Shown here piece by piece: positions 1 to 64,000 of a DNA stretch of 64,000 nucleotides. Source of the DNA: a phage; the sequence record PX092659.1; one strand, given 5' to 3'. A program made the translations under genes and the position numbers. A model generated the notes under the pieces. That model searched no databases and was not told the origin of the DNA. It saw only the letters and a program-made list of their open reading frames with translations. How positions within the stretch are numbered: the stretch's first letter is position 1; every line of letters starts with the position of its first letter.

Positions 1-1317
1 ATGGAAGTATCAAGACCCTACGTTAATACAGTAGATGTTATCGATTTCGGAATAGATAAGCGTTTCTTTCGTTTACCTGTTTCCGGAATACTAGCACAAG
101 AGGGTATCACGCCTAATGGCCCTCAAATAGCAATTATCAATGCCCTAGAAGACCCTAGACATCGTTTTGTAACGGCATGTGTATCACGCCGTGTAGGTAA
201 ATCTTTTATAGCGTATACACTTGGGTTCCTAAAATTGCTGGAACCTAATGTGAAGGTGCTAGTAGTTGCCCCTAACTACTCACTGGCCAATATCGGATGG
301 TCTCAGATTCGTGGTCTCATTAAGAAGTATGGCCTACAAACCGAACGTGAGAACGCTAAAGATAAAGAGATTGAGTTAGCTAATGGTTCTCTATTTAAAC
401 TAGCTTCTGCGGCTCAGGCTGACTCCGCGGTTGGACGTTCATATGATTTTATCATCTTTGACGAGGCGGCAATTTCCGACGTAGGTGGTGATGCCTTCAG
501 GGTTCAGCTGCGCCCTACCCTAGATAAGCCTAATTCTAAGGCTCTATTTATTTCCACCCCTCGTGGAGGTAACTGGTTTAAAGAGTTTTACGCCTACGGA
601 TTCGATGATACGTTACCTAACTGGGTGTCTATTCATGGTACATATCGCGATAACCCACGTGCTGATTTGAATGACATTGAGGAAGCACGTCGTACGGTTA
701 GTAAAAACTACTTCCGCCAGGAATACGAGGCTGACTTCTCTGTATTCGAAGGTCAGATCTTCGATACCTTTAATGCTATTGATCATGTTAAAGACCTTAA
801 AGGTATGCGTCACTTCTTTAAAGATGATGAAGCATTCGAAACATTGCTTGGTATTGACGTTGGTTATCGTGATCCTACAGCAGTTCTTACTATTAAATAT
901 CACTATGATACGGATACTTACTATGTATTAGAAGAGTACCAGCAAGCTGAGAAGACTACAGCCCAACATGCAGCGTATATTCAGCATTGTATAGATCGTT
1001 ATAATGTTGATCGTATCTTTGTTGACTCCGCAGCAGCTCAGTTCCGCCAGGATTTAGCTTATGAACATGAAATTGCATCAGCTCCAGCTAAAAAATCTGT
1101 CCTAGATGGTCTAGCATGTTTACAGGCACTATTCCAACAGGGAAAGATTATTGTAGACGCTTCATGCTCTTCATTAATCCATGCATTGCAGAACTACAAG
1201 TGGGATTTCCAAGAAGGTGAAGAGAAATTATCACGCGAAAAACCACGTCATGATGCTAACTCTCACCTTTGTGATGCGCTGCGCTATGGAATTTACTCTA
1301 TTTCCCGTGGTAAATAA
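1..1317 (+). CDS. terL: terminase large subunit
   Basis: 438-aa ORF beginning at window position 1 with ATG; Walker A-like VSRRVGKS and Walker B-like DFIIFDEAA in the N-terminal ATPase half, acidic nuclease-fold motifs (GIDVGYRD, VDSAAAQ) in the C-terminal half; lies upstream of portal as in T5-like phages. Confidence 0.88.
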   Translation: MEVSRPYVNTVDVIDFGIDKRFFRLPVSGILAQEGITPNGPQIAIINALEDPRHRFVTACVSRRVGKSFIAYTLGFLKLLEPNVKVLVVAPNYSLANIGWSQIRGLIKKYGLQTERENAKDKEIELANGSLFKLASAAQADSAVGRSYDFIIFDEAAISDVGGDAFRVQLRPTLDKPNSKALFISTPRGGNWFKEFYAYGFDDTLPNWVSIHGTYRDNPRADLNDIEEARRTVSKNYFRQEYEADFSVFEGQIFDTFNAIDHVKDLKGMRHFFKDDEAFETLLGIDVGYRDPTAVLTIKYHYDTDTYYVLEEYQQAEKTTAQHAAYIQHCIDRYNVDRIFVDSAAAQFRQDLAYEHEIASAPAKKSVLDGLACLQALFQQGKIIVDASCSSLIHALQNYKWDFQEGEEKLSREKPRHDANSHLCDALRYGIYSISRGK

Positions 1318-1488
1318 ATAAGTATAGGATGGGATACTACTCAGTTGGTATCCCATTCCTGCATTTTAAAATCCCCTTTACAAATTCGATACGATTATGT
1401 ATACTATATTCATTGATCGGGAGAACTTCTCCCATAATAGAACATAAACAAGAAAAATTAATGCTCTACATGGGGTGTAGGAGATTCT

Positions 1489-2163
1489 ATGGGTCGACAA
1501 AAGCTAACAATAAAAGATATAAATATTAGATTAGCTGATCGTGGAATCCAAATTGTCGGTGAATATGTAAACCAACGTACAAAAACAGTATTTAAATGCC
1601 AGAGAGCACACGTTTGGGAAGCAACACCACATTCTATACTCCATATGAGGAGAGGTTGTCCACACTGCTCCAATAATACAATATCGTTAGATGAAGTTAG
1701 TAATAGAATATCTAATATAGGGTATACTCTGTTAAGCAGCTATACTAATGCTAAAACAAAACTACATCTACGCTGCAATAATGGGCATGACTGTTTCATT
1801 ACCTTAGATGGATTGACTCAAGGTAAGAGATGTCCTTATTGTTCTCTTAAATGGGAGAATGGCGGATTCCTCTATATCATGTCCTCCTCTAGTGGTACTA
1901 AAGTAGGCATAAGCTTATACCCTGAGAAACGGCTGAATGAAGTTAAAAGAGAATCTGGATTTTCTGACCTATACTTGTTCACCGTGTATCATCTGCCAGA
2001 TAGAGAGACTGCTTTAGATTTAGAAAAGGAAGTTCACAGAGAATATTATAATAAAAACTGTGGGTTTTCTAATTTTACAGGAAGCACGGAATTTTTTAAT
2101 GTTGCTCCTGAGGATATAGTAATCTTTCTAAGTAGCTTTGGATTGGAGGATTATGGCCACTAA
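1489..2163 (+). CDS. zinc-ribbon plus T5orf172/GIY-YIG-like putative homing endonuclease
   Basis: 224 aa; two N-terminal repeats each ending in CPxC (CPHCS, CPYCS); C-terminal LYIMSSSSGTKVGIS...RL...GSTEFF resembles the T5orf172 (GIY-YIG superfamily) domain; SD TAGGAGA 7 nt upstream of ATG; paralogous to 42986..43651 and 54845..55708. Confidence 0.6.
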   Translation: MGRQKLTIKDINIRLADRGIQIVGEYVNQRTKTVFKCQRAHVWEATPHSILHMRRGCPHCSNNTISLDEVSNRISNIGYTLLSSYTNAKTKLHLRCNNGHDCFITLDGLTQGKRCPYCSLKWENGGFLYIMSSSSGTKVGISLYPEKRLNEVKRESGFSDLYLFTVYHLPDRETALDLEKEVHREYYNKNCGFSNFTGSTEFFNVAPEDIVIFLSSFGLEDYGH

Positions 2164-2590
2164 TACTAAGTACAAACGTGATGCCATTTCCATAATGAGA
2201 GATGGTATAAAATCTAGGTATAGTAAGGATGGTTGCTGTGCTATATGTGGTAGTAGTGAAGACCTAGAACTTCATCACTATCATACTATATCTCAGCTAA
2301 TAAAAAAATTTGCTAAAGAACTCCAGCTGGATTTCACTGATGAGAATATCGTCCTTTCAAATAGGGAAGCATTCTACAAGAAATATGAGCATGAGTTAGT
2401 TAGGGACGTGGTAACATTGTGCCAGCACCATCACCAATTATTACATAAGGTTTACACGAAAGAACCTCCTTTATTTTCTGCTAATAAACAGAAAACATGG
2501 GTTCAAAAGCAGAAAGACAAATTACAGAATCCTCAAGAAAAGACACAAGTCAAGACTGAAATAAAATCAGGATTCGCAAGGTTCTTATAA
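2153..2590 (+). CDS. HNH endonuclease (terminase-associated type)
   Basis: CAICGS...ELHHYH...CQHHHQLLH pattern (Cys pair plus His-rich HNH core); likely start is ATG 2153 with SD GGAGGA, track ORF extends to TTG 2138; stop overlaps portal start (TAATG). Confidence 0.72.
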   Translation: MATNTKYKRDAISIMRDGIKSRYSKDGCCAICGSSEDLELHHYHTISQLIKKFAKELQLDFTDENIVLSNREAFYKKYEHELVRDVVTLCQHHHQLLHKVYTKEPPLFSANKQKTWVQKQKDKLQNPQEKTQVKTEIKSGFARFL

Positions 2591-3807
2591 TGGGTTTAAA
2601 AAGCTGGATTACTGAAAAGTTAAATCCGGGTCAACGTATTATAAGAGACATGGAACCAGTTAGTCATCGCACTAACCGTAAGCCTTTTACCACTGGACAA
2701 GCCTATAGCAAGATTGAGATTCTCAATCGAACTGCCAATATGGTTATAGATAGTGCGGCGGAGTGTTCTTATACTGTCGGAGATAAATATAATATTGTTA
2801 CGTACGCTAATGGCGTCAAAACAAAGACTCTAGACACTCTCTTAAATGTACGACCTAATCCATTCATGGATATAAGCACATTCCGTAGACTTGTAGTCAC
2901 TGACCTACTTTTTGAAGGTTGTGCGTACATCTATTGGGATGGCACATCGCTTTACCACGTCCCGGCTGCTCTTATGCAGGTCGAGGCAGATGCCAATAAG
3001 TTTATCAAAAAATTTATATTTAATAATCAGATAGACTATCGCGTAGATGAGATTATCTTTATAAAGGATAACAGTTACGTGTGTGGCACAAACTCTCAAA
3101 TTTCTGGACAATCTCGTGTTGCTACTGTTATTGATTCTCTTGAGAAGCGTTCTAAGATGCTTAACTTTAAAGAGAAATTCCTCGATAACGGAACCGTGAT
3201 TGGTCTTATTCTTGAGACGGATGAAATCCTGAACAAGAAATTGCGTGAGCGTAAACAAGAAGAATTACAACTCGATTATAATCCTAGTACGGGTCAGTCT
3301 TCTGTCCTGATTCTAGATGGTGGTATGAAAGCTAAACCGTACTCCCAAATATCCTCTTTTAAAGATCTAGACTTTAAGGAAGACATCGAAGGATTTAATA
3401 AATCTATCTGTCTAGCCTTTGGTGTTCCGCAAGTACTGCTTGATGGTGGTAATAACGCGAACATTCGACCAAATATCGAACTGTTCTATTACATGACTAT
3501 CATTCCTATGCTGAACAAACTGACTAGTTCTCTTACTTTCTTTTTTGGTTATAAGATCACTCCTAATACTAAGGAGGTAGCTGCATTAACACCAGATAAA
3601 GAAGCTGAGGCTAAACATTTAACCTCATTGGTTAATAATGGTATTATGACTGGTAACGAAGCTCGTTTAGAGCTGAACCTTGAACCTTTAGATGATGAGC
3701 AGATGGATAAGATTCGTATTCCTGCTAACGTTGCTGGTTCTGCAACAGGTGTATCTGGTCAAGAAGGTGGCAGACCTCAAGGTTCCACCGAGGGAGATAA
3801 AGAATGA
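2590..3807 (+). CDS. portal protein
   Basis: 405 aa, position between terminase and prohead protease, size matches T5 portal (pb7-like); translationally coupled to neighbours. Confidence 0.82.
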   Translation: MGLKSWITEKLNPGQRIIRDMEPVSHRTNRKPFTTGQAYSKIEILNRTANMVIDSAAECSYTVGDKYNIVTYANGVKTKTLDTLLNVRPNPFMDISTFRRLVVTDLLFEGCAYIYWDGTSLYHVPAALMQVEADANKFIKKFIFNNQIDYRVDEIIFIKDNSYVCGTNSQISGQSRVATVIDSLEKRSKMLNFKEKFLDNGTVIGLILETDEILNKKLRERKQEELQLDYNPSTGQSSVLILDGGMKAKPYSQISSFKDLDFKEDIEGFNKSICLAFGVPQVLLDGGNNANIRPNIELFYYMTIIPMLNKLTSSLTFFFGYKITPNTKEVAALTPDKEAEAKHLTSLVNNGIMTGNEARLELNLEPLDDEQMDKIRIPANVAGSATGVSGQEGGRPQGSTEGDKE

Positions 3808-4298
3808 TTGATTATAATGGTCTAAAGACCATTTTTGGTGAAAAACTACCAGAACCTCATATCTTCTTTGCTACGGTTGCTGCGCATAAACATGTTCCTA
3901 GCTATGCTTTTCTGCGTAGAGAACTAGGAATTTCATCTGCGCATACTAACCGTAAAGTATGGAAGAAATTTGTAGAGGCTTATGGTAAAGCAATTCCTCC
4001 GGCTCCACCGGCTCCACCATTAACTCTTTCTAAAGATTTAACTGCGAGCATGTCAGTTGAAGAGGGAGCAGCATTAACACTTTCTGTTACTGCAACTGGT
4101 GGTACTGGTCCATATACTTATGCATGGACTAAAGATGGTTCTCCTATTCCGGAAGCTTCAGGAGCTACCTATACTAAGCCTGCAGCAGCTACGGAGGATT
4201 CTGGAGCCTATAAAGTAACTGTAACAGATAGTAAGCAAGTAAGCAAGGACTCTACTACATGTGCTGTGACAGTTAATCCTACTGTTCCTGGAGGCTAA
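3804..4298 (+). CDS. head decoration protein with C-terminal Ig-like domain (pb10-like)
   Basis: 164 aa; PPAPPAPP linker followed by Ig-like fold signature (LTLSVTATGGTGPYTYAWTKDGSPIP...SGAYKVTVTD); size equals T5 pb10. Confidence 0.6.
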   Translation: MIDYNGLKTIFGEKLPEPHIFFATVAAHKHVPSYAFLRRELGISSAHTNRKVWKKFVEAYGKAIPPAPPAPPLTLSKDLTASMSVEEGAALTLSVTATGGTGPYTYAWTKDGSPIPEASGATYTKPAAATEDSGAYKVTVTDSKQVSKDSTTCAVTVNPTVPGG

Positions 4299-4301
4299 TA
4301 A

Positions 4302-4934
4302 ATGACACAAGCTGCTATTGACTATAACAAGTTAAAATCAGCACCCGTTCATTTAGATGCTTATATTAAATCTATTGATAGCGAATCCAAAGAGGGCGTT
4401 GTAAAAATCCGTGGATTCGCTAATACAATTAGTAAAGATCGCGCTGGTGATGTAATTCCTGCTTCTGCGTGGAAAACATCTAATGCACTTACTAACTATA
4501 TGAAAAACCCGATTATTCTTTTCGGACACGATCATCGTCGTCCAATCGGTAAGTGTATTGATCTTAACCCTACTGAAATGGGTCTCGAAATAGAATGCGA
4601 GATCTATGAAAGTTCTGACCCGGCTATCTTTTCACTAATTAAAAACGGTGTACTGAAAACTTTTAGTATCGGATTCCGCTGCCTAGATGCAGAGTGGGAT
4701 GAAGCTACTGATATATTTATTATTAAAGATTTAGAACTATACGAAGTTTCGGTAGTTTCTGTACCTTGTAATCAGGACTCAACGTTCAATCTCGCTAAGA
4801 GCATGAATGGTCATGATTATACTGAATGGCGTAAATCTTTTACTGCAATAAGTTCTAAAGCTGTCCCAGCTCAAGAACGTAATCTTTCTGAACTAGAAAA
4901 ACTTGCGATAGCTTTAGGCTACGTTAAAGAATAA
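4302..4934 (+). CDS. prohead maturation protease
   Basis: 210 aa directly upstream of major capsid gene; HK97-like protease position and size (T5 pb11-like); conserved His (GHDHRRPIGK) and Ser-containing segments. Confidence 0.78.
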   Translation: MTQAAIDYNKLKSAPVHLDAYIKSIDSESKEGVVKIRGFANTISKDRAGDVIPASAWKTSNALTNYMKNPIILFGHDHRRPIGKCIDLNPTEMGLEIECEIYESSDPAIFSLIKNGVLKTFSIGFRCLDAEWDEATDIFIIKDLELYEVSVVSVPCNQDSTFNLAKSMNGHDYTEWRKSFTAISSKAVPAQERNLSELEKLAIALGYVKE

Positions 4935-4951
4935 CGGAGAATTATTTAAAA

Positions 4952-6328
4952 ATGACTATTGATATTAATAAGCTGAAAGAAGAACTTGGTCTGGGTGATC
5001 TGGCTAAATCTCTGGAAGGTCTGACCGCTGCTCAGAAAGCTCAGGAAGCTGAACGTATGCGTAAAGAGCAGGAAGAAAAAGAACTGGCTCGTATGAATGA
5101 CCTGGTTTCTAAAGCAGTTGGCGAAGATCGTCAGAAACTGGAACAAGCTCTGGAACTAGTTAAGTCCCTGGATGAAAAATCTAAAAAGAGCGCAGAACTG
5201 TTCGCACAGACTGTAGAAAAACAGCAGGAAACTATTGTTGGTCTTCAGGATGAAATTAAATCTCTGCTGACAGCTCGTGAAGGTCGTTCCTTCGTTGGTG
5301 ATAGTGTTGCTAAAGCACTGTACGGTACTCAGGAAAACTTTGAAGATGAAGTTGAAAAACTGGTTCTGTTATCTTATGTAATGGAAAAGGGCGTATTCGA
5401 GACCGAACACGGTCAAAAACACCTGAAAGCAGTGAATCAGTCTTCTTCTGTAGAAGTTTCTAGTGAAAGCTATGAAACTATTTTCTCTCAGCGTATTATC
5501 CGTGACCTGCAGAAAGAGCTTGTAGTTGGCGCACTGTTCGAAGAACTGCCGATGTCCAGTAAGATTCTTACTATGCTGGTTGAACCGGATGCTGGTAAAG
5601 CTACTTGGGTTGCTGCTTCTACTTATGGTACTGATGCAACTACTGGTGATGAAGTTAAAGGTGCTCTTAAAGAAATCCACTTCAGTACTTACAAACTGGC
5701 TGCTAAGTCCTTCATTACTGATGAAACTGAAGAAGATGCAATCTTCTCCCTGCTGCCACTGCTTCGTAAGCGTCTGATCGAAGCACACGCTGTTTCTATT
5801 GAAGAAGCCTTCATGACTGGTGATGGTTCCGGTAAACCGAAAGGTCTGCTGACTCTTGCTAGTGAAGATAGTGCTAAAGTTATTACTGAAGCTAAAGCTG
5901 ATGGTTCCGTACTGGTAACTGCTAAAACTATCTCTAAATTGCGTCGTAAACTGGGCCGTCATGGTCTGAAACTGAGCAAACTGGTACTGATTGTATCTAT
6001 GGATGCTTACTATGATCTGCTGGAAGATGAAGAATGGCAGGATGTTGCCCAAGTTGGTAATGATGCTGTTAAACTGCAGGGTCAGGTTGGTCGTATTTAT
6101 GGTCTGCCGGTTGTAGTTTCTGAGTACTTCCCAGCTAAAGCTACTTCCGCAGAGTTCGCAGTTATTGTTTATAAAGATAACTTCGTAATGCCACGTCAGC
6201 GTGCTGTTACTGTTGAACGTGAGCGTCAAGCTGGTAAACAGCGTGATGCTTACTATGTTACTCAGCGTGTTAACCTGCAACGTTACTTTGCAAATGGCGT
6301 TGTATCTGGTGCTTACGCTGCATCTTAA
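4952..6328 (+). CDS. major capsid protein precursor
   Basis: 458 aa; N-terminal coiled-coil delta/scaffold-like domain (KLKEELGLGDLAKSLEGLTAAQKAQEAERMRKEQEEKELARMNDL) followed by HK97-fold body; strongly E. coli-optimal codon usage; followed by intrinsic terminator. Confidence 0.9.
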   Translation: MTIDINKLKEELGLGDLAKSLEGLTAAQKAQEAERMRKEQEEKELARMNDLVSKAVGEDRQKLEQALELVKSLDEKSKKSAELFAQTVEKQQETIVGLQDEIKSLLTAREGRSFVGDSVAKALYGTQENFEDEVEKLVLLSYVMEKGVFETEHGQKHLKAVNQSSSVEVSSESYETIFSQRIIRDLQKELVVGALFEELPMSSKILTMLVEPDAGKATWVAASTYGTDATTGDEVKGALKEIHFSTYKLAAKSFITDETEEDAIFSLLPLLRKRLIEAHAVSIEEAFMTGDGSGKPKGLLTLASEDSAKVITEAKADGSVLVTAKTISKLRRKLGRHGLKLSKLVLIVSMDAYYDLLEDEEWQDVAQVGNDAVKLQGQVGRIYGLPVVVSEYFPAKATSAEFAVIVYKDNFVMPRQRAVTVERERQAGKQRDAYYVTQRVNLQRYFANGVVSGAYAAS

Positions 6329-6349
6329 TACAGGCTTTTCAGCCGATAA

Positions 6350-6374
6350 GGAGAGCTTCGGCTCTCCTTTTTTA
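6350..6374 (+). terminator. intrinsic terminator after major capsid gene
   Basis: GGAGAGC-TTCG-GCTCTCC hairpin (UUCG tetraloop) followed by TTTTTTA. Confidence 0.8.
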
Positions 6375-6387
6375 TTGGGAAAAATAA

Positions 6388-6900
6388 ATGCAAATAATCA
6401 CAGCTGAAGACTATAGATTATATGGTGGGTTAAAACGACCTGAACTAGAATCTGGAGTAGAGATGATGATTACTGCTGCCAATGCGCTGATTACTAGCCT
6501 TTTAGGTATGGATGATGCTGATGCGGTAGACCAGTTAATCAATACAAAACCTACTCGTAAAAAATACTTCTTAAGTTCTCCCTCGGCTACTTCAGTAACC
6601 AAAATGACTATTAACGACAAGGAGATAGATCCCGAACAGTATAAGTTGTACTCTGATGGGGTTATACTTCTTAAATTTAATCCTCCGGAAGGTTATATGG
6701 ATGTAGAATACACACAAGGTGGATTTAATCCAATACCTGAGGATCTCAAACTTGCAGCATGTATGCTAGTAGATCATTGGCATAAACAGGATTACCGTCA
6801 AGCTAAAACAATTGGCGGAGAAACAGTTACTTTTAATAATACTAAGTCTGGTATTCCAGAGCATATTCGTACTATTATTGAAGTTTACAGGAGAGTATAA
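6388..6900 (+). CDS. head completion / head-tail adaptor protein (p144-like)
   Basis: 170 aa immediately after capsid gene, synteny with T5 neck module. Confidence 0.5.
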   Translation: MQIITAEDYRLYGGLKRPELESGVEMMITAANALITSLLGMDDADAVDQLINTKPTRKKYFLSSPSATSVTKMTINDKEIDPEQYKLYSDGVILLKFNPPEGYMDVEYTQGGFNPIPEDLKLAACMLVDHWHKQDYRQAKTIGGETVTFNNTKSGIPEHIRTIIEVYRRV

Positions 6901-7667
6901 TGTCTCTTTCTGACTTAGCTACACAAATTATTAAGGAGCAACTAGATACTGCAGGACGATCTGAAAATAATAAGAATACTGTTGTATATTCTGTTGAAAC
7001 AGGATTAAAAGATCCCACTAGAGATGGTACTATTGCTCAAGTATCCTTTAAATTCTCAAAACCTGTATCCCAAGATCTCCTTAATGTTAGGACCGCTTCT
7101 ATTCTAAAAGCAGTTTCTTCTAGCTTAGATCTAACAGGAGACTTAGGTGCTTTAGAAAGTCTTATTCAAGCAACCGCCGGTAAAAAATCCTCTGTAGGTA
7201 AAAAACGTTCTACTGGTAGAGTTCAAGTAAACTTTGGGGATCCTAGAGATGTAGAAGATGGATATTCTGGTGCAGTAACAGGTGCTTCTGGTCGTTTTGT
7301 CTCAAATAGTAATATGAAGGTTATTCTGGAGTTGGTTGCTAAAGAATACTTAATAAAGGATATGAAAAAAGCAGGAGCTCCACTTAAATTTAGAACTGGT
7401 AGATTTGCAAATTCTCTAAAAATTAAAGATGTTATGCTTAGAGATGCAGAGACTAGTAAAGGTGCTCCCGAACTAAACGTGACGTATAATTATATGGTAC
7501 GCCCATATTCTGTATTTAATCCAGCAGTATCTACATATAGAAGATTATCTTTACGACCCTACCCAGGTGCTAGAAATCCACAAAAACTTATTGGTGAGGC
7601 TATAGCAAAAGCTGCAAGAGACCTGATTCACTCTAGATATAAAATCAAGGTTAATCAAGGAACCTAA
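6900..7667 (+). CDS. neck / tail completion protein (p143-like)
   Basis: 255 aa, ATGA-type overlap with upstream gene; synteny only. Confidence 0.45.
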   Translation: MSLSDLATQIIKEQLDTAGRSENNKNTVVYSVETGLKDPTRDGTIAQVSFKFSKPVSQDLLNVRTASILKAVSSSLDLTGDLGALESLIQATAGKKSSVGKKRSTGRVQVNFGDPRDVEDGYSGAVTGASGRFVSNSNMKVILELVAKEYLIKDMKKAGAPLKFRTGRFANSLKIKDVMLRDAETSKGAPELNVTYNYMVRPYSVFNPAVSTYRRLSLRPYPGARNPQKLIGEAIAKAARDLIHSRYKIKVNQGT

Positions 7668-7670
7668 TAA

Positions 7671-8156
7671 ATGGATCATAGAACAAGTATTGCACAAGCT
7701 CTGGTTGACCGTATATCTAAACAGTTGGATGGTTCTCAACCTGACGAATATTTTAATAACCTATATGGAAACGTTTCTCGTCAAACTTATAAATTTGAGG
7801 AAATACGAGAGTTTCCTTATGTGGCAGTTCATATCGGAACTGAAACTGGGCAGTATCTTCCTTCAGGCCAACAGTGGATGTTTTTAGAACTTCCAATCCT
7901 GGTGTACGATAAAGAGAAAACAGACATTCAAGAGCAACTTGAAAAACTCGTAGCGGATATAAAAACCGTCATTGACACAGGTGGAAATTTAGAATATACT
8001 GTTAGTAAACCTAATGGATCGACCTTCCCATGTGAGGCAACTGATATGATCATTACATCAGTTAGTACAGATGAGGGTCTACTGGCCCCATATGGTTTAG
8101 CAGAAATAAATGTAACAGTGAGGTATCAGCCTCCACGTAGGTCACTTCGCAGATAA
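7671..8156 (+). CDS. tail terminator protein (p142-like)
   Basis: 161 aa, located immediately upstream of tail tube gene; size equals T5 p142. Confidence 0.5.
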   Translation: MDHRTSIAQALVDRISKQLDGSQPDEYFNNLYGNVSRQTYKFEEIREFPYVAVHIGTETGQYLPSGQQWMFLELPILVYDKEKTDIQEQLEKLVADIKTVIDTGGNLEYTVSKPNGSTFPCEATDMIITSVSTDEGLLAPYGLAEINVTVRYQPPRRSLRR

Positions 8157-8182
8157 GTTACAGATTAGGAGAAAATAATTAA

Positions 8183-9577
8183 ATGTCTTTACAACTATTA
8201 CGTAATACTCGAATCTTCGTGTCTACGGTTAAGGCTGGTCATAATAAGACCAACACGCAAGAGATTCTAGTTCAGGATGATATTTCTTGGGGTCAGGACA
8301 GTAACTCAACAGATATTACTGTTAATGAAGCTGGTCCGCGTCCAACTCGTGGTTCTAAACGTTTTAATGACTCTTTAAACGCGGCTGAGTGGAGTTTCTC
8401 TACTTACATCCTGCCCTATATCAATAAAGATGATCAGAAGCAAATCGTTCCTGACTATATGTTATGGCATGCACTTTCTAGTGGTAAAGCTATTAACCTA
8501 GAAGGTAATACAGGGGCACACAATAACGAAGCTAACTTCATGGTTAACTTCAAAGATAACTCCTATCATGAGTTAGCAATGTTACATATTTATATCCTGA
8601 CTGATAAAGCATGGAGTTACATCGATTCCTGTCAGATTAATCAGGCAGAAGTTAACGTTGATATCGAAGATATTGGCCGTGTAACTTGGTCTGGTAATGG
8701 TAATCAGCTTATTCCTCTGGATGCGCAACCATTTGACCCAGATGAGTTAGGTATTGATGATGAAACTTATATGACTATCCAGGGTTCTTATATTAAGAAC
8801 AAACTAACGATCTTGAAGATCAAAGACATGGATACCAATAAGTCTTATGATATTCCTATTACTGGTGGTACTTTCACTATTAATAACAACATCACATACC
8901 TAACCCCGAATATTATGTCTCGTGTTAATATTCCAATTGGTTCTTTTACTGGTGCTTTTGAATTAACGGGTTCATTAACTGCTTATCTGAATGATAAATC
9001 TCTTGGTTCTATGGAGCTGTACAAAGATCTTATCAAGACTCTGAAGGTAGTTAACCGCTTCGAAATTGCTCTAGTACTTGGTGGTGAATACGATGAAGAA
9101 CGTCCTGCGGCTATTCTGGTAGCTAAACAAGCACACGTTAATATTCCTACTATTGAAACTGATGATGTACTTGGTACTTCAGTAGAGTTTAAAGCTATTC
9201 CATCTGATCTGGATGCTGGTGATGAAGGTTACCTAGGCTTCTCTAGTAAATATACCAAAACAACTATTAATAACTTGATTGTTAATGGTGATGGTGCTAC
9301 TAATGCTGTAACCGCAATTACTGTTAAATCTGCTGGTGATGCTACTACAGTAAACAACTCGGCTACTCTTCAAATGAGTGTTGAAGTTACTCCTTCTTCC
9401 GCAAAGAATAAGGAAGTTACTTGGGCTATCACTGCCGGCGATGCAGCTACTATCAGTGCAACCGGACTGTTAACAGCAGATGCTAGTAAAACTGGTGCAG
9501 TTACTGTAGAAGCTACTGCTAAAGATGGTTCTGGAGTTAAAGGTACTAAACAGATTACTGTAACAGCAGGTGGCTAA
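8183..9577 (+). CDS. tail tube protein with C-terminal Ig-like domain (pb6-like)
   Basis: 464 aa (same as T5 pb6); C-terminal approx 90 aa (nt approx 9300-9577) is an Ig-like domain (KEVTWAITAGDAATISATGLLTA...TVEATAKDGSGVKGTKQITVTAGG). Confidence 0.75.
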   Translation: MSLQLLRNTRIFVSTVKAGHNKTNTQEILVQDDISWGQDSNSTDITVNEAGPRPTRGSKRFNDSLNAAEWSFSTYILPYINKDDQKQIVPDYMLWHALSSGKAINLEGNTGAHNNEANFMVNFKDNSYHELAMLHIYILTDKAWSYIDSCQINQAEVNVDIEDIGRVTWSGNGNQLIPLDAQPFDPDELGIDDETYMTIQGSYIKNKLTILKIKDMDTNKSYDIPITGGTFTINNNITYLTPNIMSRVNIPIGSFTGAFELTGSLTAYLNDKSLGSMELYKDLIKTLKVVNRFEIALVLGGEYDEERPAAILVAKQAHVNIPTIETDDVLGTSVEFKAIPSDLDAGDEGYLGFSSKYTKTTINNLIVNGDGATNAVTAITVKSAGDATTVNNSATLQMSVEVTPSSAKNKEVTWAITAGDAATISATGLLTADASKTGAVTVEATAKDGSGVKGTKQITVTAGG

Positions 9578-9581
9578 TTAA

Positions 9582-10484
9582 ATGTACTACTCTCTAATGA
9601 GAGAGTCAAAAGTTATAGTTGAGTATGATGGTAGGGCATTTCATTTTGATGCCCTATCAAACTATGATATACAGACTTCCTACGAGGAATTCAAGACTCT
9701 TCGTAGGACTGTTCATCGTAGAACTAACTATGCAGACTCTATTATAAATGCTCAAACCCCCTCTTCTATCTCTTTAGCAGTAAATTTCAGTAATACTCTT
9801 ACTGAGGCTAACTTTTTTGAATGGCTAGGTTTTGATAGAAAAGGTAATACTTTCTTACTCCCACTATATAGTAGTAATATTGAACCTATTATGTTCAATA
9901 TATATATAGTAAATAAAGATAATAACTGTGTATATTTTGAAAACTGTTATGTATCTACAGTAGATTTTTCCTTAGATAAGAACATACCAATTCTTAATGT
10001 TGGTATTGAGTCTGGGAAATTCTCAGAAGTATCCACCTATAGAGAAGCAGCTTCTATTATACAGGGTGAAGTAATGTCTTATAGCCCAGTAATAGCTTCT
10101 ACTAATGGTAGCATCTTACCCGGTCTTATCTCTGCCTCTTTATCTTTCCAGCAGCAGTGCTCTTGGAGAGAAGATAAGAGTGTTTTTGATATAAATAAAA
10201 TTTATAATAATAAAAGAGCTTATGTAAATGAAATGAATGCTTCGGCAACCATTTCTCTATATTACTTAAAACGTTTTGCAGGAGATATGGTTTACAATAT
10301 CGAACCGGAGACAGATGTACCTTTAAATATAAGAAATAATAATATTTCTATAGATTTTCCTTTAGCACGTATTACAAAACGCCTAGATTTCTCAGATGTG
10401 TATAGAGTTGAGTGGGATATTATACCTACTGCTTCTTCAGACCCAGTGAGAATAGATTTCTTTGGAGAAATTAAAAATGATTAA
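9582..10484 (+). CDS. tail structural protein (p140-like)
   Basis: 300 aa, AT-rich, between tail tube and chaperone-position ORFs; synteny only. Confidence 0.4.
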   Translation: MYYSLMRESKVIVEYDGRAFHFDALSNYDIQTSYEEFKTLRRTVHRRTNYADSIINAQTPSSISLAVNFSNTLTEANFFEWLGFDRKGNTFLLPLYSSNIEPIMFNIYIVNKDNNCVYFENCYVSTVDFSLDKNIPILNVGIESGKFSEVSTYREAASIIQGEVMSYSPVIASTNGSILPGLISASLSFQQQCSWREDKSVFDINKIYNNKRAYVNEMNASATISLYYLKRFAGDMVYNIEPETDVPLNIRNNNISIDFPLARITKRLDFSDVYRVEWDIIPTASSDPVRIDFFGEIKND

Positions 10485-10881
10485 TTTAAAAGATATTACC
10501 CTTGATACTCGTACTGTTACTCTTTCCTACCCAGGTATGCCGAACTTTAAATTAGAACTTAACTATATGTCTCGTGCTACCTCTAAACGTGTTATTTCTT
10601 CTGCTAAACGCGATGAATGGGTTAATGGTACTTTGATTCAGGTACAGGATGATGATAAGTTCATTGAAGCCTTCGTTGACGCAGCTATTAAAGGTTGGAC
10701 CGGTTTGACTGTAGGTGACGTTGAAAAACTGATGCTGATTGAAACAGATGCTGATCCTGCTACTGAAGTTCCTTTTAGCCGCGATAATGCTGTAATGCTC
10801 ATGCAGAATTCTGCTGCGTTTGATTCTTGGATCAACCAGACAGTGTTCCACTTAGACACTTTTCGTAGCCCAAAAGCGTAA
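10477..10881 (+). CDS. putative tail assembly chaperone
   Basis: Small acidic ORF upstream of tape measure gene; ATG 10477 with SD GGAG 9 nt upstream (track ORF starts at TTG 10462). Confidence 0.4.
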   Translation: MINLKDITLDTRTVTLSYPGMPNFKLELNYMSRATSKRVISSAKRDEWVNGTLIQVQDDDKFIEAFVDAAIKGWTGLTVGDVEKLMLIETDADPATEVPFSRDNAVMLMQNSAAFDSWINQTVFHLDTFRSPKA

Positions 10882-10942
10882 AGAACTCCTAGATGCTGTT
10901 GCTGATTTTGCAGATAAGTGTATTAAAAGCTCAGCATCTAAA

Positions 10943-11311
10943 ATGACTAAACAACAATATTTAATACTTTGTGAATCAATGGGTATAGAGCCTGATCCTA
11001 AGGCTATGCCTGTTGAACTTGAAGACTTTCCACCTATTGTAGCTATTAGTATGAATATTTATAATAGTCTAATTGACTGTTTCATACCTGGTGACTTTCC
11101 TATTTTTATAGGTAAAGACAAAGCTGCTTTAGGTGTTTTATTTGATATTTATGGGATTACTGATCCTATAGAAAAAGAATTCGTTCTACACATTATCAAT
11201 ATATTTGATGCTAAAGCTGTAGATGCTGCACGTAAACGTGCCGAGAAGCATAAACCGCAAAACGGAAGGATTCCTAACGTTAAGCCACATGCTAGATCTC
11301 GTGCACGGTAA
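10943..11311 (+). CDS. putative tail assembly chaperone
   Basis: 122 aa, immediately upstream of tape measure gene; followed by terminator. Confidence 0.4.
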   Translation: MTKQQYLILCESMGIEPDPKAMPVELEDFPPIVAISMNIYNSLIDCFIPGDFPIFIGKDKAALGVLFDIYGITDPIEKEFVLHIINIFDAKAVDAARKRAEKHKPQNGRIPNVKPHARSRAR

Positions 11312-11346
11312 AAGTTTCCTCCAATGGGCGTTCCACGATGAGGCTT

Positions 11347-11378
11347 GGCTCTGGGTGATTTGCCCAGAGCTTTTTTAT
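11347..11378 (+). terminator. intrinsic terminator
   Basis: GCTCTGGG...CCCAGAGC hairpin followed by TTTTTTATT; directly followed by conserved GGGAAAAATAAA element and TMP start. Confidence 0.7.
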
Positions 11379-11393
11379 TGGGAAAAATAAAAT

Positions 11394-14300
11394 ATGACTG
11401 ATAAGCTAATACGAGAATTATTAATAGACGTTAAACAGAAGGGGGCGACTCGTACTGCAAAGTCTATTGAAAACGTAGCTGATGCATTAGAGAACGCTGC
11501 TGCTGCTTCTGAACTAACAAATGAACAGTTAGGTAAAATGCCCAGAACTCTATACTCCATTGAGAGGGCAGCAGATAGAGCAGCAAAAAGTCTTACTAAA
11601 ATGCAAGCTAGTAGGGGTATGGCTGGTATCACTAAATCCATTGATGGTATTGGTGATAAGCTAGATTACCTGGCTATCCAACTTATTGAAGTAACAGATA
11701 AACTAGAAATTGGATTCGATGGAGTTTCTAGATCTGTTAAAACAATGGGCAATGATGTTGCAGCTGCAACAGAGAAAGTTCAAGATAGGTTATACGACAC
11801 TAATAGGGCTTTAGGAGGTACGGCTAAAGGCTTTAATGATACTACTGGTGCTGCTGGTAGAGCTTCTAGAGCTATTGGTAATACTTCTGGTTCGGCACGT
11901 GGGGCTACCCGTGATTTTGCAGCAATGGCTAAGATCGGTGGTAGTTTACCTATTATGTATGCAGCTCTTGCTTCCAACATCTTCGTTTTGCAATCTGCAT
12001 TCGAACAACTTAAACTAGGTGATCAGCTAAATCGTCTAGAAAAATTTGGTGTTATAGTGGGTACTCAGACAGGTACTCCTGTTCAGTCCCTTGCTAGATC
12101 CCTACAAGAAGCAGCCGGGTACGCTATTTCCTTTGAAGAAGCTATGAGACAAGCATCCTCTGCTTCTGCATACGGTTTTGATGCTGAACAACTTAATAAA
12201 TTTGGTCTAGTAGCTCGTCGTGCTGCTGCTGTTCTTGGCGTTGATATGACTGATGCACTTAACCGTGTAATTAAGGGTGTATCTAAACAGGAAATAGAAC
12301 TTCTGGATGAACTTGGTGTTACTATTCGTCTTAATGATGCTTATGCTGATTACGTTAAGCAGTTAAATGCTGCAAACACAGGTATAACATATAATATTAA
12401 CAGCCTTACTACTTTCCAGAAACAGCAGGCGTATGCTAATGCTGTTATAGCAGAGTCTACTAAACGTTTTGGCTACTTAGATGAAGTTTTACGCGCTACT
12501 CCATGGGAGCAGTTTGCCGCTAATGCTGATGCCGCACTGAGAAAGATTCAGCAGGCTGCTGCTAAGTACTTAGGGCCAGTAATTGATGCTATCAACACAG
12601 TATTTTATACTTCTCAGGCTTCTGTATCTGCGGAGGCAGCTAGAGCTCAAGAAAAAACCAATAGACAGATAGACCCTACCAACGTTGGTGCTGTTGCTTT
12701 AAGTTTAACTGCTTCTGAAGAAGGCTATAATAAAGCTCTAGATATGTATAAGGAATCTCTTGATAAGCGTAATAAGCTAAAATCTGAGTTCGATAAACGA
12801 ATGGAACAAGCAGATTTCTATACAAAACTAGCTATACGTCAAGTTGGTGAAGGTATTCCTGTTGGTCTTGCAGCAGCAGGTGCTTCGGAGGCCAATAAGC
12901 AATTTGTAGCAGAAACTGCAGCTATGGGTCTACAAGTAACTAGACTTGGTAAGGAAGTAGAGGATTCTACTGAAAACCTTAATGCCTGGAAATCAGCGTA
13001 TCAAGCTGCTGGAGCTGCTGCTGCAAAAGCTAACCCCGAGTTTCAGAAGCAAATTAATCTACAGAGAGATACTACTGATCCTGATGCTGTATACGATTTT
13101 AACTCTACTGTATTAAAAGGACTAACCGAGCAGCAGAAAGCGTACAATCAGACTAAGAAAACTGCTAGTGACTTAGCTAATGATATACAGAACGTTGCTC
13201 AGAATACAGATACTGCTGCTAAAACTAGTGCTACTTTAGCAGATGCTATAAAAAACATAGAATCTCTATCTCTAGGTACGGGTAAAAGTGCAGATGAGTA
13301 TGTTAAAAATCTTAATTTAGGCTATAATACGTTATCTGAGATGAAAACTGCTTCTCAGGCCTTGTCCGAGTATGTTAAACTAACTGGTAATGAAACTAAA
13401 AATCAGTTAGCAGTTCAACAGAAAATAGCCGATGTGTATAATCAAACTAAGGATAAGGAAAAGGCTCAGGAAGCTGGTAGACGTTTAGAGTTGCAACAGT
13501 TAGAAGAGCAAGAAGCTGCTTTACGCCGTGTTCTTCAAACAAACCAGGGAAATAAAGCTGTTGAAAAAGAAATTGAAAAAATTCAGCTGGAGAAGCTTAA
13601 ACTTACTAATCAGGGTATGGAAGCCCAGAAGAAGGTTAAAGATTACACAGATAAAATTCTTGGTGTAGATCGTGAGATAGCTCTTCTGAATGACCGCACT
13701 ATGACTACTACTCAATATAGATTAGCTCAGCTAAAACTAGAACTAACTATAGAGAAAGAGAAGTACGAATGGTATACAAAACAAGCGGACAAACAGAAAG
13801 AGGCAGAACAGTCTAGACGTGCTCAAGCACAAATAAGTAGAGAAATATGGGAAGCGGAGAAACAGGCAACTGCCTCACATGTATCAGCTCTCATGGATGC
13901 GCTAGAGGTCAGTCAAACGCAGAGGAATGTTACTGGTCAATCTCAAATTCTTACTGAAAGATTATCCATTCTGCAGCAACAGCTGGAGCTGTCTAAGGGC
14001 AATACTGAGGAAGAAATTAAATATCGTAATGAGATTTATAAAACTTCGGCGGCCTTAGAGCAGCTTAGAAAACAGAGAGATACCCAGATGCAGCAACAGG
14101 TGGGATCTTCTGTAGGTGCTGTATATACTCCTACAACTGGACTATCTGGGGAGGATAAAGATTTTGCTGATATGCAAAATAGAATGGCCTCCTATGATCA
14201 GGCAATCTCTAAACTATCTGAGCTAAACTCTGAAGCAACCGCTGTAGCTCAAAGCATGGGTAACCTAACTAATGCTATGATTCAATTCTCTCAGGGATCT

Positions 14301-15074
14301 TTAGATACTACATCTATGATTGCTTCCGGTATGCAGACCGTAGCCTCTATGATTCAATATAGTACTAGTCAACAGGTTAGTGCAATTGATCAGGCTATTG
14401 CAGCAGAACAGAAACGTGATGGTAAATCAGAAGCATCTAAAGCTAAGTTGAAGAAGTTGGAAGCTGAAAAGTTGAAGATTCAACAAGACGCAGCTAAGAA
14501 GCAGATCATCATCCAAACTGCAGTAGCTGTAATGCAGGCGGCGACAGCTGTACCGTACCCATTCTCTATTCCTTTGATGGTGGCAGCAGGTTTGGCAGGT
14601 GCCTTAGCTCTTGCTCAAGCATCTTCTGCATCTGGTATGTCTTCTATTGCAGATTCTGGAGCTGATACCACTAGTTATTTAACTCTTGGAGAGCGTCAGA
14701 AGAACATTGATGTATCTATGTCTGCTAATGCTGGAGAACTATCTTATGTACGTGGTGATCAAGGTATTGGTAATGCTAATTCATTTGTGCCGCGTGCCGA
14801 AGGTGGTAATATGTACCCAGGGGTTAGCTATCAGATGGGAGAACATGGTACAGAAGTAGTTACACCTATGATTCCTATGAAAGCTACACCTAATGATGAG
14901 TTAAAAAATTCCTCTAATTCAACTTCAGGAAGACCTATCATCCTGAATATTAGTGCTATGGATGCTGCTAGTTTTAGAGAGTTCGCCTCTAGTAATAGCG
15001 GTGCTCTGAGGGATGCAGTAGAATTAGCTCTGAATGAAAATGGTGCTAGCCTAAAAACACTAGGAAATTCTTAA
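11394..15074 (+). CDS. tape measure protein (pb2-like)
   Basis: 1226 aa, long alpha-helical/coiled-coil protein, Ala/Gln/Lys rich; hydrophobic segment AVAVMQAATAVPYPFSIPLMVAAGLAGALALAQA near C-terminus; canonical position. Confidence 0.9.
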   Translation: MTDKLIRELLIDVKQKGATRTAKSIENVADALENAAAASELTNEQLGKMPRTLYSIERAADRAAKSLTKMQASRGMAGITKSIDGIGDKLDYLAIQLIEVTDKLEIGFDGVSRSVKTMGNDVAAATEKVQDRLYDTNRALGGTAKGFNDTTGAAGRASRAIGNTSGSARGATRDFAAMAKIGGSLPIMYAALASNIFVLQSAFEQLKLGDQLNRLEKFGVIVGTQTGTPVQSLARSLQEAAGYAISFEEAMRQASSASAYGFDAEQLNKFGLVARRAAAVLGVDMTDALNRVIKGVSKQEIELLDELGVTIRLNDAYADYVKQLNAANTGITYNINSLTTFQKQQAYANAVIAESTKRFGYLDEVLRATPWEQFAANADAALRKIQQAAAKYLGPVIDAINTVFYTSQASVSAEAARAQEKTNRQIDPTNVGAVALSLTASEEGYNKALDMYKESLDKRNKLKSEFDKRMEQADFYTKLAIRQVGEGIPVGLAAAGASEANKQFVAETAAMGLQVTRLGKEVEDSTENLNAWKSAYQAAGAAAAKANPEFQKQINLQRDTTDPDAVYDFNSTVLKGLTEQQKAYNQTKKTASDLANDIQNVAQNTDTAAKTSATLADAIKNIESLSLGTGKSADEYVKNLNLGYNTLSEMKTASQALSEYVKLTGNETKNQLAVQQKIADVYNQTKDKEKAQEAGRRLELQQLEEQEAALRRVLQTNQGNKAVEKEIEKIQLEKLKLTNQGMEAQKKVKDYTDKILGVDREIALLNDRTMTTTQYRLAQLKLELTIEKEKYEWYTKQADKQKEAEQSRRAQAQISREIWEAEKQATASHVSALMDALEVSQTQRNVTGQSQILTERLSILQQQLELSKGNTEEEIKYRNEIYKTSAALEQLRKQRDTQMQQQVGSSVGAVYTPTTGLSGEDKDFADMQNRMASYDQAISKLSELNSEATAVAQSMGNLTNAMIQFSQGSLDTTSMIASGMQTVASMIQYSTSQQVSAIDQAIAAEQKRDGKSEASKAKLKKLEAEKLKIQQDAAKKQIIIQTAVAVMQAATAVPYPFSIPLMVAAGLAGALALAQASSASGMSSIADSGADTTSYLTLGERQKNIDVSMSANAGELSYVRGDQGIGNANSFVPRAEGGNMYPGVSYQMGEHGTEVVTPMIPMKATPNDELKNSSNSTSGRPIILNISAMDAASFREFASSNSGALRDAVELALNENGASLKTLGNS

Positions 15075-15081
15075 AACTGGA

Positions 15082-15109
15082 GGAGGACTTTGAGTCCTCC
15101 TTTTCTTTA
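15082..15109 (+). terminator. intrinsic terminator after tape measure gene
   Basis: GGAGGACTTTGAGTCCTCC hairpin followed by TTTTCTTTA. Confidence 0.75.
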
Positions 15110-15127
15110 TGGAAAAATAAAAATTTC

Positions 15128-15156
15128 TTGATAAAATTTTCTAATACTATTATAAT
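15128..15156 (+). promoter_or_regulatory. sigma70-type promoter upstream of pb9-like gene
   Basis: TTGATA (15128-15133), 17-bp spacer, TATAAT (15151-15156); SD AAGAGGAG and ATG at 15184. Confidence 0.6.
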
Positions 15157-15183
15157 AATTGTATCTAAGAGGAGAAATTAACT

Positions 15184-15798
15184 ATGAGATTACCAGACCC
15201 ATACACGAATCCAGAACTTTCAGGATTAGGATTCGAAAGTGTTAACCTGATTGATAATGACCCAGTAATTCGTGATGAGTTACCAAATGGTAAAGTTAAC
15301 GAAGTTAAGGTATCTGCTCAATACTGGGGTATAAATATTTCTTATCCAGAATTATTTCCAGATGAATATAATGTTCTAGATGCTTTTATTCTAGAATACA
15401 AAAGGACTGGTAGTTATATAGATGTTATATTACCACAATACGAAGCTTTTAGAGTTAGAGGTAATACTAGTCTAGTAAATATACCTGCTGGACAGAAGGG
15501 TTCTAATATAACTATGGATACAAAAGGACTTCTTATCGGTACTCCAAAACCAGGGGATCTATTTAAGCTATCTAACCATCCAAAAGTATATAAAATAACA
15601 TCATTCAATAAATCAGGTAATACGTGGTCTATAAACTTATATCCTGATTTATTTATAACTACTACTGGGGCTGAGAAACCCATATTTAACGGAATACTAT
15701 TTAGAACAAAACTCATGAATGGTGATGCTTTCGGATCTACATTAAATAATAACGGAACATATTCCGGCATCTCATTAAATTTACGGGAAAGTTTATGA
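15184..15798 (+). CDS. distal tail protein (pb9-like)
   Basis: 204 aa, identical length to T5 pb9, directly downstream of TMP. Confidence 0.7.
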   Translation: MRLPDPYTNPELSGLGFESVNLIDNDPVIRDELPNGKVNEVKVSAQYWGINISYPELFPDEYNVLDAFILEYKRTGSYIDVILPQYEAFRVRGNTSLVNIPAGQKGSNITMDTKGLLIGTPKPGDLFKLSNHPKVYKITSFNKSGNTWSINLYPDLFITTTGAEKPIFNGILFRTKLMNGDAFGSTLNNNGTYSGISLNLRESL

Positions 15799-18644
15799 AG
15801 AAAATACTAGATAGTGCTAGAAACTACTTAAAAAATAATAGCAGAATAAAAACTGCTAGTCTAATTTCCCTAGAATTACCTGGCTCTACTGGTACTAGTA
15901 CTGCTTTTATTTATTTAACTGATTATTTTAGAGATGTACTATATAATGGTATTTTGTACCAGGCCGGTAAGGTTAAGTCCATTAGCACACATAAACAAAA
16001 TAGAGATTTATCTATTGGCAGTCTATCTTTTACTATTACAGGTACAGCGCAGGATGAAGTACTTAAATTAGTGCAGAATGGTGTGTCCTTTTTAGATAGA
16101 ATAGTATCAATCCACCAAGCAATTATTACAGAAGATGGTTCTATTTTACCGGTAGACCCAGACACAAATGGCCCTTTATTATACTTTAGAGGAAGAATTA
16201 CCGGTGGTGGTATTAAGGACAACATTAGTACTTCTGGGGTTGGAACATCCACAATTACTTGGAATTGTTCTAACCAGTTCTATGATTTTGATAGGGTTAA
16301 TGGTAGATTTACTGATGATGCTTCTCATAGAGGGCTTGAGGTTGTAGCAGGGCAGTTAGTTCCATCTAACGGGGCTAAAAGACTTGAATACCAAGAAGAT
16401 TATGGGTTCTTTCATGCCAATAAAAGTATCTCTATTCTAGCAAAATATCAGGTACAGGAAGAAAGATACAAGCTAAAGTCTAAGAAAAAGCTATTTGGCC
16501 TATCTAGAAGCTATAGTCTTAAAAAGTACTATGAGACTGTTACTAAAGAAGTAGATATAGATTTTAACCTTGCTGCTAAGTATATACCAGTAGTTTATGG
16601 TGTACAGAAAATACCAGGAATACCTATTTTTGCGGATACGGAATTACACAATCCTAATATAGTTTATGTAGTATATGCTTTTGCGGAAGGAGAGATAGAC
16701 GGTTTTCTTGATTTTTCCTTTGGGGATAACCCCATGATTTGTATGGACTCTAATGATAGCTCTGCTAGAACCTGTTTCGGTGTTAAAAAAGTAGCCGGAG
16801 ACACCATGCAAAGAATAGCATCGGGAATATCTTCTAGTAGTCCTTCTGTGCATGGTCAGGAATACAAGTATAATGATGGTAATGGTGATATAAGGATTTG
16901 GACCTATCATGGAAAAGCTGATCAAACGGCTTCTGAAGTATTAGTAAATATAGCGAAGGAACGTGGGTTCTATCTCCAAAATATGAACGGTAATGGGCCT
17001 GAATACTGGGATGCTAGATATAAACTATTAGATACTGCATACGCGATAGTACGCTTTACTATTAATGAAAATAGAACTGAGATTCCAGAAGTTAGTGCTG
17101 AGATTCAGGGTAAGAAGATAAAAATCTACCATTCTGATGGTAGAGTAACTGCTAATAGTACTAGTTTAAATGGTATTTGGCAAACACTTGACTACTTAAC
17201 TTCAGATAGGTATGGCGCTAATATTACCATTGATCAGTTCCACCTTCAGCAATTAATACAGGAAGCAGCTATTTTAGATATTATAGATGAATCCTATCAG
17301 GTATCTTGGCAGCCATACTGGAGATACGTTGGGTGGACTGATCCACTAGCAGAAAATAGACAAATAGTACAGATGAATACTATTCTAGACACATCTGAAT
17401 CAGTATTTAAAAATGTGCAAGGTTTATTAGAGTCCTACGGTGGGGCTATTAACAACTTATCTGGCCAGTACAGGGTTACTGTAGAAAAATACTCTAATAC
17501 TCCATTAGAGATTAATTTTCTAGATACTTATGGTGATTTGGAGCTATCAGATACTACTGGTAGAAATAAATTCAACTCAGTTCAAGCATCTATCGTAGAC
17601 CCAGCCCTTAGCTGGAAAACTAATTCCATTACATTCTATAACTCCAAGTATAAGGAACAGGACAAGAACCTGGATAAAAAATTACAACTATCTTTTGCTA
17701 ATATTACTAATTACTATACTGCAAGAAGTTTTGCGGATAGAGAACTTAAGAAATCCAGATACTCAAGAACACTTTCTTTCTCATTGCCATATCAATTCAT
17801 TGGTATTGAGCCTAATGATGCTATTGCATTCACATATGATCGTTATGGATGGGACAAAAAGTATTTCCTAGTTGATGAGGTTGAAAACTCTAGAGAGGGT
17901 AAGATAAATGTTACTCTACAGGAGTATGGAGAAGATGTATTCATTAACTCTGAGCAGGTTGATAATAGCGGTAATGATATACCAGATATTAGTAACAATG
18001 TTCTTCCTCCTAGAGATTTTAAGTATACTCCTACACCCGGTGGCTTAGTTGGTTCTATAGGTAAAAATGGTGAGTTATCCTGGCTTCCGAGTCTAACCAA
18101 TAATGTAGTTTATTACTCTATCGTGCACTCAGGCCATGCCGAACCTTACATAGTACAACAGTTAGAGACCAATCCTAACGAACGTATGATCCAAGAAATA
18201 ATTGGGGAACCAGCAGGTCTGGCTATATTTGAGATAAGGGCAGTAGATATTAATGGTAGAAGAAGTTCCCCGGTGACTCTGTCTATAGAACTTAACTCTG
18301 CTAAAAACCTTAGTGTAGTATCTAATTTTAGGGTAACTAATACTGCTTCTGGAGATGTAACTGAGTTTGTTGGCCCAGATGTGAAACTAGCCTGGGATAG
18401 AATACCTGAAGAAGATATAATAGAGAGTATATTTTATACCCTTGAAATACACGATTCACAAAATAGGATGTTAAGAAGTGTACGTATTGAAAATCAGTAT
18501 ACTTATGACTATTTATTAACGTATAATAAGGCAGACTTTGCTCTCCAGAACAGTGGTGCTCTAGGTATAAATAGAAAATTGTATTTTCGTATTAGGGCTG
18601 AAGGGGATGATGGAGAACAGTCTGTGGAGTGGGCATCCATTTAA
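15795..18644 (+). CDS. baseplate hub protein (pb3-like)
   Basis: 949 aa, same length as T5 pb3; position after distal tail protein. Confidence 0.75.
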   Translation: MKKILDSARNYLKNNSRIKTASLISLELPGSTGTSTAFIYLTDYFRDVLYNGILYQAGKVKSISTHKQNRDLSIGSLSFTITGTAQDEVLKLVQNGVSFLDRIVSIHQAIITEDGSILPVDPDTNGPLLYFRGRITGGGIKDNISTSGVGTSTITWNCSNQFYDFDRVNGRFTDDASHRGLEVVAGQLVPSNGAKRLEYQEDYGFFHANKSISILAKYQVQEERYKLKSKKKLFGLSRSYSLKKYYETVTKEVDIDFNLAAKYIPVVYGVQKIPGIPIFADTELHNPNIVYVVYAFAEGEIDGFLDFSFGDNPMICMDSNDSSARTCFGVKKVAGDTMQRIASGISSSSPSVHGQEYKYNDGNGDIRIWTYHGKADQTASEVLVNIAKERGFYLQNMNGNGPEYWDARYKLLDTAYAIVRFTINENRTEIPEVSAEIQGKKIKIYHSDGRVTANSTSLNGIWQTLDYLTSDRYGANITIDQFHLQQLIQEAAILDIIDESYQVSWQPYWRYVGWTDPLAENRQIVQMNTILDTSESVFKNVQGLLESYGGAINNLSGQYRVTVEKYSNTPLEINFLDTYGDLELSDTTGRNKFNSVQASIVDPALSWKTNSITFYNSKYKEQDKNLDKKLQLSFANITNYYTARSFADRELKKSRYSRTLSFSLPYQFIGIEPNDAIAFTYDRYGWDKKYFLVDEVENSREGKINVTLQEYGEDVFINSEQVDNSGNDIPDISNNVLPPRDFKYTPTPGGLVGSIGKNGELSWLPSLTNNVVYYSIVHSGHAEPYIVQQLETNPNERMIQEIIGEPAGLAIFEIRAVDINGRRSSPVTLSIELNSAKNLSVVSNFRVTNTASGDVTEFVGPDVKLAWDRIPEEDIIESIFYTLEIHDSQNRMLRSVRIENQYTYDYLLTYNKADFALQNSGALGINRKLYFRIRAEGDDGEQSVEWASI

Positions 18645-20701
18645 TGATTTCAAATAATGCACCAGCCAAAATGGTCTTAAATAGTATAATGACTGGATAT
18701 ACTTTGGCTTATGTCCAGCACTCCATTTATACTGATTATGATGTTATTGGTAGATCTTTTTGGTTAAAAATAGGAGAAAGTATAGATAGACGTGATTACA
18801 CCGGTATAGATACTTTCTTCGTAATGATTAATAATCTAACCCCCTCTACCTCCTATGAGATTCAGGGGGCTTTCTATGACTCAATTATTGACTCAGAGTT
18901 ACTGGAAGCTAAGATTGGTATCAACCTCTCTAATGAAACTAACTTTAGAACAAAGGAAAAGCCAATAATTACTGCAGCAAGATCTGAATCAGAACCCGTT
19001 GACGTTGGTGTTGGTGCTCCAATAGTTGTTGTAGAGACTGCTGGTGAAGCTAGTTACTGCACTATTGAATTAAAAAGTACTGCATCAGAAGATAGTGAAT
19101 GGGTTAAATATTATATAGGCGCACTGGGACCTACTATCAAATTTGGTGGTGTTCCTGTTGGCGACTATAAGATCAGAATATCTGGTCAAATTACGATGCC
19201 AGATGGTGTTACAGTTGACTCATCTGGTTATTATGAATATCCTAGCATTTTCACTGTAGCTTATAATTTTGTACCACCTACTGCACCTACTAACATTGCC
19301 TTTAAAGCTGCACGAATTGCAGATGGTAAGGAACGATATGATGTCAGAATAGAGTGGGACTGGGAACGTGGTGCGGGTGCTAATGTCCGTGAATTTCTGG
19401 TTACTTATATAAACTCTGAAGAATACGCTAAGACTGGCTGGGCTAAAGCTCAAAAGATAAACGTTGGGGCTGCTAGAGCTGCAACGATTATATCATTCCC
19501 GTGGAAAGTTGAGCATACTTTTAAGGTATCATCAATTGCCTGGGGACCAAATAAGCAAGATATAACAGAATCAGCTCCTGTAACATTTATATTAAATGAA
19601 GATACTCCTCTAGACAACAGCTTTGTCAATGAGACTGGTATTGATGTTAACTATGCCTTTATTAAGGGCAGCATGAAAGATGGAGAAATCTGGAGACAGA
19701 CATTCTTAATCGACGCAGCTACTGGTGCTATTAACATTGGTCTGCTAGATGAAGAAGGAAAAGCACCTATTTCTTTTGACCCTATAAACCGTGTTGTTAA
19801 CGTTGATGGTAAAGTAATTACTAGAGATATTAATGCTGCGAGCTTTATCATGACTAACTTATCTGGTAAGGATAATCCAGCAATTTACACTCAAGGTAAA
19901 TCTTGGGGTGATAATAACTCCGGTATTTGGATGGGTATGGATAATACTTCTGCCAAAGCTAAACTAGACATTGGTAACGCTACACAATGGATACGTTATG
20001 ATGGTACTACTTTGCGTATCTCTAGTGGTGTAGTAATTGGAACTCCTAATGGCGATGTAGATCTGGGTACTGGTATGCAAGGTAAGCAAACAGTATTTGT
20101 TTATAAGTTAGCAACATCTCTACCTGCTAAACCACTAGAACAAGATTATCCGCCCCCTGGTTGGTCAAAAACTCCGCCTAACCGTACAGATATGACACAA
20201 AATATCTATGCCACTACAGGTACGCTTGATCCAGTTACTAATAGGTTATTAGAGGGTACTAGCTGGTCGGATGCAGTTCAGTGGAGTGGTACTGAAGGTA
20301 CTATAGGGCATGATGGACAACGTGGTCCTGGGATGTATTCTGTAGGTATAGCAGGTTTAGGTGGTTGGGATGATGGACAAGCTAATTCCTTCTTTCAAAG
20401 TAACTTCGGTTCTCCACCAGTTAAATACGATGTATTAACTGAATTTAATAGTAATGCCCCCCAATCAGCATTTACAAGGCAATGGAATGGGTCTGGTTGG
20501 GTTAACCCTGCAATGGTTCTCCACGGAAACATGATTGTTAACGGAACGGTGACGGCAGATAAAATTGTAGCAGGAAATGCTTTCTTATCCCAGATCGGTG
20601 TTAACATCATTTATGATAGGAACGCTGCATTATCCGGAAACCCTGAGGCGTACTATAAGATGAAGATAGACCTAAATAGTGGGTATATCCATATAAGGTA
20701 A
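18644..20701 (+). CDS. central straight fibre / baseplate tip protein (pb4-like)
   Basis: approx 685-690 aa; ATG 18644 overlaps pb3 stop (TAATG), track ORF starts at GTG 18629. Confidence 0.62.
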   Translation: MISNNAPAKMVLNSIMTGYTLAYVQHSIYTDYDVIGRSFWLKIGESIDRRDYTGIDTFFVMINNLTPSTSYEIQGAFYDSIIDSELLEAKIGINLSNETNFRTKEKPIITAARSESEPVDVGVGAPIVVVETAGEASYCTIELKSTASEDSEWVKYYIGALGPTIKFGGVPVGDYKIRISGQITMPDGVTVDSSGYYEYPSIFTVAYNFVPPTAPTNIAFKAARIADGKERYDVRIEWDWERGAGANVREFLVTYINSEEYAKTGWAKAQKINVGAARAATIISFPWKVEHTFKVSSIAWGPNKQDITESAPVTFILNEDTPLDNSFVNETGIDVNYAFIKGSMKDGEIWRQTFLIDAATGAINIGLLDEEGKAPISFDPINRVVNVDGKVITRDINAASFIMTNLSGKDNPAIYTQGKSWGDNNSGIWMGMDNTSAKAKLDIGNATQWIRYDGTTLRISSGVVIGTPNGDVDLGTGMQGKQTVFVYKLATSLPAKPLEQDYPPPGWSKTPPNRTDMTQNIYATTGTLDPVTNRLLEGTSWSDAVQWSGTEGTIGHDGQRGPGMYSVGIAGLGGWDDGQANSFFQSNFGSPPVKYDVLTEFNSNAPQSAFTRQWNGSGWVNPAMVLHGNMIVNGTVTADKIVAGNAFLSQIGVNIIYDRNAALSGNPEAYYKMKIDLNSGYIHIR

Positions 20702-20707
20702 TAAATA

Positions 20708-21130
20708 ATGAGTACTGAAAATAGAGTTATAGACTTAGTGATAGATGAGAAAGTACCTTATGGTCTAATGATGCAATTCTTAGATGTTGATGATAGTACT
20801 TATCCACCTACAAATACCCCTGTTAACTTAACAGGGTATTCCCTAAGGGGTACTATAAAGGCCGGGCTTGATGAGAACGCGGAAACTTTGGCATCTTTTA
20901 CTACTAAAATTATTGATGCTGCTCAAGGTGCTATAGCTATAAGTTTACCTGTAGAGGCGGTAGATAATATTGGTGAAAAAGCTACCAAAGAGAGAGATAA
21001 GTATAACCCTCGCCAACGTTTTGCAGGATACTATGATATAATTATGACACGAGATGTCATAGGATCAGCTATTAGCTCTTTTCGTATAATGGAGGGTAAA
21101 GTATTTATCAGTGATGGGGTAACTAGATAA
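20708..21130 (+). CDS. collar protein (p132-like)
   Basis: 140 aa, between pb4-like gene and L-shaped fibre genes, same size as T5 p132. Confidence 0.5.
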
Positions 21131-23481
21131 TGGCAATAACTACTAAGATTATTGTACAACAAATATTAAATATTGATGATACTAAAGCTACTGCTAGTAA
21201 ATTTCCTAGATACACAGTAACTCTTGGAAATTCTATTAGCTCTATTACTGCTAATGAGTTAGTATCTTCTATAGAGGCTGCTGCTAAATCTGCTGCGGCT
21301 GCAAAAGATTCTGAAATAGCTGCTAAAACCTCAGAACTTAATGCTAAAAACTCTGAACAGGAAGCTGCTATTTCTGCTGGAGCTTCTGAAGCTTCTGCTA
21401 CTCAGTCTGCTACCTCTGCTACTCAGTCTGCCACTTCTGCTACTAAATCTGCAGAATCAGCTGCAGCTGCAAAAACCTCTGAAACTAATGCTAAGTCTAG
21501 TGAAACAAAAGCTAAAACTAGCGAAACTAATGCAAAAGCTAGTGAAACAAAAGCTAAAACTAGCGAAACTAATGCAAAAGCTAGTGAGGATAAGGCAAAG
21601 GCTAGCGAAACTAATGCTGCTGCATCGGCGGCTGATGCAAAAATTAGTGAAGATAAAGCAAAAACCAGTGAGACTAATGCAGCTCAATCAGCGGCTGATT
21701 CTAGCGGTTTTAGGAATGAGGCGGAAATATTTTCTGGGCAAGCTGCTGCATCGGCATCTGCGGCAAAAATCTCTGAAACCAATGCAAAAACCTCGGAAAC
21801 AAAAGCTAAGGCTAGTGAAACTAATGCTGCGGGATCTGCAACTTCTGCCAGCCAATCTGTAGCTGCTATTCAAGTACTTAAATCAGATGTCGAACAGTTA
21901 AAATCTGATACCCAAGCCATTAAAAATAGTGCTGTAACAGAGACAACAGCTTTAAAAGCGGATGTAGAACAGTTAAAATCTGATACCCAGGCCATTAAAA
22001 ATAGTGCTGTAACAGAGACAACAGCTTTAAAAAACCAAGCTGCAACTTCTGCAACTAATGCTGCTAATTCTGCAGCAGAAGCGGGGGGACAGGCTACTGC
22101 TGCTGCTAATAGTGCTAATACTGCTAAAACTGAAGCCGATCGTTCAAAAACTGAGGCTGATAGATCAGAAGCTGCTGCTAATTCTACCCCCGACATTCAA
22201 CCTCTTCCAGATGTATGGATACCGTTTAACGATTCTCTAGATATGATCACCGGCTTTGCACCAGGCTATAAAAAAATAACAGTCGGTGATGAGGAAATAA
22301 CACTGCCTAGTGACAAAATTGTCTCGTTTTCCCGCGCGAGTTCCGCGACCTATATCAATAAGTCCGGCGCTCTTACCATTGCAGAAATTAATGAGCCACG
22401 TTTTGAAAAAGAAGGGCTGTTAATTGAAGGGCAGAGAACTAACTATCTAAAAAATTCTAATACACCGGAATTGTGGTACTACCACAGTTTACTGGCGAAA
22501 GAGTATGGGGTTGATAATTACGGTTTTAATTATGCAACCGTCACCGTGACAGACAGCCTTGTAGGCACAACCAGTAGTTATCAGATTCATAGTGTAACTG
22601 GAGAGAACAGGTTTTCTCTGTCCATCGGTGAAACCTGCACTTTTTCTGCCCGCTTTCGTGGAGTTAATTCACGTTGTCGCGTCCATATATCTCTTGTTAT
22701 TGGCGAAAATGTTAAAACATCTGTTGATGTATGTCTGGAGCCAGATACAGGTGAGGTTAAGGCGTACGGTAATAAGGCGCTGGTGACATTCAGAACGGAA
22801 AAACAGGGGGACTGGTGTTACTTTGAAACAACATATACCGCCGCAGAGAATATTGACGAAGTGGTATGCGGTTTTTTTATAACCAATCCTGAAGATGGTG
22901 GTTTTTCTTCTGATTCGTCATTAACAATGACTACGCCACAAATTGAAAAGGGGTCATGTGCTTCATCATTTATAATCACAGGAGAAACGCCAGCAACTCG
23001 CGCTAGTGACATGGTTTTTATACCAACCGATTGCAATGAACCATCATCTATACCGTTAAGTCTACTTGTTGAGGTAAATAGAAATTGGGATATAGCCCCA
23101 AACTCAGCTCCAAGGATAGTACATGTAGCAAATTTACCAGAAGACCAGTTATTAGTTGCTTTCAGGGTTCCATCAAGCGATACAGTAGAGCCGCTGCCTT
23201 ATTCTCAGTTGGGGGTCAGTCAGTCATTTACGCCAGTATCAACAAAAACAAGCGGGAAAATGGTGACGGGTTTTGTTTGCAACAAAAGCTCAGAATTAAG
23301 ATGCGTAACAAACGCTGTGTTCGGTGCGCCTGTGAAAACAACATGGAAAGCTGGTTTATCTAAAAATCTTCGTATCGGCGGCATAAGTGCAGATGGTGGT
23401 AAACATCTTTTCGGGCATGTCAGAAATTTTAGAATCTGGCATAAAGAATTAACGGATCGTCAAATGAGGGAGTCTGTGTGA
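21130..23481 (+). CDS. ltfA: L-shaped tail fibre protein A (LtfA-like), C-terminal lectin-like receptor-binding domain
   Basis: 783 aa; N-terminal Ala/Ser/Thr/Lys-rich repeat shaft (SETNAKA-type repeats), C-terminal domain with composition shift and ...GHVRNFRIWHKELTDRQM ending resembling LamG/concanavalin-like domains. Confidence 0.68.
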   Translation: MAITTKIIVQQILNIDDTKATASKFPRYTVTLGNSISSITANELVSSIEAAAKSAAAAKDSEIAAKTSELNAKNSEQEAAISAGASEASATQSATSATQSATSATKSAESAAAAKTSETNAKSSETKAKTSETNAKASETKAKTSETNAKASEDKAKASETNAAASAADAKISEDKAKTSETNAAQSAADSSGFRNEAEIFSGQAAASASAAKISETNAKTSETKAKASETNAAGSATSASQSVAAIQVLKSDVEQLKSDTQAIKNSAVTETTALKADVEQLKSDTQAIKNSAVTETTALKNQAATSATNAANSAAEAGGQATAAANSANTAKTEADRSKTEADRSEAAANSTPDIQPLPDVWIPFNDSLDMITGFAPGYKKITVGDEEITLPSDKIVSFSRASSATYINKSGALTIAEINEPRFEKEGLLIEGQRTNYLKNSNTPELWYYHSLLAKEYGVDNYGFNYATVTVTDSLVGTTSSYQIHSVTGENRFSLSIGETCTFSARFRGVNSRCRVHISLVIGENVKTSVDVCLEPDTGEVKAYGNKALVTFRTEKQGDWCYFETTYTAAENIDEVVCGFFITNPEDGGFSSDSSLTMTTPQIEKGSCASSFIITGETPATRASDMVFIPTDCNEPSSIPLSLLVEVNRNWDIAPNSAPRIVHVANLPEDQLLVAFRVPSSDTVEPLPYSQLGVSQSFTPVSTKTSGKMVTGFVCNKSSELRCVTNAVFGAPVKTTWKAGLSKNLRIGGISADGGKHLFGHVRNFRIWHKELTDRQMRESV
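21499..21582 (+). repeat. exact 42-bp tandem duplication inside fibre repeat array
   Basis: agtgaaacaaaagctaaaactagcgaaactaatgcaaaagct occurs twice in tandem (21499-21540, 21541-21582), in frame (SETKAKTSETNAKA); part of degenerate repeat array approx 21280-21870. Confidence 0.85.
21886..22035 (+). repeat. 75-bp tandem direct repeat (2 copies) in ltfA
   Basis: 21886-21960 and 21961-22035 differ at 2-3 positions; encode 25-aa repeat DVEQLKSDTQAIKNSAVTETTALKA. Confidence 0.85.
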
Positions 23482-23756
23482 AAGATATAATATTAAAATT
23501 TAAAGACAAGAACGAATATAAAAATTTCTTAGTTGGAATAAACTGGCAAGAAAATGAAGAGTTACTAGATATGTTTCTCCTGGACGAGATTGGCTATACT
23601 TATACTGAAATCTCCGCACCAGGCGATGAGGAACCTAGATACATCCGTAATGAAGGATACTATGTTAATGTAAGGATTCTTGATGAATCCTTTACTTATG
23701 AATACTTTGAGCCTTTTATAGTTCAGTTGGAACAGCCTCTTAGAGAGTGGGCGTAA
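23478..23756 (+). CDS. hypothetical protein between fibre genes
   Basis: 92 aa, GTG start overlapping ltfA stop (GTGA), acidic; possible fibre assembly factor (inference from position only). Confidence 0.4.
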   Translation: MKDIILKFKDKNEYKNFLVGINWQENEELLDMFLLDEIGYTYTEISAPGDEEPRYIRNEGYYVNVRILDESFTYEYFEPFIVQLEQPLREWA

Positions 23757-23765
23757 GGTTTTATA

Positions 23766-25496
23766 ATGGTAACTAAAACAGTAATTCCTACGGATATTAC
23801 AAAACTTAAAAATGAGTCACTTAACAAGAATAATAATTTAAGTGACTTAGCAGACCGTGCAGCAGCATGGTTAAATGTGCGTCCTATTGGGTCCACCCCT
23901 CTTGCGGGGGATCCTGTTGGGGACTATGATGCCGCAACTAAACGTTGGGTAGAGAATAAGATTAACACTGGTACAGTCGGTCCTACTATGAACGGCGTTA
24001 TGAATTACGGGGTTGGTGATTTCCACCTTCGAGATAGTCGTGCGTATATCCAACCGTACGAAGTGGTTTCTGACGGTCAATTACTGAATCGTGCAGACTG
24101 GCCTGAACTCTGGGCATACGCTCAAATGGTTGGTGTTATAGAGGATTCCGTATGGTTAGCGGATAAATTTCAGCGTGGTAAGTACTCATCTGGGGATGGG
24201 ACAACAACCTTTCGTGTTCCAGATAAGAATGGGGTGCAGGAGGGATCAATACGTGCTCTTTATGGCCGTGGAGATGGTGGGAATAGTGGTGCAAATGGGC
24301 AACTGTTCGAATCCGCTGCGCCTAATATTACAGGTTTTTTCACCACTTATGCCTCTCAAACCTACGGCCAAGTATTAGGTCAAACAGGTGGTTGTTTTAA
24401 TGCAAACAATAATGCTTTCCCTGACGGAAGAGGTGACGGAATCCCACCAGGAAGTACAGCTCTTTCTGGACGTTATAACACCTGTGACTTCAATGCTTCA
24501 ATTTCAAGTCCGATTTATGGCGCATCCACTGATGAAATCCTTACGCGCAACTTTGTCGGTGTGTGGGTAATCCGCGCGTCGGGGGGATTCGTTGCTGCAA
24601 ATACATCATGGAGTGTTATTAACGCTGATAAAACAACTCCCAATTCAGGTGTTGTTGTTTTTGGTGGCAGTGTTAAATCTGAATATAAATCACCCGGTGC
24701 AAATGTAACAGCGGAACTAAAATCAAGTAAAGTAATTAATGGCGCATGGGGTGTTAGCTTAACTATAACAGATGATAGAGGGATCCCTGTAAGCATTAAG
24801 TATGACAGTAATGGTCAGTTTTCAACATCTCATAGGCCATCTGGAGTCGGTACTGGGAGTTCCTATACTCATTGCGCTTATCGCGCGCCAGACTGGTGGA
24901 ATAACACAGCATATAGTGCCTTCGTACCAATTCTTGGAGGTGGTAGCGGTAACTCACTAAAGAACTATAGATCTTTTGCTTGTTTTGGACAAATATCTTA
25001 TCCTGATTCTAGTAATAGTTATCCTAGAGCTGCAATTGCTCAAGTAAGGGATTGGGCACTACCAGATGGTGAACAAGGTAACGGCAAGAGTATTACCGTG
25101 TTTACGTTTATTGATAATTCATTTGACCTTCAATATGGGTACAACGATGGTTCGCTAAACTATATTTTTTCAAAATCTCCAATTTGTGATGAAAGATTAA
25201 AGAAAAATATTGAATCCATTGATACTAATATTGCAATAAGTAATATTAAGCAGATGTTATATAAATCATACATCTATAAAAATGACGAGAATGAACAGGT
25301 GCGCCGTGGTTTTATAGCTCAGGATTTACAGAAAATAGATCCCCAATATGTGCGGGAATATGGAGATCCTGGAAGAGAGAAAACGTTGGCCATTGATGAA
25401 AACGTTATGTTGCTTGATTCAGTTGCTGCGGTTAAGTGGCTTATTAATAAAGTTGAGGAGTTGCAAGAAGAAATAAATGTATTGAAAGCTAAGTAA
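23766..25496 (+). CDS. ltfB: tail fibre protein with phage-tail-collar domain and C-terminal intramolecular chaperone domain (LtfB-like)
   Basis: 576 aa; N-terminal region with collar-domain-like segment (LNRADWPELWAYAQ...TTFRVPD); C-terminus RRGFIAQDLQKIDPQYV...LAIDENVMLLDSVAAVKWL matches S74-type intramolecular chaperone/autoprotease module. Confidence 0.7.
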   Translation: MVTKTVIPTDITKLKNESLNKNNNLSDLADRAAAWLNVRPIGSTPLAGDPVGDYDAATKRWVENKINTGTVGPTMNGVMNYGVGDFHLRDSRAYIQPYEVVSDGQLLNRADWPELWAYAQMVGVIEDSVWLADKFQRGKYSSGDGTTTFRVPDKNGVQEGSIRALYGRGDGGNSGANGQLFESAAPNITGFFTTYASQTYGQVLGQTGGCFNANNNAFPDGRGDGIPPGSTALSGRYNTCDFNASISSPIYGASTDEILTRNFVGVWVIRASGGFVAANTSWSVINADKTTPNSGVVVFGGSVKSEYKSPGANVTAELKSSKVINGAWGVSLTITDDRGIPVSIKYDSNGQFSTSHRPSGVGTGSSYTHCAYRAPDWWNNTAYSAFVPILGGGSGNSLKNYRSFACFGQISYPDSSNSYPRAAIAQVRDWALPDGEQGNGKSITVFTFIDNSFDLQYGYNDGSLNYIFSKSPICDERLKKNIESIDTNIAISNIKQMLYKSYIYKNDENEQVRRGFIAQDLQKIDPQYVREYGDPGREKTLAIDENVMLLDSVAAVKWLINKVEELQEEINVLKAK

Positions 25497-25503
25497 AAGA
25501 AAA

Positions 25504-25545
25504 CCCCAGAGGGCTATCCCTCTGGGGTTTATTATTATTATTTAT
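25504..25545. terminator. bidirectional intrinsic terminator between convergent late and early modules
   Basis: CCCCAGAGGGCTATCCCTCTGGGG hairpin flanked by A-run upstream and TTTATTATTATT downstream; lies between stop of ltfB (+) and stop of dut (-). Confidence 0.8.
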
Positions 25546-25557
25546 TTGATACGTAGA

Positions 25558-26004
25558 TTATTTACTTCCTGAGCTTCCAAAGCCGCCTTCTCCACGATTA
25601 GTCTCCCCTAGTTCGTCAACGATTTCAAAATTATGGGTTGAATAGTGGGGTAGTACCACTAGCTGACAAAGTCTTTCAAAATTTTCCAAAGTTTGAATTT
25701 CAGAACCATAGTTGAACAGGTTCATCTTAATAGTTCCACGATAGTCTGAGTCGATCACTCCTGCAGTATTTGCAATCATCAGATGGCGTTTACCTAAAGA
25801 GCTGCGTGGAACTACCAAACCGAACCAACCTCGCGGAATTTCCACCGCGACACCGGTGTCAATCATTAAGGATTTGCCTGGTGCAATAGCCCGTAAATCT
25901 GCAGCAGGGTTAGTACCAAAGAATGCTCGCAGATCCATACCTGCGGCATCTTCAGAGCCGATCTTAGGCATACAATCTGGATGAGTTAACTTAATTTTAA
26001 TCAT
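25558..26004 (-). CDS. dut: dUTP pyrophosphatase
   Basis: 148 aa; dUTPase motifs AAGMDLRA, RSSLGKRH, GVIDSDYRG, and C-terminal RGEGGFGSSG. Confidence 0.88.
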   Translation of the reverse strand: MIKIKLTHPDCMPKIGSEDAAGMDLRAFFGTNPAADLRAIAPGKSLMIDTGVAVEIPRGWFGLVVPRSSLGKRHLMIANTAGVIDSDYRGTIKMNLFNYGSEIQTLENFERLCQLVVLPHYSTHNFEIVDELGETNRGEGGFGSSGSK

Positions 26005-26876
26005 TGTTCTGCAATCTCCAAAATATCTTTTGTAAACTTATCTAATACGTCTTGACCTACAGCAGCAATAGCATCCACACAGTAGGTAGGTAAATCAACC
26101 AGAATTAGGTTTCGATAAAGCAATTCTTCCGAAGCATTTAAATTCTGTATATATTTCTGTTTTCCAGGTAGTGGAAGCTGATCAATAATATCCAGAACGT
26201 TACCAAATTCACGAATAATATTATATCCGCGTTTTGCCCCAATACCTTCAACACCCCGGATATTATCCCCTAAATCACCCATAATTGCCTTTAGAGAGAT
26301 GAACTGCTCTACATCGTCAACATTATGATGCTCATACATATCACGAAGATGATATTCACGACGTGTTGTGAAAGAGAAGCGAGAAACTTTATCTGTTAGT
26401 AAAGTATCCCAGTCACCGTCTGTAGAGATTAACCAAACATGATCATATAGATGCCCAATGAGTTTAACAATATAAGCCGCCATATCATCTGCTTCTACAC
26501 CACGAATGGTGAAAGTTGGGAATGTAGTTTCACATAATTCGAAAGCATCTTTCAAATACTCGAAGAACTGCTCATCTAGCGCTTTCTCCTCTTCCGTACG
26601 CTGCGAGTATTTCTCATCTCGGTTCCCTTTATACTCGGGGAGATGTTCTAAGCGGAATACAGATTTCCCCTTATCTCCTAAAACTATTGTAGTTCTAGCA
26701 GAATAAGATTTTGCAAGAGATTGAATAGTGGAAACATAACTTGAGGCAAATGGTTTTTTACTATTATTATGTTTGAAGCGAAAGCCTAAGTTAGTTCCAT
26801 CGACAATCATTAGGTTACGACGGGAAGCCATTTCAGCTTCCTCTTCTTCAATAAATTTTCCCCAGGATTTACTCAT
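26001..26876 (-). CDS. flap endonuclease / 5'-3' exonuclease (T5 D15-like)
   Basis: 291 aa (same as T5 D15); FEN motifs LMIVDGTNL, VVLGDKGKSVFR, GVEADDMAAY, ISTDGDWDTL, helix-hairpin-helix GVEGIGAKRG. Confidence 0.88.
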   Translation of the reverse strand: MSKSWGKFIEEEEAEMASRRNLMIVDGTNLGFRFKHNNSKKPFASSYVSTIQSLAKSYSARTTIVLGDKGKSVFRLEHLPEYKGNRDEKYSQRTEEEKALDEQFFEYLKDAFELCETTFPTFTIRGVEADDMAAYIVKLIGHLYDHVWLISTDGDWDTLLTDKVSRFSFTTRREYHLRDMYEHHNVDDVEQFISLKAIMGDLGDNIRGVEGIGAKRGYNIIREFGNVLDIIDQLPLPGKQKYIQNLNASEELLYRNLILVDLPTYCVDAIAAVGQDVLDKFTKDILEIAEQ

Positions 26877-27358
26877 TATTTAATTAAGTCCTCAACAGAT
26901 GCATGATGTAGCCACGGCTCAAATAAACCAATTACGATTTCCATGTCTTTCTTATTTAACACCATATGGGTACGACTCATTAAGTTGTCAACCATCGGGT
27001 CTGAGCTATCCAAAGCTATTAACCACTGTCCTCTGTCTTTTTTGAATATTAATGCAGGCTTGGAGTTCATCTGCTCACCTTCACGTGAGCACTGCTGCCA
27101 CCACTTCTCTAGAGTGGATTCACCAACATTAAATAAATTACTTGATATATTATCATCTTTATACCACTTAACCTCGAAGCAGTATTTACTAATGTGTCCG
27201 CTTTGTGGTGGAAGGTAGATGTCGCCCTTCAGTCCATGGCTCTGGCCAAAAGCACCAGAACCAGGAACACGTTCCCACTCAAGACCCGTACGTTCACGTA
27301 AAATATCTCTTACCTGATATTCACCACGTTTACCCTTCTCTCTACTATCTACAGCCAT
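26876..27358 (-). CDS. putative Holliday-junction resolvase-like PD-(D/E)xK nuclease (D14-like)
   Basis: 160 aa; KGKRGEYQVRDIL...PGSGAFG...GDIYL...FEVKW pattern resembles Hjc/RecU-type resolvases. Confidence 0.45.
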   Translation of the reverse strand: MAVDSREKGKRGEYQVRDILRERTGLEWERVPGSGAFGQSHGLKGDIYLPPQSGHISKYCFEVKWYKDDNISSNLFNVGESTLEKWWQQCSREGEQMNSKPALIFKKDRGQWLIALDSSDPMVDNLMSRTHMVLNKKDMEIVIGLFEPWLHHASVEDLIK

Positions 27359-27361
27359 GTT

Positions 27362-29200
27362 TTATTCTAAGTAGGAAAATCCTTCTGCATCTTTTTTGAC
27401 AGTAATCTTATGGGCTAGTGGATGCGTATGCCCATGAGAAACAATGATAGAGTTTAGACTTTCTTCCTCATTTAATAGTTCAACAAGGGTGTCAAGTCCT
27501 TTAGTATCAATAAAGCTAATTACTTCATCAAGGAATAGAAGATTAATATTAACTTTACTAATAGATGTTAACAGCATCCGAATAGCTAACAGGGTTGCTA
27601 GATTAATTCGACTTTGCTGACCAGTAGAGCAGTTCTCCATACTGGTACGGTTTCCATCATTGAAGATTACTACTTGTAATTTTGTTTCATCAAGCTCAAA
27701 TCCAAGTGCGAACTTACCACCAGTCATAATGGAAAGGTATTTATTGATAAGCTCTTCAAATACTTTCACACTATGTTCTAGTTTATACCCTACCAGATTT
27801 TTCAATGCGGCGATCAGAATATCGAGGTCAGCAACAGCTTCTGATACTTCATTTAGTTTGGAAGTAATCTCAGACATTTCTGCCTCAGCTTTCTCAATCT
27901 GTTCTAGTTTCGCTTTATATTTTGCATTGGCTAATTCAACATTTGCATTATGCTCTTTGGCAATTGCAACCTTAGAGCGGCCATCAGCGATTTCCTGTTC
28001 TAATTGTCGGATTTGCACCTGTAGGATTTGCACATTGAGTTCTTCAAAAGAAGCATCACTCATTGAATTTTTGAACTCGTCTCTAGCTACCACTGCTTTA
28101 TCCAAAGCATCCTTTGCTCTAGTATACGCAACGTACTCAAGTTGTTCTTTCTTCAACTGTTCTAGCTTAGCTTCTAGAGATTGCTTCTCTTTGAACAGAG
28201 GATCATATTCTACTCTAGCCATATCCATTGCTTTTTGAGCAGCAGTTGTATCCAGATGAGTACCACAAGTAGGACATTCAGTATTTGAAGCCTCTTGCTT
28301 GAACTTCTGATAACGTTTCTTAACTTCTCCTGCACGTGAGGTTACAATCGTTAGGTCACGCGTAACACTCGAGATCTCTTCATTTTGGTCAGTGGGCGCA
28401 GGCAAATTTTTGAAAGGCTCGAAAGATTGTTCGGCAACTTGTACAGCTTTGTCCAAATTACGCAATTTAGTAATATTAGCCTCTTGAGACTTGGCTAATG
28501 CCGCCTTAATTTTCGATTCAGTAAGTTCTTGTGCTAATGGCTCTTCATCAAACTCCGGTACTTCTACAGGTTCCTGCAAAGTACCTAGATTATTTTTCCC
28601 ATTAAGGATTTTCGTAATTACAGCCATCTGGCCCTGCAAATTATTTAAGGTATTTGCTATTTCTTTACGATCAGCCTTAATAGTTTCTGACATTTCTTTG
28701 TACTGTTCTTGATTGAACAAGTTGACAAGAAAAGCCTTACGTGTTGCATCTGTTGCTTTTAGAAAGTCTAGATTGGAACCCACTGATTGATAAATTAGTT
28801 TGGTGAATGTTTGGAAGTCACCACCCATAATCTCTTCAATCATCTTGTATGTTTGGGTTGCCGTGTGTCCACTAATATCTTCTCCATTCTTAATAAGAGT
28901 TACTTTAGCAGTTGATTTAACTACTTTGTGTAGTTCATACTCATCTTCATCTTTTGAGAAGTAAGCGTGCATATCATACTCTTTCTTCGGAGAAGACCAG
29001 GAGAACAGAGCATCCTTCTTAATACCGCGTGAGTTCTTATTATAAAAGAGTTCTTCAATAATAGTAGCAATGGTGGATTTCCCTAGCCCATTGCCACCAA
29101 TTAGTTGAGTAACTGGATTCTTATCGAAATGAATTACGATGTCCTTACCGTAAGACATAACGTTACTAAATTTTAGTGTCTTAATTGTAATCTTTGACAT
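27362..29200 (-). CDS. sbcC: SbcC/Rad50-like ATPase (D13-like)
   Basis: 612 aa; Walker A GGNGLGKST at N-terminus, long central coiled coil, C-terminal signature and Walker B (LLFLDEVISFID). Confidence 0.8.
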   Translation of the reverse strand: MSKITIKTLKFSNVMSYGKDIVIHFDKNPVTQLIGGNGLGKSTIATIIEELFYNKNSRGIKKDALFSWSSPKKEYDMHAYFSKDEDEYELHKVVKSTAKVTLIKNGEDISGHTATQTYKMIEEIMGGDFQTFTKLIYQSVGSNLDFLKATDATRKAFLVNLFNQEQYKEMSETIKADRKEIANTLNNLQGQMAVITKILNGKNNLGTLQEPVEVPEFDEEPLAQELTESKIKAALAKSQEANITKLRNLDKAVQVAEQSFEPFKNLPAPTDQNEEISSVTRDLTIVTSRAGEVKKRYQKFKQEASNTECPTCGTHLDTTAAQKAMDMARVEYDPLFKEKQSLEAKLEQLKKEQLEYVAYTRAKDALDKAVVARDEFKNSMSDASFEELNVQILQVQIRQLEQEIADGRSKVAIAKEHNANVELANAKYKAKLEQIEKAEAEMSEITSKLNEVSEAVADLDILIAALKNLVGYKLEHSVKVFEELINKYLSIMTGGKFALGFELDETKLQVVIFNDGNRTSMENCSTGQQSRINLATLLAIRMLLTSISKVNINLLFLDEVISFIDTKGLDTLVELLNEEESLNSIIVSHGHTHPLAHKITVKKDAEGFSYLE

Positions 29201-30158
29201 ATTTTGCAGCTCTAGCTAAGATTCTATCAATATCGCCTTGAGATAGCTTCTCGACTTCACGGAAGTAAAGTTCAAGTTCACCTAACATATCAAGATCAAC
29301 AAGATTTAACTTAGCGTCTTTAGTGACTCGATGATTAATCTTCTTATCTAATAAATCAGAGTCTTTGATAGACTTTAATTGAACAACGTCACCAGTAACT
29401 TCATAGACTACACGATCATAATCACTAGGTTCCATCTCTTCACCAGCTCCGATTGTTTTACGAATCAGTTGTGGTAAATCACCGAGTTCAATCCATTCTA
29501 CTTTTAATGTGTCGGTATCAACGATAAAACAACCATTTGTACCTTTTGTGCGTTCTCTATGGAACGATGTAGTTAATGGAGATCCTGGGTAGAGAAGTCT
29601 AGTAGATCCGATAGTCTGGCTATTAGTATAAGAATGTAAATCGCCAGCAATTACAGTATCATAACAGTTGTACTTAGTTAGATCAATTTCTGGTTTTACA
29701 TGTGGAGGGATTTCACCACGAACATGTGTGAAACATAGTTTTGATTCAGATGGTTTCCATTTGGATTTATGGATCTCATCATATGGAACAATATCAAATT
29801 CAGGGGAACGATATGGTTTGGTAATTACTTCCCACTTACCACTCGTTACTTTATTAATAACCCCCGCATAATGATATAGACATGAAATGGTTTTAGTTAA
29901 CATTTCATGATTTCCAGTAAAGATTTTGCCTGGATGGTCAAGTCTTGACATGAACTGTTCAAGCAGTTCTATTTCTTCTGACGACGGGTCGGCAACATCA
30001 AGTATATCACCACCAGCAATATGAAGATCACAGTTATGATTATGGAATATATCATTTAACCGTTCTCCTAGCATCAGGAAGCGACGCTTCTGCCATTCTT
30101 TAGGTATCTTATCTTGGCCCAACTTAATATGATGATCAGCACTAAATAGTATTTTCAC
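29181..30158 (-). CDS. sbcD: SbcD/Mre11-like nuclease (D12-like)
   Basis: 325 aa; calcineurin-like phosphoesterase motifs (FSADHHI, GDILD, GNHE); GTG start; overlaps sbcC-like start. Confidence 0.8.
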   Translation of the reverse strand: MKILFSADHHIKLGQDKIPKEWQKRRFLMLGERLNDIFHNHNCDLHIAGGDILDVADPSSEEIELLEQFMSRLDHPGKIFTGNHEMLTKTISCLYHYAGVINKVTSGKWEVITKPYRSPEFDIVPYDEIHKSKWKPSESKLCFTHVRGEIPPHVKPEIDLTKYNCYDTVIAGDLHSYTNSQTIGSTRLLYPGSPLTTSFHRERTKGTNGCFIVDTDTLKVEWIELGDLPQLIRKTIGAGEEMEPSDYDRVVYEVTGDVVQLKSIKDSDLLDKKINHRVTKDAKLNLVDLDMLGELELYFREVEKLSQGDIDRILARAAKYVKDYN

Positions 30159-30618
30159 TTAATAGACTATCATATACTGCATTTGCTACAGTCTCTGCTT
30201 CATATATGGAATCTGTGTATCCATAATGCTTACCTTTAATTTGAACAAAATATCTACCAGTTGAATGTTTTAAGAAAACACCTTTTGGTAATTCTTTATT
30301 ACTGTTTTTGTTTCTATTCAACTGATTGCGTGACTTAGAAGAGTCTAGTAAATTATCTATGGCATTATTTAATGGATTCCTATCCTTATGGTCAATTTCT
30401 TCTGGAATGTACCCATACACGTATAAGAAAGCTAGCTGATGTGCTTTGTACCTTTTACCGTCAATTCGGATTTCCAATCTGATATAGTTATCAGATACCC
30501 ATACTTCCGTCCCTGCTATGGAGCCTTTTGATACTCTTCCTCTGGAGACTTTCCATCTAAATATACCAGTTAGATGGTCATAGTCCAATAACTCTTTAAG
30601 TCTATCTTGTGTAATCAT
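30142..30618 (-). CDS. HNH homing endonuclease with AP2-like DNA-binding domain
   Basis: 158 aa; N-terminal MITQDRLKELLDY...AHQLAFLYVYGYIPEEIDHKDRNPLNN HNH core plus C-terminal AP2-like module; no SD; sits between D11-like and sbcD-like genes. Confidence 0.8.
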   Translation of the reverse strand: MITQDRLKELLDYDHLTGIFRWKVSRGRVSKGSIAGTEVWVSDNYIRLEIRIDGKRYKAHQLAFLYVYGYIPEEIDHKDRNPLNNAIDNLLDSSKSRNQLNRNKNSNKELPKGVFLKHSTGRYFVQIKGKHYGYTDSIYEAETVANAVYDSLLSENTI

Positions 30619-30620
30619 AA

Positions 30621-30648
30621 AGATATAAGAAAAGGGGCCGAAGCCCCG
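30621..30648 (-). terminator. intrinsic terminator after D11-like gene
   Basis: minus-strand GGGGC-UUCG-GCCCC hairpin followed by UUUUCUUAU. Confidence 0.7.
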
Positions 30649-30655
30649 CTATTTA

Positions 30656-31429
30656 TTAGTCGTCCAGATCGCTTGCAGCTTCTTGGTCAATACCTTTCTG
30701 GGAACCAGCATTGCTGTTACCAGATTTGGCATCATCATCTTTATTCTCACGACCTTCCATGAAGGCTTGAATTGCTTCCTTCTGCTCTTCATAGGTAGGA
30801 ACCGGATAGGTTTGTTCCAGAGAAGGAACTTTTTCGAACTTAATGATGTCACCATCTTCATCACACATAGCTTCACCGATCAGATCTACATCCGCAGCAT
30901 ATTGCTTAGATTCCGCACTGTTAGGATCTTGCAGCTTAATCTGGAACTGCATAGCAGCAATCTGCTGTACATCATACTCAGTATCGAAACCTTTACCTTT
31001 TTTCTCGATAGAAATATCAATATCAAACGGAGTTGCCAGGTTCAACTGCTTCATGATAGACTGGATGCCTTTCAGAATAGTAGCCTTGACTTCCATTACT
31101 TTCAGTTTGTTATCAGAACGGTCAATAACAAAAGCAATATAGTTTTTCTTCGGTTTCAGCGGAACACGATTACCGTCTTTATCCAGCTCTTTCTCAAAGA
31201 AGCCCATCTCATGAACCGGATCGGCTTTACCACGAACAAAGCTCTCTTTGTCACGGTTGAAACGAAGACATTCGAAAGGAGCTACGCTACCCTCTTTATT
31301 AGTCAGCCAATAGACATAACGTGGAAGAACACCAGAAACGATACGAACACGAGTGATACCGTTGTTGAACTTCAGGAATTCGATTTTATCGTTAGAACCG
31401 CCAGTAGTTTCGCCCCAAGACTTAGCCAT
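30656..31429 (-). CDS. D11-like abundant early protein, possible ssDNA-binding protein
   Basis: 257 aa, strong SD AAGAGGA, E. coli-optimal codons, acidic C-terminal tail (DQEAASDLDD) reminiscent of SSB tails; function is inference. Confidence 0.4.
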   Translation of the reverse strand: MAKSWGETTGGSNDKIEFLKFNNGITRVRIVSGVLPRYVYWLTNKEGSVAPFECLRFNRDKESFVRGKADPVHEMGFFEKELDKDGNRVPLKPKKNYIAFVIDRSDNKLKVMEVKATILKGIQSIMKQLNLATPFDIDISIEKKGKGFDTEYDVQQIAAMQFQIKLQDPNSAESKQYAADVDLIGEAMCDEDGDIIKFEKVPSLEQTYPVPTYEEQKEAIQAFMEGRENKDDDAKSGNSNAGSQKGIDQEAASDLDD

Positions 31430-31706
31430 ATTTTATTTCCTCTTTAAAGATTAATTTCGATTTGTTAATTGCGATTAGTGGGTTAGTGTCGATTACTAAA
31501 CGTGGTATCCATACTGGAACATATTGTATGTCCAAACTAGGATCGTTTGTAAACTTGTATTCGGCATAATTTCGTAGACTTAAAATTCCTAGATATTCTG
31601 CCAGTTGTCTATTAGACAATTTATTTGGATTATCAACTATTGTTGATTCATTCAAAATGAATGAGGAACCGACCAATAATTGGTGAGCATCAGGCTCCAT
31701 AAGCAT
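31422..31706 (-). CDS. hypothetical small ORF (questionable)
   Basis: 94-aa ORF downstream of tandem promoters; no SD, rare codons; may be untranslated leader of the D11-like gene. Confidence 0.25.
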   Translation of the reverse strand: MLMEPDAHQLLVGSSFILNESTIVDNPNKLSNRQLAEYLGILSLRNYAEYKFTNDPSLDIQYVPVWIPRLVIDTNPLIAINKSKLIFKEEIKYG

Positions 31707-31813
31707 TCTTTTGAATAGCTTAATAATTAAGTCGGAATTTCCTCTAGCTAGTAAGTATAGCTTTTCATAATCGAAGAATTTAATTTTTGTTTTCTCCTCG
31801 AATTTATGTATAT

Positions 31814-31843
31814 ATTATACTAGATTTCGAGAGAATTTAGCAA
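31814..31843 (-). promoter_or_regulatory. T5-type early promoter (copy 1 of tandem pair)
   Basis: minus strand TTGCTA(31843-31838)-18 bp-TATAAT(31819-31814) followed by ATAAATTCGAGGAG start region. Confidence 0.6.
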
Positions 31844-31914
31844 CTAAAATTTTTATTTTTCTGCTTCGGACTTTCTTATCAATCCGAAACTTTCTCTCTC
31901 AAATTTATGTATAT

Positions 31915-31943
31915 ATTATACATCATTTATGAGCTGTTGCCAA
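31915..31943 (-). promoter_or_regulatory. T5-type early promoter (copy 2 of tandem pair)
   Basis: minus strand TTGGCA(31943-31938)-17 bp-TATAAT(31920-31915) followed by ATAAATTTGAGAGAG; -35 lies inside 3' end of helicase gene. Confidence 0.6.
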
Positions 31944-33279
31944 ATGCAATTTTAGCTAATTGAACTGCTTTCTCCGGAGTCATAGTAATAGTTTTCCACC
32001 CGTTGTTACGATATACTGCCATACGTCCAGAAGCCTGTCTTAGTCCAGTGCCACCTTTCATAATTAGATCTACAACAATAGGGTCGAGTTTACCCTCGAC
32101 AATACGTTGAACACGGCCTGCAAGCTGTTCAATGAGAGATTCATTATTAATGAGGCTTCCCATTATTAAACAAGATAGCTCATTAAGGGAAATACCTTCA
32201 GAGAAGATACTTTGAGCTGCTGCAAGTACACAAGGGCCACCTTTTGCTATATCTTCCTGAATTTTTAACCGATCATCAAGTGGGGTTGCGCCAATAATCT
32301 CATAGGTTGTGACGCCTCGCTGAGATAGTGCTTCTAGTACTGTTTGGATTAACTCTGTTCTATCACTTACAATGAGTACTTTATGTCCCATATTCACATA
32401 TAAATGTGCTAGGTTTATAATAGTCTCTCGATATTCATGGTGATTATATACATCGTTAGCACGTAATGCCCATGGTACGTTTTGGTTCCCTGATAACTCA
32501 ACAGGTACGGAGTATCTATGGATTGTAGGTGCAACAGTATTATTAACCGGTGGGCTAAAGATCTTATATCCAAAGAAATCTTTGAACATAACTTGTAGAC
32601 CATCTTTACGTTTTAATGTTCCAGATAGCCCAATCTTATAGCGAGCACATGATATTTCTAGGAAGTTAGTGAAAGTTGTAGCCACACAATGGTGAACTTC
32701 ATCAACTATAACAGTACCGAATACTTTAGAAAGATTATTCGCATGTTTATTCACTGTTTGAATATTACTGACCACAATTGGTGGATCAATATTGTATTTT
32801 CCAGAACCTATGATACCAGGTTCAAACCCAAACCATTTACGAACTTCTGCTGCCCACATTTCACGAATGGATGTATTCGTACAGATTACCAAAGTTTTCT
32901 GGCCAAATTTATACGCAAGTGCAAGGGCTAGGATAGTTTTACCAAATCCAGGCTTACCATTAATAATACAGGTATCATCACACTCTTCATATATTGGGAG
33001 CTGGTCTTCTTCACGCAGTTTGAACTTAGGTTTTGGTATATCTACCGGAGCTAATGTGCGTTTATCTACTAATTCGTATTTTACTCCTTTAGCATCTAAT
33101 AAATCTAGACGCGTGATAGGAATCCACTTAATCTCTTTGGCAACAACACCACTATTCTTATACATAATAGGGTATTTACTAGTCATTGTCTCAATGTGAT
33201 AAGTGGTTTGCTTACTACAATAATCCCAAAGTTCATCATCGGGCTTGAAATAGGCTTTATTAGATATAACAACCTTCAT
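31927..33279 (-). CDS. SF2 DNA helicase (T5 D10-like)
   Basis: 450 aa; Walker A GKPGFGKT, DExH box VIVDEVHH, helicase C-terminal domain motifs. Confidence 0.8.
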   Translation of the reverse strand: MKVVISNKAYFKPDDELWDYCSKQTTYHIETMTSKYPIMYKNSGVVAKEIKWIPITRLDLLDAKGVKYELVDKRTLAPVDIPKPKFKLREEDQLPIYEECDDTCIINGKPGFGKTILALALAYKFGQKTLVICTNTSIREMWAAEVRKWFGFEPGIIGSGKYNIDPPIVVSNIQTVNKHANNLSKVFGTVIVDEVHHCVATTFTNFLEISCARYKIGLSGTLKRKDGLQVMFKDFFGYKIFSPPVNNTVAPTIHRYSVPVELSGNQNVPWALRANDVYNHHEYRETIINLAHLYVNMGHKVLIVSDRTELIQTVLEALSQRGVTTYEIIGATPLDDRLKIQEDIAKGGPCVLAAAQSIFSEGISLNELSCLIMGSLINNESLIEQLAGRVQRIVEGKLDPIVVDLIMKGGTGLRQASGRMAVYRNNGWKTITMTPEKAVQLAKIAFGNSS

Positions 33280-33773
33280 AATTTTATTCTAAGTCTAGGA
33301 ATTTCAGGCTCCTCTTGATGGACTTGATAAATAACAGGGCTATTATTTACCAGAATATAGCTTATATAAGCTGGAACATAGGATAATACAAATGGATATG
33401 GAACTTTAGCTACATAGCATTGGTATTTTCCGTTATAAATTCTAGCTGAATGCAAAACTTTAGAGGTGACAACATCATAGAACGTAGTTTTCTTCCAGTT
33501 AATAAGATTTCCATCAGAATCTATAAATTGGCTACGCTTTGACCCAACTAATTGAGACAACATTGATATTCTACCTCTAATAGGATAGAGCTTGTATGGT
33601 AATTCTTTCCGTTTCTCAAATAGAATAAGTCTACGTTGAGAAAAAGTGCCAGGCAACTTCCTGTTATCTAGCACATATTTATTATACCTTGTTATAATTA
33701 CGGAATAATCACCTTCTTGCTCAATTGATACAAACGCCCGTAAAGCATATACGGGCAATTTGAAATCAAGCAC
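33276..33773 (-). CDS. hypothetical protein
   Basis: 165-aa ORF uninterrupted in AT-rich sequence, GTG start overlapping DNA polymerase stop; rare AGA/AGG/ATA codons. Confidence 0.4.
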   Translation of the reverse strand: MLDFKLPVYALRAFVSIEQEGDYSVIITRYNKYVLDNRKLPGTFSQRRLILFEKRKELPYKLYPIRGRISMLSQLVGSKRSQFIDSDGNLINWKKTTFYDVVTSKVLHSARIYNGKYQCYVAKVPYPFVLSYVPAYISYILVNNSPVIYQVHQEEPEIPRLRIKL

Positions 33774-36333
33774 CGAGAATCCTTCTCACGTTATCCAAAT
33801 CTTTACATACAGCAATAAACTTATCATCCTTGTATTTGCTATGATCTGGATGCTCTTTATCCATTGCAGCTAGTTTCTTATACTCGAATTCTGCATCAAG
33901 TAATACACCCTTGACATAACGAGTATATTCATCATCATCAATACAAGCGATTGATGGATGCTGCTTCTTCATCTTACCACAAGAGTAGTCACGAGAACCT
34001 CCAGCTTCAGAATCAGAATCAATACCAATCGGACAACCAGGAATACTGATACCGCGGTCTTTCTGAATATTACGAATCAGGATTTCATTGTATTGGTCGA
34101 TCAAATCCTCACGAACAATAGCAACTACGGAGTCGTGAACCAGCATAACAATCTTCATCTCTTGTTCTAGGCCAAGAGAAATGATCTCATTATCTGCATC
34201 TACAGCACCTAAAAGGAGGCTATCAGAGGAAGCAGACTGAATGATTGCGTTAAATCCAGAACGAATTTCTTCACCCTGAACACCACGGTCTTCGGAGTGG
34301 ATATTGTGCAGACGACGCTTACGACCAAAGTGACTATAGATAAATCCATGATTCTTGATCTGATCGTGGCACTTATCAATCCAACGCTTAAGCTGCGGGA
34401 ACTGACCGAAGTAAGTTTCGATATACTCTTTAGCATCTGCAACCGTACATTCTACAAACGGTTCGCCTGTCTTAGCAGCCTGTTCCAGAAGAGCTTCGTT
34501 AACAGAATGAGCTACTTTAGCTGGGCCAGAACCATACAAAATACCGAAGGTAATTGCCTTAGCAGCCTGACGCAGAGCTGGGAATAACTTTTTAACATCA
34601 CGAGGTTCACATTGCAATTTAAATACCATGTGGGCGATGTTAGAGTGGAAGTCGGGGTATTTATCAGGTTCATTTCTCATGTTGATAAATACCTGTTGCA
34701 TATTTCTATCACCAGATAGAACAGCAGCATAATAAACTTCCGCAGTTGTTAAGTCCCATGCGATTACACGATACCCGGGAGGAGCTACTACACAACCCTT
34801 GATAATAGATTCATCACGAGGTAACTGTTGCAGGTTCAGTTTACCAGAAGAACTCAGACGACCAGAAGTAGTCATATGTTCATGGAAACCAGTACGAATG
34901 CAACCATCAGCATCAATGCTCAGAAGAATCTTCTCAACGTAAGTAGAGATTAGCTTAGTCAGCTTACGAATCTCTAGTAGAGTCTTAGCAATTGGATGCT
35001 GTGTAGACAGTTCGTTCAGAGCTTCTGCATCTGTAGAGTCTGCTCCAGTATCCGTCAATTTACCTGTTGGAGTTAAGCCAACATAATCAAACAGAAGAAC
35101 ACGTAGCTGCTTAACAGAGTTTGGGTTAAACGCTTCGTTCTGATCTTTCTCTAGCTGAACGACTTCTGGATAAGTATACAGCTTTTCACGAGCTTTATTC
35201 AGATTATGAGTTAACTGGTACTGAGCTTCTTTTAAACGATCAATAGAAATAGGTACACCACGATCCTCAACACGCTGGAGAAATACACAACCAGGCATTA
35301 GAACATCATAATACAGACTGCAAAGTTTTTCATTCTTCTCAATTTTTGGTAAGAAGAAATTGTGCAAACGTATGGTGGCATCGGTATCTTTTGCAGCGTA
35401 AGGCCACATAATATCAAACGGAATTAAATCATATGTGAAATCTTCTTTCTTGATTTTATGTGCTTTGCAGTAATCATCTTTGAACTTATCTAGTTCAAAG
35501 TCATAGTCACCCATATCTGTATACTTCATTGCTAGAGATTTCAAGCCATGAGTACCACGACGCTCATCTAGAACATAATGCTGCAACATAGTATCATGGA
35601 GCCTGCGTTCTTTATGTGCTTTATCAAAAGTAAGTCCCAGATGGTACTTATAAAAGTGCATATCAAACTTCAAGTTGTGAAAAACAATAGTGTGGTTTTC
35701 ACTATCCAGAATTTTCTGGAGATAATATACTGCAACCTCTGTGAGACAATCAGAATCGATATATACACCCTGGTACTCTTGGTGAGATATAGAAACACCA
35801 AGCAGATAACCATCTCGACAGTATAGTGCTGAGGTTTCGGAGTCGAATGCGACAGGTCCGATAACCATATTATACACCATCTTGATATATTCTTCCGCCT
35901 CGTCAGGGTCAGTAATAGGACGGTAATCACCAGCTTTTGCAATCTTCTCACGACCATTGATAATATCGTGGATATTCTCTACTGTTGCATCGAAAACTGG
36001 TTTCATTTCAGGCTTAAAGTGTAACTGGGCTGGGCTGATACTCGCAATCCAGTTAGCATATCCATTATACTCTACACGTTTACCAGTATAGTCACCAATG
36101 CCTTTCTTACCTGCGAAATACAGGAAAGGTTCAGCACCTACTAGTATAACAAAATCATAATCATTCGGGTCAAATGGGTTTTCCGGGGTCCCGATAGTAA
36201 TATGTTTTTTGAGCAAACGACCGGACAACTTCTCGTTACACATATGGAATACATCAACTTCCTCGCCGTATAGCTGGAAATGTTTATCGTAACGAGTGTT
36301 GTTTAGAGCTTTATCAACTACTGCGATTTTCAA
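33766..36333 (-). CDS. DNA polymerase, family A, with 3'-5' exonuclease domain
   Basis: 855 aa (same as T5 polymerase); exo motif VAFDSETSALY; pol motif B RQAAKAITFGILYGSG; motif C MLVHDSVV; TTG start with SD GAGGAG. Confidence 0.92.
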   Translation of the reverse strand: MKIAVVDKALNNTRYDKHFQLYGEEVDVFHMCNEKLSGRLLKKHITIGTPENPFDPNDYDFVILVGAEPFLYFAGKKGIGDYTGKRVEYNGYANWIASISPAQLHFKPEMKPVFDATVENIHDIINGREKIAKAGDYRPITDPDEAEEYIKMVYNMVIGPVAFDSETSALYCRDGYLLGVSISHQEYQGVYIDSDCLTEVAVYYLQKILDSENHTIVFHNLKFDMHFYKYHLGLTFDKAHKERRLHDTMLQHYVLDERRGTHGLKSLAMKYTDMGDYDFELDKFKDDYCKAHKIKKEDFTYDLIPFDIMWPYAAKDTDATIRLHNFFLPKIEKNEKLCSLYYDVLMPGCVFLQRVEDRGVPISIDRLKEAQYQLTHNLNKAREKLYTYPEVVQLEKDQNEAFNPNSVKQLRVLLFDYVGLTPTGKLTDTGADSTDAEALNELSTQHPIAKTLLEIRKLTKLISTYVEKILLSIDADGCIRTGFHEHMTTSGRLSSSGKLNLQQLPRDESIIKGCVVAPPGYRVIAWDLTTAEVYYAAVLSGDRNMQQVFINMRNEPDKYPDFHSNIAHMVFKLQCEPRDVKKLFPALRQAAKAITFGILYGSGPAKVAHSVNEALLEQAAKTGEPFVECTVADAKEYIETYFGQFPQLKRWIDKCHDQIKNHGFIYSHFGRKRRLHNIHSEDRGVQGEEIRSGFNAIIQSASSDSLLLGAVDADNEIISLGLEQEMKIVMLVHDSVVAIVREDLIDQYNEILIRNIQKDRGISIPGCPIGIDSDSEAGGSRDYSCGKMKKQHPSIACIDDDEYTRYVKGVLLDAEFEYKKLAAMDKEHPDHSKYKDDKFIAVCKDLDNVRRILGA

Positions 36334-36394
36334 ATTTAATCTCCTCTTGGTAAGTAAGTATAACTTCAGTGTTTCTTCTCTAACTTACCAATAT

Positions 36395-36424
36395 ATTATA
36401 CCAAATCTTTGAGCGATTCAGCAA
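36395..36424 (-). promoter_or_regulatory. T5-type early promoter upstream of DNA polymerase gene
   Basis: minus strand TTGCTG(36424-36419)-18 bp-TATAAT(36400-36395); overlaps 3' end of primase gene. Confidence 0.5.
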
Positions 36425-37286
36425 CTAAAATTTCAATACGTTTTGCTAACATATCAATTTCATCTTTGTTTAAATCACCTGGGTCTTTACCTTCAGGCAG
36501 AAGAAAGTTAGCCACTACAGGCGTTAAACGCGTTTTTGTACGAATTAGCTTGGCCAACGCTTGTGCAGCTTTATTACCAGAAGCATCATTATCTAGTAAG
36601 ATAACAACAACTTTTACACCAGCAATAATATAAGGACTGAACTTATCTGCAATGTTATCCGAGGTAAACTGATGTGTACCAAAGCAGCAAGAAGCATAGT
36701 CTATACCATTATCCTCTAGGTTCAGCATATCAAAGATACCTTCAACTAGAATAAGAACTGGAGTATTATATCGTACAGGGAAAATCGGTGGTGAAACTTG
36801 TTTTGGTTTTACTAAGTATTTAGGAGGGGCAGAACTGTTTATAGAACGACCCAAAAATAGGATATTGCGTCCAACAGCATCTGTGATTGGGAATACAATT
36901 CTGCCTTCCCAATTTTCTTGGTGTTGGAAAGCAAAATATTTCTTCAAGGTCTTAGAACTTATACCTCGGAAATCACCTTCGAAAAGAAAGGCAGATTCTG
37001 GGATTGCAAGATTCGTAGATCCATTTCTAATTTCAGAAATTTTTTTACGTACTTGGGATAGTCTTGGAGATTGTCTATATTGAGTTTCATTAAAATAATG
37101 ATAAATACTAGGTATACCTTTGCCAAAACCGCAACTCAAACAGTGCATAATCCCGGTTTCAGGATCAATACGCAAACTTGGGTGTTTATCGTCATGATCT
37201 GGATTCAGGCAGCATATAAGAATATCTCCTCCAGTATCTTTATACTCAATTCCTTTCAGATCAAGTAGTTCTGTTATTCTACTCAT
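36396..37286 (-). CDS. DNA primase (zinc-finger CHC2 plus TOPRIM)
   Basis: 296 aa; zinc finger CCLNPDHDDKHPSLRIDPETGIMHCLSCG; TOPRIM motifs LVEGIFDMLNLEDNG and LLDNDASGNKAA. Confidence 0.82.
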   Translation of the reverse strand: MSRITELLDLKGIEYKDTGGDILICCLNPDHDDKHPSLRIDPETGIMHCLSCGFGKGIPSIYHYFNETQYRQSPRLSQVRKKISEIRNGSTNLAIPESAFLFEGDFRGISSKTLKKYFAFQHQENWEGRIVFPITDAVGRNILFLGRSINSSAPPKYLVKPKQVSPPIFPVRYNTPVLILVEGIFDMLNLEDNGIDYASCCFGTHQFTSDNIADKFSPYIIAGVKVVVILLDNDASGNKAAQALAKLIRTKTRLTPVVANFLLPEGKDPGDLNKDEIDMLAKRIEILVAESLKDLV

Positions 37287-37816
37287 GCGTTTAGCTCCTC
37301 TAATGCAGGATAATTAGACGGGTCGAATATTTCTTGAATAGCGTTTTCCCCATGGAACTGTAGTCGTAGCTTATTAATCTTATCTATTGCTGATTCTAAA
37401 TTCTGGTACTCAAAATATCCACCGAATACTTTCTTTTTATTGGTATCTCTTAGTTGAACTTGCCATTTTTGCCTTTGTTTATTCCAACTAACTCCTATAT
37501 ACCCTGATTTACTTTTAGCTGCTTTATTCCTACTATTCTCTTGGTGAGAAGAATCTTTAAGATTAACCCAACGATTATCACTTCGTATACGGTTTATATG
37601 GTCTACCTCTTCAGGTAAATAACCTTCCATATAGAGAAAAGCTAGTTGATGAGCATAGTAAGGCTTTCCATCTACCCATATACATATATAATCATCTTTT
37701 CTTAAAGAACCAGCTATACTACCAGCTCTTTGATTGCCTCTAGATACTTTTCTAGTAAACTCCCCAGTTCCTGGGGAGTAATCAAATAACTCTTTTAGCC
37801 TTTCCTGTGTTATCAT
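37283..37816 (-). CDS. HNH homing endonuclease with AP2-like domain
   Basis: 177 aa; HNH core AHQLAFLYMEGYLPEEVDHINRIRSDN; YIGVSWNKQRQKWQVQ AP2-like; ATGA overlaps with both flanking genes (helicase stop and primase start). Confidence 0.8.
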   Translation of the reverse strand: MITQERLKELFDYSPGTGEFTRKVSRGNQRAGSIAGSLRKDDYICIWVDGKPYYAHQLAFLYMEGYLPEEVDHINRIRSDNRWVNLKDSSHQENSRNKAAKSKSGYIGVSWNKQRQKWQVQLRDTNKKKVFGGYFEYQNLESAIDKINKLRLQFHGENAIQEIFDPSNYPALEELNA

Positions 37817-39279
37817 ATATCGCTGGCCTGTTCACCTGTTGAATTTTCAGCTTTGTCTTTCTTAGCACGTTTAGGTTGAGCCGGCTTATCCTTCTCAATA
37901 GGGATAACGAACTCAGCTTCCATTTGAGATATATCTTCCATTGCTAGGTTGGTAGTGTTATCCATTCGCAGAGTTTCCCAGTTCATTTTAGGCATAAACT
38001 TCACGCTATCAGAAGAACGAGTCTTAACGAAGTCAAACATAATAGCACCTTGACCATTATCAGCTTTTGCAGCATTAAGATTAGCAGCCATGTCTGCGGA
38101 ATCAAGAATCCCCTTTGACATACGTGTTCTACCATCCTGATCGATCTGGTAAGGAGCTACACCAGCCACGTTATGTTTCTGGCAGATAGATTTGAAAGAC
38201 GAGCTAACAACCATCTGTTCTTTCCAGTCATACATATCAATGGTTTTAGAATCTGGAAGTCGGGTTTGGTTAATATAGTCCAGTAAAGCTACTGTAACTT
38301 TATCACCATATCTAGCAACTAATTTATTTAACTCTACATCAACTGTTGTAATGGACAGTTCAGGGTCATAAACGATAATCATAGGAGTATGTAGTTCATA
38401 CCCCTCTATTAGTTTACTCTCCATATCGTAGAAATCACTCATCTTAGCCATTGTGTACTGTTTAACAAAGTTATCGAAAAGCTCTTCACCACCATTAAAC
38501 ATTCTAGCTCTAGTTCTGGCTAATCTCAACAGAGCTGCACCTTCTAGAGTATTATTACGCATTGCTAGTGCTGATACACCAGCTAACATGGCTAGATTAC
38601 GTCTAAATACTTCATGTTCTTTCATCTCAATTGAGAAGTATGGAGCAATATCTCCATTCAAATATTGCTGAACCTGTATGTTTGAACAGATAATGGATTT
38701 ACCAGTACCACGCCAACCACCAAGCAGTAACGTTTCTGTGCGAGCTAAACCAATTTGAGCGTCGAACTCATTACAAATACCAAGAGCGATTAAGTTCAGT
38801 TTGGTATCTTCTTCTCTCTGGAAAATACGCATGTTATCTGCGTTGAATACTTTTCCAGTATTCGTTACTTTCTCTTCTAATTTTAAGTGAAGGGAGGCAA
38901 CTCGGTTGAGAATTTCTCCCTGATCCAGCATTGTTAAATCTTGAAGCACGTCTGTTTCTAGAAGCTTCAGGAATAAATCCTGTGTATATTCGGCCTCTAG
39001 GACTTCAAGTGCCTGTTCCATGCTCACTTCTGGAATTTGAGTGTTAGCTAAGACGACTAGAGCTTGAGAAAGGCGGGCGTTCCTATTAGCTTCAAGCATA
39101 AGTGCGTCAATGGACGGCATTGTGTTATATTTTTTATAATAATTCTGGACGGCTTGGTAAATTGAGGAGAAAGCGTCATTAAAATGATCTTTATGCAGTT
39201 TTGAGAATGTTTCCAATGCTATTTGCTTCTGTTCGGAAGCTAGAAGCATCTTCAACACTACAGCTTGCACGTTAAACAT
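37813..39279 (-). CDS. replicative DNA helicase, DnaB-like RecA-fold ATPase
   Basis: 488 aa; Walker A LLLGGWRGTGKS, Walker B-like IIVYDPELS; N-terminal helical domain; adjacent to primase. Confidence 0.65.
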   Translation of the reverse strand: MFNVQAVVLKMLLASEQKQIALETFSKLHKDHFNDAFSSIYQAVQNYYKKYNTMPSIDALMLEANRNARLSQALVVLANTQIPEVSMEQALEVLEAEYTQDLFLKLLETDVLQDLTMLDQGEILNRVASLHLKLEEKVTNTGKVFNADNMRIFQREEDTKLNLIALGICNEFDAQIGLARTETLLLGGWRGTGKSIICSNIQVQQYLNGDIAPYFSIEMKEHEVFRRNLAMLAGVSALAMRNNTLEGAALLRLARTRARMFNGGEELFDNFVKQYTMAKMSDFYDMESKLIEGYELHTPMIIVYDPELSITTVDVELNKLVARYGDKVTVALLDYINQTRLPDSKTIDMYDWKEQMVVSSSFKSICQKHNVAGVAPYQIDQDGRTRMSKGILDSADMAANLNAAKADNGQGAIMFDFVKTRSSDSVKFMPKMNWETLRMDNTTNLAMEDISQMEAEFVIPIEKDKPAQPKRAKKDKAENSTGEQASDI

Positions 39280-39853
39280 TATCTAGCAGCTCCTCTGTAA
39301 AGTTATCCGCTATATTCTGCGGTTTAACCCTCTCTATATCTAGAGCATCTAGAGCTGCGAAATCTCCATACAGGGCTAAAAGCAGCTTATCTCTATACCA
39401 CAGAGCTTCTCCTAGAGTTTTTAGGGTTTTTCTAAATACTTTGGAGTTTTTAGATATGGTTACTTTAAATGTGTTATTTTTTGTTACTTCTATATTACGA
39501 ATGCCTAGCTTGTTACCTATAAAGCTATTAGCGGAATTTTGAGAGGAAGTAACTTCACGTAAGTTATTCCAAGTATTATCAGTTTTAATTCTATTTTTAT
39601 GATCTACCTTGTCAGGAATTTCTCCTTCCATGTATAGAAAGGCCCACCTATGCGCTCCCATAGATTTTTGTATACCTGACTCTAAGGTTATCTTTATATA
39701 AATGTAGCCCGATGAATGCATATAGCCTGCAGGTTTGTTAGCGTGCTTAGCATTGAACGCAGGATTATTTTCTCTAGGTAGCCAGTAAAAATTTCCAGTA
39801 TCAGGCTCATATCTTAATAATGTTTTAAGATACTGCTGGGTAATCTCCCCCAT
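39272..39853 (-). CDS. HNH homing endonuclease with AP2-like domain
   Basis: 193 aa; HNH core AHRWAFLYMEGEIPDKVDHKNRIKTDN; C-terminal AP2-like segment. Confidence 0.75.
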   Translation of the reverse strand: MGEITQQYLKTLLRYEPDTGNFYWLPRENNPAFNAKHANKPAGYMHSSGYIYIKITLESGIQKSMGAHRWAFLYMEGEIPDKVDHKNRIKTDNTWNNLREVTSSQNSANSFIGNKLGIRNIEVTKNNTFKVTISKNSKVFRKTLKTLGEALWYRDKLLLALYGDFAALDALDIERVKPQNIADNFTEELLDNV

Positions 39854-39861
39854 TATGTAGC

Positions 39862-39897
39862 CTTCTAATATACAAGAAAGGAGAACCGAAGTTCTCC
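39862..39897 (-). terminator. intrinsic terminator after D5-like gene
   Basis: minus-strand GGAGAAC-UUCG-GUUCUCC hairpin followed by UUUCUUGUAU. Confidence 0.7.
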
Positions 39898-39912
39898 TTA
39901 TCTGCCTTCTAA

Positions 39913-40680
39913 TTATTCAGCAGCCGCAGCTTTTGCATCCAGTTTAGCACGCTTAGCGGCACCATCATAGTCCTTAGCAACCAGACCACGACGGGACAGC
40001 ATAGATTTAACACCACGCTCAGACTTACCAGTTTTCTCAGCGATCTCAGCAACAGTCATGTTAACCAGATCCAGACCTTCTAACAGATCTTCACGAGTTT
40101 TAGCACTTGAAGTTTCCTGTACCGGCATAGCCGCAATACGACCTTCACGGAGCAGGCTCAGAGCTTTACCACGGATCTGCTTAATATTGCGACCGAAGTG
40201 AGCAGCGATAGCTTCAATAGTAGCACCAGCAACAACCTGATTAACAAAGTCAGTTTCTTCATCCGGAGTGAAGGAACGAACAGCAGCAGCTTTTTCAGTT
40301 GGTTTAACAGAAGCGGTCATTTCCAGACTCAGGATCTTACCCTGTACCTGTTTAGCACCAAACTGACCACCAGCTACAGCAGCAGCGATTTCAGCATAAG
40401 TATACTGACCAGCATGAGCGTTCAGGAAATCAACCAGTTCAGCTTCCTGCTCAGGAGTCCACGGGGATTTCTGTACTTCGTTAGCTTTCTGTACTTCGAA
40501 ACCTTCTTTACGCAGCTTAGAGCCAACAGAGCGAGCGGTAACGTCTTTGCCAGTTTCAGCAGCCAGTTCAGCAGCGATAGCCGCTACTTGTTCTTGAGAG
40601 ATTACAGCAACACCCAGAGCAGTGGCTTTTGCTTTCAGAGACTCGGTTACACCTTCTACGTTCCAGTTCAGTTTAGACAT
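39913..40680 (-). CDS. abundant early DNA-binding protein with three internal repeats (D5-like)
   Basis: 255 aa, Ala-rich, E. coli-optimal codons; three repeated helix-turn-helix-like modules (TYAEIAAAVAGGQFGAKQVQGKILSL / TIEAIAAHFGRNIKQIRGKALSL / TVAEIAEKTGKSERGVKSMLSR). Confidence 0.5.
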   Translation of the reverse strand: MSKLNWNVEGVTESLKAKATALGVAVISQEQVAAIAAELAAETGKDVTARSVGSKLRKEGFEVQKANEVQKSPWTPEQEAELVDFLNAHAGQYTYAEIAAAVAGGQFGAKQVQGKILSLEMTASVKPTEKAAAVRSFTPDEETDFVNQVVAGATIEAIAAHFGRNIKQIRGKALSLLREGRIAAMPVQETSSAKTREDLLEGLDLVNMTVAEIAEKTGKSERGVKSMLSRRGLVAKDYDGAAKRAKLDAKAAAAE

Positions 40681-41452
40681 TATTATTTTTCTCCAATAGT
40701 TCTTTAATCGACAGGATTTCTATCCCATTCGTTTCGGCTTTCTTATAAGATGAGGAAGAACGCTTCGATTCATCCTCACAGATTAGGTATTTGACGTCTT
40801 TGGTAACGGATTTCTTAACCGTATATCCTAGACCTTCTAAATAGTTTGTTGCATCCGTTCTATTTGCAAAATCTTGCAAAGATCCGGTAATACATACCGT
40901 TATTCCGTTTGGTTGGGCTACTAGACCATCAGTGATGATGACCTCAGCTTTAGCACCTTTAATACCGGTTGTGAATTTCCATGGTAATTCGATAACATCC
41001 TTGCCTTGTGGGGAATTTAGCCAGGCTTTATAATTTTCTCCAGCTTTGCCATCAGCTCTCACATCATGGAAGCTAGTGCAATTTTGGGATAATTTCTTTG
41101 CTGCAACCTCTCCAATTAGAGGGATTCCTAAAGAACCGAGAACTGAACCAAAGTCAATGTCTCCGCGAACTTTAGTATTTAATTCGCTAATTAACTTAGC
41201 GGCAACCTTGCTACCCACGGCTCTAACCAAATCTTCTTCGGTTAGGTAAAATAGTTCTGAAATCTTCGTCAGCTCCAGCTTCTCAATAGTTTTTGGGCCA
41301 AAGCCCTTTAACTTCATTTTTGTACAGAAGTTCTCAATTAACTTACTTGACTGCGCTGGACAGTTGGACTTATTCCTACAGAATAATTGTCCGTTGACAA
41401 GATCTAGCTTAGAACCACAAGAGGGACATTGTGTTGGAATTTCGATTTTCAT
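40673..41452 (-). CDS. ligB: NAD-dependent DNA ligase, C-terminal part (Zn finger, HhH, BRCT) - subunit B
   Basis: LigA-type zinc finger CPSCGSKLDLVNGQLFCRNKSNCPAQ, HhH GFGPKTIEKL, C-terminal BRCT-like; ATG 41452 with SD AGGAAG. Confidence 0.8.
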   Translation of the reverse strand: MKIEIPTQCPSCGSKLDLVNGQLFCRNKSNCPAQSSKLIENFCTKMKLKGFGPKTIEKLELTKISELFYLTEEDLVRAVGSKVAAKLISELNTKVRGDIDFGSVLGSLGIPLIGEVAAKKLSQNCTSFHDVRADGKAGENYKAWLNSPQGKDVIELPWKFTTGIKGAKAEVIITDGLVAQPNGITVCITGSLQDFANRTDATNYLEGLGYTVKKSVTKDVKYLICEDESKRSSSSYKKAETNGIEILSIKELLEKNNNV

Positions 41453-41482
41453 CAAATTTCTTCCTTATCAATTTATATAAAT

Positions 41483-41511
41483 ATTATAGCAAGTATTTAA
41501 GCATTTAGCAA
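41483..41511 (-). promoter_or_regulatory. T5-type early promoter between ligase halves
   Basis: minus strand TTGCTA(41511-41506)-17 bp-TATAAT(41488-41483) followed by ATTTATATAAATTGA. Confidence 0.6.
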
Positions 41512-41654
41512 CTACAATTTTAACTAACTTTGCTCACCCTCGCCATAACTTTCTATCCCTCAACTGAATGATAATAGTATATACCTAAGCGGCGAAAATG
41601 TCAATAACCACTTTATAATTCCGATATGGTAGATGGGTAGCAAAGGGTTATGTA

Positions 41655-42626
41655 TTAATCATATACTCGCTCTACTATGCACGGGATTACACCACCAGCA
41701 CGAATCACTCGAATCTGGCAACCGATCTCTAGATCGAGAGAGTTAATATAATCAACGTTATTAAGAGTCGCTTTAACAATTGTAGCATCATCAATAATTA
41801 CCGGTTCGAAATAACCAACTGGAGTTACTTTACCAGAAGCCCCTACCTGCCACTCAACTTTAGTAAGAGTTGTAATCTCGCCTTCTTCATCCTCTTTAAC
41901 AGCAAATGCTCCACGAGGGAATTTATTAGTCCAGCCTTCACGGAAGAATTTGTTGTTGTCATTAATACGAACAACTTTACCGTCCGTCGGAATCCATTTA
42001 AAGAAGGAACGCACATTAACAACTGTTAAGAAGTTCTCATTCTCTAGCCAAAGCATATCTTTTAAGTATGCTTCTGTAATACCTACAGATTCAGCAGAAC
42101 ACTGGATACCATAAGCAACAAAGATTAAACCACCTTCCCCGATACGTTGTACGAAATCATCACTATCTTTGAGGTTAATAGCACCAGAGGCAAAGTTACG
42201 TTTATTTTCTACTTCTTTTGTAATTAGAACTTCACCAGTGATTTGAGTTGGTACTTTTTGGGAAATCTTTTTAGGGATATTCAGCAGTCTTACGTTGCTT
42301 GTGACATCATTCCCTAGAATACCATTACCACGAGTTAGTGCTTGAACAAATTCGCCATTAATATATAGTAGAGAAATCGCACAACCATCTAACTTGTCAG
42401 TTTCTACCTGACCTAATGGGTTAAATGGGGGTTTATCTCCACGATTATAATAAACTTTCTGTAAAGAATACATACGATACAGATGTGGAATATCGCCCTT
42501 AGGCCCGATCTCTTCTTCTAACGGAAATCTTTTAATCAGACGATCATATTCTTCGTCAGAGATTAAAGACATTCCCTGGTAATATGCTTCTTGACAGCGT
42601 TTAATAAATTCTTTTACATTGGTCAT
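41655..42626 (-). CDS. ligA: NAD-dependent DNA ligase, N-terminal adenylation/OB part - subunit A
   Basis: 323 aa; adenylation motif KLDG (ETDKLDGCAISLLY), NAD-ligase nucleotidyltransferase and OB-fold region; ends where Zn-finger domain would begin. Confidence 0.85.
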   Translation of the reverse strand: MTNVKEFIKRCQEAYYQGMSLISDEEYDRLIKRFPLEEEIGPKGDIPHLYRMYSLQKVYYNRGDKPPFNPLGQVETDKLDGCAISLLYINGEFVQALTRGNGILGNDVTSNVRLLNIPKKISQKVPTQITGEVLITKEVENKRNFASGAINLKDSDDFVQRIGEGGLIFVAYGIQCSAESVGITEAYLKDMLWLENENFLTVVNVRSFFKWIPTDGKVVRINDNNKFFREGWTNKFPRGAFAVKEDEEGEITTLTKVEWQVGASGKVTPVGYFEPVIIDDATIVKATLNNVDYINSLDLEIGCQIRVIRAGGVIPCIVERVYD

Positions 42627-42657
42627 TTATTTATATCTCTCATTAATTTATATAAAT

Positions 42658-42686
42658 ATTATATAACAAAACTGAGTTGAAAGCAA
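42658..42686 (-). promoter_or_regulatory. T5-type early promoter upstream of ligA
   Basis: minus strand TTGCTT(42686-42681)-17 bp-TATAAT(42663-42658), A/T-rich upstream, ATTTATATAAATTAATGAGAG start region. Confidence 0.65.
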
Positions 42687-42692
42687 ATACAT

Positions 42693-43004
42693 TTATTCTT
42701 TTTCCGCCAGGCGTTTAGCTTCTTTTTCTACTTCTAATAAAACCTCACTATTAGATAATATTTTAGTAAATGCCTTAAATAAATGAGATGTTGTTTCTAG
42801 AGTGTATGGCATACTGAATCCACTTTTTGTTGGAAACCATTCACCTTCTATATCTTGGAGCCAGTACCTAATTCCTAAGTATAGATTCCCCCTAAACTCA
42901 GATACAGTTAGCCTAACCTGTTGGCCATCTTCTCTTTCCCAGATAACTATGGACTGATCATCTACATGTCCAACATAATCCTGATTTACATTATCTCCCG
43001 ACAT
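42693..43004 (-). CDS. putative PC4-like ssDNA-binding protein
   Basis: 103 aa; RLTVSEFRGNLYLGIRYW...WFPTKSGFS pattern resembles PC4/YdbC-like fold; assignment by motif only. Confidence 0.4.
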   Translation of the reverse strand: MSGDNVNQDYVGHVDDQSIVIWEREDGQQVRLTVSEFRGNLYLGIRYWLQDIEGEWFPTKSGFSMPYTLETTSHLFKAFTKILSNSEVLLEVEKEAKRLAEKE

Positions 43005-43651
43005 TTTATTGCTCCCTGACTTAGGAGATATTCCTCTGCCTCCTCTGGTTGAATATTAAAAAACTCAGTAGAACCATCAAATATTGATTCTGTAAATATC
43101 TGTGTAGTACTAAAAAATCTATGAGCTTTATTTTCTAGATTATACGCTGACTCATCATAAGAGTATACTCCATATATACTCAAGTCCTCCAGATTAGAAT
43201 CTTTTTTGATCTCTAAAAGTCTTCTATCTGGACTTTTAGATGTTCCTATTTTTGTGCCTAGTTGTGGGCTATAAAATACGTATAAATAGCTAGTAGATTT
43301 ACACATAGGGCATGATCTACCAGCATTTTTAACTTTATCTACACTACTAGTCCACGTGTGTCCGTGGGTGCACTCAAATATTGCCGGACTTTGGGAATTT
43401 ATATAGGAGGATATAAGTTTTATACCTTTAGTACTTAACTGTTGATTTATGACCTCTACAGTTAGTTTAGCTTTGCCACTACAATAAGGGCAGCCACTAC
43501 CTTTCCGTATATTACTTAAATATCCCTTCCATTGATGACCTTTTGAACACTCAAATATAGCGGGTGTTCTTATATTAGCCCATTCACTCACTATATGAAA
43601 ACCTAGTGGCTCTAACTCTTTATTTATTTGCTCTTCTGTTAATTTTTTCAC
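42986..43651 (-). CDS. zinc-ribbon plus T5orf172/GIY-YIG-like putative homing endonuclease
   Basis: 221 aa; two repeats ending in CPYC/CPMC; C-terminal YLYVFYSPQLGTKIGTSKSPDRRL...GSTEFF; GTG start; paralog of 1489..2163 and 54845..55708. Confidence 0.6.
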   Translation of the reverse strand: MKKLTEEQINKELEPLGFHIVSEWANIRTPAIFECSKGHQWKGYLSNIRKGSGCPYCSGKAKLTVEVINQQLSTKGIKLISSYINSQSPAIFECTHGHTWTSSVDKVKNAGRSCPMCKSTSYLYVFYSPQLGTKIGTSKSPDRRLLEIKKDSNLEDLSIYGVYSYDESAYNLENKAHRFFSTTQIFTESIFDGSTEFFNIQPEEAEEYLLSQGAIKCREIM

Positions 43652-43671
43652 TATAATTTACATATGACAAA

Positions 43672-43700
43672 GGAGAGCCGAAGCTCTCCTTTTCTTTATT
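43672..43700 (+). terminator. intrinsic terminator-like hairpin oriented on + strand within minus-strand gene block
   Basis: GGAGAGC-CGAA-GCTCTCC followed by TTTTCTTTATTATTTTTT on + strand; exact reverse complement of the capsid-gene terminator stem. Confidence 0.5.
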
Positions 43701-43989
43701 ATTTTTTGCCTACTGGCGTAGCTCTATCAAGTTCACTAGACAATGAAGTGACACGTTTCACCTTATTTACAGGAATAAATCGGAAGCTATCATTAGTGCG
43801 ACTAAACACTAGAATTTCGTCATCTTTTGGTTGACGGATACGCTCCTGAGCAAAACGTTTACTTAGGTACTTATCAGTAAAATCCATAGTGCCCTGTAAA
43901 TAGGTAGTGCCCTTTTGACGGAGCTTTTCGTAATGAAGATAAAATTCATTATGAGCTTCACATGCGGAGATAATTTCTTGCTTAGTCAT
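43699..43989 (-). CDS. hypothetical protein
   Basis: 96-aa ORF with ATG start, between two early genes. Confidence 0.4.
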   Translation of the reverse strand: MTKQEIISACEAHNEFYLHYEKLRQKGTTYLQGTMDFTDKYLSKRFAQERIRQPKDDEILVFSRTNDSFRFIPVNKVKRVTSLSSELDRATPVGKK

Positions 43990-44004
43990 TTTTAATCCCC
44001 CTTA

Positions 44005-44415
44005 TTACTTAGTGATAGCTCGGATTGCTTCTGCCAGATGAGCAGCCGCTTTACCGGTCAGTTTGTCGATAATTGCATCATCCAGAAAATCTGGTGCTAA
44101 GCCAGCATCAGAGAACGCTGAACGAAGATCAGCATGAGCTTGGGCTTTGGAGGTACGAGAGCCACCGGAAGCTTTTTCTCCAGTAGATGCACTAGATTTA
44201 GAAGTAGAACCAGCAGCTTTCTTGATATACAAACCTGCTTTAGTCAGTTTCATACGAAAACCGTTCGGAGTTACACCATTTTCCTGGGCAATTTCACTAA
44301 CAATTTCCATGCTAACGCCCGGACGTTCATCCTCTGGGAATTGCTCCATACGAGCAACGTATTCGGAAGACATTTTTTCGAACAGTTCATCAGTCCACTG
44401 AGTTGGAGTAGTCAT
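44005..44415 (-). CDS. hypothetical abundant early protein
   Basis: 136 aa; E. coli-optimal codons; Ser/Ala-rich central linker; promoter immediately upstream. Confidence 0.45.
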   Translation of the reverse strand: MTTPTQWTDELFEKMSSEYVARMEQFPEDERPGVSMEIVSEIAQENGVTPNGFRMKLTKAGLYIKKAAGSTSKSSASTGEKASGGSRTSKAQAHADLRSAFSDAGLAPDFLDDAIIDKLTGKAAAHLAEAIRAITK

Positions 44416-44472
44416 ATTTTATATTTCCTTAATTAAGAATTAAACAGAATAGTTCTTTCAAACTATGAGAAT

Positions 44473-44501
44473 ATTATATCAAGAATTATAGGATTAAGCA
44501 A
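44473..44501 (-). promoter_or_regulatory. T5-type early promoter
   Basis: minus strand TTGCTT(44501-44496)-17 bp-TATAAT(44478-44473). Confidence 0.6.
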
Positions 44502-44518
44502 CTGAAATTTTTAAGTAG

Positions 44519-44794
44519 TTACTCCACTAGGCCAACAGCGAGCATATCATCAATGCTGGCAACCTCCCAATCGTCCGCAATAGCTTCGCATACTGTTAAT
44601 GAAACAACCTCGCTATATGGATAGTTACCGGCTACCCAGGTATGCTGAGTAGCTACATCCGAGTCAGCATCTAAAGTTAGTAACACTAAGCCGTTATTAT
44701 CGTTATCCCAGCTTCTGCGATATAGTGTTTTTACTTCCCCATCTTTAAGTAAATCAGTTAGTTTACTCACGGCGTTTTCCTTTTTCTTTATCAA
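44519..44794 (-). CDS. hypothetical protein
   Basis: Track ORF 91 aa with TTG start; a GTG at 44770 with SD AAGGAAAA overlapping the upstream stop is the more likely start (83 aa). Confidence 0.35.
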   Translation of the reverse strand: MIKKKENAVSKLTDLLKDGEVKTLYRRSWDNDNNGLVLLTLDADSDVATQHTWVAGNYPYSEVVSLTVCEAIADDWEVASIDDMLAVGLVE

Positions 44795-45467
44795 GTTTCA
44801 AGGCAGCCTTAACAGCTTCGTTAATCAGTGTGATAACTTCTTCCCGGGACCATTTGTACCCCAGAGACTTTACATCAACCCCTAACTTTTCCAGATGTTT
44901 AACAGAAGCCAGCTCGTAATTCATATAATGAACGTTCTGTTGTTTGCCTTCCGATAGTAACCAGACTCGATAACAACCAACAGGATTATCCATTGCTTTT
45001 TTGATTTCACCGATACACTGGTATCCAGGAACCCAAACTAGTTCTCCAACTTCAAATTCTTCTGCTACAGCATCATCAGGAATAATTGGAGGATTCAATG
45101 GATCTACAATATCGTTCAAACGAAGTAGAGCACCATATCGTTCCAGAACAGATTTAACCATTGCTACAGAGCGATAATTACGATCGGCAATCTCTTCAAA
45201 AGAATCGCCAGATAGATACTGTTCAATAACGTTGGCCAACTCAATACCTTCAATGAGTGTACCACGTTTCTTTTTCTTCATCTCAGCAACTTGAATCTGG
45301 CGGTCTTGCCATTCTTCAATCATCCTTTCCATAGTTGGGTTGGATGATACACCGAGCATTTCACATGCTGCTTTCTTAGTACCACCGTTCTCCAGATGCT
45401 CTATAACTTTTTTAAAGACTTCATCCGGGATTTCATGGATATGTTTTTTTCTGCGAGAACCAGCCAT
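44763..45467 (-). CDS. putative helix-turn-helix DNA-binding protein
   Basis: 234 aa; N-terminal HTH-like segment (GTKKAACEMLGVSSNPTMERMIEEW); driven by PN25-like promoter with SD GAGAGGAG. Confidence 0.5.
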   Translation of the reverse strand: MAGSRRKKHIHEIPDEVFKKVIEHLENGGTKKAACEMLGVSSNPTMERMIEEWQDRQIQVAEMKKKKRGTLIEGIELANVIEQYLSGDSFEEIADRNYRSVAMVKSVLERYGALLRLNDIVDPLNPPIIPDDAVAEEFEVGELVWVPGYQCIGEIKKAMDNPVGCYRVWLLSEGKQQNVHYMNYELASVKHLEKLGVDVKSLGYKWSREEVITLINEAVKAALKLDKEKGKRRE

Positions 45468-45498
45468 ATTTAAACTCCTCTCTCAAATTTATGAATCT

Positions 45499-45527
45499 AT
45501 TATACAGAAAATTTTTCCTGAAAGCAA
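45499..45527 (-). promoter_or_regulatory. strong T5 early promoter, PN25-like
   Basis: minus strand reads AAAAATTTATTTGCTTTCAGGAAAAATTTTCTGTATAATAGATTCATAAATTTGAGAGAGGAG; TTGCTT(45527-45522)-17 bp-TATAAT(45504-45499); near-identical to the T5 PN25 promoter as I recall it. Confidence 0.8.
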
Positions 45528-45535
45528 ATAAATTT

Positions 45536-45769
45536 TTACGATTCCTTGAGTAAAGAAGAAAGTTCAGCATATACTTTATCTAACTCAAACCCTATGCGAA
45601 GAGATACGTTAGTCCTCCGTTGTTTAAGTAACCACTCGGATATGTTAGGGATACCAGCTAATCTATGTGGTACCACCCTACATAGCTTTTCCGAAGTGTC
45701 ATAAACAGGAACTTTACGTTCTTTTACTGGGAACTTCCTTGTTTCCCATTTCTTATTCTTCACTGTCAT
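45536..45769 (-). CDS. hypothetical small protein (questionable)
   Basis: Track ORF 45536..45877 overlaps HNH gene by 125 nt; internal ATG at 45769 gives 77-aa product MTVKNKKWETRK... Confidence 0.25.
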   Translation of the reverse strand: MTVKNKKWETRKFPVKERKVPVYDTSEKLCRVVPHRLAGIPNISEWLLKQRRTNVSLRIGFELDKVYAELSSLLKES

Positions 45770-46283
45770 ATCTCTCCGAGGGATTAAATTCACCAAACAG
45801 CTCTTTAACTCCCCTAAGGTATAGCTGATGGGCTTCTTCCGGGGTATCTCGTCTACCAAAAATATGTTGCTTTCCATCGCAGTAAGCGTAGGCCATATAC
45901 CTATTACCTCGTTTTACAACTCCAGTGAATCCGGTAGAATTAGTAGAACACTTCTTATTCTTCCCATTTTCGGAATAGGTAGCCTTACGTAAATTATCCC
46001 ACAAGTTGTTTAAACTATCGCCGTCTTTATGGTCAATAGTTTTACCCCCAGGATCTTCACCTGTCTTTATAAACCAGATTATTCTATGGGCTAAGTAAGC
46101 TGTCCGCTCCCCATTTATCGTAAACTCTAGCTGTCTCCCAGTTTTCATTTTGGAGCCCGCTACCTTTCCCTTCCTTGGGCCAGATAACCAAATTAAGTCC
46201 CCAGTACTTTCGTCATACCTAAGCTTTTCTAGGATAAATGCCATAGGAGGCATTGGTTTATGCATTTTCATTAGTTGCTCCAA
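45753..46283 (-). CDS. HNH homing endonuclease with AP2-like domain
   Basis: HNH core AHRIIWFIKTGEDPGGKTIDHKDGDSLNN; AP2-like FTGVVKRGNRYMAYAYCDGKQHIFGRRDTPEEAHQLYLRGVKELFGEF; start overlaps 3' end of origin-binding gene. Confidence 0.75.
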   Translation of the reverse strand: MEQLMKMHKPMPPMAFILEKLRYDESTGDLIWLSGPRKGKVAGSKMKTGRQLEFTINGERTAYLAHRIIWFIKTGEDPGGKTIDHKDGDSLNNLWDNLRKATYSENGKNKKCSTNSTGFTGVVKRGNRYMAYAYCDGKQHIFGRRDTPEEAHQLYLRGVKELFGEFNPSERYDSEE

Positions 46284-49044
46284 GTTCGGACAGTACTTCT
46301 TCTGCCATAGCCTTCTCTTCCTCTGTCATGAATTTGAAAGGAATTGGCATACACTCGATTTTACAATAGGTTCTGTACCAGTCTACGATATTCTCCGTGT
46401 TCATATCTTTACCAATACCCATCATACCAAGATACATTCTAGCATATTTTGGGTTAGCACTCTGACCTGTTTTAAGGAAGAAGTCCTTCTTCTTACCTTT
46501 CAGAGCCTCTATGAATGGTTTAATGGTCACATTTGAACACTTCTTAATATCTTCCCAGAACATCTCGTGCATCTTATGGAAGAATGCAGCTCGATCATTC
46601 GGTTTATCTTTGATATATTGTTCAACATGCTCAACTGTTACATCTTTAATAGACTCGAGATGATAATAGCGAACAAGAAGTAGCTTAGCTTCATATGCAT
46701 CCGCATGGCGCGGAGCACAATAATCAGGAGTTGAGTGCAGAATAGCTTTGATTCGCTCCTCTGTGTACTCTTTACCAGCACCTTCAATAGTTCCCCAGCT
46801 TTCACTGAAAATATCAATAGTTGCACCCTGATCAAGCAAGTAATAACGTAAAGTACTAGTATAGTTCCTAGATTCTAATTCCCTGCGACGTGCGTATAAT
46901 TGCTGTGCTAACTCCAGCCAACCTTCATCAATATTATATTGTTCAGAACCTGCGGAGAATCCACTCGTAGATTTATCAATAAAATAATAGATATTTTGAG
47001 CACCACGGTCGCGCCTGATTGCTTGGAAACGCATGTTTGGCGCTTGATTACTAGTTCTAGTAATAACGAATACGTTATCAAAATAGTTGAAGTCAACACC
47101 ACTCGTTACGGATGGACTACATAATAAGCAATCAATTTGTTGATCAATTAGCTCATTAGTTGTGTAATCCAGAATACGTCTAATATCTACATCAGACGTA
47201 GAGTTTGAGTGGATTTCCTTAACTAACGCACCCGTATTACGACGCAACGCCATGCCCTTCTCATTCAGTTCATCTGGCCCACAGTCAGATACTAGGATAG
47301 ATTTCTCACCCATCTCCAGGGAAGTCTGAAGTGCAACCCAAATACTAGACTCATCAGGGAACTCATAAGCATGAGCTTTTGATAGCATTTTACGGTGGTG
47401 ATTGTAAAATGCAACCGGTTTATCAAACTCAATCAAAGAACCATATGCTTCAATTGTTTCTGCACTAATATCCCCATCAGATAATATAATGATTTTTGCA
47501 GTTGCAAGAATATCCCGAAGAACCTGAATACATTCACGACGTTGTTTAACAACCGGGGCGAATAATAGGTCATTCATTACAGCGTCACATTCATCGATAA
47601 AGATTGCATCGATTTGACCAATAAAACTCTTGAACTTATGTAAAGAGTGAATAGTTGTGGACATACGGTCAATAGCGCCACGCTTAAAATTAAGCATATC
47701 TACAGACTTATCATATTGTCCTGCACTAAATTTCTTAGCATTTGAAGATACCAGTGCTCGAGTATTGGTAATTGCTAAGAAATTACCTTTAATAACTCCT
47801 GAATCTAACCAACGAACAACAGCCGTTGTTTTACCCGTGCCTAGGCTTGCTTTTACAAAAGTCATATAGCCTTCTGGTGGTACAGTATTTAATTTCAAGA
47901 AGTTGTCGGTCTCTAGTGAGTTAGTCTCTAGTTTTTTAAGTGGAATACCTTTTAAAACATCAGGTATATCACGTTTAGAATTATTCACAAAGGCTTTTAA
48001 CGCCTGCTTACGACCGTTATTAAAGTAATCTTGAATATTACGACTATTATCTTTAGTTGCAATATACTCAGATAAAGCTGGGCGGATCTCCTTCTCTAGC
48101 CAGCCAAAATCTACACCATCCTCTAGTGCTCGGTGATAGAGTTTAGGAATAATACGTAGATATACACCATCCTCAGCTTCTTCTAACTCGCTGATGGTTT
48201 CTTCTACTTTATCAGAGGCAGCTTTTTTACCCTTAATTTGGTCTAGTAAAGAGTAGAACTCTTCCTTAAACTCACCTCTAGTTGTTTCATAGTCAACTAG
48301 ATTATTAGGTAAATTTACTTTTGAGCCTTTAACAAATACCAGACGTGAAGCACCCTCCGCTTTAAACGGATCTACTATACCATCAGTGAATAAAGGATCT
48401 GCAAAGTAATGGAGCTGTACGGAAGAGTAATAAGCTAAGTCGGCAATATCAAAGCCATACTTTTGTCTACTACTTTCGTTGATAGATGTAAATAAGAATT
48501 TGATTTGACCCTGAGTTACTTTAACATTAGATTCTAGTATTAAGTGCATTCGGATACCTGGTTTTAGCCCAGCCGAAGACGATGCATGAGCGATAAACCC
48601 TGCATCAAGAGGAAACATATCCTCACTAATACTATTTAACATTCTAATAATATGTCGAGCCATGCCAACAAGATCAAACTTGTTACAACCACCTGTATCT
48701 ACAATACCATCCACGTCCATTGCAATTATATGACTTGGGTTAGATACATTAAAGTTGCCCTTCTTACGTCGCACATTATTTTTAGGTGCAAGACATCGAC
48801 CTCGTACCGCAACGATATGAGGGTCAGACGTTAAACGTCTCATAAGAGGAAGCATTTCTACTAGGGTTTGAGGATCAACTTCATCAATTACATCAAACTT
48901 GAAGGGCATTGAAGCTGGTTTACCTTCAGGATGCTTTGAGGAAAATCTTTTAGCAAAAAGATAGTCTTCTGCTTTAACTTCTCGCCAATTGCCTGTGGCT
49001 AAATCGCGATGAAATCCTGCATGACCTTGTAGGATTGAAAACAC
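46258..49044 (-). CDS. putative replication origin-binding protein / DNA helicase-like ATPase
   Basis: Walker A SLGTGKTTAVV and Walker B IFIDECDAV in central region; track ORF extends to TTG 49122 but GTG 49044 has SD AGGAG 7 nt upstream. Confidence 0.6.
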   Translation of the reverse strand: MFSILQGHAGFHRDLATGNWREVKAEDYLFAKRFSSKHPEGKPASMPFKFDVIDEVDPQTLVEMLPLMRRLTSDPHIVAVRGRCLAPKNNVRRKKGNFNVSNPSHIIAMDVDGIVDTGGCNKFDLVGMARHIIRMLNSISEDMFPLDAGFIAHASSSAGLKPGIRMHLILESNVKVTQGQIKFLFTSINESSRQKYGFDIADLAYYSSVQLHYFADPLFTDGIVDPFKAEGASRLVFVKGSKVNLPNNLVDYETTRGEFKEEFYSLLDQIKGKKAASDKVEETISELEEAEDGVYLRIIPKLYHRALEDGVDFGWLEKEIRPALSEYIATKDNSRNIQDYFNNGRKQALKAFVNNSKRDIPDVLKGIPLKKLETNSLETDNFLKLNTVPPEGYMTFVKASLGTGKTTAVVRWLDSGVIKGNFLAITNTRALVSSNAKKFSAGQYDKSVDMLNFKRGAIDRMSTTIHSLHKFKSFIGQIDAIFIDECDAVMNDLLFAPVVKQRRECIQVLRDILATAKIIILSDGDISAETIEAYGSLIEFDKPVAFYNHHRKMLSKAHAYEFPDESSIWVALQTSLEMGEKSILVSDCGPDELNEKGMALRRNTGALVKEIHSNSTSDVDIRRILDYTTNELIDQQIDCLLCSPSVTSGVDFNYFDNVFVITRTSNQAPNMRFQAIRRDRGAQNIYYFIDKSTSGFSAGSEQYNIDEGWLELAQQLYARRRELESRNYTSTLRYYLLDQGATIDIFSESWGTIEGAGKEYTEERIKAILHSTPDYCAPRHADAYEAKLLLVRYYHLESIKDVTVEHVEQYIKDKPNDRAAFFHKMHEMFWEDIKKCSNVTIKPFIEALKGKKKDFFLKTGQSANPKYARMYLGMMGIGKDMNTENIVDWYRTYCKIECMPIPFKFMTEEEKAMAEEVLSELGATNENA

Positions 49045-49643
49045 AACAATACTCCTGTGTTGGAAATGGAATAAGTTTTCTTTAGGACTATTCAGAAAGA
49101 ATAGAACAACTGTTACTGTCAATTTCTCAACAAATTAATTGCAAATACTGAAGTGGGGTGGCAACTTCCACTTTCACGCTGCGCTGCTGCCTCATTATAC
49201 CGCACAAATCCTTGAGGATGGCCGCTAAGCCAGATTTGCTCACCTAATGCTTCATATACTAGCTCATACTAGATGCAATATAACTTACAGAATCACGTCT
49301 CGGTAGTTTTTCACTCCTCCCATCTCACTTCACAACCACCTCATACTAGGTTGCTTCGAGGCCTTACCAGGGTTCCTATGGGACGCAGATCGCTAAGTAT
49401 TCTATTAACTATTTGCTTAAAAACTAACACGTAACAGTTAAAACAACCCTTAATGGGGCAGCCTAACTGTTCCGTATCGCGGATTGTAAACAAGAAAAAA
49501 CTTTTTCGTAAAGCTCTAGCAACGTACCTTATGCAGCTATTTACGGGTCATCGATTCCTCTCGCCGTAAATCTCTTGTCAGCTTCACTAAGAAAAATTAG
49601 TAAAAGATCAATTTTTACTAATGTCTCTCAATTCAATATAAAT
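49045..49643 (-). other. long promoter-proximal noncoding region (candidate structured leader, ncRNA or replication origin)
   Basis: No ORF of 60 aa or more on either strand; lies between promoter (-10 at 49644-49649) and origin-binding gene start; contains CTAGTATGAG-like decamer x3 and hairpins. Confidence 0.4.
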
Positions 49644-49672
49644 ATTATAGCAAGATTTTGAGCATCATGCAA
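49644..49672 (-). promoter_or_regulatory. T5-type early promoter
   Basis: minus strand TATAAT(49649-49644) followed by ATTTATATTGAATTGAGAGA start region; weaker -35 TTGCAT(49672-49667). Confidence 0.55.
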
Positions 49673-49704
49673 GTAGATTTTTAAAGAGAATGCTATCAGT
49701 GTCT

Positions 49705-49740
49705 TTGAGCACAGAGAAAACCGAGCCAAAATGACTCGGT
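49705..49740 (-). terminator. intrinsic terminator
   Basis: minus-strand ACCGAG-UCAUUUUGG-CUCGGU hairpin followed by UUUCUCUGUGCU; immediately precedes next promoter. Confidence 0.55.
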
Positions 49741-49748
49741 TATACGGA

Positions 49749-49943
49749 TTAATCATAAAAAAGACCACGAATAGTATTAGCAAATTTAAGTATAATAGCG
49801 CGGTTTGAGCTACTTAACTTTTTAATATCGAAAGTGGGATCAGTCAAATATCTCGCCATAAATTTTACTTGTTTAGCTGAAAGTTGACCCTTATTCCACT
49901 TTTTAATTTTACCATAACATACCCAATATTCTTTATTCATCAT
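49749..49943 (-). CDS. hypothetical small protein
   Basis: 64-aa basic ORF at end of early small-gene operon. Confidence 0.35.
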   Translation of the reverse strand: MMNKEYWVCYGKIKKWNKGQLSAKQVKFMARYLTDPTFDIKKLSSSNRAIILKFANTIRGLFYD

Positions 49944-50325
49944 TTAGTCCCGGAACATAGATCCCAACACGATTTAATTGTTCTTTAGCTTCTTTGAGAA
50001 TATCTGGAGTGTACTCCCAAATATCATCTTCCACCTGTAAAAGATGTGGCGAACAACCGTCATCAGGCACACGACATATGGCCAAACCACGTGGATGGAA
50101 CAAAGAGAAATTTAGGGCAACAATCAAGCCCATAGCAGACAATTCATTCCAATCCAATTCCCATTCCCTGGCATATCCAGACAGGAAAATGCCAATGCAT
50201 GGATCATCTATTTGCTGCTCCGGAAAAGTGAAGGAGGCTTGTCTTACCCCCAACCAACGTTGTAGCAGCTTCTCCGCACGCTTCACCAAACTAGGATCAA
50301 TCTGACGCCAGTATACTTGTTCCAT
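49933..50325 (-). CDS. hypothetical protein, paralog of 50335..50763
   Basis: 130 aa; shares PCIG...W.ELD...MGL(I/V).ALN..LF.P...W.Y(S/T)P...G..(I/V)PGL pattern with upstream neighbour. Confidence 0.45.
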   Translation of the reverse strand: MEQVYWRQIDPSLVKRAEKLLQRWLGVRQASFTFPEQQIDDPCIGIFLSGYAREWELDWNELSAMGLIVALNFSLFHPRGLAICRVPDDGCSPHLLQVEDDIWEYTPDILKEAKEQLNRVGIYVPGLNDE

Positions 50326-50334
50326 TATGCCTCC

Positions 50335-50763
50335 TTAGGCAGTTAAACCCGGAATTTGATAACCAAAACGGCGAAGTTTTTGGATACCATCATTTACTTC
50401 TTCCGGTGAGTAAGACCAACCATAACGTTCATTAACCTGAAAACCAGGAGATTCACTAGTTTTATAGTTAACAACGAGGCGATGCTTAGCAGGCATAAAC
50501 AGCTTATAGTTTAACGCAAAAACTAAGCCCATTTCATCTAACTCTTTCCAGCCGACAATTTCTTCAAGACCATCCTCTACCTGCACAATTAAACCAATAC
50601 AGGGAGCCTCATCAATATCATCTTTAAAAGCAAAGGAGATTTCGTTATTCTCACACCATATTTTCAAAGAGTTAATAGCCTCATTATACAGGCTAGCTGG
50701 GAGAGTACGCCAAAAGTTAACCAAAATTGGGTTAGCTTCTTTAGAGAGTACATTATTGAACAT
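50335..50763 (-). CDS. hypothetical protein, paralog of 49933..50325
   Basis: 142 aa; same conserved motif series as downstream neighbour. Confidence 0.45.
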   Translation of the reverse strand: MFNNVLSKEANPILVNFWRTLPASLYNEAINSLKIWCENNEISFAFKDDIDEAPCIGLIVQVEDGLEEIVGWKELDEMGLVFALNYKLFMPAKHRLVVNYKTSESPGFQVNERYGWSYSPEEVNDGIQKLRRFGYQIPGLTA

Positions 50764-50765
50764 AT

Positions 50766-51272
50766 TTACACCTTAAATTGTTGTAAGGATTTACACATTT
50801 CAAGATCTGGGCTAAATTCTAGCATATAGCTAACAGCTTTTAAATCTTGAAGATTTATCCCAGTCCTACCGTTGACTATAACTGTTGGATACTGATACAT
50901 CATAGCACCCGCATCATCAAGTACACACCAATGTTTGAGCTTATACTTTTCAACGAAACGAAGAACAGAATTACCCCTAGATAATCCACCTCCAGTAAAA
51001 TCCGTTGTACCAAGAAAACGATCGATAAGACCTAATCTGGTCATAATCTGAACGTTCTCCATCTCATTTCTAACAGAGAACCAAGATGATACTCCAACAA
51101 TCATTATCGGAGAAGGACGAATAAAGTCCTGAAAAGCCTTGAGAAGCGGTTTGAAAACCCAGTCACTTCCAAAGAAAATCTTTTCATCATCAGGTGCATG
51201 ATGGTGGGAGATGCTCGAATTGAGCACCCCATCAATGTCTAGAAAAATAATCGGAGTATTACTTATTTCCAC
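50766..51272 (-). CDS. HAD-superfamily phosphatase-like protein (possible nucleotidase)
   Basis: 168 aa; N-terminal motif I FLDIDGVL (DxDG), downstream VLDDAG-like motif. Confidence 0.5.
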   Translation of the reverse strand: MEISNTPIIFLDIDGVLNSSISHHHAPDDEKIFFGSDWVFKPLLKAFQDFIRPSPIMIVGVSSWFSVRNEMENVQIMTRLGLIDRFLGTTDFTGGGLSRGNSVLRFVEKYKLKHWCVLDDAGAMMYQYPTVIVNGRTGINLQDLKAVSYMLEFSPDLEMCKSLQQFKV

Positions 51273-51441
51273 TTTTGTCCCTTTCTAAGAACGTATCATA
51301 CTCAACCGTATCAACATATATGACACCATAGTCATCGGATTTATAGTCCATTTCCCACAGCTCACAGCGATAGCACCAACTACCGTCCGCCCATACAAAT
51401 ATATCATCAGGGTGTGCATACACAGATTTAATTATGGACAT
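51259..51441 (-). CDS. hypothetical small protein
   Basis: 60-aa ORF overlapping both neighbours by 14 nt; ATG start. Confidence 0.3.
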   Translation of the reverse strand: MSIIKSVYAHPDDIFVWADGSWCYRCELWEMDYKSDDYGVIYVDTVEYDTFLERDKSGNK

Positions 51442-52255
51442 ATTTGTTCCCCGGCATATAAGGCCTACCCTCTAGATGAGCTTCTACACGAGCAATAAAA
51501 TCAGGGTCACTGAAGGCATCTACAGCCCCTTTACCCCAGTAAGGGATACCGCGTTCTTCCAACTGGTACATCTCACTACGAGTCATGCCTTGATAGCCAG
51601 GTTCCGCTGCTAGGGCATTATCATAGTAGTTAACAACCATTAGCTTGGCAGCAGTAAGGTTAAGAATAGGAAATAATTCCCAGTAGAAGTTAATTACTTG
51701 GTTAGAGCAACCAACCACAATGATCATATCTTGACTGGTAATACCATCAAAAACATTGTACATTTCTGTATATGCTGGAGCATGCTCACCAAAGAAGATG
51801 ACATTAGGTTTAACCCATTTATAGTCATCTGGGTCAATAGAGTTATACCCAACATCAATAATTCGTTTATTACTACTATTGTAGCTATCAGCTACAACAA
51901 CCTCCTTTAAGTATCCATGAATGTGGAGAATATCATTATGGGGAACACCAGCACGCTCAATAAGGTCATCAACGTTAGTAGTCAAATTTACTACTTGACC
52001 TGGGTATTGTTTATACCACTCACCAATACGAAGATGCGCAAGGTTAGGTTCAACAGTTTTTAGCTCTTCACGACGCTTGTTGTAAAACATATGGGTTTTA
52101 TGATAAAAATTACCACGAAAGGCATGAATATTACATACTTCTTCTAGATCATAATCATCCCACAATGCTTTACCACTAGCAGTATCAGTACGAAAGGCTC
52201 GTACACCACTTTCAACGCTCAAACCCGCACCGCTAATAATAATTAATCTACGCAT
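51428..52255 (-). CDS. Sir2-family (sirtuin-like) NAD-binding protein lacking zinc ribbon
   Basis: 275 aa; sirtuin motifs ISGAGLSVESGVRAFR (GAGxS...G(I/V)xxFR), TTNVDDL (TQNxDxL), catalytic His in LHIHGYL, VIFFGE, IIVVGCS; no CxxC zinc-binding pairs. Confidence 0.65.
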   Translation of the reverse strand: MRRLIIISGAGLSVESGVRAFRTDTASGKALWDDYDLEEVCNIHAFRGNFYHKTHMFYNKRREELKTVEPNLAHLRIGEWYKQYPGQVVNLTTNVDDLIERAGVPHNDILHIHGYLKEVVVADSYNSSNKRIIDVGYNSIDPDDYKWVKPNVIFFGEHAPAYTEMYNVFDGITSQDMIIVVGCSNQVINFYWELFPILNLTAAKLMVVNYYDNALAAEPGYQGMTRSEMYQLEERGIPYWGKGAVDAFSDPDFIARVEAHLEGRPYMPGNKYVHN

Positions 52256-52469
52256 TTTTCACCTGTTCTCTGAAGTTTTGCCCAATACTGTCTAATAGCT
52301 CAGCTAATTCTTTATTGCCTTTCTCCATTAAGGTATTAGCAATAACTTCTAGCATAGTAGCGCAGGATTCAACACCATCCTTATAGCCAGTTTCCCAGTG
52401 CTGCATTAATGCGTTTTCCAAAGCGGCGTTTAAACCCTTATCTGGTAGTATCGGCTTCAAGAATGCCAT
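52248..52469 (-). CDS. hypothetical small protein
   Basis: 73 aa; ATG 52469 with strong SD GAGGAG; overlaps upstream ORF by 32 nt. Confidence 0.4.
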   Translation of the reverse strand: MAFLKPILPDKGLNAALENALMQHWETGYKDGVESCATMLEVIANTLMEKGNKELAELLDSIGQNFREQVKNA

Positions 52470-52641
52470 AAAGTTTCTCCTCTAATTCCATAACACGATT
52501 TTCATAAGAGGCACGCAACTTTTCAATTGCCAGTGCACGCACCGTAACCTCATTAGAATTAATAGCTAATTGGGCCAGATCTTCTGTTTCCATACGTCCG
52601 TTGTAAATTAAGCGATATTTAAGATGTTTTACGTTTTTCAT
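52438..52641 (-). CDS. hypothetical small protein
   Basis: 67-aa ORF with predicted helical C-terminus. Confidence 0.35.
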   Translation of the reverse strand: MKNVKHLKYRLIYNGRMETEDLAQLAINSNEVTVRALAIEKLRASYENRVMELEEKLYGILEADTTR

Positions 52642-52650
52642 TCTTGTTCC

Positions 52651-52932
52651 TTAGTTCTGTACTGTAAATTCATTCTTATCACAGTGAGCATAATAATACC
52701 CATACATACGATAAATCTTCACAGCCTTAGTAGACCCCTTCGATTCTTCGTAATCAATCCAGAGCCACTTGTCTTTACCTACATAATGTACCCGAAACTT
52801 CTTAACTTTCTTATCATTCCATGTTGCAACAACACGACGATAATCAAATCCGCCCAACCAATCCAGAGCTTTACGTTCTTCACTAGGCTCTCCAAGATGG
52901 GAGACATCTACTTTAGGAAGCAACTCGCTCAT
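52651..52932 (-). CDS. hypothetical protein
   Basis: 93 aa; first gene after promoter, SD GAGAGGAG. Confidence 0.45.
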   Translation of the reverse strand: MSELLPKVDVSHLGEPSEERKALDWLGGFDYRRVVATWNDKKVKKFRVHYVGKDKWLWIDYEESKGSTKAVKIYRMYGYYYAHCDKNEFTVQN

Positions 52933-52960
52933 AACTTTCTCCTCTCAAATTTATAAATCT

Positions 52961-52989
52961 ATTATATATAAATTTTTGGCTGAAAGCAA
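52961..52989 (-). promoter_or_regulatory. T5-type early promoter
   Basis: minus strand TTGCTT(52989-52984)-17 bp-TATAAT(52966-52961) followed by ATAGATTTATAAATTTGAGAGGAG. Confidence 0.7.
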
Positions 52990-53024
52990 ATAAAATAAAA
53001 GCCAGGTCGACTAGCAACCCGGCT
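52988..53024 (-). terminator. intrinsic terminator after nrdD
   Basis: minus-strand AGCCGGG...CCUGGCU hairpin (one G-U pair) followed by UUUAUUUUAUUU. Confidence 0.6.
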
Positions 53025-53031
53025 GATTAGC

Positions 53032-54858
53032 TTACTTAAGATTTAAGTGTTTTACTCTACCAAGAACTTCTTTTTGTTTCCCAGAATTGAAAGGCCTACT
53101 GCCAGGAGATCCCAGGTACCCGCAAACCCTACGTGTAACCTCTATTTCTTCAGACCCACAACTCGGACATACAAACCCACGTTCAGAGGCAACAGATTCA
53201 CCCATATACCCACAGTTGAAGCACTCATCAATTGGTATATTAACACCAATATAATGGCTACATTCTAGCCCCTTATCCACCACATACTCAAGAGCTTTGT
53301 GGAACTTTTTCATTTGAGGTAGTTCCACAAATGATATATTACCACCATTAGCTATTTTGGTAAAATGAGCCTCGTACTCAAATTTAGTATCTGGAGCTAC
53401 CTTCTCTCTTACGTCCAAATGGTGACTATTAGTAAGATAGCCTTTGTCTGTTAACCAAGAATACTCTGGGAATCTACGTTCTAGTAATTTATTAAAACGA
53501 TTACATAGAGACTCACTAGGAGTAGCATACAAGCTAAACCCAAGATTAGTCTCATTAGCTTTAACTTCGCAACGATTTTTTAGGTGAGTGAGAACTTCCT
53601 CTGTAAATTCAATACAGTCCCTATGGGTCTGTGGTAAACTAAACATTATTTGGCACATCTCATAGACCCCAATATACCCAAGAGATACAGAGGATCTACC
53701 CTCAAAAATAGGCCATACATATTCTTCCCCTTCTAAACGTGCACCAAACCCACCGTGCATATAAAGAATAGGGGCTTGTTTAGCCTTAACTTTCTTCAGT
53801 CTGTTTAAGAAGAAGTCATGCGCTTCAAAAGCCTCATCCACATATTTGTCTAGAATACCCCAGAAATCTTCAAAAACTCCATCTGCCTCAGCAGCAACCA
53901 TAGGTAGATTGATAGACACAACACCTAAATTATTACGTCCTGCAATTTCTCCAGAGGGGATAGCAGATAAAAAACTACGACAACCCATAGGGGCTTTAAA
54001 ATCACCAGTAACAGCTACAACTCTCTCGTAACTTAAATAGTCTGGATACATACGAGTAGCAGAACACTCAAGTGCTAGCTGTTTTATATCATAGTTAGGA
54101 TCACCTGGGTTTTTATTTAACCCTTCTTTAACTGAGAATACTAGTTTAGGGAAGATAGGGGTTGACTCAGCAGCACCTAAACCTTTAATGCGATTTTGGA
54201 GGATGGCTTTCTGAATCATCCTTTCCTCCCACTCCTGCCCTAATCCAAAGCCAAGCGTAACAAAAGGGGTCTGCCCATTAGAGTTAAATAATGAATTAGT
54301 TTCATACTCTAGAGCTTGGAATGCATCATAACACTCTTTTTCAGTAAGCTCAGTAGCATACACAGCAGCTTTTCTTTCATCCTTGAGCCAACGTAGCCCA
54401 CGACCCAGATGTTTATTGTAAGACTTTCTGACATACGGGGCTAGAACCTCGTCGATACGATCAATAGAGGTGCCACCATACTGAGCACCAGATACTTGGG
54501 CAATAATCTGAGCAGTGATTGCACATGCAGTAGTTATGGATTTAGGAGTTTCAATATTTGCATTACCAATTTTAGTACCATTCTTCAGCATGCCACCAAG
54601 GTCTACTAAGCAACAGTTAGTGTACCCCTGCGCCCTGTAATCCATATCATGAATGTGTATCTTACCTAGATTATGTGCGTCTAATAGATGTTTGGGTAAT
54701 TCCTGCGATACTAAATACTTGTTGATTTCTCCGGCTAATAAGTCTCTTTGAGTATGGAACATCTCACTAGGCTTATTAGCATTATTATGTTGTAAGTCCT
54801 TGTCAGCAGTTAGAGTGAGCAGGCCTTTGCAATTCTCAATTAATTCATTCTCTGTCAT
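53032..54858 (-). CDS. nrdD: anaerobic ribonucleoside-triphosphate reductase
   Basis: 608 aa; C-terminal glycyl-radical motif RVCGYLGSP and zinc site CFNCGY...CPSCGS; catalytic Cys region. Confidence 0.9.
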   Translation of the reverse strand: MTENELIENCKGLLTLTADKDLQHNNANKPSEMFHTQRDLLAGEINKYLVSQELPKHLLDAHNLGKIHIHDMDYRAQGYTNCCLVDLGGMLKNGTKIGNANIETPKSITTACAITAQIIAQVSGAQYGGTSIDRIDEVLAPYVRKSYNKHLGRGLRWLKDERKAAVYATELTEKECYDAFQALEYETNSLFNSNGQTPFVTLGFGLGQEWEERMIQKAILQNRIKGLGAAESTPIFPKLVFSVKEGLNKNPGDPNYDIKQLALECSATRMYPDYLSYERVVAVTGDFKAPMGCRSFLSAIPSGEIAGRNNLGVVSINLPMVAAEADGVFEDFWGILDKYVDEAFEAHDFFLNRLKKVKAKQAPILYMHGGFGARLEGEEYVWPIFEGRSSVSLGYIGVYEMCQIMFSLPQTHRDCIEFTEEVLTHLKNRCEVKANETNLGFSLYATPSESLCNRFNKLLERRFPEYSWLTDKGYLTNSHHLDVREKVAPDTKFEYEAHFTKIANGGNISFVELPQMKKFHKALEYVVDKGLECSHYIGVNIPIDECFNCGYMGESVASERGFVCPSCGSEEIEVTRRVCGYLGSPGSRPFNSGKQKEVLGRVKHLNLK

Positions 54859-55708
54859 TGATTATTTCCTCGATAAACTTTATAGCTACTTTTGGTTCAA
54901 TATTGAAGAATTCCGTAGCGCCATCAAAATCTTTGTAATGGCAATTCTGTTCTTTAAAGTAGTTATGAGCTAATTTTTCGATTCGAACTGCACTACTATA
55001 TTCGCCAATTTCAAATACTTTAAGTATTTCCAAATCAATAAGGTGGCCACTAGATTTAATATGTAGAAGCCTACGCTCTGGATTGTTAGACCTACCTATT
55101 TTAACTCCATGTGTGGGGCTATGCATAACATATATCTTAGTACTTTCTAAATCTCTATAGCTACAGTAAGGACAACCGTTCCCTCTTAATACAGATCCTG
55201 GAGTAGCTCCCCACCTATGCCCTGCGCCACAGAGAAAGGTAGTCTTAGTATTCGCATTAACATATTCACCTACTATTCTGATATTTCTGGCAGTAAGACG
55301 ATCATTTATAACACTAATACTAAGTTTCTGCTTATTAATAGCACAAGACGGACAGCCACTCCCCCTATTAATTATGCTATTAAGCGTAGTAGTCCACTCA
55401 TGACCACAAATACACCTAAATTTAGTGTTTATATCAACACTATTTTTATATCCCCCCAACAATGTAATACCTCTGTCCTGTAATACAGAACTAATTTTAT
55501 CAATATCTAGTTTACGGCTATTAGTAGAGCAAGTAGGACAATTGGTCTTTCCATTCCTAATAGCGTCAAATTTAGCTGTCCATTGATGGCCATATTCACA
55601 CTGATACGTATGCCTATACCTAGAATTTTGATACGGCTTATCCACCATAGTAAAACCACGCTCGGCTAGGCATTTATCTACTTCTTCTTGGGTTAATTTT
55701 TTCGGCAT
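54845..55708 (-). CDS. zinc-ribbon plus T5orf172/GIY-YIG-like putative homing endonuclease
   Basis: approx 288 aa from ATG 55708 (track extends to TTG 55765); four repeats ending CPTC/CPSC/CPYC; C-terminal IYVMHSPTHGVKIGRSNNPERRL...GATEFF; consensus promoter upstream. Confidence 0.6.
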   Translation of the reverse strand: MPKKLTQEEVDKCLAERGFTMVDKPYQNSRYRHTYQCEYGHQWTAKFDAIRNGKTNCPTCSTNSRKLDIDKISSVLQDRGITLLGGYKNSVDINTKFRCICGHEWTTTLNSIINRGSGCPSCAINKQKLSISVINDRLTARNIRIVGEYVNANTKTTFLCGAGHRWGATPGSVLRGNGCPYCSYRDLESTKIYVMHSPTHGVKIGRSNNPERRLLHIKSSGHLIDLEILKVFEIGEYSSAVRIEKLAHNYFKEQNCHYKDFDGATEFFNIEPKVAIKFIEEIINDRE

Positions 55709-55736
55709 TACTCTTCTCCATAGAATTTTTACATTT

Positions 55737-55765
55737 ATTATACTAAACATTATCCACCATGTCAA
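55737..55765 (-). promoter_or_regulatory. consensus sigma70 promoter
   Basis: minus strand TTGACA(55765-55760)-17 bp-TATAAT(55742-55737), then SD GGAGAAGAG and ATG 55708. Confidence 0.7.
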
Positions 55766-55902
55766 TTAAAATTTTCTTTCGCCATCTAATACTGTAATAT
55801 TTCGCGTATAAATAGTTGAGTATCTAGTATCACACATCCCACGTTAAAAGCAAGCAAATTTTTTATTTAAATGCAATATCATAGGCTTATTTAAAATTGT
55901 AG

Positions 55903-55931
55903 TTGCTTTTTACTGTATATATTGGTATAAT
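55903..55931 (+). promoter_or_regulatory. T5-type promoter upstream of phoH (divergent from 55737..55765)
   Basis: TTGCTT(55903-55908)-17 bp-TATAAT(55926-55931) with TG at -15/-14 (extended -10). Confidence 0.65.
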
Positions 55932-56004
55932 ATATTTGTAAGTTGATAAACAAGATCTTTTTGTTGATCCTCTGTTAGCGAAGTACACTATAGGAGTGTT
56001 ATTT

Positions 56005-56757
56005 ATGGGAAAAGCACGTCAAAAAAGAGAGAACCGCAACGGTTCAAGAAAGCGTGGCAACAAATATGAGAATAACGTAATTCAGGCGGATTTTTCTAAT
56101 GATTACGCTAACCCAGTTGCTAAATCCCTAGTAGGTAAAAACCGCGAGCAAAAATCATATATCAATATGATCAAGAACAACACAGTGACTGTGGGTATTG
56201 GTGAGCCGGGTACAGGTAAAACCTTTATTCCGTCTGTTCTTGCAGCTCAGGAACTCGTAGACATTCACTCAGATATTGAGCAAGTGATCCTCGTACGTCC
56301 TAATGAACCTCTAGGTAAGTCTCTTGGTATGCTTCCTGGTGATCTAGCGGAAAAGCTAGAGCCTTGGTTGGAGCCAATAGCTGATGGTATGAAATGGGCC
56401 ATCGGCGATCATGCGTATAAAGGATATGTCGAACGTCAGAAAATTAAATTTTTGGCTGTCGAACATGCTCGTGGCAGAACTTTCAACAACTCCTATGTAA
56501 TTGTCGATGAAGCTCAGAATATTTCCGTTGAGGCAATGATTTGTCTCCTAACTCGTGTAGGACAAGACTGCCGTTTAATTATCTGCGGAGATATAGCTCA
56601 GAAAGACATTAAAGGTGACTCAGGTCTAGCACTCCTTATGGAAGTCTATGAGAAATACGAAAATGCCCCATTCTCAATGATCGAATTGATTGATAACGTT
56701 CGTTCTGTCGAGTCTAAAGCATTCTATGATATTTTTAAAGACATGGGGAAGGTGTAA
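56005..56757 (+). CDS. phoH: PhoH-like ATPase
   Basis: Walker A GEPGTGKTF, Walker B VIVDEAQN; ATG 56005 with SD TAGGAGTG (track ORF begins at GTG 55996). Confidence 0.85.
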   Translation: MGKARQKRENRNGSRKRGNKYENNVIQADFSNDYANPVAKSLVGKNREQKSYINMIKNNTVTVGIGEPGTGKTFIPSVLAAQELVDIHSDIEQVILVRPNEPLGKSLGMLPGDLAEKLEPWLEPIADGMKWAIGDHAYKGYVERQKIKFLAVEHARGRTFNNSYVIVDEAQNISVEAMICLLTRVGQDCRLIICGDIAQKDIKGDSGLALLMEVYEKYENAPFSMIELIDNVRSVESKAFYDIFKDMGKV

Positions 56758-56758
56758 T

Positions 56759-56980
56759 ATGGGAAACGTCGTTCATCTGAGCCGTAAAACTAAAATACAT
56801 CGTACTTCACTGAGTGCTGCTAATATTATTACACGTAAAGAAGGAGAAGAAAGTCCTAAGACAACCCTAGCGTGGAAAATTGTAACCTCAAACCCAAATA
56901 AACCCTTCAATTATAACGAGCTGAGCACCTCCATAGATATTCTATTAAAAGAAGTAGCTAGAGCTAAAGTAATTGAATAA
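56759..56980 (+). CDS. hypothetical small protein
   Basis: 73 aa from ATG 56759 with SD GGGGAAGGTG; overlaps phoH stop (track ORF 56690..56980 extends upstream in-frame). Confidence 0.4.
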   Translation: MGNVVHLSRKTKIHRTSLSAANIITRKEGEESPKTTLAWKIVTSNPNKPFNYNELSTSIDILLKEVARAKVIE

Positions 56981-57122
56981 GCTAAAAAGCTAGACTGGTA
57001 ATATACAGGGCCTGGGTATGAAAATACTCGGGCCTTTTCTATCAGAAAATTTTATTTGCCTAATGACCAATAATAATGTAGAATATTCCTTAAATCCTGA
57101 TAACTATAAAAAGGAAAGCCAA

Positions 57123-59453
57123 ATGAGCCATCGCATTGAAAAAGTAATTAAACGTGACGGTACTGTAGAAGACTTTGCTCCTGAAAAACTCAATGGTTGG
57201 GCAGAGTATGGTTGCAAAACAGTTGATGTAAGTTGGTCAGCCATTACTATGGCTGCTCAAAAAACTCTACCTAAAGGGGTTGTAGATTCCGACACTCTGA
57301 TGGACGCATTAATTAAAGCTGCTGAAAGTCTTATCAAAGATAACCCAGCATACGATGTGCCAGCAAAGGAATTACGTCTTGCGCAAATGCGTAAGCGCCT
57401 TTATGACTCTTTCGAACCACCTTCTCTACGTTTCTTCCATGACCATATGGTTAGCGTAGGTGCATGGGAAGACATGAGTGCATGGATTACCGATGAGCAA
57501 TTTGAAGCTCTGAATCAGGTTATCGATCATGATCGTGACCGTCTTTTTACTAGTGGTGGACTGAAACAGTTCTTTGATAAGTATTCCCGTCGTAACATAG
57601 CCACTGGTGAAATTTATGAAACCCCGCAGTTTGCCTACATGGGTATGGCAATGGCGATGTTATCTCAACCTAACTGGACAATTCTAGATGCAATCGACCT
57701 CTACAACGCAATGTCGCTCCACAAAATCAACGTTCCTACGCCGCCACTGGTTGGTCTGCGCTCTAGTGACCGTGGATTTGCTAGTTGCTGCCTCGTGGAT
57801 TCCACTGACACGTTGGATTCAATCGACACCGCCGAGCACATCGTCTTCAAAATGGTCGCAGCCAGAGCGGGAATCGGGTATCATCTTGAAAGCCGATCAA
57901 TTGCTGATCCGGTGCGAAATGGGGCATTCCCGCATTCCGGAAAACTGCCATATTATAGACACATTGACCGCTCAGTAAAGGCCAATACTCAGCAAACTCG
58001 TGGGGGTTCTGCCACAGTGTCTTATCCATACTTCGACCCTGAAATCATTCAATTGATGCAGGTTAAGCAACAACGTGCTACAGATGAGAATAAAATCGAT
58101 AAGATGGATTATTCTCTGAGCTTCAACAATCTTTTGTTAAAACGTTATCTGAAAAATGAAGATATTACGCTAATGTCATACTTCTATGCTCCAGAAGTTC
58201 ATGAAGCGTTTTATAGTGATGACGAGGCTAAATTTGAAGAAATCTACGTGGCAGCGGAGAAACGTGTGGCATCTCTTACAAAGATCGACCACGAAGGAAA
58301 AACAGTTCCTGCAGCTCCTAAAGTCTCTGCAAAAGAAATCCTAGATACTTGGCTACGTATCCGAATGGAAACAGGACGTATGTATGCTCATCACATCGGG
58401 GAATCTAATCGTCACGGTAACTTCCTTGATCCGATCCGTATGACAAACCTTTGTGTTGAGATTACTCAGCCTACGCGCCCGTTCCATCATATCACAGAAC
58501 TGTATAAGACAAAAGAGCAGCTTGATCAAATGAAGCCGGAGGATATTGGTGAAGTATCTCTGTGTAACTTAGGTGGTGTTGTACTTGGGCGCATGGAATC
58601 TCTGGCTGAGTGGGAAAAAACTTGCTACATCCTTCTGAAATTCGTTGATACAATTATCGAAATTCAGGATTATCCGTTCCCAACTATGGAATATACGGCT
58701 AAGAAACGTCGTAATGTTGGTATTGGTCTAATGAACGCAGCAGGTGCAATGGCAGCAGAAGGTCTGGCTTATGAAGGTATTGAAGCCCGTAACTGGATTC
58801 ACCGTGAGGCTGAAAAACTGTCTTACTTCCTGCATAAAGCCTCTGTACGCCTAGCTAGAGAACAGGGCGCATGTGAGTGGTTTGATCGTACTAAACCATC
58901 TAAAGGAATTCTGGTAATCGACACGTACAAGAAAACTGTTGATGAACTGGTATCCGTAGGTCTAGAAATGGATTGGGAGTCTCTGCGTGCAGATATTCTG
59001 AAATACGGTATGCGTAACTCTGTTCTGACTGCTCAGATGCCGGGGGAAAGTTCCTCTGTTCTGTTAGGTGTTACTAACTCTATCGAACCGCCTCGTAAGA
59101 TTGTATCTATCAAGGGTAGTGCAGTAAATAAAGTAATTGCAATTGCTCCAGGTGCAACCGATTGGGAAACGTTAATGAGCTATAAATTGGCTTATGATGT
59201 AGATCGTATCGAGTGGATCAAATGGGTAGCAACTATGCAGAAATTCTTCAGTCAGTCTATCAGTACGAATATGTACTATGACTACACTAAGTTTGAGAAT
59301 GAAATCATTCCTGGCCCAGTAGTAGTTCGTGATTTCATGACTGCTGTTAAGTATGGGTGGAAAACTTGGTATTATGCTAACTTCAATACCGCAAATGGTG
59401 GAGGTGCTGGAGAAGAAGCAGCCGGTTGTGCATCAGGTGGTTGTACTATTTAA
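57123..59453 (+). CDS. nrdA: ribonucleoside-diphosphate reductase large subunit
   Basis: 776 aa from ATG 57123 (SD AAAAAGGAAAG); N-terminal ATP-cone (HRIEKVIKRDGTVEDF), catalytic Cys regions, C-terminal Cys pair CASGGCTI. Confidence 0.9.
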   Translation: MSHRIEKVIKRDGTVEDFAPEKLNGWAEYGCKTVDVSWSAITMAAQKTLPKGVVDSDTLMDALIKAAESLIKDNPAYDVPAKELRLAQMRKRLYDSFEPPSLRFFHDHMVSVGAWEDMSAWITDEQFEALNQVIDHDRDRLFTSGGLKQFFDKYSRRNIATGEIYETPQFAYMGMAMAMLSQPNWTILDAIDLYNAMSLHKINVPTPPLVGLRSSDRGFASCCLVDSTDTLDSIDTAEHIVFKMVAARAGIGYHLESRSIADPVRNGAFPHSGKLPYYRHIDRSVKANTQQTRGGSATVSYPYFDPEIIQLMQVKQQRATDENKIDKMDYSLSFNNLLLKRYLKNEDITLMSYFYAPEVHEAFYSDDEAKFEEIYVAAEKRVASLTKIDHEGKTVPAAPKVSAKEILDTWLRIRMETGRMYAHHIGESNRHGNFLDPIRMTNLCVEITQPTRPFHHITELYKTKEQLDQMKPEDIGEVSLCNLGGVVLGRMESLAEWEKTCYILLKFVDTIIEIQDYPFPTMEYTAKKRRNVGIGLMNAAGAMAAEGLAYEGIEARNWIHREAEKLSYFLHKASVRLAREQGACEWFDRTKPSKGILVIDTYKKTVDELVSVGLEMDWESLRADILKYGMRNSVLTAQMPGESSSVLLGVTNSIEPPRKIVSIKGSAVNKVIAIAPGATDWETLMSYKLAYDVDRIEWIKWVATMQKFFSQSISTNMYYDYTKFENEIIPGPVVVRDFMTAVKYGWKTWYYANFNTANGGGAGEEAAGCASGGCTI

Positions 59454-59462
59454 TAAAAACAA

Positions 59463-59489
59463 GGAGATCTTCGGGTCTCCTTTTTCTTT
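59463..59489 (+). terminator. intrinsic terminator after nrdA
   Basis: GGAGATC-TTCG-GGTCTCC hairpin followed by TTTTTCTTT. Confidence 0.75.
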
Positions 59490-59499
59490 GAAATTTTAC

Positions 59500-59528
59500 T
59501 TGCTAATCGCTACCAGATTTGCTATAAT
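59500..59528 (+). promoter_or_regulatory. T5-type promoter upstream of HNH gene and nrdB
   Basis: TTGCTA(59500-59505)-17 bp-TATAAT(59523-59528) with TG extended -10. Confidence 0.7.
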
Positions 59529-59554
59529 ATCTCCATTAGTTAAGGAGATTAGTT

Positions 59555-60070
59555 TTGATAACACAAGATGAATTAAAAAGGATTCTGGAGTATAATCCAG
59601 ATGAAGGAACATTTACTTGGTTAAATAACCAAGAAGTACACAATAAAGTAAGAGGATTACCTGCTGGCTGTTTAAAACCACACTCAGTAGACCCTAACCG
59701 AAAAGACTTAGTGATACAAATCAAGGGCAAGAAGTACCCTGCACAAAATATTGCCTTCCTGTACATGACAGGAAACTTACCTAAAGTTATGGTTGACCAT
59801 ATAGATGGAGATTCACTAAACTATAAGTGGACTAATCTAAGAGAAGCAGACTGGCAATTAAATAGTCAAAATAGAAAAACCAGTAAAAACAATATATTGG
59901 GTACTAAGAATATTCGGAAGAAAGGGTCTGGATTTCAAGTTAGAAAATCCATTAACGGAAAAGAATATGTGAAAACTCTTCCAACTCTAGAAGAGGCAAT
60001 AGAGTATCGAGATTCTTTAATCCTCTCTATAACCAAAGATCCAACACTACTTAGAAACACAGATAAATAG
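59555..60070 (+). CDS. HNH homing endonuclease with AP2-like domain, between nrdA and nrdB
   Basis: 171 aa; TTG start with SD TAAGGAG; HNH core AQNIAFLYMTGNLPKVMVDHIDGDSLNYKWTN; paralog of 30142..30618 (both begin MITQD.LK). Confidence 0.8.
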   Translation: MITQDELKRILEYNPDEGTFTWLNNQEVHNKVRGLPAGCLKPHSVDPNRKDLVIQIKGKKYPAQNIAFLYMTGNLPKVMVDHIDGDSLNYKWTNLREADWQLNSQNRKTSKNNILGTKNIRKKGSGFQVRKSINGKEYVKTLPTLEEAIEYRDSLILSITKDPTLLRNTDK

Positions 60071-60078
60071 GAGAACTA

Positions 60079-61224
60079 ATGACAACTTTACTTAACTTAA
60101 ACTGGGATCATACCAATAAAGATCTATTTCTCGGTGATTCTCTTGGTATTGCAGATTATGTACGAGTAGCCCATCCAGAGCTGGAAAGGCTGGCGTTATT
60201 AGCTCGCTCTCAATTTTGGACTGAAACTGAAATCAGTCTGGAAGCAGATAAGAAACAATGGCCTAATCTCCCACGAGAAATTCAGGAAATTACACTCCTG
60301 AACTTAGCATGGCAGACTCAAACTGATTCCTTTATCAGTCGTGCCCCTGAAGCAGCTATTATGCCACTTGTAAGTCGTCCAGAATTGGAAGGTATGCTCA
60401 AACAGTGGAGCTATTTTGAAGACTTGCATAGTCGTGCTTATAGCAATATTATTCGTAATGTGCTGACTGATCCAGCAGAATTTATTGATTCTGTAACCAA
60501 AAACCAAGAAGCATTCGCGCGCATCGCTGATTCTGTTGAACTATTCGATGAACTGTACCAGTTAGGTCAGTATTTCATCGCAGTACGCGATCATCGTGGC
60601 GACAATACATACCCAGAAACGGAGTTTCCTGAAGTTAAACGTGAAACTCAGGCTAAACTATTAGATGCTTACTTTGCTATCTATGGTCTGGAAGCAATGC
60701 AGTTTTACGCATCCTTTGCATGTACCTTTGCATTAGCAGAGAACGATATTCTGCAAGGTATTGCTAAAAATCTGCAATTAATCGCTAAAGATGAAGCTCT
60801 GCACACTCAGATGTCCAAAGCAATCATCCAGATTATGTTCCAGCAGTTTGACAAAGACCTAGTAGATGAAGCAGTGGCTAAAGCACCAGCACAGCTCCTG
60901 AAAACCCTGAAAACTGAAATTGAATGGGGTCATTTCATTTTCAAAGGTCGTAGTCTGATTGGCTTGAATGCAGAACTTCTAGAAGAATATCTGTACTTTG
61001 TGGGGCGTAATGCATTTATGCACATCGGTGTAGAATGGCCTAGTCATTTACCAGTAATCACCAAAAACCCTATTCCGTGGATTATGAACTGGTTGGATAC
61101 TACTTCTCTACAGCCTGCTCCACAAGAAATTCAGATTGGTGCAGCCTACCGTGTAGGTCAGGTAACTGAGACCTCTACTGATACTCTGAAAGATCTGGGT
61201 AATGAATTTGGAGATTTCTTATGA
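60079..61224 (+). CDS. nrdB: ribonucleoside-diphosphate reductase small subunit
   Basis: 381 aa; di-iron ligand motifs (FEDLHSRAY, EALHTQ) and ferritin-like fold signature. Confidence 0.9.
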   Translation: MTTLLNLNWDHTNKDLFLGDSLGIADYVRVAHPELERLALLARSQFWTETEISLEADKKQWPNLPREIQEITLLNLAWQTQTDSFISRAPEAAIMPLVSRPELEGMLKQWSYFEDLHSRAYSNIIRNVLTDPAEFIDSVTKNQEAFARIADSVELFDELYQLGQYFIAVRDHRGDNTYPETEFPEVKRETQAKLLDAYFAIYGLEAMQFYASFACTFALAENDILQGIAKNLQLIAKDEALHTQMSKAIIQIMFQQFDKDLVDEAVAKAPAQLLKTLKTEIEWGHFIFKGRSLIGLNAELLEEYLYFVGRNAFMHIGVEWPSHLPVITKNPIPWIMNWLDTTSLQPAPQEIQIGAAYRVGQVTETSTDTLKDLGNEFGDFL

Positions 61225-61754
61225 TTACAGCAATGTATGCAGTTGGGCCGAATGGGGAGTTCGGCCTCCGAGGTAAACTTCCCTGGGGTTCCTTCAAAGA
61301 AGAACTAGATGCTTTCTATTCTCAACTGGACGTGTTGAATCCAGATAACATCATCATTGGTGCGGGTACTTATTTAGCTCTTCCATACGCCGTTAGAGAA
61401 CGTATGATTGGAGCTTCTGACCTATTTATTCGTGCTGATCGTCCACTGCCAGACGATATTACACATGATATTTACACTCCAATTTCTAAGATTGGGGATG
61501 CTTTACCTACATTTCTGAAAGATCAGCAGACAGTAGTTCTAGGTGGGGCTAACCTTCTTCTAGAAATGTATATTCATGGACATATTGAAAGTGCTTTTGT
61601 ATCTACAATCTTTAGTGATCAAAAACTAGAGGCAGATACACACCTAGATAGTATGATACTGGATTATAACTATGAATCCACTCGATTAGTCTATGCAGTT
61701 GGCGCAAACAGTGATAACAGCCTGCGATTTGTACAGGAATTGGTTACTTATTAA
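61221..61754 (+). CDS. dihydrofolate reductase-like protein
   Basis: 177 aa; N-terminal ITAMYAVGPNGEFGLRGKLPW resembles DHFR start; located between nrdB and thyA; ATGA overlap with nrdB. Confidence 0.6.
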   Translation: MITAMYAVGPNGEFGLRGKLPWGSFKEELDAFYSQLDVLNPDNIIIGAGTYLALPYAVRERMIGASDLFIRADRPLPDDITHDIYTPISKIGDALPTFLKDQQTVVLGGANLLLEMYIHGHIESAFVSTIFSDQKLEADTHLDSMILDYNYESTRLVYAVGANSDNSLRFVQELVTY

Positions 61755-62593
61755 TGCAACAATACTTAAAAATTTTGACAGATGTAATTTTACTAGGTGA
61801 ACCCCGTAATGACCGTACAGGAACAGGCACAGTTTCAATTTTTGATTCTTACGCTAAATTCGATCTACGTGACGGGTTTCCTGCTGTCACTACCAAACGT
61901 CTAGCTTGGAAATCAGTAGTAGGAGAACTTTTATGGTTCTTGTCTGGTTCTACAAATCTTCATGATCTACGTGTATTCACATTTGGTCGTGACGAAGGAC
62001 AGTGGACCATCTGGACTCCAAATTATGAAGACCAAGCTATAAGTATGGGTTATGATAAGGGTAATCTAGGACCAGTATATGGTAAACAGTGGCGTAACTT
62101 TGGTGGGCGAGATCAGATTCTAGAACTCATTGAGGGACTCAAAAATAACCCGCATGGCCGTAGACACCTAGTATCTGCATGGAACGTAGCTGAACTGGAC
62201 AAGATGGCATTACCACCATGTCACTATGGTTTCCAATGTTACATAAGTAATGATGGATACTTAGATCTTAAATGGACACAACGCTCTGTGGATTGTTTCC
62301 TCGGTTTACCTTTCAATATTGCTAGTTATGCTTTATTAACGCATATATTAGCAAAACTGACAGGATTAAAACCTCGTTATCTTATCTTTAGTGGCGGTGA
62401 TACTCATATCTATAATGACCACATGGAACAGGTAGAAGAACAGGTAAAACGTAAACCTCGTCCTTTACCGACTCTAGTAATGCCAGAATTTGTAGATCTT
62501 TACGACTTACTAGAAAATAATACGGCAGCTTGGTCATTCCATTTAGAGGGGTACGATCCTCATCCAGCTCTTAAAGCTAAAATGTCCTCTTAA
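61754..62593 (+). CDS. thyA: thymidylate synthase
   Basis: 279 aa; active-site LPPCH, RRHLVSAWN, DxxxHxYxN-like motifs. Confidence 0.92.
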   Translation: MQQYLKILTDVILLGEPRNDRTGTGTVSIFDSYAKFDLRDGFPAVTTKRLAWKSVVGELLWFLSGSTNLHDLRVFTFGRDEGQWTIWTPNYEDQAISMGYDKGNLGPVYGKQWRNFGGRDQILELIEGLKNNPHGRRHLVSAWNVAELDKMALPPCHYGFQCYISNDGYLDLKWTQRSVDCFLGLPFNIASYALLTHILAKLTGLKPRYLIFSGGDTHIYNDHMEQVEEQVKRKPRPLPTLVMPEFVDLYDLLENNTAAWSFHLEGYDPHPALKAKMSS

Positions 62594-62597
62594 ATTA

Positions 62598-62630
62598 AAT
62601 AGCCCTTCGGGGCTATTATATTTAAATTTC
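62598..62630 (+). terminator. intrinsic terminator after thyA
   Basis: TAGCCC-TTCG-GGGCTA hairpin followed by T-rich tract. Confidence 0.7.
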
Positions 62631-62632
62631 AT

Positions 62633-62661
62633 TTGCTTATTTAGTGAAATTTAAATATAAT
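62633..62661 (+). promoter_or_regulatory. T5-type promoter
   Basis: TTGCTT(62633-62638)-17 bp-TATAAT(62656-62661), SD GGAGG before ATG 62687. Confidence 0.7.
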
Positions 62662-62686
62662 ATATTTTATAAATTGGAGGTATACA

Positions 62687-62968
62687 ATGATTTCAGCCAA
62701 AGAAGCCCAAGAACTTGCAGGATTAACAGAAGTACCCGCATTTCTAAAGTTTATAGAAGAAAAGATTGTAGAAGCTGCTAAGTCTGGAAATACAGAAGTA
62801 ATTATTCGAGATAATCCTTACGCTAGGTGGCTATATAATCCTAGAGAAATGCCAGGAGCCGCTAAATCGGTACTAAAAACCTTATCGGATAAGGGGTATC
62901 ATCACTCACAATACTACCGAGAAGCCGCCTTTGTAGACATGGGTCTTAAAATTAGTTGGGGGGTATAA
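62687..62968 (+). CDS. hypothetical protein
   Basis: 93 aa, good SD, stop overlaps RNase H start. Confidence 0.45.
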   Translation: MISAKEAQELAGLTEVPAFLKFIEEKIVEAAKSGNTEVIIRDNPYARWLYNPREMPGAAKSVLKTLSDKGYHHSQYYREAAFVDMGLKISWGV

Positions 62969-63444
62969 TGTCGGTTTTCCACATTTACACAGATGGTGCT
63001 TGTAAGTCTAATCCGGGTCCAGGTGCTTGGGGTTTTATTGTCTATGATGATAACGACGATCGTTTAGGTTCTAAATCTGGTTATAATCCTAAAACTACAA
63101 ATAATGAGATGGAACTCACAGCTATTGTAGAAGCTCTACGTTGGTCTGTTAAAAAAGATAATAGACCAATTGCTATCTATACTGACTCTGCTTATTGCAA
63201 AAATGGTATGGAAAGTTGGATGTTTTCTTGGCAAAGGAAAGGCTGGAAGAAAGCAGATGGTGAAGTTCCTCTTAATCTAGAACTTTGGCAGGAAGCATTT
63301 AAATTAACACAGCAGTATATCAACTTTCATAATACTAACCCTACTTTTATTAAGGTTAAAGGACATTCTGGTATTAGTGGTAATGAAGCTGTAGACGCCT
63401 TATGTAACACAGTTATTACTGAAGCTGAAATGGCTGAGATGTAA
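62968..63444 (+). CDS. rnh: ribonuclease H
   Basis: RNase H catalytic motifs HIYTDGACKSNPGPGAWG (Asp), NNEMELTA (Glu), IYTDSAY (Asp), GHSGISGNEAVD; ATG 62968 (track starts at TTG 62956). Confidence 0.85.
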   Translation: MSVFHIYTDGACKSNPGPGAWGFIVYDDNDDRLGSKSGYNPKTTNNEMELTAIVEALRWSVKKDNRPIAIYTDSAYCKNGMESWMFSWQRKGWKKADGEVPLNLELWQEAFKLTQQYINFHNTNPTFIKVKGHSGISGNEAVDALCNTVITEAEMAEM

Positions 63445-63464
63445 TAAATAAATTAAAAATTCTC

Positions 63465-63493
63465 TTGCTTAAAGCCCTCTAATTTAGTATAAT
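63465..63493 (+). promoter_or_regulatory. T5-type promoter flanked by inverted repeat
   Basis: TTGCTT(63465-63470)-17 bp-TATAAT(63488-63493); AAAGCCCT (63471-63478) and AGGGCTTT (63512-63519) flank the -10 and SD. Confidence 0.65.
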
Positions 63494-63520
63494 ATTCGTA
63501 TTGAAAGTGAGGAGGGCTTT

Positions 63521-63799
63521 ATGCGGATTTATAACTTAAATTCATTAGGATTTAAACCATTGAGAAAACGTGCACAATCACCTCGTCAAATAAGAAAGGC
63601 TAATATTGGTGAGCCAGAAACACGTCTTCCACCTCCTCCAGAACAACGTTTAGTTTATCTGGATGAAGAATTAGCCGAACGCGAAAGAAAAGCTCAAGAA
63701 GAGATTGAGCGTAAGAAAATGTGTACTGCTCCAGCATATAATAAAGGAGCGTATCAATATGTTTCCGATGCAGAACAAGCCAAGATGGTTGGTAGATAA
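63521..63799 (+). CDS. hypothetical protein
   Basis: 92 aa; SD GAGGAGG; Pro-rich centre, charged helical segment. Confidence 0.4.
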   Translation: MRIYNLNSLGFKPLRKRAQSPRQIRKANIGEPETRLPPPPEQRLVYLDEELAERERKAQEEIERKKMCTAPAYNKGAYQYVSDAEQAKMVGR

Positions 63800-63815
63800 T
63801 TTTTAAAAAATTCAT

Positions 63816-63844
63816 TTGCTAAACGCTTCAAATTCTTGTATAAT
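63816..63844 (+). promoter_or_regulatory. T5-type promoter
   Basis: TTGCTA(63816-63821)-17 bp-TATAAT(63839-63844) then ATAAATTGA start region. Confidence 0.65.
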
Positions 63845-63882
63845 ATACTTCATAAATTGATAAACAAAAAGGAAAACAAATA

Positions 63883-64000
63883 ATGGCTAAGCAGAAAAAC
63901 GCAAAAACTCAAGCAGCTACTACAGTTAAAACTTTCCCGCAGACTGAGGCTAACCGCAAAGCTCGTCTGGAACGCCACCTGCGCAAGCACCCTACTGATG
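63883..64000 (+). CDS. hypothetical protein, 3'-truncated by window end
   Basis: ATG 63883 after SD AAAAAGGAAAAC; open to window end (MAKQKNAKTQAATTVKTFPQ...), E. coli-optimal codons. Confidence 0.3.
   Translation, partial: MAKQKNAKTQAATTVKTFPQTEANRKARLERHLRKHPTD

Follow-up and report, generated by a model that had tools for sequence, protein, structure and literature searches.

Five small HNH nuclease genes lie wedged between the core replication genes of a phage, and the question they raise is whether they are mobile homing genes and whether their density makes the region a hotspot of mosaicism. The window (64,000 nucleotides of DNA) comes from a T5-like phage (Tequintavirus). Homing endonuclease genes are the chief difference among T5-like genomes (PMC10644984). 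They cluster beside essential genes, and the combination of HNH and AP2 domains is a known family (PMC10448857); the nrdA/nrdB junction is a recognised homing-gene site in T5-like and T-even phages (PMC3326045). That T5-like genomes differ by such genes is thus already known, and one more genome confirms it. A sequence-only reading of the window had listed five AP2-type HNH genes, and all five are present at the coordinates it gave, apart from a revised start for the fourth:

30142..30618, minus strand: h1 (HNH_3 E 3.3e-13), between the terminator of D11 (ssDNA-binding protein) and D12 (SbcD-like)
37283..37816, minus strand: h2, HNH-AP2 gene between the DnaB-like helicase (D6) and primase
39272..39853, minus strand: h3 (HNH_3 E 5.5e-14), occupying the whole D5-helicase intergenic region
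45753..46271, minus strand: h4 (HNH_3 E 1.9e-13), in the last obp codons, upstream of a T5.110-like ORF
59555..60070, plus strand: h5 (HNH_3 E 1.3e-7), between the nrdB promoter and nrdB (nrdA/nrdB junction)

With a probability of roughly 0.85, these are paralogous freestanding homing endonuclease genes of the replication and nucleotide-metabolism module, and putatively active ones.

Every one of the five ORFs is matched by the Pfam family HNH_3 (PF13392) with 31.5-52 bits (gathering score 24.8 bits; E 1.3e-7 to 5.5e-14) and by PHROG 99 'HNH endonuclease' (E 1e-45 to 2.5e-65). They are paralogs, with pairwise amino acid identities of 27-54%. An HMM built from the five genes recovered exactly those five copies from the six-frame translation of the window, and a sixth paralog sought in this way was not found. 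All five aligned proteins have the residues D72, H73, N85, N94 and N97 in common, and all of these except D72 are also invariant across 47 homologs. A profile match to the structure of I-HmuI (1U3E) has an E value of 2.4e-6. In h5, Gln replaces the His of the 'AH' motif, a residue kept in more than 90% of the family; the same Gln occurs in T5 hegH.

AP2 domains are the DNA-binding modules of transcription factors. None of the five proteins reaches the Pfam AP2 (PF00847) cut-off of 33.3 bits; h2 comes closest with 18.3 bits, and h1, h3, h4 and h5 show no match to this profile at E<=0.01. The profile is matched by 32 of 47 family members, and the C-terminal regions of h1, h3, h4 and h5 align with that of h2. 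A confident structural model predicts h2 to be an I-HmuI-like HNH core with an AP2-fold C-terminal domain. The modelled core has the beta-beta-alpha-metal fold and resembles a solved HNH homing enzyme, while the C-terminus forms a three-stranded sheet packed on a helix that can be superposed on solved AP2 domains. In NCBIfam, no family was found for h2, h5 or the terminase-side nickase. Each of the five proteins probably combines an I-HmuI-like catalytic core of the HNH (His-Me finger) type with an AP2-type domain for DNA binding at its C-terminus.

Three of the five sites are filled in T5 itself (NC_005859 / AY543070), where hegH, hegI and hegJ occupy the nrdA/nrdB, obp/T5.110 and helicase/primase junctions as in the window. 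The h5 protein is 100% identical to T5 hegH (putative H-N-H endonuclease P-TflVIII), and h4 is 98.9% identical at the amino acid level to hegI at the same site. In contrast, h2 is only about 64% identical to hegJ and represents a different allele or lineage at a shared site. Both hegH and hegJ carry the prefix 'P-' (putative) in the T5 record. Unlike the window, T5 has empty sites at D11/D12 (h1) and D5/helicase (h3). The experimentally characterised precedent in T5 (2004; cited in PMC3326045, PMC2330249 and PMC10644984) is the set of HNH-type freestanding endonucleases of the tRNA cluster, whose genes, unlike the five described here, lie outside the window.

Outside the T5-like phages, several known systems share some of these features. 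I-HmuI of the Bacillus phage SPO1 is encoded in a group I intron of the DNA polymerase gene, whereas the five genes here are freestanding; its DNA-binding modules also differ and include no AP2. Homing by I-HmuI proceeds via a nick (PMC3017599). MobE of T4 and Aeh1 is a freestanding HNH gene at nrdA/nrdB, like h5 but in a different phage family, and the parallel was drawn earlier for the T5-like phage AKFV33 (PMC3326045). Genes of the Mob class combine HNH-3 with a zinc-finger domain, not with AP2 (PMC10448857). Similar in organization is the HNH-AP2 family that includes ICP1 'IPA-HNH', with an N-terminal HNH and a C-terminal AP2 domain, freestanding and beside replisome or ribonucleotide reductase genes, as here (PMC10448857). 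The domains of IPA-HNH are too divergent for the Pfam HNH_3 profile (PMC10448857), which the five genes of the window match directly.

The genes had been described as wedged between their neighbours without an intron, and the junctions bear this out. All five lie outside any intron or intein, are inserted at gene boundaries, and leave the neighbouring reading frames preserved through overlaps or donated codons. At the first site, the last codons of h1 overlap the start of D12, which begins ATGAGAATATTA in empty sites and GTGAAAATACTA, within the h1 3' end, in the window. The copy of h1 in JLBYU40 has a 1-bp indel (frameshift) and is split into two pieces. In NR01 the D11/D12 junction holds an unrelated HNH gene with 32% amino acid identity to h1. 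A promoter/terminator scan of 29.9-46.6 kb placed a terminator at 30634-30647; this and the terminator at 39878-39899 were the sole useful output of the scan, which gave 58 promoter-like matches against 51 +/- 7.6 in shuffled sequences, no excess.

The second gene, h2, splits the DnaB-like helicase (D6) and primase genes precisely at their ATGA stop/start overlap. The ATGA overlaps of 37283..37816 with both neighbours, noted before, are seen in the sequence, and the empty site is the bare ATGA overlap. This is the site of T5 hegJ (P-TflX), of which h2 is a divergent allele; an allele of 62-69% amino acid identity is found there in T5, ESCO30, EH7 and APCEc03. At the third site, h3 replaces the D5-helicase intergenic region and brings along another terminator upstream (39878-39899); the helicase here begins MFNV, from a start codon that the 3' end of h3 provides within the HNH stop region. 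The empty version of the site has a different terminator with an AAGGAG Shine-Dalgarno sequence and a helicase that starts MTLFNV. The copy in EH7 is 99.3% identical to h3 in nucleotides, and the 4 differences between them are all synonymous.

The ORF at 45753-46283 starts with TTG. An ATG at 46271 would give a gene of 519 bp, the annotated length of T5 hegI, and is the likelier start of h4. The gene obp ends ...ELGATNENA* in the window and ...ELGARNDSEE* in empty genomes; the HNH ORF ends ...RYDSEE* like the obp of empty genomes, and h4 therefore inherits the old obp tail. The fifth gene starts with TTG at 59555, has its own AAGGAG upstream, and lies downstream of a conserved promoter (TTGCTA-17-TATAAT). 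Different HNH genes occupy this nrdA/nrdB junction in phiLLS, Spc35, oselot, Eps7 and EH7.

The presence or absence of each gene was surveyed in about 440 T5-like records (438-463 per site). The same gene fills the site in 9/440 records for h1, 72/439 for h2, 12/438 for h3, 24/463 for h4 and 75/439 for h5. Occupancy per site is 2-17%, and the same gene is missing in 83-98% of records. In most of the remaining records both flanks match and the span equals the query minus the HNH gene, a clean empty site; some have a different HNH gene at the junction instead. Examples of such alternative occupants are NR01 at site 1 and EH7 at site 5, and database records with other HNH genes at these junctions include phiLLS, Spc35, oselot, Eps7 and SuperGirl. 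The empty state is in the majority at all five junctions, which supports the proposed mobility. Filled sites occur in both Tequintavirus and Epseptimavirus, and the occupancy pattern varies from site to site among eight relatives that were aligned. No record carries all four HNH genes of 29000-47500, because none covers more than 93% of that stretch; the combination of all five filled junctions in one phage is absent from every record of the collection.

The five ORFs are under strong purifying selection, with dN/dS values of 0-0.10 (0.04-0.10 for h4 and 0-0.06 for h5). The sequence-only reading had named as evidence against mobility that all five genes be conserved at the same sites, under purifying selection and with no empty sites. 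The purifying selection is found; conservation without empty sites is not.

If these genes home, the sequences beside them might carry traces of it. Flanks were aligned in detail for the eight relatives only, and the following stretches, in which genomes with a homing endonuclease gene (HEG-plus) and without it (HEG-minus) can be compared, are relevant:

60079..60204, plus strand: HEG-linked tract beside h5, nrdB codons 1-42
46258..46350, minus strand: HEG-linked tract beside h4, last ~30 obp codons
36990..37286, minus strand: divergent primase 5' allele beside h2, first ~100 codons
30099..30158, minus strand: first 20 codons of D12 beside h1, showing the change pattern of h1-less genomes

A HEG-linked tract is clear at sites 5 and 4, partial at sites 1 and 2, and not found at site 3 among the eight genomes. 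Over nrdB codons 1-42, comparison of the window with HEG-minus genomes gives 17-24 synonymous and 1-2 nonsynonymous codon differences; over codons 43-60 the synonymous ones fall to 0-3, an abrupt end to the tract. HEG-plus genomes have 0-4 synonymous codon differences over the 60 codons compared. This distribution makes nrdB codons 1-42 a candidate for both the target/immunity region and the co-conversion tract of h5. In obp, all four HEG-minus genomes (4/4) have 13 nonsynonymous codon differences, which fall almost entirely within the last ~30 codons, a stretch dense in synonymous differences as well; the four HEG-plus genomes have 1-3 nonsynonymous differences. Over the first 50 bp on the obp side, identity is 66-68% in HEG-minus versus 96-100% in HEG-plus genomes. 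The primase 5' region has 19 synonymous codon differences from the window in NR01 and 34-41 in the other seven genomes; beyond a breakpoint near codon 28, the window allele recurs only in NR01, the genome that also has the h2 allele of the window. In D12 the h1-less genomes have the pattern NN.s......ssss..sNss, slightly different in NR01 and SelmaRatti, which have in common a third allele extending to about codon 88. JLBYU40, which carries h1, has 3 synonymous changes only in these 20 codons.

These tracts are consistent with co-conversion. They fall short of proof because physical linkage predicts an association between a gene and its adjacent sequence under any recombination regime. A crude permutation test, in which random junctions of the same genomes served for comparison, rated flank divergence as only marginally unusual at two sites, 4 and 5 (fraction 0.03-0.20); at sites 1 and 2 it was unremarkable, and site 3 showed none. 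The description of the region as a likely hotspot of mosaicism holds for the qualitative pattern only; with two marginal sites, the crude test falls short of establishing it statistically.

Other histories could leave genes scattered in this way. The HNH genes might be passive cargo that no longer mobilises itself, with the patchiness due to ordinary homologous recombination and occasional deletion. The region is indeed mosaic throughout, with many sharp shifts in identity away from the HNH genes, and flank divergence at the HEG junctions is not clearly above that at random junctions. Exchange of large blocks would also fit h3, which lies within a block (34.2-42.4 kb) that is 97-100% identical to EH7, a value that excludes h2 itself and its primase-side flank, where the EH7 allele differs; identity to EH7 is mostly 80-94% in the adjoining D11-D10 region (30.6-34.2 kb). 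However, proteins with such low dN/dS and intact catalytic motifs are being kept functional, which is hard to reconcile with inert cargo. The HEG-linked tracts directly adjoin the gene, are very short, at about 40 codons, and stop abruptly. Site-specific invasion is further suggested by the repeated presence of different HNH lineages at one and the same junction. Passive carriage is accordingly improbable. Differential loss from a T5-like ancestor that had the genes, in most of its lineages, has a negligible probability, even though T5 shares three of the filled sites and both Tequintavirus and Epseptimavirus have them. It is rejected because the empty sites, as seen at sites 2, 3 and 4, are intact, mutually conserved alternative junctions with no deletion scars. 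The dense synonymous divergence of the flank tracts, in backgrounds that are 95-99% identical, indicates import from a diverged donor, and the occupancy pattern changes from site to site among the eight genomes.

It is also conceivable, at a very low probability, that the HNH-AP2 genes are domesticated and kept for a benefit to the phage (exclusion of competing T5-like phages by cleaving their genomes, or AP2-type regulation of the adjacent replication genes), with their spread being secondary. The purifying selection would agree with this, as would the presence of a module typical of transcription factors. The genes are tightly coupled in translation to essential neighbours (the ATGA overlap, the donated start, the swapped obp tail), and their loss could therefore be costly. 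Nonetheless, since 83-98% of records are without the same gene at a given site, most of them with clean empty sites, none of the five is required, and JLBYU40 tolerates a frameshifted copy of h1. Cutting rival genomes is, moreover, mechanistically the same event as homing, so that the two views differ more in emphasis than in mechanism. The status of the five ORFs as mobile homing genes is supported by sporadic sites, precise junctions, alternative occupants, a decayed copy and the flank haplotypes. That homing is ongoing, as had been proposed, we infer from these population patterns.

Homing of the five genes would require that one cell be co-infected by a carrier phage and a relative without the given HNH gene. 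The enzyme would nick or cut the rival genome at a specific sequence within the adjacent conserved gene, and recombinational repair of that genome would use the carrier as template, so that the empty site would acquire the nuclease gene together with a short piece of flanking sequence. In the carrier itself the target differs, mostly at synonymous positions, and would be spared. Neighbouring genes would stay expressed owing to the way each insert is packed: with ATGA overlaps, with a start codon donated to the neighbour, with an exchanged C-terminal tail, or between a promoter and its gene. This scheme presumes that the enzymes are active nucleases with specific target sequences, that they act by a nick or by a double-strand cut, and that inheritance is biased when infections are mixed.

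The terminase-side region holds a nuclease gene that had been counted with the homing genes, and the window contains three further genes of another type:

2153..2590, plus strand: T5 nicking endonuclease (T5.153 ortholog), a core gene outside the homing set
1489..2163, plus strand: T5orf172 gene (T5.154 ortholog) between the terminase large subunit and nickase genes, with CapR/treble-clef zinc fingers
42986..43651, minus strand: T5orf172 gene between ligA (DNA ligase) and D3, where the genomes vary
54845..55765, minus strand: T5orf172 gene directly downstream of nrdD

The gene at 2153..2590 is the conserved T5 nicking endonuclease, for which a structure has been solved, and its assignment as a homing HNH gene is rejected. 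Its product has no Pfam match and is about 97% identical over residues 1-145 (full length) to the 'Nicking endonuclease' of PDB 9QGV/9QGX (phmmer E 3.7e-94), with 98% amino acid identity to T5.153. The gene is found in essentially all T5-like records, including those without the adjacent T5orf172 gene, and several records annotate its counterpart as 'nicking site-specific endonuclease'. A search for a paper on the T5 nickase returned nothing relevant in the literature collection used.

The earlier count of nuclease genes was correct for the five HNH genes and missed the three sporadic T5orf172 (GIY-YIG-like) genes. These match Pfam PF10544 with 26.9-40.8 bits (cut-off 20 bits), score above the respective cut-offs for CapR and DUF4379, and carry an N-terminal zinc-finger/CapR DNA-binding region. 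The first (T5orf172 E 1e-8, with MUG113, CapR and DUF4379) is 98% identical in amino acids to T5.154; in 74/444 records 80% or more of the query around it is matched, and most are without about 720 bp. It represents a second class of putative freestanding homing gene. The second (T5orf172 E 7.3e-6, MUG113 6.2e-10, DUF4379, CapR) also matches PHROG 681 'endonuclease'; it is missing in T5, JLBYU40, EH7 and APCEc03, and in 13/270 matching records the match extends over 80% or more of the query. The third (DUF4379 1e-14, MUG113, CapR, T5orf172 3.3e-10) aligns over its full length in ESCO30 and SelmaRatti among the eight relatives, is annotated as 'putative homing endonuclease' in SelmaRatti, and is covered to at least 80% in 27/441 records.

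For the most part these results have little import beyond annotation, where the nickase, the five HNH ORFs and the three T5orf172 genes each need a correct and separate label. Comparative and taxonomic measures of identity in Tequintavirus should allow for presence/absence cassettes and for the short diverged tracts that adjoin them. Cheap, concrete substrates for testing the putative T5 enzymes P-TflVIII (hegH) and hegI are at hand in nrdB codons 1-42 and in the obp tail. A more speculative view, which we consider rather doubtful, is that in this phage, with its five filled HNH-AP2 junctions and three T5orf172 genes besides, these nucleases act jointly as inter-phage weapons that nick essential genes of co-infecting T5-like rivals (nrdB, obp, primase, D12 and helicase), with nrdB codons 1-42 then being the target/immunity site of P-TflVIII. 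If this were true, the nucleases would set the boundaries of genetic exchange in Tequintavirus.

In a megablast search of 50,697 phage records with window 29000-47500 as query, about 440 T5-like genomes were matched. The closest was Escherichia phage ESCO30 (93% coverage, 95% identity), with T5 itself at 87% coverage and 95% identity; these matches mark the window as a Tequintavirus-type genome. Coverage of this query exceeds 93% in no record of the collection, so the combination of HNH genes h1 to h4 is complete in none of them. One window protein has an identical copy on a 109,264-bp Logan contig (run ERR14047523). The gene order is that of T5.

Gene blocks of the window, in T5-like order.
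First block, plus strand: terminase, nickase, portal and structural genes
Second block, minus strand: D13, D12, D11, D10, pol, primase, helicase, D5, ligase, D3, D2, obp
Third block, plus strand: phoH, nrdA, nrdB, frd, thy

Two segments of about 45-55 bp (45480-45532 and 59488-59530), repeated elsewhere at 83-89% identity in every T5-like genome compared, match positions annotated as T5 early promoters (one upstream of D2, the other of hegH/nrdB) and are probably conserved early promoters. The 91-residue ORF at 44519-44794 (minus strand) has a weak Pfam match to a Tad2-like (Thoeris anti-defence 2) domain, below threshold at 16.9 bits (cut-off 25; E 0.0095). It sits in a segment whose sequence differs from relative to relative, with 68-81% identity to ESCO30, NR01 and SelmaRatti.

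HNH genes h1 to h5, their junctions (sites 1 to 5) and the records with the same gene, from a search of the phage collection with each gene plus 300-bp flanks.
30142-30618, minus strand: h1, site 1, D11/D12; 9 of 440 records
37283-37816, minus strand: h2, site 2, helicase/primase; 72 of 439 records
39272-39853, minus strand: h3, site 3, D5/helicase; 12 of 438 records
45753-46271, minus strand: h4, site 4, obp/T5.110; 24 of 463 records
59555-60070, plus strand: h5, site 5, nrdA/nrdB; 75 of 439 records

As the sequence-only reading held, all five are HNH genes: they exceed the Pfam HNH_3 gathering score (E 1.3e-7 to 5.5e-14) and match PHROG 99 'HNH endonuclease' (E 1e-45 to 2.5e-65). Aligned with one another, these paralogs (27-54% identity) all keep the catalytic D-H and three Asn residues. 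An HMM of the five, run against the six-frame translation of the window, returns exactly those five and no sixth paralog. The start of h4 is more plausibly the ATG at 46271 than position 46283 of the sequence-only reading, and gives 519 bp, the annotated size of T5 hegI; h5 starts with TTG just after AAGGAG. At the amino acid level h5 is 100% identical to T5 hegH and h4 98.9% identical to hegI, while h2 shares only about 64% with hegJ.

The distribution of these genes is sporadic. In most remaining records the two flanks match as separate pieces that together span the query length less the gene, that is, an empty site; this is the outcome of the comparison with T5 and its relatives that had been proposed as a check. 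A different HNH gene is found at site 1 in 3sent1 and NR01, at site 4 in SuperGirl, and at site 5 in phiLLS, Spc35, oselot, Eps7 and EH7. In T5, hegJ, hegI and hegH fill sites 2, 4 and 5, and sites 1 and 3 are empty. Copies of h1 and h3, 96-99% identical, are already present in GenBank phages.

Alignment of eight relatives with the window showed that neighbouring genes are intact at all five sites. At site 1, h1 follows the D11 terminator and its final codons overlap the D12 start, which reads GTGAAAATACTA in the window versus ATGAGAATATTA in genomes with an empty site. At site 2, h2 is placed exactly in the ATGA that joins helicase stop and primase start, and ATGA is regenerated at both ends; the overlaps with both neighbours claimed from sequence are thus real. 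The N-terminus of h2 (MITQERLKELFD, 37787-37816) resembles that of the adjacent downstream primase (MSRITELLD, 37260-37286) in protein and DNA, a likeness that may be fortuitous or may reflect microhomology exploited during insertion. At site 3 the entire D5-helicase spacer (terminator and Shine-Dalgarno) is swapped for a different terminator plus h3, and the helicase start changes from MTLFNV to MFNV. Within the end of obp, h4 has given that gene a new tail (TNENA*) and its own ORF inherits the old one (RYDSEE* versus RNDSEE* in empty genomes). At site 5, h5 separates nrdB from its conserved promoter and has a ribosome-binding site of its own.

With a probability of about 0.85, the five ORFs are freestanding HNH-AP2 homing endonuclease genes, and the main point of the sequence-only reading was correct. 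The analysis shows the identity of the domains, the distribution, the junctions, the selection and the linked tracts, whereas activity, targets and biased inheritance are inferred. In a co-infecting genome without the nuclease gene, the target would lie in the adjacent conserved gene, where it would be bound by the AP2 domain and nicked or cut by the I-HmuI-like HNH core; recombinational repair templated by the carrier genome would then copy the nuclease gene and a short flank. Ancestral presence followed by differential loss is scarcely credible: empty sites hold intact alternative junctions, which contradict it. That the genes have been domesticated for an accessory function is very improbable, and carriage as passive cargo of general recombination is also unlikely. 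The dN/dS of the HNH genes is 0 to 0.10 where orthologs exist, and the JLBYU40 copy of h1 is split by a 1-bp indel into two ORFs (annotated there as a 306-bp fragment).

Sequence flanking the HNH genes was compared between genomes with and without them. Four genomes that lack h5 show 17-24 synonymous and 1-2 nonsynonymous codon differences from the window over nrdB codons 1-42, a divergence that ends abruptly after codon 42; in three carriers of h5, 0-4 codons of the 60 compared differ synonymously. The last ~30 codons of obp show 13 nonsynonymous codon differences in four genomes without h4 versus 1-3 in four with it. Genomes without h1 have a common pattern over the first 20 codons of D12, and the window's allele of the first ~100 primase codons is, from codon ~28 onward, found elsewhere only in NR01, whose h2 is of the same allele as well. 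Site 3 has no such linked tract among the relatives aligned. These tracts are consistent with co-conversion and target-site immunity, which would produce them, although linkage alone also predicts association. When random junctions of these genomes served as the comparison in a crude permutation test, sites 4 and 5 were only marginal (0.03-0.20) and sites 1 and 2 unremarkable. The entire region is mosaic in identity to relatives, and the proposed mosaicism hotspot is supported only in a qualitative sense.

Larger exchanges are also suggested. Salmonella phage EH7, classified as Epseptimavirus, for the most part shares 80-94% identity with the window over D11-D10 (30.6-34.2 kb) and 97-100% over most of an ~8-kb block (34200-42400) with pol, primase, helicase, h3 and D5, staying at 66-89% at h2 and the adjoining primase 5' end (~37.0-37.8 kb). 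The contrast suggests recombination between genera over a large block. At 29800-30158, NR01, which has another HNH gene at site 1, and SelmaRatti, whose site 1 is empty, have the same third D12 5'-end allele, ~88 codons of which 31 differ from the window synonymously and 16-17 nonsynonymously; in SelmaRatti it may be a co-conversion tract left after HNH gene loss.

The sequence-only reading had missed three nuclease genes of the T5orf172 (GIY-YIG-like) type that carry CapR and treble-clef zinc fingers. They form a second class of sporadic nuclease genes whose mobility is putative.

T5orf172 genes, with the records in which coverage of a query spanning the gene reaches 80% or more.
1489-2163, plus strand: ortholog of T5.154; 74 of 444 records
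42986-43651, minus strand: 13 of 270 records
54845-55765, minus strand: 27 of 441 records

The nrdD region (52200-55800; nrdD 53032-54858) is 60-74% identical to T5, JLBYU40, EH7, APCEc03 and fp01, and 84-100% identical to ESCO30, NR01 and SelmaRatti. Downstream of nrdD the same T5orf172-type gene occurs in ESCO30 and SelmaRatti; the ORF of NR01 at that position is shorter and its type unconfirmed. The nrdD allele appears to move as a whole together with this nuclease gene. SelmaRatti has annotated inteins in its DNA polymerase and nrdA genes (20935-22011 and 42481-43503), which are additional mobile-element sites of the same module; pol (855 aa) and nrdA (811 aa) of the window are without them. 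Relatives carry HNH genes also after thyA, after obp and before D10, which brings the junctions used by the family in this region to at least eight.

The terminase-adjacent ORF that had been counted as a further homing HNH gene was rejected as such.

2153-2590, plus strand: T5 nicking endonuclease, 98% identical to T5.153

This conserved core gene carries HNH-like CxxC and His motifs, has no Pfam match, and matches PDB 9QGV/9QGX 'Nicking endonuclease' end to end at ~97% identity. It is kept in T5-like records lacking its neighbour, several of which annotate a 'nicking site-specific endonuclease'. Within the literature searched, no paper describing the T5 nicking endonuclease was found.

Homing genes are well documented in this family. 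The T5 record annotates hegH, hegI and hegJ at three of the five junctions, and the nrdA/nrdB endonuclease was discussed for AKFV33 and paralleled with T4 mobE (PMC3326045). In the BF23 genome paper, homing endonuclease genes are the largest contributor to differences among T5-like genomes (PMC10644984). Barth et al. describe HNH plus AP2 as a known family, T5-like phages as rich in T5orf172 genes, and homing endonuclease genes as clustered near replisome, ribonucleotide reductase and terminase genes (PMC10448857). The finding is real but ordinary, an already known feature of these phages.

Follow-up and report, generated by a model that had tools for sequence, protein, structure and literature searches.

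The feature studied here is very probably the tandem sigma-70 early promoter pair P31A/P31B of phage T5, followed by a gene of 120 codons that most likely starts at an ATT codon. It lies on the minus strand of a stretch of 64,000 nucleotides (sequence record PX092659.1; referred to here as the window), which belongs to a T5-like phage (Tequintavirus) that is 99.5% identical to phage DaisyDussoix. The tandem promoters were already known, being annotated in the T5 reference genome; the sole new element of the analysis is the ATT start, a prediction made from the sequence. The coordinates of all features are collected in Table 1.

Table 1. Features of the P31A/P31B locus, in the order of transcription (window coordinates).
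Feature	Position	Strand	Details
D10 helicase gene, 450 aa	31927..33279	-	ORF list; homologous to T5.124 D10
Promoter P31A (distal)	31889..31963	-	-35 TTGGCA 31943-31938; 17-nt spacer; -10 TATAAT 31920-31915; discriminator ATATAC
RNA hairpin, P31A leader/D10 3' region	31863..31890	-	10-bp stem (31890-31881 with 31872-31863) including two G-U pairs; 8-nt loop
Promoter P31B (proximal)	31788..31862	-	-35 TTGCTA 31843-31838; 18-nt spacer; -10 TATAAT 31819-31814; A/T-rich upstream block 31862-31844
Putative Shine-Dalgarno sequence GAGGAG	31794..31799	-	within the P31B transcribed region; 9 nt before ATT 31784
D10-3'/T5.125 homologue, proposed 120 aa	31422..31784	-	from ATT 31784-31782
D11 gene, 257 aa, annotated single-strand DNA-binding protein	30656..31429	-	ORF list; T5.126 annotation; own Shine-Dalgarno sequence
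Intrinsic terminator	30634..30647	-	terminator scan; GGGGCTTCGGCCCC followed by TTTTCTT; the corresponding site of T5 is annotated as a putative rho-independent terminator

In the T5-clade annotations examined, the small gene D10-3'/T5.125 is called as 94 codons from ATG 31706. Most probably, as judged from the sequence, it starts at ATT 31784, 78 nt further upstream; an in-frame TAA is located at 31817-31815, and the first in-frame ATG, GTG or TTG is reached only at 31706. The duplex of GAGGAG with the anti-Shine-Dalgarno sequence was calculated at -8.9 kcal/mol, compared with -0.9 kcal/mol before ATG 31706, -6.0 kcal/mol for D11 and -9.1 kcal/mol for the polymerase gene. The preliminary description had noted a 94-codon ORF lacking a Shine-Dalgarno sequence; this is correct for ATG 31706, which lacks one because it is most probably not the real start, but it does not apply to the gene when read from the ATT.

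Alternatively, the T5-clade gene might truly be 94 codons long, the old start having been lost by an ATG-to-ATT change and the 26 upstream codons being a decaying remnant. All T5-clade annotations use ATG 31706, Met27 is present in several genera and AUU is a weak start (PMC5499595), as this reading would have it, but the 26 codons form an open, in-frame stretch in 22 of 22 T5-clade loci from IMG/VR and in essentially all of the 207 records at 95-99% identity. Codons 2-26 carry five synonymous variants and one non-synonymous variant within the T5 clade (P = 0.002), and the corresponding ratio for the rest of the ORF is 19:8. GAGGAG, a site of the strongest type, was found specifically in genomes with the ATT start, and no such site precedes ATG 31706; Epseptimavirus has GATGAGAGA and an ATG instead. 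Residues 1-30 of the 120-residue product were modelled by AlphaFold2 at a pLDDT of 95-97, as one strand and two helices. The NCBI pipeline called a copy in an E. coli assembly "partial", extending it upstream through the ATT, and ATT is present independently in a second lineage (see below). A genuine 94-residue gene is thus unlikely.

ATT is the first codon in every T5-clade genome examined; in T5 itself it lies at 75646-75648. It aligns with ATG starts in Epseptimavirus, Sugarlandvirus, Novosibvirus and Vibrio phages, with a GTG start in Pectobacterium phage My1 and with TTG in L052, phiR201 and L065. L064, an independent lineage with 56% protein identity, has ATT at the aligned start as well, located behind AAAGGAG. 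The gene family has acquired ATT on two or more occasions; other lineages have TTG or GTG, and one may have ATA. In phage TrudiGerster, a mosaic Epseptimavirus, P31B, GAGGAG and ATT are present together as a T5-type module.

AUU is a poor start codon, against which IF3 discriminates, and is used in E. coli only in infC and pcnB (PMC5499595). D10-3'/T5.125 resembles these two genes in having a conserved AUU at the start position with a ribosome-binding site before it; it differs from them in that no link between its protein and translation is known and in that AUU initiation is a prediction here. We infer that translation of the D10-3'/T5.125 mRNA is initiated at this AUU, and an N-terminal extension containing KFFDYEKLYLLAR... 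is predicted for the ATT-started form and not for the 94-residue form. The shorter call is probably a mis-annotation in the T5-clade records examined, the real product being a protein of 120 residues made from AUU behind a very strong ribosome-binding site; the recurrence of weak or non-canonical starts would suggest that selection has favoured a low or IF3-sensitive output of this protein compared with the co-transcribed D11.

The small gene encodes a genuine, conserved protein of 120 residues and is not an untranslated leader. Residues 1-120 were matched to positions 1-120 of the 120-position profile of phrog_4258, the family of the T5 D10-3'/T5.125 protein (E 1.4e-61). By tblastn the protein was found conserved in 907 phage records, reaching as far as Vibrio and Aeromonas phages and down to 33-50% identity, and in 905 of these at least 80% of the 120 residues were covered. 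The AlphaFold2 model of the whole protein has a pLDDT of 92.8. No Pfam family and no fold match in the PDB at E below 1 (best E 1.3) were obtained for the 120-residue protein, BFVD yielded uncharacterised homologues only, and the 120-residue version was not found in a collection of 15 billion proteins.

The preliminary description had instead proposed that the region may be a long regulated leader for D11; on this model some 200-300 nt after P31A would be structured and the small ORF would be translated hardly or not at all. Apart from the missing Shine-Dalgarno sequence at ATG 31706, this proposal could draw on the stable hairpin between the promoters and on the RNA between them, which folds better than shuffled sequences (z -4.0). 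It is at odds with the conservation of the ORF as a protein in the 907 records, its end-to-end match to phrog_4258, the excess of synonymous over non-synonymous changes in both of its parts (5:1 and 19:8) and the confidently predicted structure of its product. The leader from P31B would be about 23 nt long, D11 has a Shine-Dalgarno sequence of its own, Rfam gave no match, and the accessibility of the ribosome-binding site was calculated to be the same in the long and the short transcript (0.46 and 0.46). A long-range helix predicted to close the P31A leader in T5 is not kept in Epseptimavirus. The leader proposal was abandoned as exceedingly improbable.

The claim of two near-identical promoter cores about 100 bp apart on the minus strand was borne out. 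A consensus scan gave 11 of 12 matches for P31A (TTGGCA-17-TATAAT, 31943..31915) and 10 of 12 for P31B (TTGCTA-18-TATAAT, 31843..31814) when compared with the TTGACA consensus; these are the top two minus-strand matches within 30500-33500, and P31B has 12 of 12 matches to the T5-type sequence TTGCTA/TATAAT. The two cores form a direct repeat of 31 nt (31928-31898 and 31827-31797; 87% identity, 101-bp spacing), the initial 20 nt of which (GTATAATATATACATAAATT) are identical in both copies. This repeat spans the -10 box and continues into the transcribed region, beyond the lower ends of the cores as first described. The pattern TATAATATATACATAAATTYGAG, when searched with up to three mismatches, has four matches in the window (0.00 expected from 100 shuffles), and one of the copies other than P31A and P31B is the N25-type promoter.

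Positions 31963-31788 are 100% identical to phage T5, in which the same promoter-hairpin-promoter stretch is located at the same place between D10 and T5.125/D11; the isolate differs from T5 in a few substitutions in the small ORF and in an extra HNH gene after D11, and not in the feature itself. The T5 RefSeq record NC_005859 annotates two promoters ahead of T5.125/D11 under the names "promoter P31A" (75467-75541) and "promoter P31B" (75568-75642). In the second T5 record, AY587007, the first core is labelled "repeat c copy 7" and the second "putative early promoter T5P38"; "repeat c copy 6" of that record is the P-N25 core. The tandem promoters as first reported are of very little import, since they are annotated in a classic model phage. 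A search of one library of papers yielded no paper naming P31A/P31B or T5.125 and no start-site data for the locus, and both promoters go unmentioned in Klimuk et al. 2020 (PMC7472727).

Both promoters match the T5 early promoter family (N25/K28/H207 type) in sequence. Each has a TTGCTA-like -35 box and a TATAAT -10 box, 17-18 nt apart, and 16 (P31A) or 18 (P31B) of the 22 nt preceding the -35 box are A/T, compared with 14-20 in other family members in the window. According to PMC7472727, all identified T5 early promoters share an ATATT-type discriminator; the discriminators of P31A and P31B, ATATA(C), come close to it, with four of five positions matching. The conserved initial transcribed sequence (C)ATAAATTTGAGAG is present as CATAAATTTGAGAGAG in P31A and as CATAAATTCGAGGAG in P31B. 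Judged from their sequences, both are putative sigma-70 promoters close to the consensus, and their initial transcribed sequences are of the N25 type. Among strong E. coli promoters, this family is the best studied.

P-N25 itself, of which an N25-type copy lies at 45482-45504 in the window, shares the -10 box and the initial transcribed sequence ATAAATTTGAGAGAG with the two promoters, and its A/T-rich discriminator is similar to theirs; it differs in being a single promoter and in having AGATTC where P31A and P31B share ATATAC. A second annotated tandem pair of T5 early promoters, P-K28b/P-K28a, reportedly described by Gentz and Bujard in 1985, has copies at 41576 and 41483 in the window. Like P31A/P31B, its promoters are on the same strand, 93 bp apart and upstream of a replication gene (ligB); unlike them, they have less similar cores, no conserved hairpin between them and no overlap of the distal promoter with a stop codon. 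Tandem sigma-70 promoters are also known from highly expressed bacterial operons, for example rrn P1/P2 of E. coli, in which two promoters about 100 bp apart serve a single transcription unit with a product required in large quantity; their sequences are unrelated to those of P31A/P31B.

The final codons and the TAA stop codon of D10 (31929-31927) lie within P31A, and its -35 box TTGGCA is made by codons for ..F-G-N... It is conceivable, if rather improbable, that only P31B works and that P31A is an inert duplicate core ("repeat c") that happens to fall on the helicase stop codon. Such a reading would account for the AY587007 label, which names a repeat and not a promoter, for a -35 box constrained by helicase codons and for phage My1, which manages with one promoter; however, that promoter sits at the P31A position. 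Moreover, P31A scores better than P31B on the generic consensus and has the optimal 17-nt spacer. At least seven diverged lineages, whose intervening sequences are unalignable, have a distal promoter on the stop codon of the helicase gene. In T5, Epseptimavirus, Sugarlandvirus, Novosibvirus, L047, L052 and L064 a proximal promoter follows 92-101 bp downstream, so that the two-promoter layout recurs in at least six T5-like lineages besides T5; Sugarlandvirus has three promoters at the locus. In phages beppo and TrudiRoth, in which a homing endonuclease gene has replaced the 3' end of the helicase gene, the former 27-nt helicase tail with the P31A -35 box has been kept as non-coding DNA before an intact P31A. 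In phiR201, L065 and Klebsiella phage Spivey (Sugarlandvirus) the start codon follows directly on the proximal -10 box, so these phages would need the upstream promoter for a translatable mRNA. Both the 92-101 bp spacing, conserved across genera, and the survival of P31A where a homing endonuclease gene has moved in show that the distal promoter is under selection.

Two other explanations of the layout were rejected. That the promoters are leftovers of a gene once inserted between them was not borne out by beppo and TrudiRoth, whose endonuclease gene is upstream of P31A; and a conserved mini-ORF between the promoters was discarded, as its frame and length vary by eye among T5, Spivey, Novosibvirus, L047 and L052. 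In Vibrio Thalassavirus and in L045 a gene is located between the two promoters; an origin by insertion is possible for the family and unneeded for T5.

The inverted repeat reported between the promoters was found as TTCGGA-N12-TCCGAA at 31888-31865 (0.03 matches expected by chance; unique in the window), and it extends to the 10-bp RNA stem of Table 1. The hairpin has a calculated energy of -14 kcal/mol (z -5.9), and 0 of 200 shuffled sequences fold as well. It corresponds to +19..+46 of the P31A transcript. Its arms are both kept in Spivey, with a 3-nt loop. Among relatives, three variants are wobble-compatible and three disruptive; the alignment contains no double compensatory substitutions. 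Rfam gave no family match for the hairpin, a permissive threshold returning only a chance hit to SprD (18.9 bits; gathering score 100).

A role in stopping transcription was considered, in which P31A and the hairpin would yield a short non-coding RNA or an attenuator that terminates or pauses the majority of transcripts from P31A, as well as read-through from the helicase gene, ahead of P31B. The stability of the hairpin, its conserved position in the transcript and the arms kept in Sugarlandvirus despite the 9-nt loop difference would suit this reading, and the variation in arm spacing makes an RNA element more plausible than a protein operator. However, the stem is followed on its 3' side by A-rich AGAAAAAUAAAAAUUUU instead of a U tract, so that the hairpin is not an intrinsic terminator; it was not reported by the terminator scan, and neither T5 record has a terminator annotated there. 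The hairpin is also absent from other genera with tandem promoters and from the P-K28 pair, and neither an Rfam family nor compensatory covariation was found. An attenuator or non-coding RNA is therefore very improbable, and the hairpin may act on RNA stability or processing rather than on termination.

Two structural candidates were set aside. A protein operator was rejected, the half-site spacing of 12 nt in T5 and 3 nt in Spivey being incompatible with a fixed dimer site. The long-range helix, in which the initial sequence of P31A (UUUGAGAGA) pairs with the spacer of P31B (UCUCUCGAA), was treated as chance, as it is predicted in T5 and absent from the Epseptimavirus fold.

The transcription starts were placed by analogy with N25, in which TATAATAGATTCAT represents -12..+2 (PMC7472727). 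The predicted starts are the A at 31908 for P31A and the A at 31807 for P31B, corresponding to 75522 and 75623 of NC_005859, and both promoters are expected to fire in vivo at these positions. P31A and P31B would be internal promoters of the replication-gene cluster, through which transcription from the polymerase and helicase genes would run on. They would add transcripts for two genes only, D10-3'/T5.125 and D11, the stop codon of the former overlapping the start of the latter by 8 nt; D11 is the last gene of the unit, which would end at the terminator at 30647-30634. P31A would give a leader of 124 nt with the stable hairpin; P31B, 101 bp downstream, would give the short leader, its N25-like initial sequence carrying GAGGAG. 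The arrangement presumably serves to provide extra dosage of mRNA for the D11 unit, and the 92-101 bp spacing may leave room for a polymerase on each promoter at the same time. Promoter-dependent masking of the ribosome-binding site was rejected, the unpaired probability being equal in both T5 transcripts (see above) and no consistent trend being seen in four other lineages.

If the ATT start is real, D10-3'/T5.125 would join infC and pcnB in the very small set of genes that are expressed in E. coli from an AUU start. Since ATT is not considered as a start by gene finders, the call of this conserved replication-cluster protein is probably truncated in over 200 genomes of the T5 clade. The locus would provide a natural case for the study of AUU initiation in phage infection, for which close relatives with ATG at the same codon are ready controls.

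Region 31300-32100 matched 442 phage records by megablast, the best being Escherichia phage DaisyDussoix (99.5 %); the top matches were all Tequintavirus or Epseptimavirus. From the DNA polymerase to D12, the gene block is that of the T5 early replication cluster. Alignment of 31400-32000 with the T5 record NC_005859 gave 100 % identity from the end of the D10 helicase gene to well beyond the second promoter. Past the D11 terminator and running into the start of D12 is an HNH-type homing endonuclease ORF (158 aa; 30142-30618, minus strand) that lacks a Shine-Dalgarno sequence (duplex +2.2 kcal/mol); it is not at the corresponding site in T5, DaisyDussoix or Lindwurm.

Promoters and genes of the D10-D11 region (window positions unless indicated otherwise)
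Feature	Position	Strand	Basis
P31A core, TTGGCA-17-TATAAT	31943..31915	minus	consensus scan, 11/12
P31B core, TTGCTA-18-TATAAT	31843..31814	minus	consensus scan, 10/12
Promoter P31A	31963-31889 (NC_005859 75467-75541)	minus	RefSeq feature upstream of T5.125 and D11
Promoter P31B	31862-31788 (NC_005859 75568-75642)	minus	RefSeq feature upstream of T5.125 and D11
P-K28b / P-K28a	41576 / 41483 (last base of each -10 box)	minus	promoter scan
DNA polymerase	36333-33766	minus	ORF list
165-aa ORF	between DNA polymerase and D10	minus	ORF list
D10 helicase	33279-31927	minus	ORF list
Small ORF	between D10 and D11	minus	ORF list
D11	31429-30656	minus	ORF list
HNH gene, then D12	after D11	minus	ORF list

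The preliminary description had placed two near-identical promoter cores ahead of a 94-aa ORF, and they are present at the positions it gave: the site, between D10 and the small gene (D10-3′/T5.125), is the annotated P31A (distal) and P31B (proximal) pair of T5. The shared core is a 31-nt direct repeat (87 % identity, 101-bp spacing) that starts one base ahead of the -10 box and extends ∼20 nt into the transcribed region. It is not due to chance, as seen from the scan scores and from the pattern TATAATATATACATAAATTYGAG, which with up to three mismatches had four matches in the window (0.00 expected). The independent T5 record AY587007 has "repeat c copy 7" at the first core, "putative early promoter T5P38" at the second and, at the site of promoter P-N25 of NC_005859, "repeat c copy 6"; the near-identical cores are therefore members of the T5 early promoters, a recognised dispersed family. 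About a dozen members were found by scanning the window, with the same -10 box, an A/T-rich discriminator and the initial sequence (C)ATAAATT(T)GAGAG. Two more copies of the core lie at 45482-45504 and 52944-52966 (minus strand), the first identical to the P-N25 core (TATAATAGATTCATAAATTTGAG). Since positions -12 to +2 of N25 are known (TATAATAGATTCAT; Klimuk et al. 2020, PMC7472727), transcription starts could be predicted by homology at 31908 (P31A) and 31807 (P31B); a literature search found no report of start-site mapping for either promoter. T5 early promoters have an ATATT-type discriminator in common (PMC7472727), whereas that of P31A and P31B is ATATA. The tandem pair is thus confirmed as the P31A/P31B early promoters of T5, and by this identity is ordinary and already known.

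The promoter layout was compared in 49 IMG/VR loci encoding the small protein and in annotated GenBank records. A distal promoter on the helicase stop codon and a proximal one directly ahead of the small gene recurred, with -10 to -10 spacings of 101 bp in T5 and Epseptimavirus, 95 in Novosibvirus, and 100, 98 and 96 in loci L047, L052 and L064; Sugarlandvirus has three promoters (92 and 100 bp apart). Most of these genera cannot be aligned with one another over the inter-promoter DNA. Pectobacterium phage My1 has a single promoter, the one on the helicase stop, and Vibrio Thalassavirus phages and L045 carry an additional gene between the two. In phages beppo (L010 760-1293) and TrudiRoth (L011 973-1503) a homing endonuclease gene has displaced the helicase 3′ end and supplies a new helicase C-terminus; the former 27-nt helicase tail (aaaattgcatttggcaactgctcataa), with the P31A -35 box, persists as non-coding DNA before an intact P31A, which argues that the promoter rather than the C-terminal peptide has been retained. 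The beppo endonuclease is split into two separate ORFs. The distal -35 hexamer (TTGGCA or TTGCTA) is made by the helicase C-terminal F-(G/A)-(N/K) codons (31943-31930 in the window), and the same overlap was seen at the homologous sites of L006 (Klebsiella phage Spivey), L007, L008, L009 and L052; this motif is kept across subfamilies while the remaining C-terminus diverges, so the site is dual-coded. A second annotated tandem pair of T5, P-K28b/P-K28a, lies before ligB with a 93-bp spacing; pairing early promoters in tandem at ∼100 bp is thus an established feature of T5. Such an arrangement would raise transcription of the D10-3′/D11 unit over upstream read-through, and ∼100 bp may be close to the minimum distance that lets two polymerases occupy both promoters.

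The inverted repeat described between the promoters is present and not fortuitous: it is unique in the window, and the folded RNA has a stem of 10 bp and a loop of 8 nt (-14 kcal/mol, z -5.9). Its position is 37 nt past the D10 stop, corresponding to +19 to +46 in the predicted transcript from P31A. The hairpin is conserved in Tequintavirus and Epseptimavirus, and was found neither in the other genera examined nor between the P-K28 pair. Spivey has identical arms (CTTCGGA/TCCGAAG) and a loop 9 nt shorter, which is more in keeping with an RNA stem than with a protein site of fixed spacing. Three variants among relatives leave the bases paired, as a wobble or more stably than before (A-U to G-U, U-A to U-G, U-G to C-G), and three singleton changes each disrupt a pair; no double compensatory changes were seen among the relatives, so covariation support is absent. 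An attenuator was rejected: the stem has no 3′ U tract, is unlisted by the terminator scan and carries no terminator annotation in NC_005859 or AY587007. We regard the hairpin as a real, lineage-restricted RNA stem-loop with a putative role only; it may influence how the helicase 3′ end or the P31A 5′ leader is processed, or how stable it is.

The 94-aa ORF called from ATG 31706 had been considered doubtful for want of a Shine-Dalgarno sequence. This reading fails. A tblastn search with the 94 residues matched 906 phage records (Klebsiella 68 %, Proteus 53 %, Vibrio 49-54 %, Aeromonas phages 33 %); annotations of these relatives give the gene a length of 117-120 aa. The start of Epseptimavirus S124 (ATG AAA TTC TTT GAT TAC) pairs codon for codon with ATT AAA TTC TTC GAT TAT at 31784 in the window. 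The 26-codon extension, once translated, is conserved over six genera (D5, L12, G15 and L19 invariant), and the 120-aa reconstruction covers positions 1-120 of the 120-position profile phrog_4258 (E 1.4e-61). As a query it was covered to at least 80 % in 905 of 907 records, 207 of the 907 being 95-99 % identical; a 94-aa match would give only 78 %. An AlphaFold2 model (18 homologues) had a mean pLDDT of 92.8 and a pTM of 0.87; residues 1-30 form a strand and two helices at pLDDT 95-97 and are therefore part of the fold. The model (31784-31425) had no significant PDB match (best E 1.3), and in BFVD it matched T5-like homologues that are all uncharacterised; the fold of this conserved protein of the replication cluster may be one not yet described.

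ATT is fixed at the aligned start position, being present in 22 of 22 T5-clade IMG/VR loci, both T5 records (NC_005859 75646-75648, equivalent to window 31784-31782, minus strand), DaisyDussoix, Lindwurm and the window; the corresponding codon is ATG, GTG or TTG in other lineages. GAGGAG, 9 nt upstream, gives an anti-Shine-Dalgarno duplex of -8.9 kcal/mol, matching the polymerase gene, and ATG 31706 only -0.9; GAGGAG occurs only with ATT, Epseptimavirus having GATGAGAGA with ATG. Polymorphisms within the T5 clade at codons 2-26 were five synonymous to one non-synonymous (P = 0.002 against 21 % synonymous expected for random changes), similar to codons 27-120 (19:8), a pattern indicating that the extension is under selection. 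Locus L064, from a separate lineage (Logan SRR23015428; 56 % identical protein, gene-called at 94 aa), has ATT at the aligned start (1123-1125) behind AAAGGAG, and its N-terminal extension is in frame and intact. Escherichia phage TrudiGerster (classified Epseptimavirus; L005 905-1040) combines the whole T5-type P31B/GAGGAG/ATT module with an Epseptimavirus-like rest of the gene, which suggests that the module moves by recombination. AUU starts in E. coli are limited to infC and pcnB, and are repressed by IF3 (PMC5499595). Initiation of the T5-clade gene at AUU 31784 is, on this evidence, quite likely. Elsewhere in the family, L058 (IMG/VR 3300028829, ∼895-903) has ATA as aligned first codon behind GAGGGG, which may be another non-canonical start. 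Yersinia phage phiR201 (L063 ∼690-700; small gene unannotated) and L065 (∼100-110) have a TTG start immediately after the proximal -10 box; in these and in Spivey (ATG, L006 1055-1070) the distance is 1-4 nt, GGTG directly precedes the -10 box, and the proximal-promoter transcript would be leaderless or miss the start codon.

The suggestion of a long regulated leader for the D11-like protein was rejected. A start at ATT 31784 leaves a P31B leader of ∼23 nt, in which the conserved initial sequence of the transcript would itself be the ribosome-binding site; an Rfam search returned nothing meaningful, and predicted accessibility of this site was equal for P31A and P31B transcripts. The inter-promoter RNA folded better than shuffles in five of seven cases from several genera (z -3.3 to -5.3), with structures that differ from genus to genus, and a T5-specific long-range helix was not retained in the closest relatives.

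T5.125/D10-3′ is probably annotated 26 codons short in every T5-clade record examined. The T5-clade members listed for the protein cluster are all 94 aa or shorter (one of 77 aa), the exact T5 120-aa protein is absent from a collection of 15 billion proteins, and the NCBI pipeline produced one "partial" call that reads through the ATT. The one new element at this locus is the probable AUU start, with T5.125 systematically truncated across public annotations, a modest and testable annotation correction.

Follow-up and report, generated by a model that had tools for sequence, protein, structure and literature searches.

We conclude, with a probability of roughly 0.9, that the locus described here is the ligA/ligB pair of a T5-like phage (Demerecviridae), a compact two-gene NAD+-dependent DNA ligase whose halves associate non-covalently and whose spacer is the boundary between transcription units. 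The locus lies in a window of 64,000 nucleotides of phage DNA (record PX092659.1). The split ligase itself is already known: it has been annotated since 2004-5, has stood for about twenty years in GenBank and the literature, and the structure of a homologue has been solved. The features on which the argument is built are the following:

41655..42626, minus strand: ligA, the 323-aa N-terminal half of the ligase (ORF, Pfam, PDB match and alignment to E. coli LigA)
40673..41452, minus strand: ligB, the 259-aa C-terminal half of the ligase (ORF, Pfam, PDB match and LigA alignments)
39913..40680, minus strand: D5, a DNA-binding replication and late-transcription factor (ORF and T5 annotation)
42632..42706, minus strand: ligA promoter region (mapped colinearly from a "promoter" feature of the T5 record)
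41550..41624, minus strand: promoter P-K28b, upstream member of a tandem pair (11/12 in the consensus scan; T5 feature "promoter P-K 28b")
41457..41531, minus strand: promoter P-K28a, the proximal member, with an extended -10 (10/12 with TG in the consensus scan; T5 feature "promoter P-K 28a")
41460..41466, minus strand: Shine-Dalgarno sequence of ligB, AAGGAAG, 7 nt upstream of the ATG (read from the sequence)
41613..41648, minus strand: non-coding stretch with homology to the final ~11-12 codons of a homing-endonuclease ORF of the GIY-YIG type (alignment with phages SP3 and SG_WM_RUS_R2)

In the mechanism that we propose, two genes express the ligase, and the break in its polypeptide falls in the flexible linker that joins the OB fold to the zinc finger. 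LigA, with domain Ia for NAD+ recognition, the adenylated lysine K78 and the OB fold, would adenylate itself and carry out the chemistry at the nick, and LigB would supply the zinc-finger, HhH and BRCT modules that in single-chain LigA clamp the DNA and are required once adenylation has taken place. By associating non-covalently, the two proteins would then restore the architecture of LigA at a nick in the DNA. Two early promoters of the sigma-70 type, P-K28b and P-K28a, stand in tandem in the 202-nt spacer, and a strong ribosome-binding site comes after them; because the spacer carries these signals, ligB would head a ligB-D5 unit and ligA would close the preceding one, whose own promoter is very similar. 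For this phage, the LigA-LigB heterodimer and its ligase activity are predicted from sequence, and the gap promoters are probably used in vivo.

The earlier note had described the ligase as two separate ORFs 202 bp apart, and both ORFs are indeed found there on the minus strand, with Pfam supporting each half. The product of ligA comprises domain Ia, a nucleotidyltransferase (adenylation) domain with the KLDG motif and an OB fold, and matches PF01653 (DNA_ligase_aden; 2e-23, 83.5 bits against a cutoff of 27) and PF03120 (DNA_ligase_OB; 4e-22, 78.4 bits against a cutoff of 32.9). Residue-level alignment to the E. coli structures 2owo and 4glx equates K78 of motif I (within ETDKLDGCA; codon at 42395..42393) with K115 of E. 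coli LigA. Motifs III, IV and V are likewise present (E132, D215 and K244 aligning with E. coli E173, D285 and K314), and motif VI of the OB domain (RxGxVIP) is kept as RAGGVIP, with R309, V313 and I314 at the positions of E. coli R379, V383 and I384. The NMN-binding residues of domain Ia that determine NAD+ specificity (E. coli Y22, D32, Y35 and D36) correspond to Y15/Y16, D24, Y27 and D28 of LigA, in segments that score low when taken alone; there AYYQG..SDEEYDRL of LigA is aligned with PDAEYDRL of E. coli and YY..SDAEYDRL of Thermus.

The product of ligB holds a Cys4 zinc finger, an HhH region and a BRCT domain. The last is recognized by Pfam (1.6e-8, 35.1 bits against a cutoff of 21.3), and the zinc-finger cysteines C9, C12, C25 and C31 align with C408, C411, C426 and C432 of E. 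coli LigA. The HHH_2 match is weak (24.3, under the cutoff of 27), yet residues 3-122 align to E. coli LigA 402-529; LigB also aligns to positions 596-666 of that protein and to 400-653 of T. filiformis LigA. The ORF can be extended to a TTG at 41455, and the ATG start (MKI) is the one used in the T5 annotation and in PDB chain 9hu3_B. All of the best 120 LigB homologues are stand-alone proteins, 117 of them with 247-263 aa and three shorter.

Comparison with E. coli LigA (PDB 2owo) yielded the same order of modules (Ia, NTase, OB, Zn, HhH, BRCT) and the same catalytic residues. The E. coli enzyme is one chain of 671 aa, whereas the phage enzyme amounts to 582 aa in two chains, has a more compact nucleotidyltransferase region and replaces the DNA-contact residues R333 and T334 of the E. 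coli OB domain with A263 and S264 (K-S in Providencia phage vB_PreS_PR1, hereafter PR1). All modules stand on one polypeptide in the LigA family; here they are distributed over two ORFs in different frames. Since LigA residue 320 corresponds to position 390 of E. coli LigA and LigB residue 3 to position 402, the break lies in the OB/Zn linker, with about six residues lacking a counterpart. The alignment to bacterial LigA that had been proposed for locating the breakpoint thus places it at about residues 393/400 of the E. coli enzyme.

The arrangement is shared throughout the sampled family. The window is 96-97% identical in nucleotide sequence to T5, BF23 and fp01; in their records ligA and ligB are entered as ligase subunits A and B, in agreement with the earlier note, which named such annotations for T5-like phages. 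T5 has the same gene order, the same lengths (323 + 259 aa), the same 202-nt gap with both promoters and the same ligB/D5 overlap, and is 99.4% identical in LigA, 98.5% in LigB and 99.5% in the gap; within the locus we found no difference of organization between the two phages. The same break occurs in T5-like phages, Klebsiella phage FZ41, Providencia PR1, Proteus PM135 and three Vibrio phages, the junction sequences are conserved across seven lineages, and synteny is kept (PC4-like gene > ligA > ligB > D5 > replicative helicase). The spacer of two-gene relatives ranges between 192 and 1360 nt, and in the four longest (344-1360 nt) one to three ORFs are annotated. Most of the small ORFs at this place in Proteus and Vibrio phages gave no Pfam match.

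Structural data point in the same direction. LigA matches PDB chain 9hu3_A ("DNA ligase (NAD+)", 8e-104) and LigB matches 9hu3_B ("DNA ligase subunit B", 1e-79); entries 9hu3 and 9i5i each hold both chains, and chain A is 100% identical to the protein of PR1. The PR1 enzyme resembles that of this phage in having two chains with the same break point and a gap of 192 nt with the same tandem promoters, and it differs in small insertions in the nucleotidyltransferase domain, in a non-synonymous difference of about 32% per site in each half and in a terminator annotated after ligA. Our literature search found no primary paper for these two structures, and the searchable literature held no activity or interaction data for the T5 ligase itself; a mention of ligase in a paper on retron Eco2 was irrelevant.

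Contigs of uncultured T5-like phages, P0154 and P0162 among them, encode compact T5-type ligases of 555-586 aa on a single chain, 39-46% identical to LigA, and LigA plus LigB tile the five aligned ones end to end. A neighbour-joining tree of N-terminal halves sets the compact T5-type clade apart from the long bacterial LigA. The contigs share the synteny PC4-like > ligase > D5 homologue > DnaB > primase, fully in P0154 and P0162 and partially in the other six, with D5 homologues directly behind the fused ligase. The single-chain ligases are uninterrupted, with a variable linker of 12-28 aa, and it is at this place that T5-like phages have a stop, promoters and a new start.

An alternative to a two-subunit ligase is that both halves act independently, LigA being a self-sufficient minimal ligase and LigB a DNA-binding or scaffold protein for the D5 replication and late-transcription machinery. 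Minimal ligases devoid of DNA-binding appendages do exist in other families, such as Lig E and the Chlorella virus ligase. Furthermore, the ligB stop and the D5 ATG overlap by 8 nt, and ligB is therefore probably co-transcribed and translationally coupled with D5 and not with ligA; in Vibrio phages as many as three ORFs lie between ligA and ligB. Against independence, ligA and ligB occur together wherever both flanks are present (40 loci), the single-chain relatives encompass both halves, and two PDB entries contain the two chains together, under names that make them subunits of a single enzyme. In addition, LigA-type enzymes truncated after the OB fold self-adenylate but cannot ligate (PMC1684257). 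Taking these data together, we regard independent halves as improbable, and favor the two-subunit ligase.

It could also be argued that one of the halves is the decaying remnant of a ligase gene disrupted by an insertion, and the gap is an insertion site. Salmonella phages SP3 and SG_WM_RUS_R2 carry a 213-aa GIY-YIG ORF inside it, and the gap of this phage contains about 36 nt, within its first 42 nt, that are homologous to the 3' end of that ORF and read ..PSTISEL*. Both ligase ORFs, though, are full length in the 40 loci examined. In ligA of this phage the catalytic lysine, motifs III-V and the OB motif are intact, as are the Cys4 finger and BRCT in ligB. Both halves are under purifying selection, with dN/dS values at unsaturated distances of 0.012-0.12 for ligA and 0.065-0.11 for ligB, hence no greater than 0.12 in either, and the two-gene arrangement persists to a depth at which synonymous sites are saturated. 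The possibility of a non-functional remnant, named in the earlier note as an outcome that would refute a two-polypeptide enzyme, is contradicted by the selection data, and we consider decay very improbable.

No homing endonuclease gene lies between ligA and ligB in this phage or in nearly all of its relatives; in a collection of 50,697 phage records the GIY-YIG endonuclease occurs in two distinct phages (three records), as against 514 records matching the locus. The split of the ligase is far older than the GIY-YIG endonuclease of the gap.

The gap between the two ligase genes (41453..41654) comprises 202 nt of non-coding DNA and, because 202 mod 3 = 1, the frames of ligA and ligB differ. That the gap might be removed or bypassed to give one polypeptide (through an intron of group I or II, programmed frameshifting, read-through or a split intein) is next to negligible. 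In its favor, the two halves lie near each other in collinear order on one strand, and group I introns do interrupt phage genes. Against it, a permissive Rfam search of 41300-41800 gave only chance-level matches, none better than E = 4, the three frames of the gap contain 7, 7 and 8 stops, two conserved promoters fill it, ORFs are annotated within it in related genera, LigA and LigB leave no surplus residues for intein halves when tiled on the single-chain relatives, and the PDB homologue is a two-chain structure. The view that the gap is a promoter region and not a group I intron, and that the enzyme is encoded as two polypeptides, is therefore upheld.

A single T5-type promoter at 41483-41511 had been noticed before. 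That promoter is present exactly there and is P-K28a (-35 TTGCTA at 41511..41506, a 17-nt spacer and TGcTATAAT with its -10 at 41488..41483); the count has to be raised to two, as P-K28b lies 93 nt upstream and is the better consensus match of the pair (-35 TTGACA at 41604..41599, 17 nt, -10 TATACT at 41581..41576). The ends of the -10 hexamers stand 123 and 30 nt from the ligB ATG, compared with 122-127 and 29-31 nt in those relatives whose sites passed the scan, and across seven sampled lineages of T5-like phages the tandem promoters hold their spacing to this ATG; of the proximal promoter, two Vibrio phages keep the extended -10 alone. The block TTGnTATAATATT of P-K28a is invariant in the seven-lineage alignment. 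The consensus scan by itself does not rise above chance (six sites found versus 7.9 expected in shuffles), and the gap promoters are credible because the T5 record annotates both and because of this conserved spacing. P-K28a and P-K28b reportedly go back to experiments of the Bujard laboratory in the 1980s, with which the feature names of the T5 record agree; our search for the original papers returned unrelated matches only.

Among 31 close relatives the gap is 98.9% identical, versus 95.2% for ligA and 96.0% for ligB, and its most variable part is the start, where 10 of 32 columns vary versus 9 of 170 in the remainder. A mini-ORF of eight codons (MARVSKVS) downstream of P-K28b was dropped as a coding feature, being not conserved across the lineages compared.

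The promoter region of ligA has its core at -35 TTGCTT (42686..42681) and -10 TATAAT (42663..42658) with a 17-nt spacer, followed by an SD-like GAGAGA at 42641..42636, and shares with the ligB promoter an exact 19-nt block, TATAATATTTATATAAATT. It is absent from the consensus scan because its -35 matches at only three of six positions. The terminator scan gave no terminator-like site after ligA, and ligA and ligB may therefore also be co-transcribed.

A possible, if rather doubtful, origin of the two-gene ligase is that the split is derived, a promoter cassette having been inserted, perhaps by way of a mobile gene, into the variable OB/Zn linker of an ancestral single-chain compact ligase, so that the C-terminal half became the first gene of the ligB-D5 unit. 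Under this scenario the split would have been retained for a level or timing of LigB different from that of LigA, and perhaps for a second role with D5. A derived split would agree with three observations: uncultured T5-like phages still have single-chain relatives in the same syntenic place, six of the eight have their best promoter-like site just 3' of the junction position, and the junction is still a hotspot for insertion of the GIY-YIG endonuclease and other ORFs. The T5-type ligase offers a clean natural case in which an essential enzyme of several domains works although its chain is cut at a flexible linker. The comparative set, with its syntenic single-chain relatives, a promoter pair conserved in the sampled family members and an occasional homing endonuclease in the gap, is a system for studying the origin of gene fission in phage genomes and the reasons for its retention.

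A parallel may be drawn with Aeromonas phage Aeh1, in which, as Friedrich et al. are said to have described in 2007, a free-standing homing endonuclease splits a gene in the order nrdA-a / mobE / nrdA-b. Both cases involve an essential enzyme made as two polypeptides that reassemble, and an endonuclease stands between the ligase halves in SP3 and SG_WM_RUS_R2; this phage differs in having no endonuclease gene there, just the short stretch homologous to the end of its ORF.

Insertions behind the megablast matches to this locus in two pieces (SP01, NR01, VEc33 and HZ_ZJUN2) lie upstream of ligA and not in the gap. The flanks of the present locus depart from those of T5: an additional gene for an HNH endonuclease separates D5 from the helicase, and a T5orf172-type ORF lies on the upstream side.

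The earlier note had described the NAD-dependent DNA ligase of this phage as two separate ORFs, and the ORF listing together with the domain matches bore this out:

42626..41655, minus strand: ligA ORF, 323 aa (ORF listing)
41452(41455)..40673, minus strand: ligB ORF, 259/260 aa (ORF listing)

The ligA ORF contains ETDKLDGCA and matched two ligase models of Pfam, the NAD-dependent adenylation domain at 2e-23 and the OB domain at 4e-22. The ligB product begins with MKIEIPTQCPSCGS...C.....C, corresponding to a Cys4 finger, and matched the BRCT model (1.6e-8) and, weakly, the HhH models. The 202-nt gap between them is non-coding (7, 7 and 8 stops in its three frames), the two genes lie in different reading frames, and the following gene, D5, starts inside the end of ligB (8-nt overlap between its ATG and the ligB stop).

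Comparison with bacterial LigA, a check that the note had proposed, was made by phmmer against PDB sequences: LigA 214-320 aligns with E. coli LigA 284-390 and LigB 3-122 with 402-529. These alignments put the end of LigA at about residue 393 and the start of LigB at about residue 400 in E. coli numbering; so aligned, the break falls where a short linker joins the OB fold to the zinc finger (C408), with about six residues lacking a counterpart. Every mappable E. coli LigA residue is kept except two, including the motif residues K78, E132, D215 and K244 (E. coli K115, E173, D285 and K314), the OB-domain residues R309, V313 and I314 (R379, V383 and I384), the domain Ia residues (Y15/Y16 pair, D24, Y27 and D28) and all four zinc-finger cysteines of LigB. 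The exceptions are R333 and T334, which contact DNA in the OB domain:

41838..41843, minus strand: A263 and S264 of LigA, at the positions of E. coli R333 and T334

These two positions are Ala-Ser in the window phage and Lys-Ser in Providencia phage vB_PreS_PR1, and vary within the compact clade to which these ligases belong.

The split is already known, as the note had supposed, and its observation and interpretation were both correct. The 2.3-kb ligase region is 96-97% identical to T5, BF23, fp01 and about 400 further T5-like phages; the T5 and BF23 records annotate ligA and ligB, and a 2013 T5 paper lists both subunits (PMC3632103). The top PDB matches were chains A and B of 9hu3 and 9i5i, namely a 339-aa "DNA ligase (NAD(+))" (E = 8e-104 to LigA) and a 248-aa "DNA ligase subunit B" (E = 1e-79 to LigB). 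A tblastn search matched chain A at 100% identity to PR1 (T5-like, genus Priunavirus), whose locus is laid out like that of the window but with a gap of 192 nt, so that the proposed two-polypeptide enzyme has a homologue deposited as two chains. A literature search found no paper accompanying these entries. We consider it highly probable (about 0.9) that LigA and LigB form a non-covalent heterodimer that rebuilds the LigA architecture, with ligB on its own conserved tandem promoters at the head of a ligB-D5 unit. That LigA functions independently of LigB is very improbable: an archaeal LigA-type enzyme cut after the OB fold, in an experiment explicitly prompted by the T5 split, still adenylated itself but did not ligate (PMC1684257).

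A pseudogene is rejected by low dN/dS values on both halves (ligA 0.012-0.12, ligB 0.065-0.11; Nei-Gojobori, relatives at unsaturated distance) and by ORFs that are full length in 40/40 loci containing both; neither half is thus the non-functional remnant that would have spoken against the note's reading. An intein is rejected, as LigA and LigB together account for the whole length of the five single-chain relatives aligned, fused ligases of uncultured T5-like contigs, and leave no residues over. Read-through by recoding is excluded because the frames differ and all gap frames carry stops. The note had dismissed a group I intron, and the search for this or another RNA element gave no Rfam match better than E = 4 in 41300-41800 at a permissive threshold.

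To what is known the comparative analysis adds promoter conservation across seven lineages, single-chain relatives at a shared syntenic position and endonuclease-related sequence in the gap. These are modest additions, describing no new kind of system, and may or may not already be contained in an unpublished or unlocated structural paper.

The promoter claimed in the gap lies exactly where the note had placed it, but it is not alone, a better consensus match lying 93 nt upstream:

TTGACA 41604..41599, 17 nt, TATACT 41581..41576, minus strand: second promoter, P-K28b (consensus scan)
TTGCTA 41511..41506, 17-nt spacer, TGcTATAAT -10 41488..41483, minus strand: the note's promoter, P-K28a (consensus scan)
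42645..42663 and 41470..41488, minus strand: 19-nt -10/leader block TATAATATTTATATAAATT of the ligA promoter and P-K28a
41537..41563, minus strand: mini-ORF MARVSKVS, after SD-like GAGGGA, in the putative P-K28b transcript

The T5 record annotates "promoter P-K 28b" and "promoter P-K 28a" in the gap and another promoter before ligA; since the window gap is 99.5% identical to that of T5, the two scan matches are these promoters. The scan by itself was not significant (6 sites observed vs 7.9 expected). In the 31 close relatives whose gap is also 202 nt, mean identity to the window was 98.9% in the gap, 95.2% in ligA and 96.0% in ligB, and synonymous-site differences in the two genes were 10-52%. 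The gap is functional DNA, and its variation is front-loaded, with 10 of the first 32 columns variable vs 9 of the remaining 170. When the 173 nt preceding ligB were aligned across the seven lineages, which are saturated at synonymous sites, the (near-)invariant elements were TTGAC(A/G)-17-TATA(C/A)T upstream and, downstream, the -35 region TTGC.. together with the extended -10 block TTGnTATAATATT. The distance from the end of the -10 to the ligB ATG is 122-127 nt for the upstream promoter and, in each lineage passing the scan, 29-31 nt for the downstream one. Where extra genes occur, they follow the ligA stop and precede this cassette, so that in every case ligB comes first in a unit with D5 and ligA last in the transcription unit before it. 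The block TATAATATTTATATAAATT has only two exact copies within the 64-kb window (7 matches at up to 3 mismatches vs 0.22 expected by chance), and its presence at both promoters would fit early expression of ligA and ligB in step with each other. Of the seven lineages, four (the window, Klebsiella and two Vibrio phages) retain the SD-like block in front of the mini-ORF, which itself is not conserved.

The same break occurs in six further phages with nearly identical junctions (...RAGGVIPxIVE...* / MKIxIPxxCPxCGS...), and that ligA and ligB are separate genes is most simply proved by the ORFs annotated between them:

Gap between ligA and ligB in six further phages
Klebsiella FZ41: 199 nt, no annotated ORF
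Providencia PR1: 192 nt, no annotated ORF
Proteus PM135: 344 nt, one 55-aa ORF
Vibrio 70E34-1b: 443 nt, two ORFs
Vibrio pVp-1: 1135 nt, 73-aa ORF and DprA-like gene
Vibrio Thalassa: 1360 nt, three ORFs

In a search of 5.8 billion proteins, the best 120 LigB homologues were all stand-alone (117 of 247-263 aa, three of 190-214 aa).

Exhaustive phmmer with LigA as query returned many stand-alone relatives of about 305-340 aa and also proteins of 555-586 aa matching LigA over its full length (39-46% identity). The C-terminal halves of all five single-chain proteins aligned match LigB, and window LigA and LigB meet within their variable 12-28-aa linker. Eight such ligases lie on uncultured phage contigs:

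L042 5790-7490; L045 6001-7674; L046-L051 (retrieved records): single-chain ligase genes

In most, the next gene after the ligase is a D5-sized ORF, confirmed as a D5 homologue in two (37-43% identity, E = 1e-50 to 1e-57); downstream Pfam matches are DnaB, primase or PolA in five contigs, and the upstream PC4-like gene was confirmed in one. From these shared neighbours, the single-chain ligases occupy the genomic position of ligA plus ligB. No fused ligase was present among the cultured phages of the collection searched. A crude neighbour-joining tree without support values placed these proteins in a compact clade apart from long bacterial LigA, with most fused forms basal, yet fused and split forms interleaved. 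A single fission event is likely. In six of the eight fused genes the best sigma-70-like site falls within codons 318-411, directly downstream of the OB/Zn junction, a weak statistic on sequences that are not independent, and L042 carries TGcTATAATAT inside its linker codons; this hints that an internal D5 promoter may predate the split.

Mobile DNA is also present at the junction. Salmonella phages SP3 and SG_WM_RUS_R2 have a 794-nt gap with a 213-aa ORF, starting 8 nt before the ligA stop, whose GIY-YIG catalytic domain passes the Pfam cutoff (1e-5); among the 50,697 records of the phage collection it was found in three (two distinct phages). About 11-12 codons at its 3' end are homologous to window gap positions 7-42, reading ...PSTISEL*. 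Either the genomes without the endonuclease arose by its deletion, or the endonuclease took its C-terminus from sequence already resident there. Two further endonuclease-type ORFs lie near the window locus, and T5 lacks both there, having only a 31-nt spacer between D5 and the helicase:

L026 4965-5606; L041 2001-2642 (records of SP3 / SG_WM_RUS_R2): GIY-YIG homing-endonuclease ORF
41613..41648, minus strand: non-coding homologue of the endonuclease 3' end (alignment with GIY-YIG ORF)
39272..39853, minus strand: HNH endonuclease ORF (PF13392, 5.5e-14), between D5 and the replicative helicase
42986..43651, minus strand: 221-aa ORF (treble-clef zinc finger DUF4379, CapR, T5orf172/MUG113), upstream of the PC4-like gene; also in fp01, SP01 and HZ_ZJUN2

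A DprA-like gene (L035 3921-4448; L034 1869-2501; L036 4112-4672) separates ligA from ligB in the Vibrio phages pVp-1 and Thalassa and stands directly upstream of ligA in Proteus PM135, differing positions that indicate gene shuffling around the junction. Two database records, the 4.8-kb OR847187.1 ("Listeria phage LM 4-11-1"), 97% identical to the T5-like ligase locus, and a 115-kb contig labelled Brucella melitensis with a LigB copy (protein P0039), probably represent sequence of T5-like phages that was wrongly labelled or is a contaminant.
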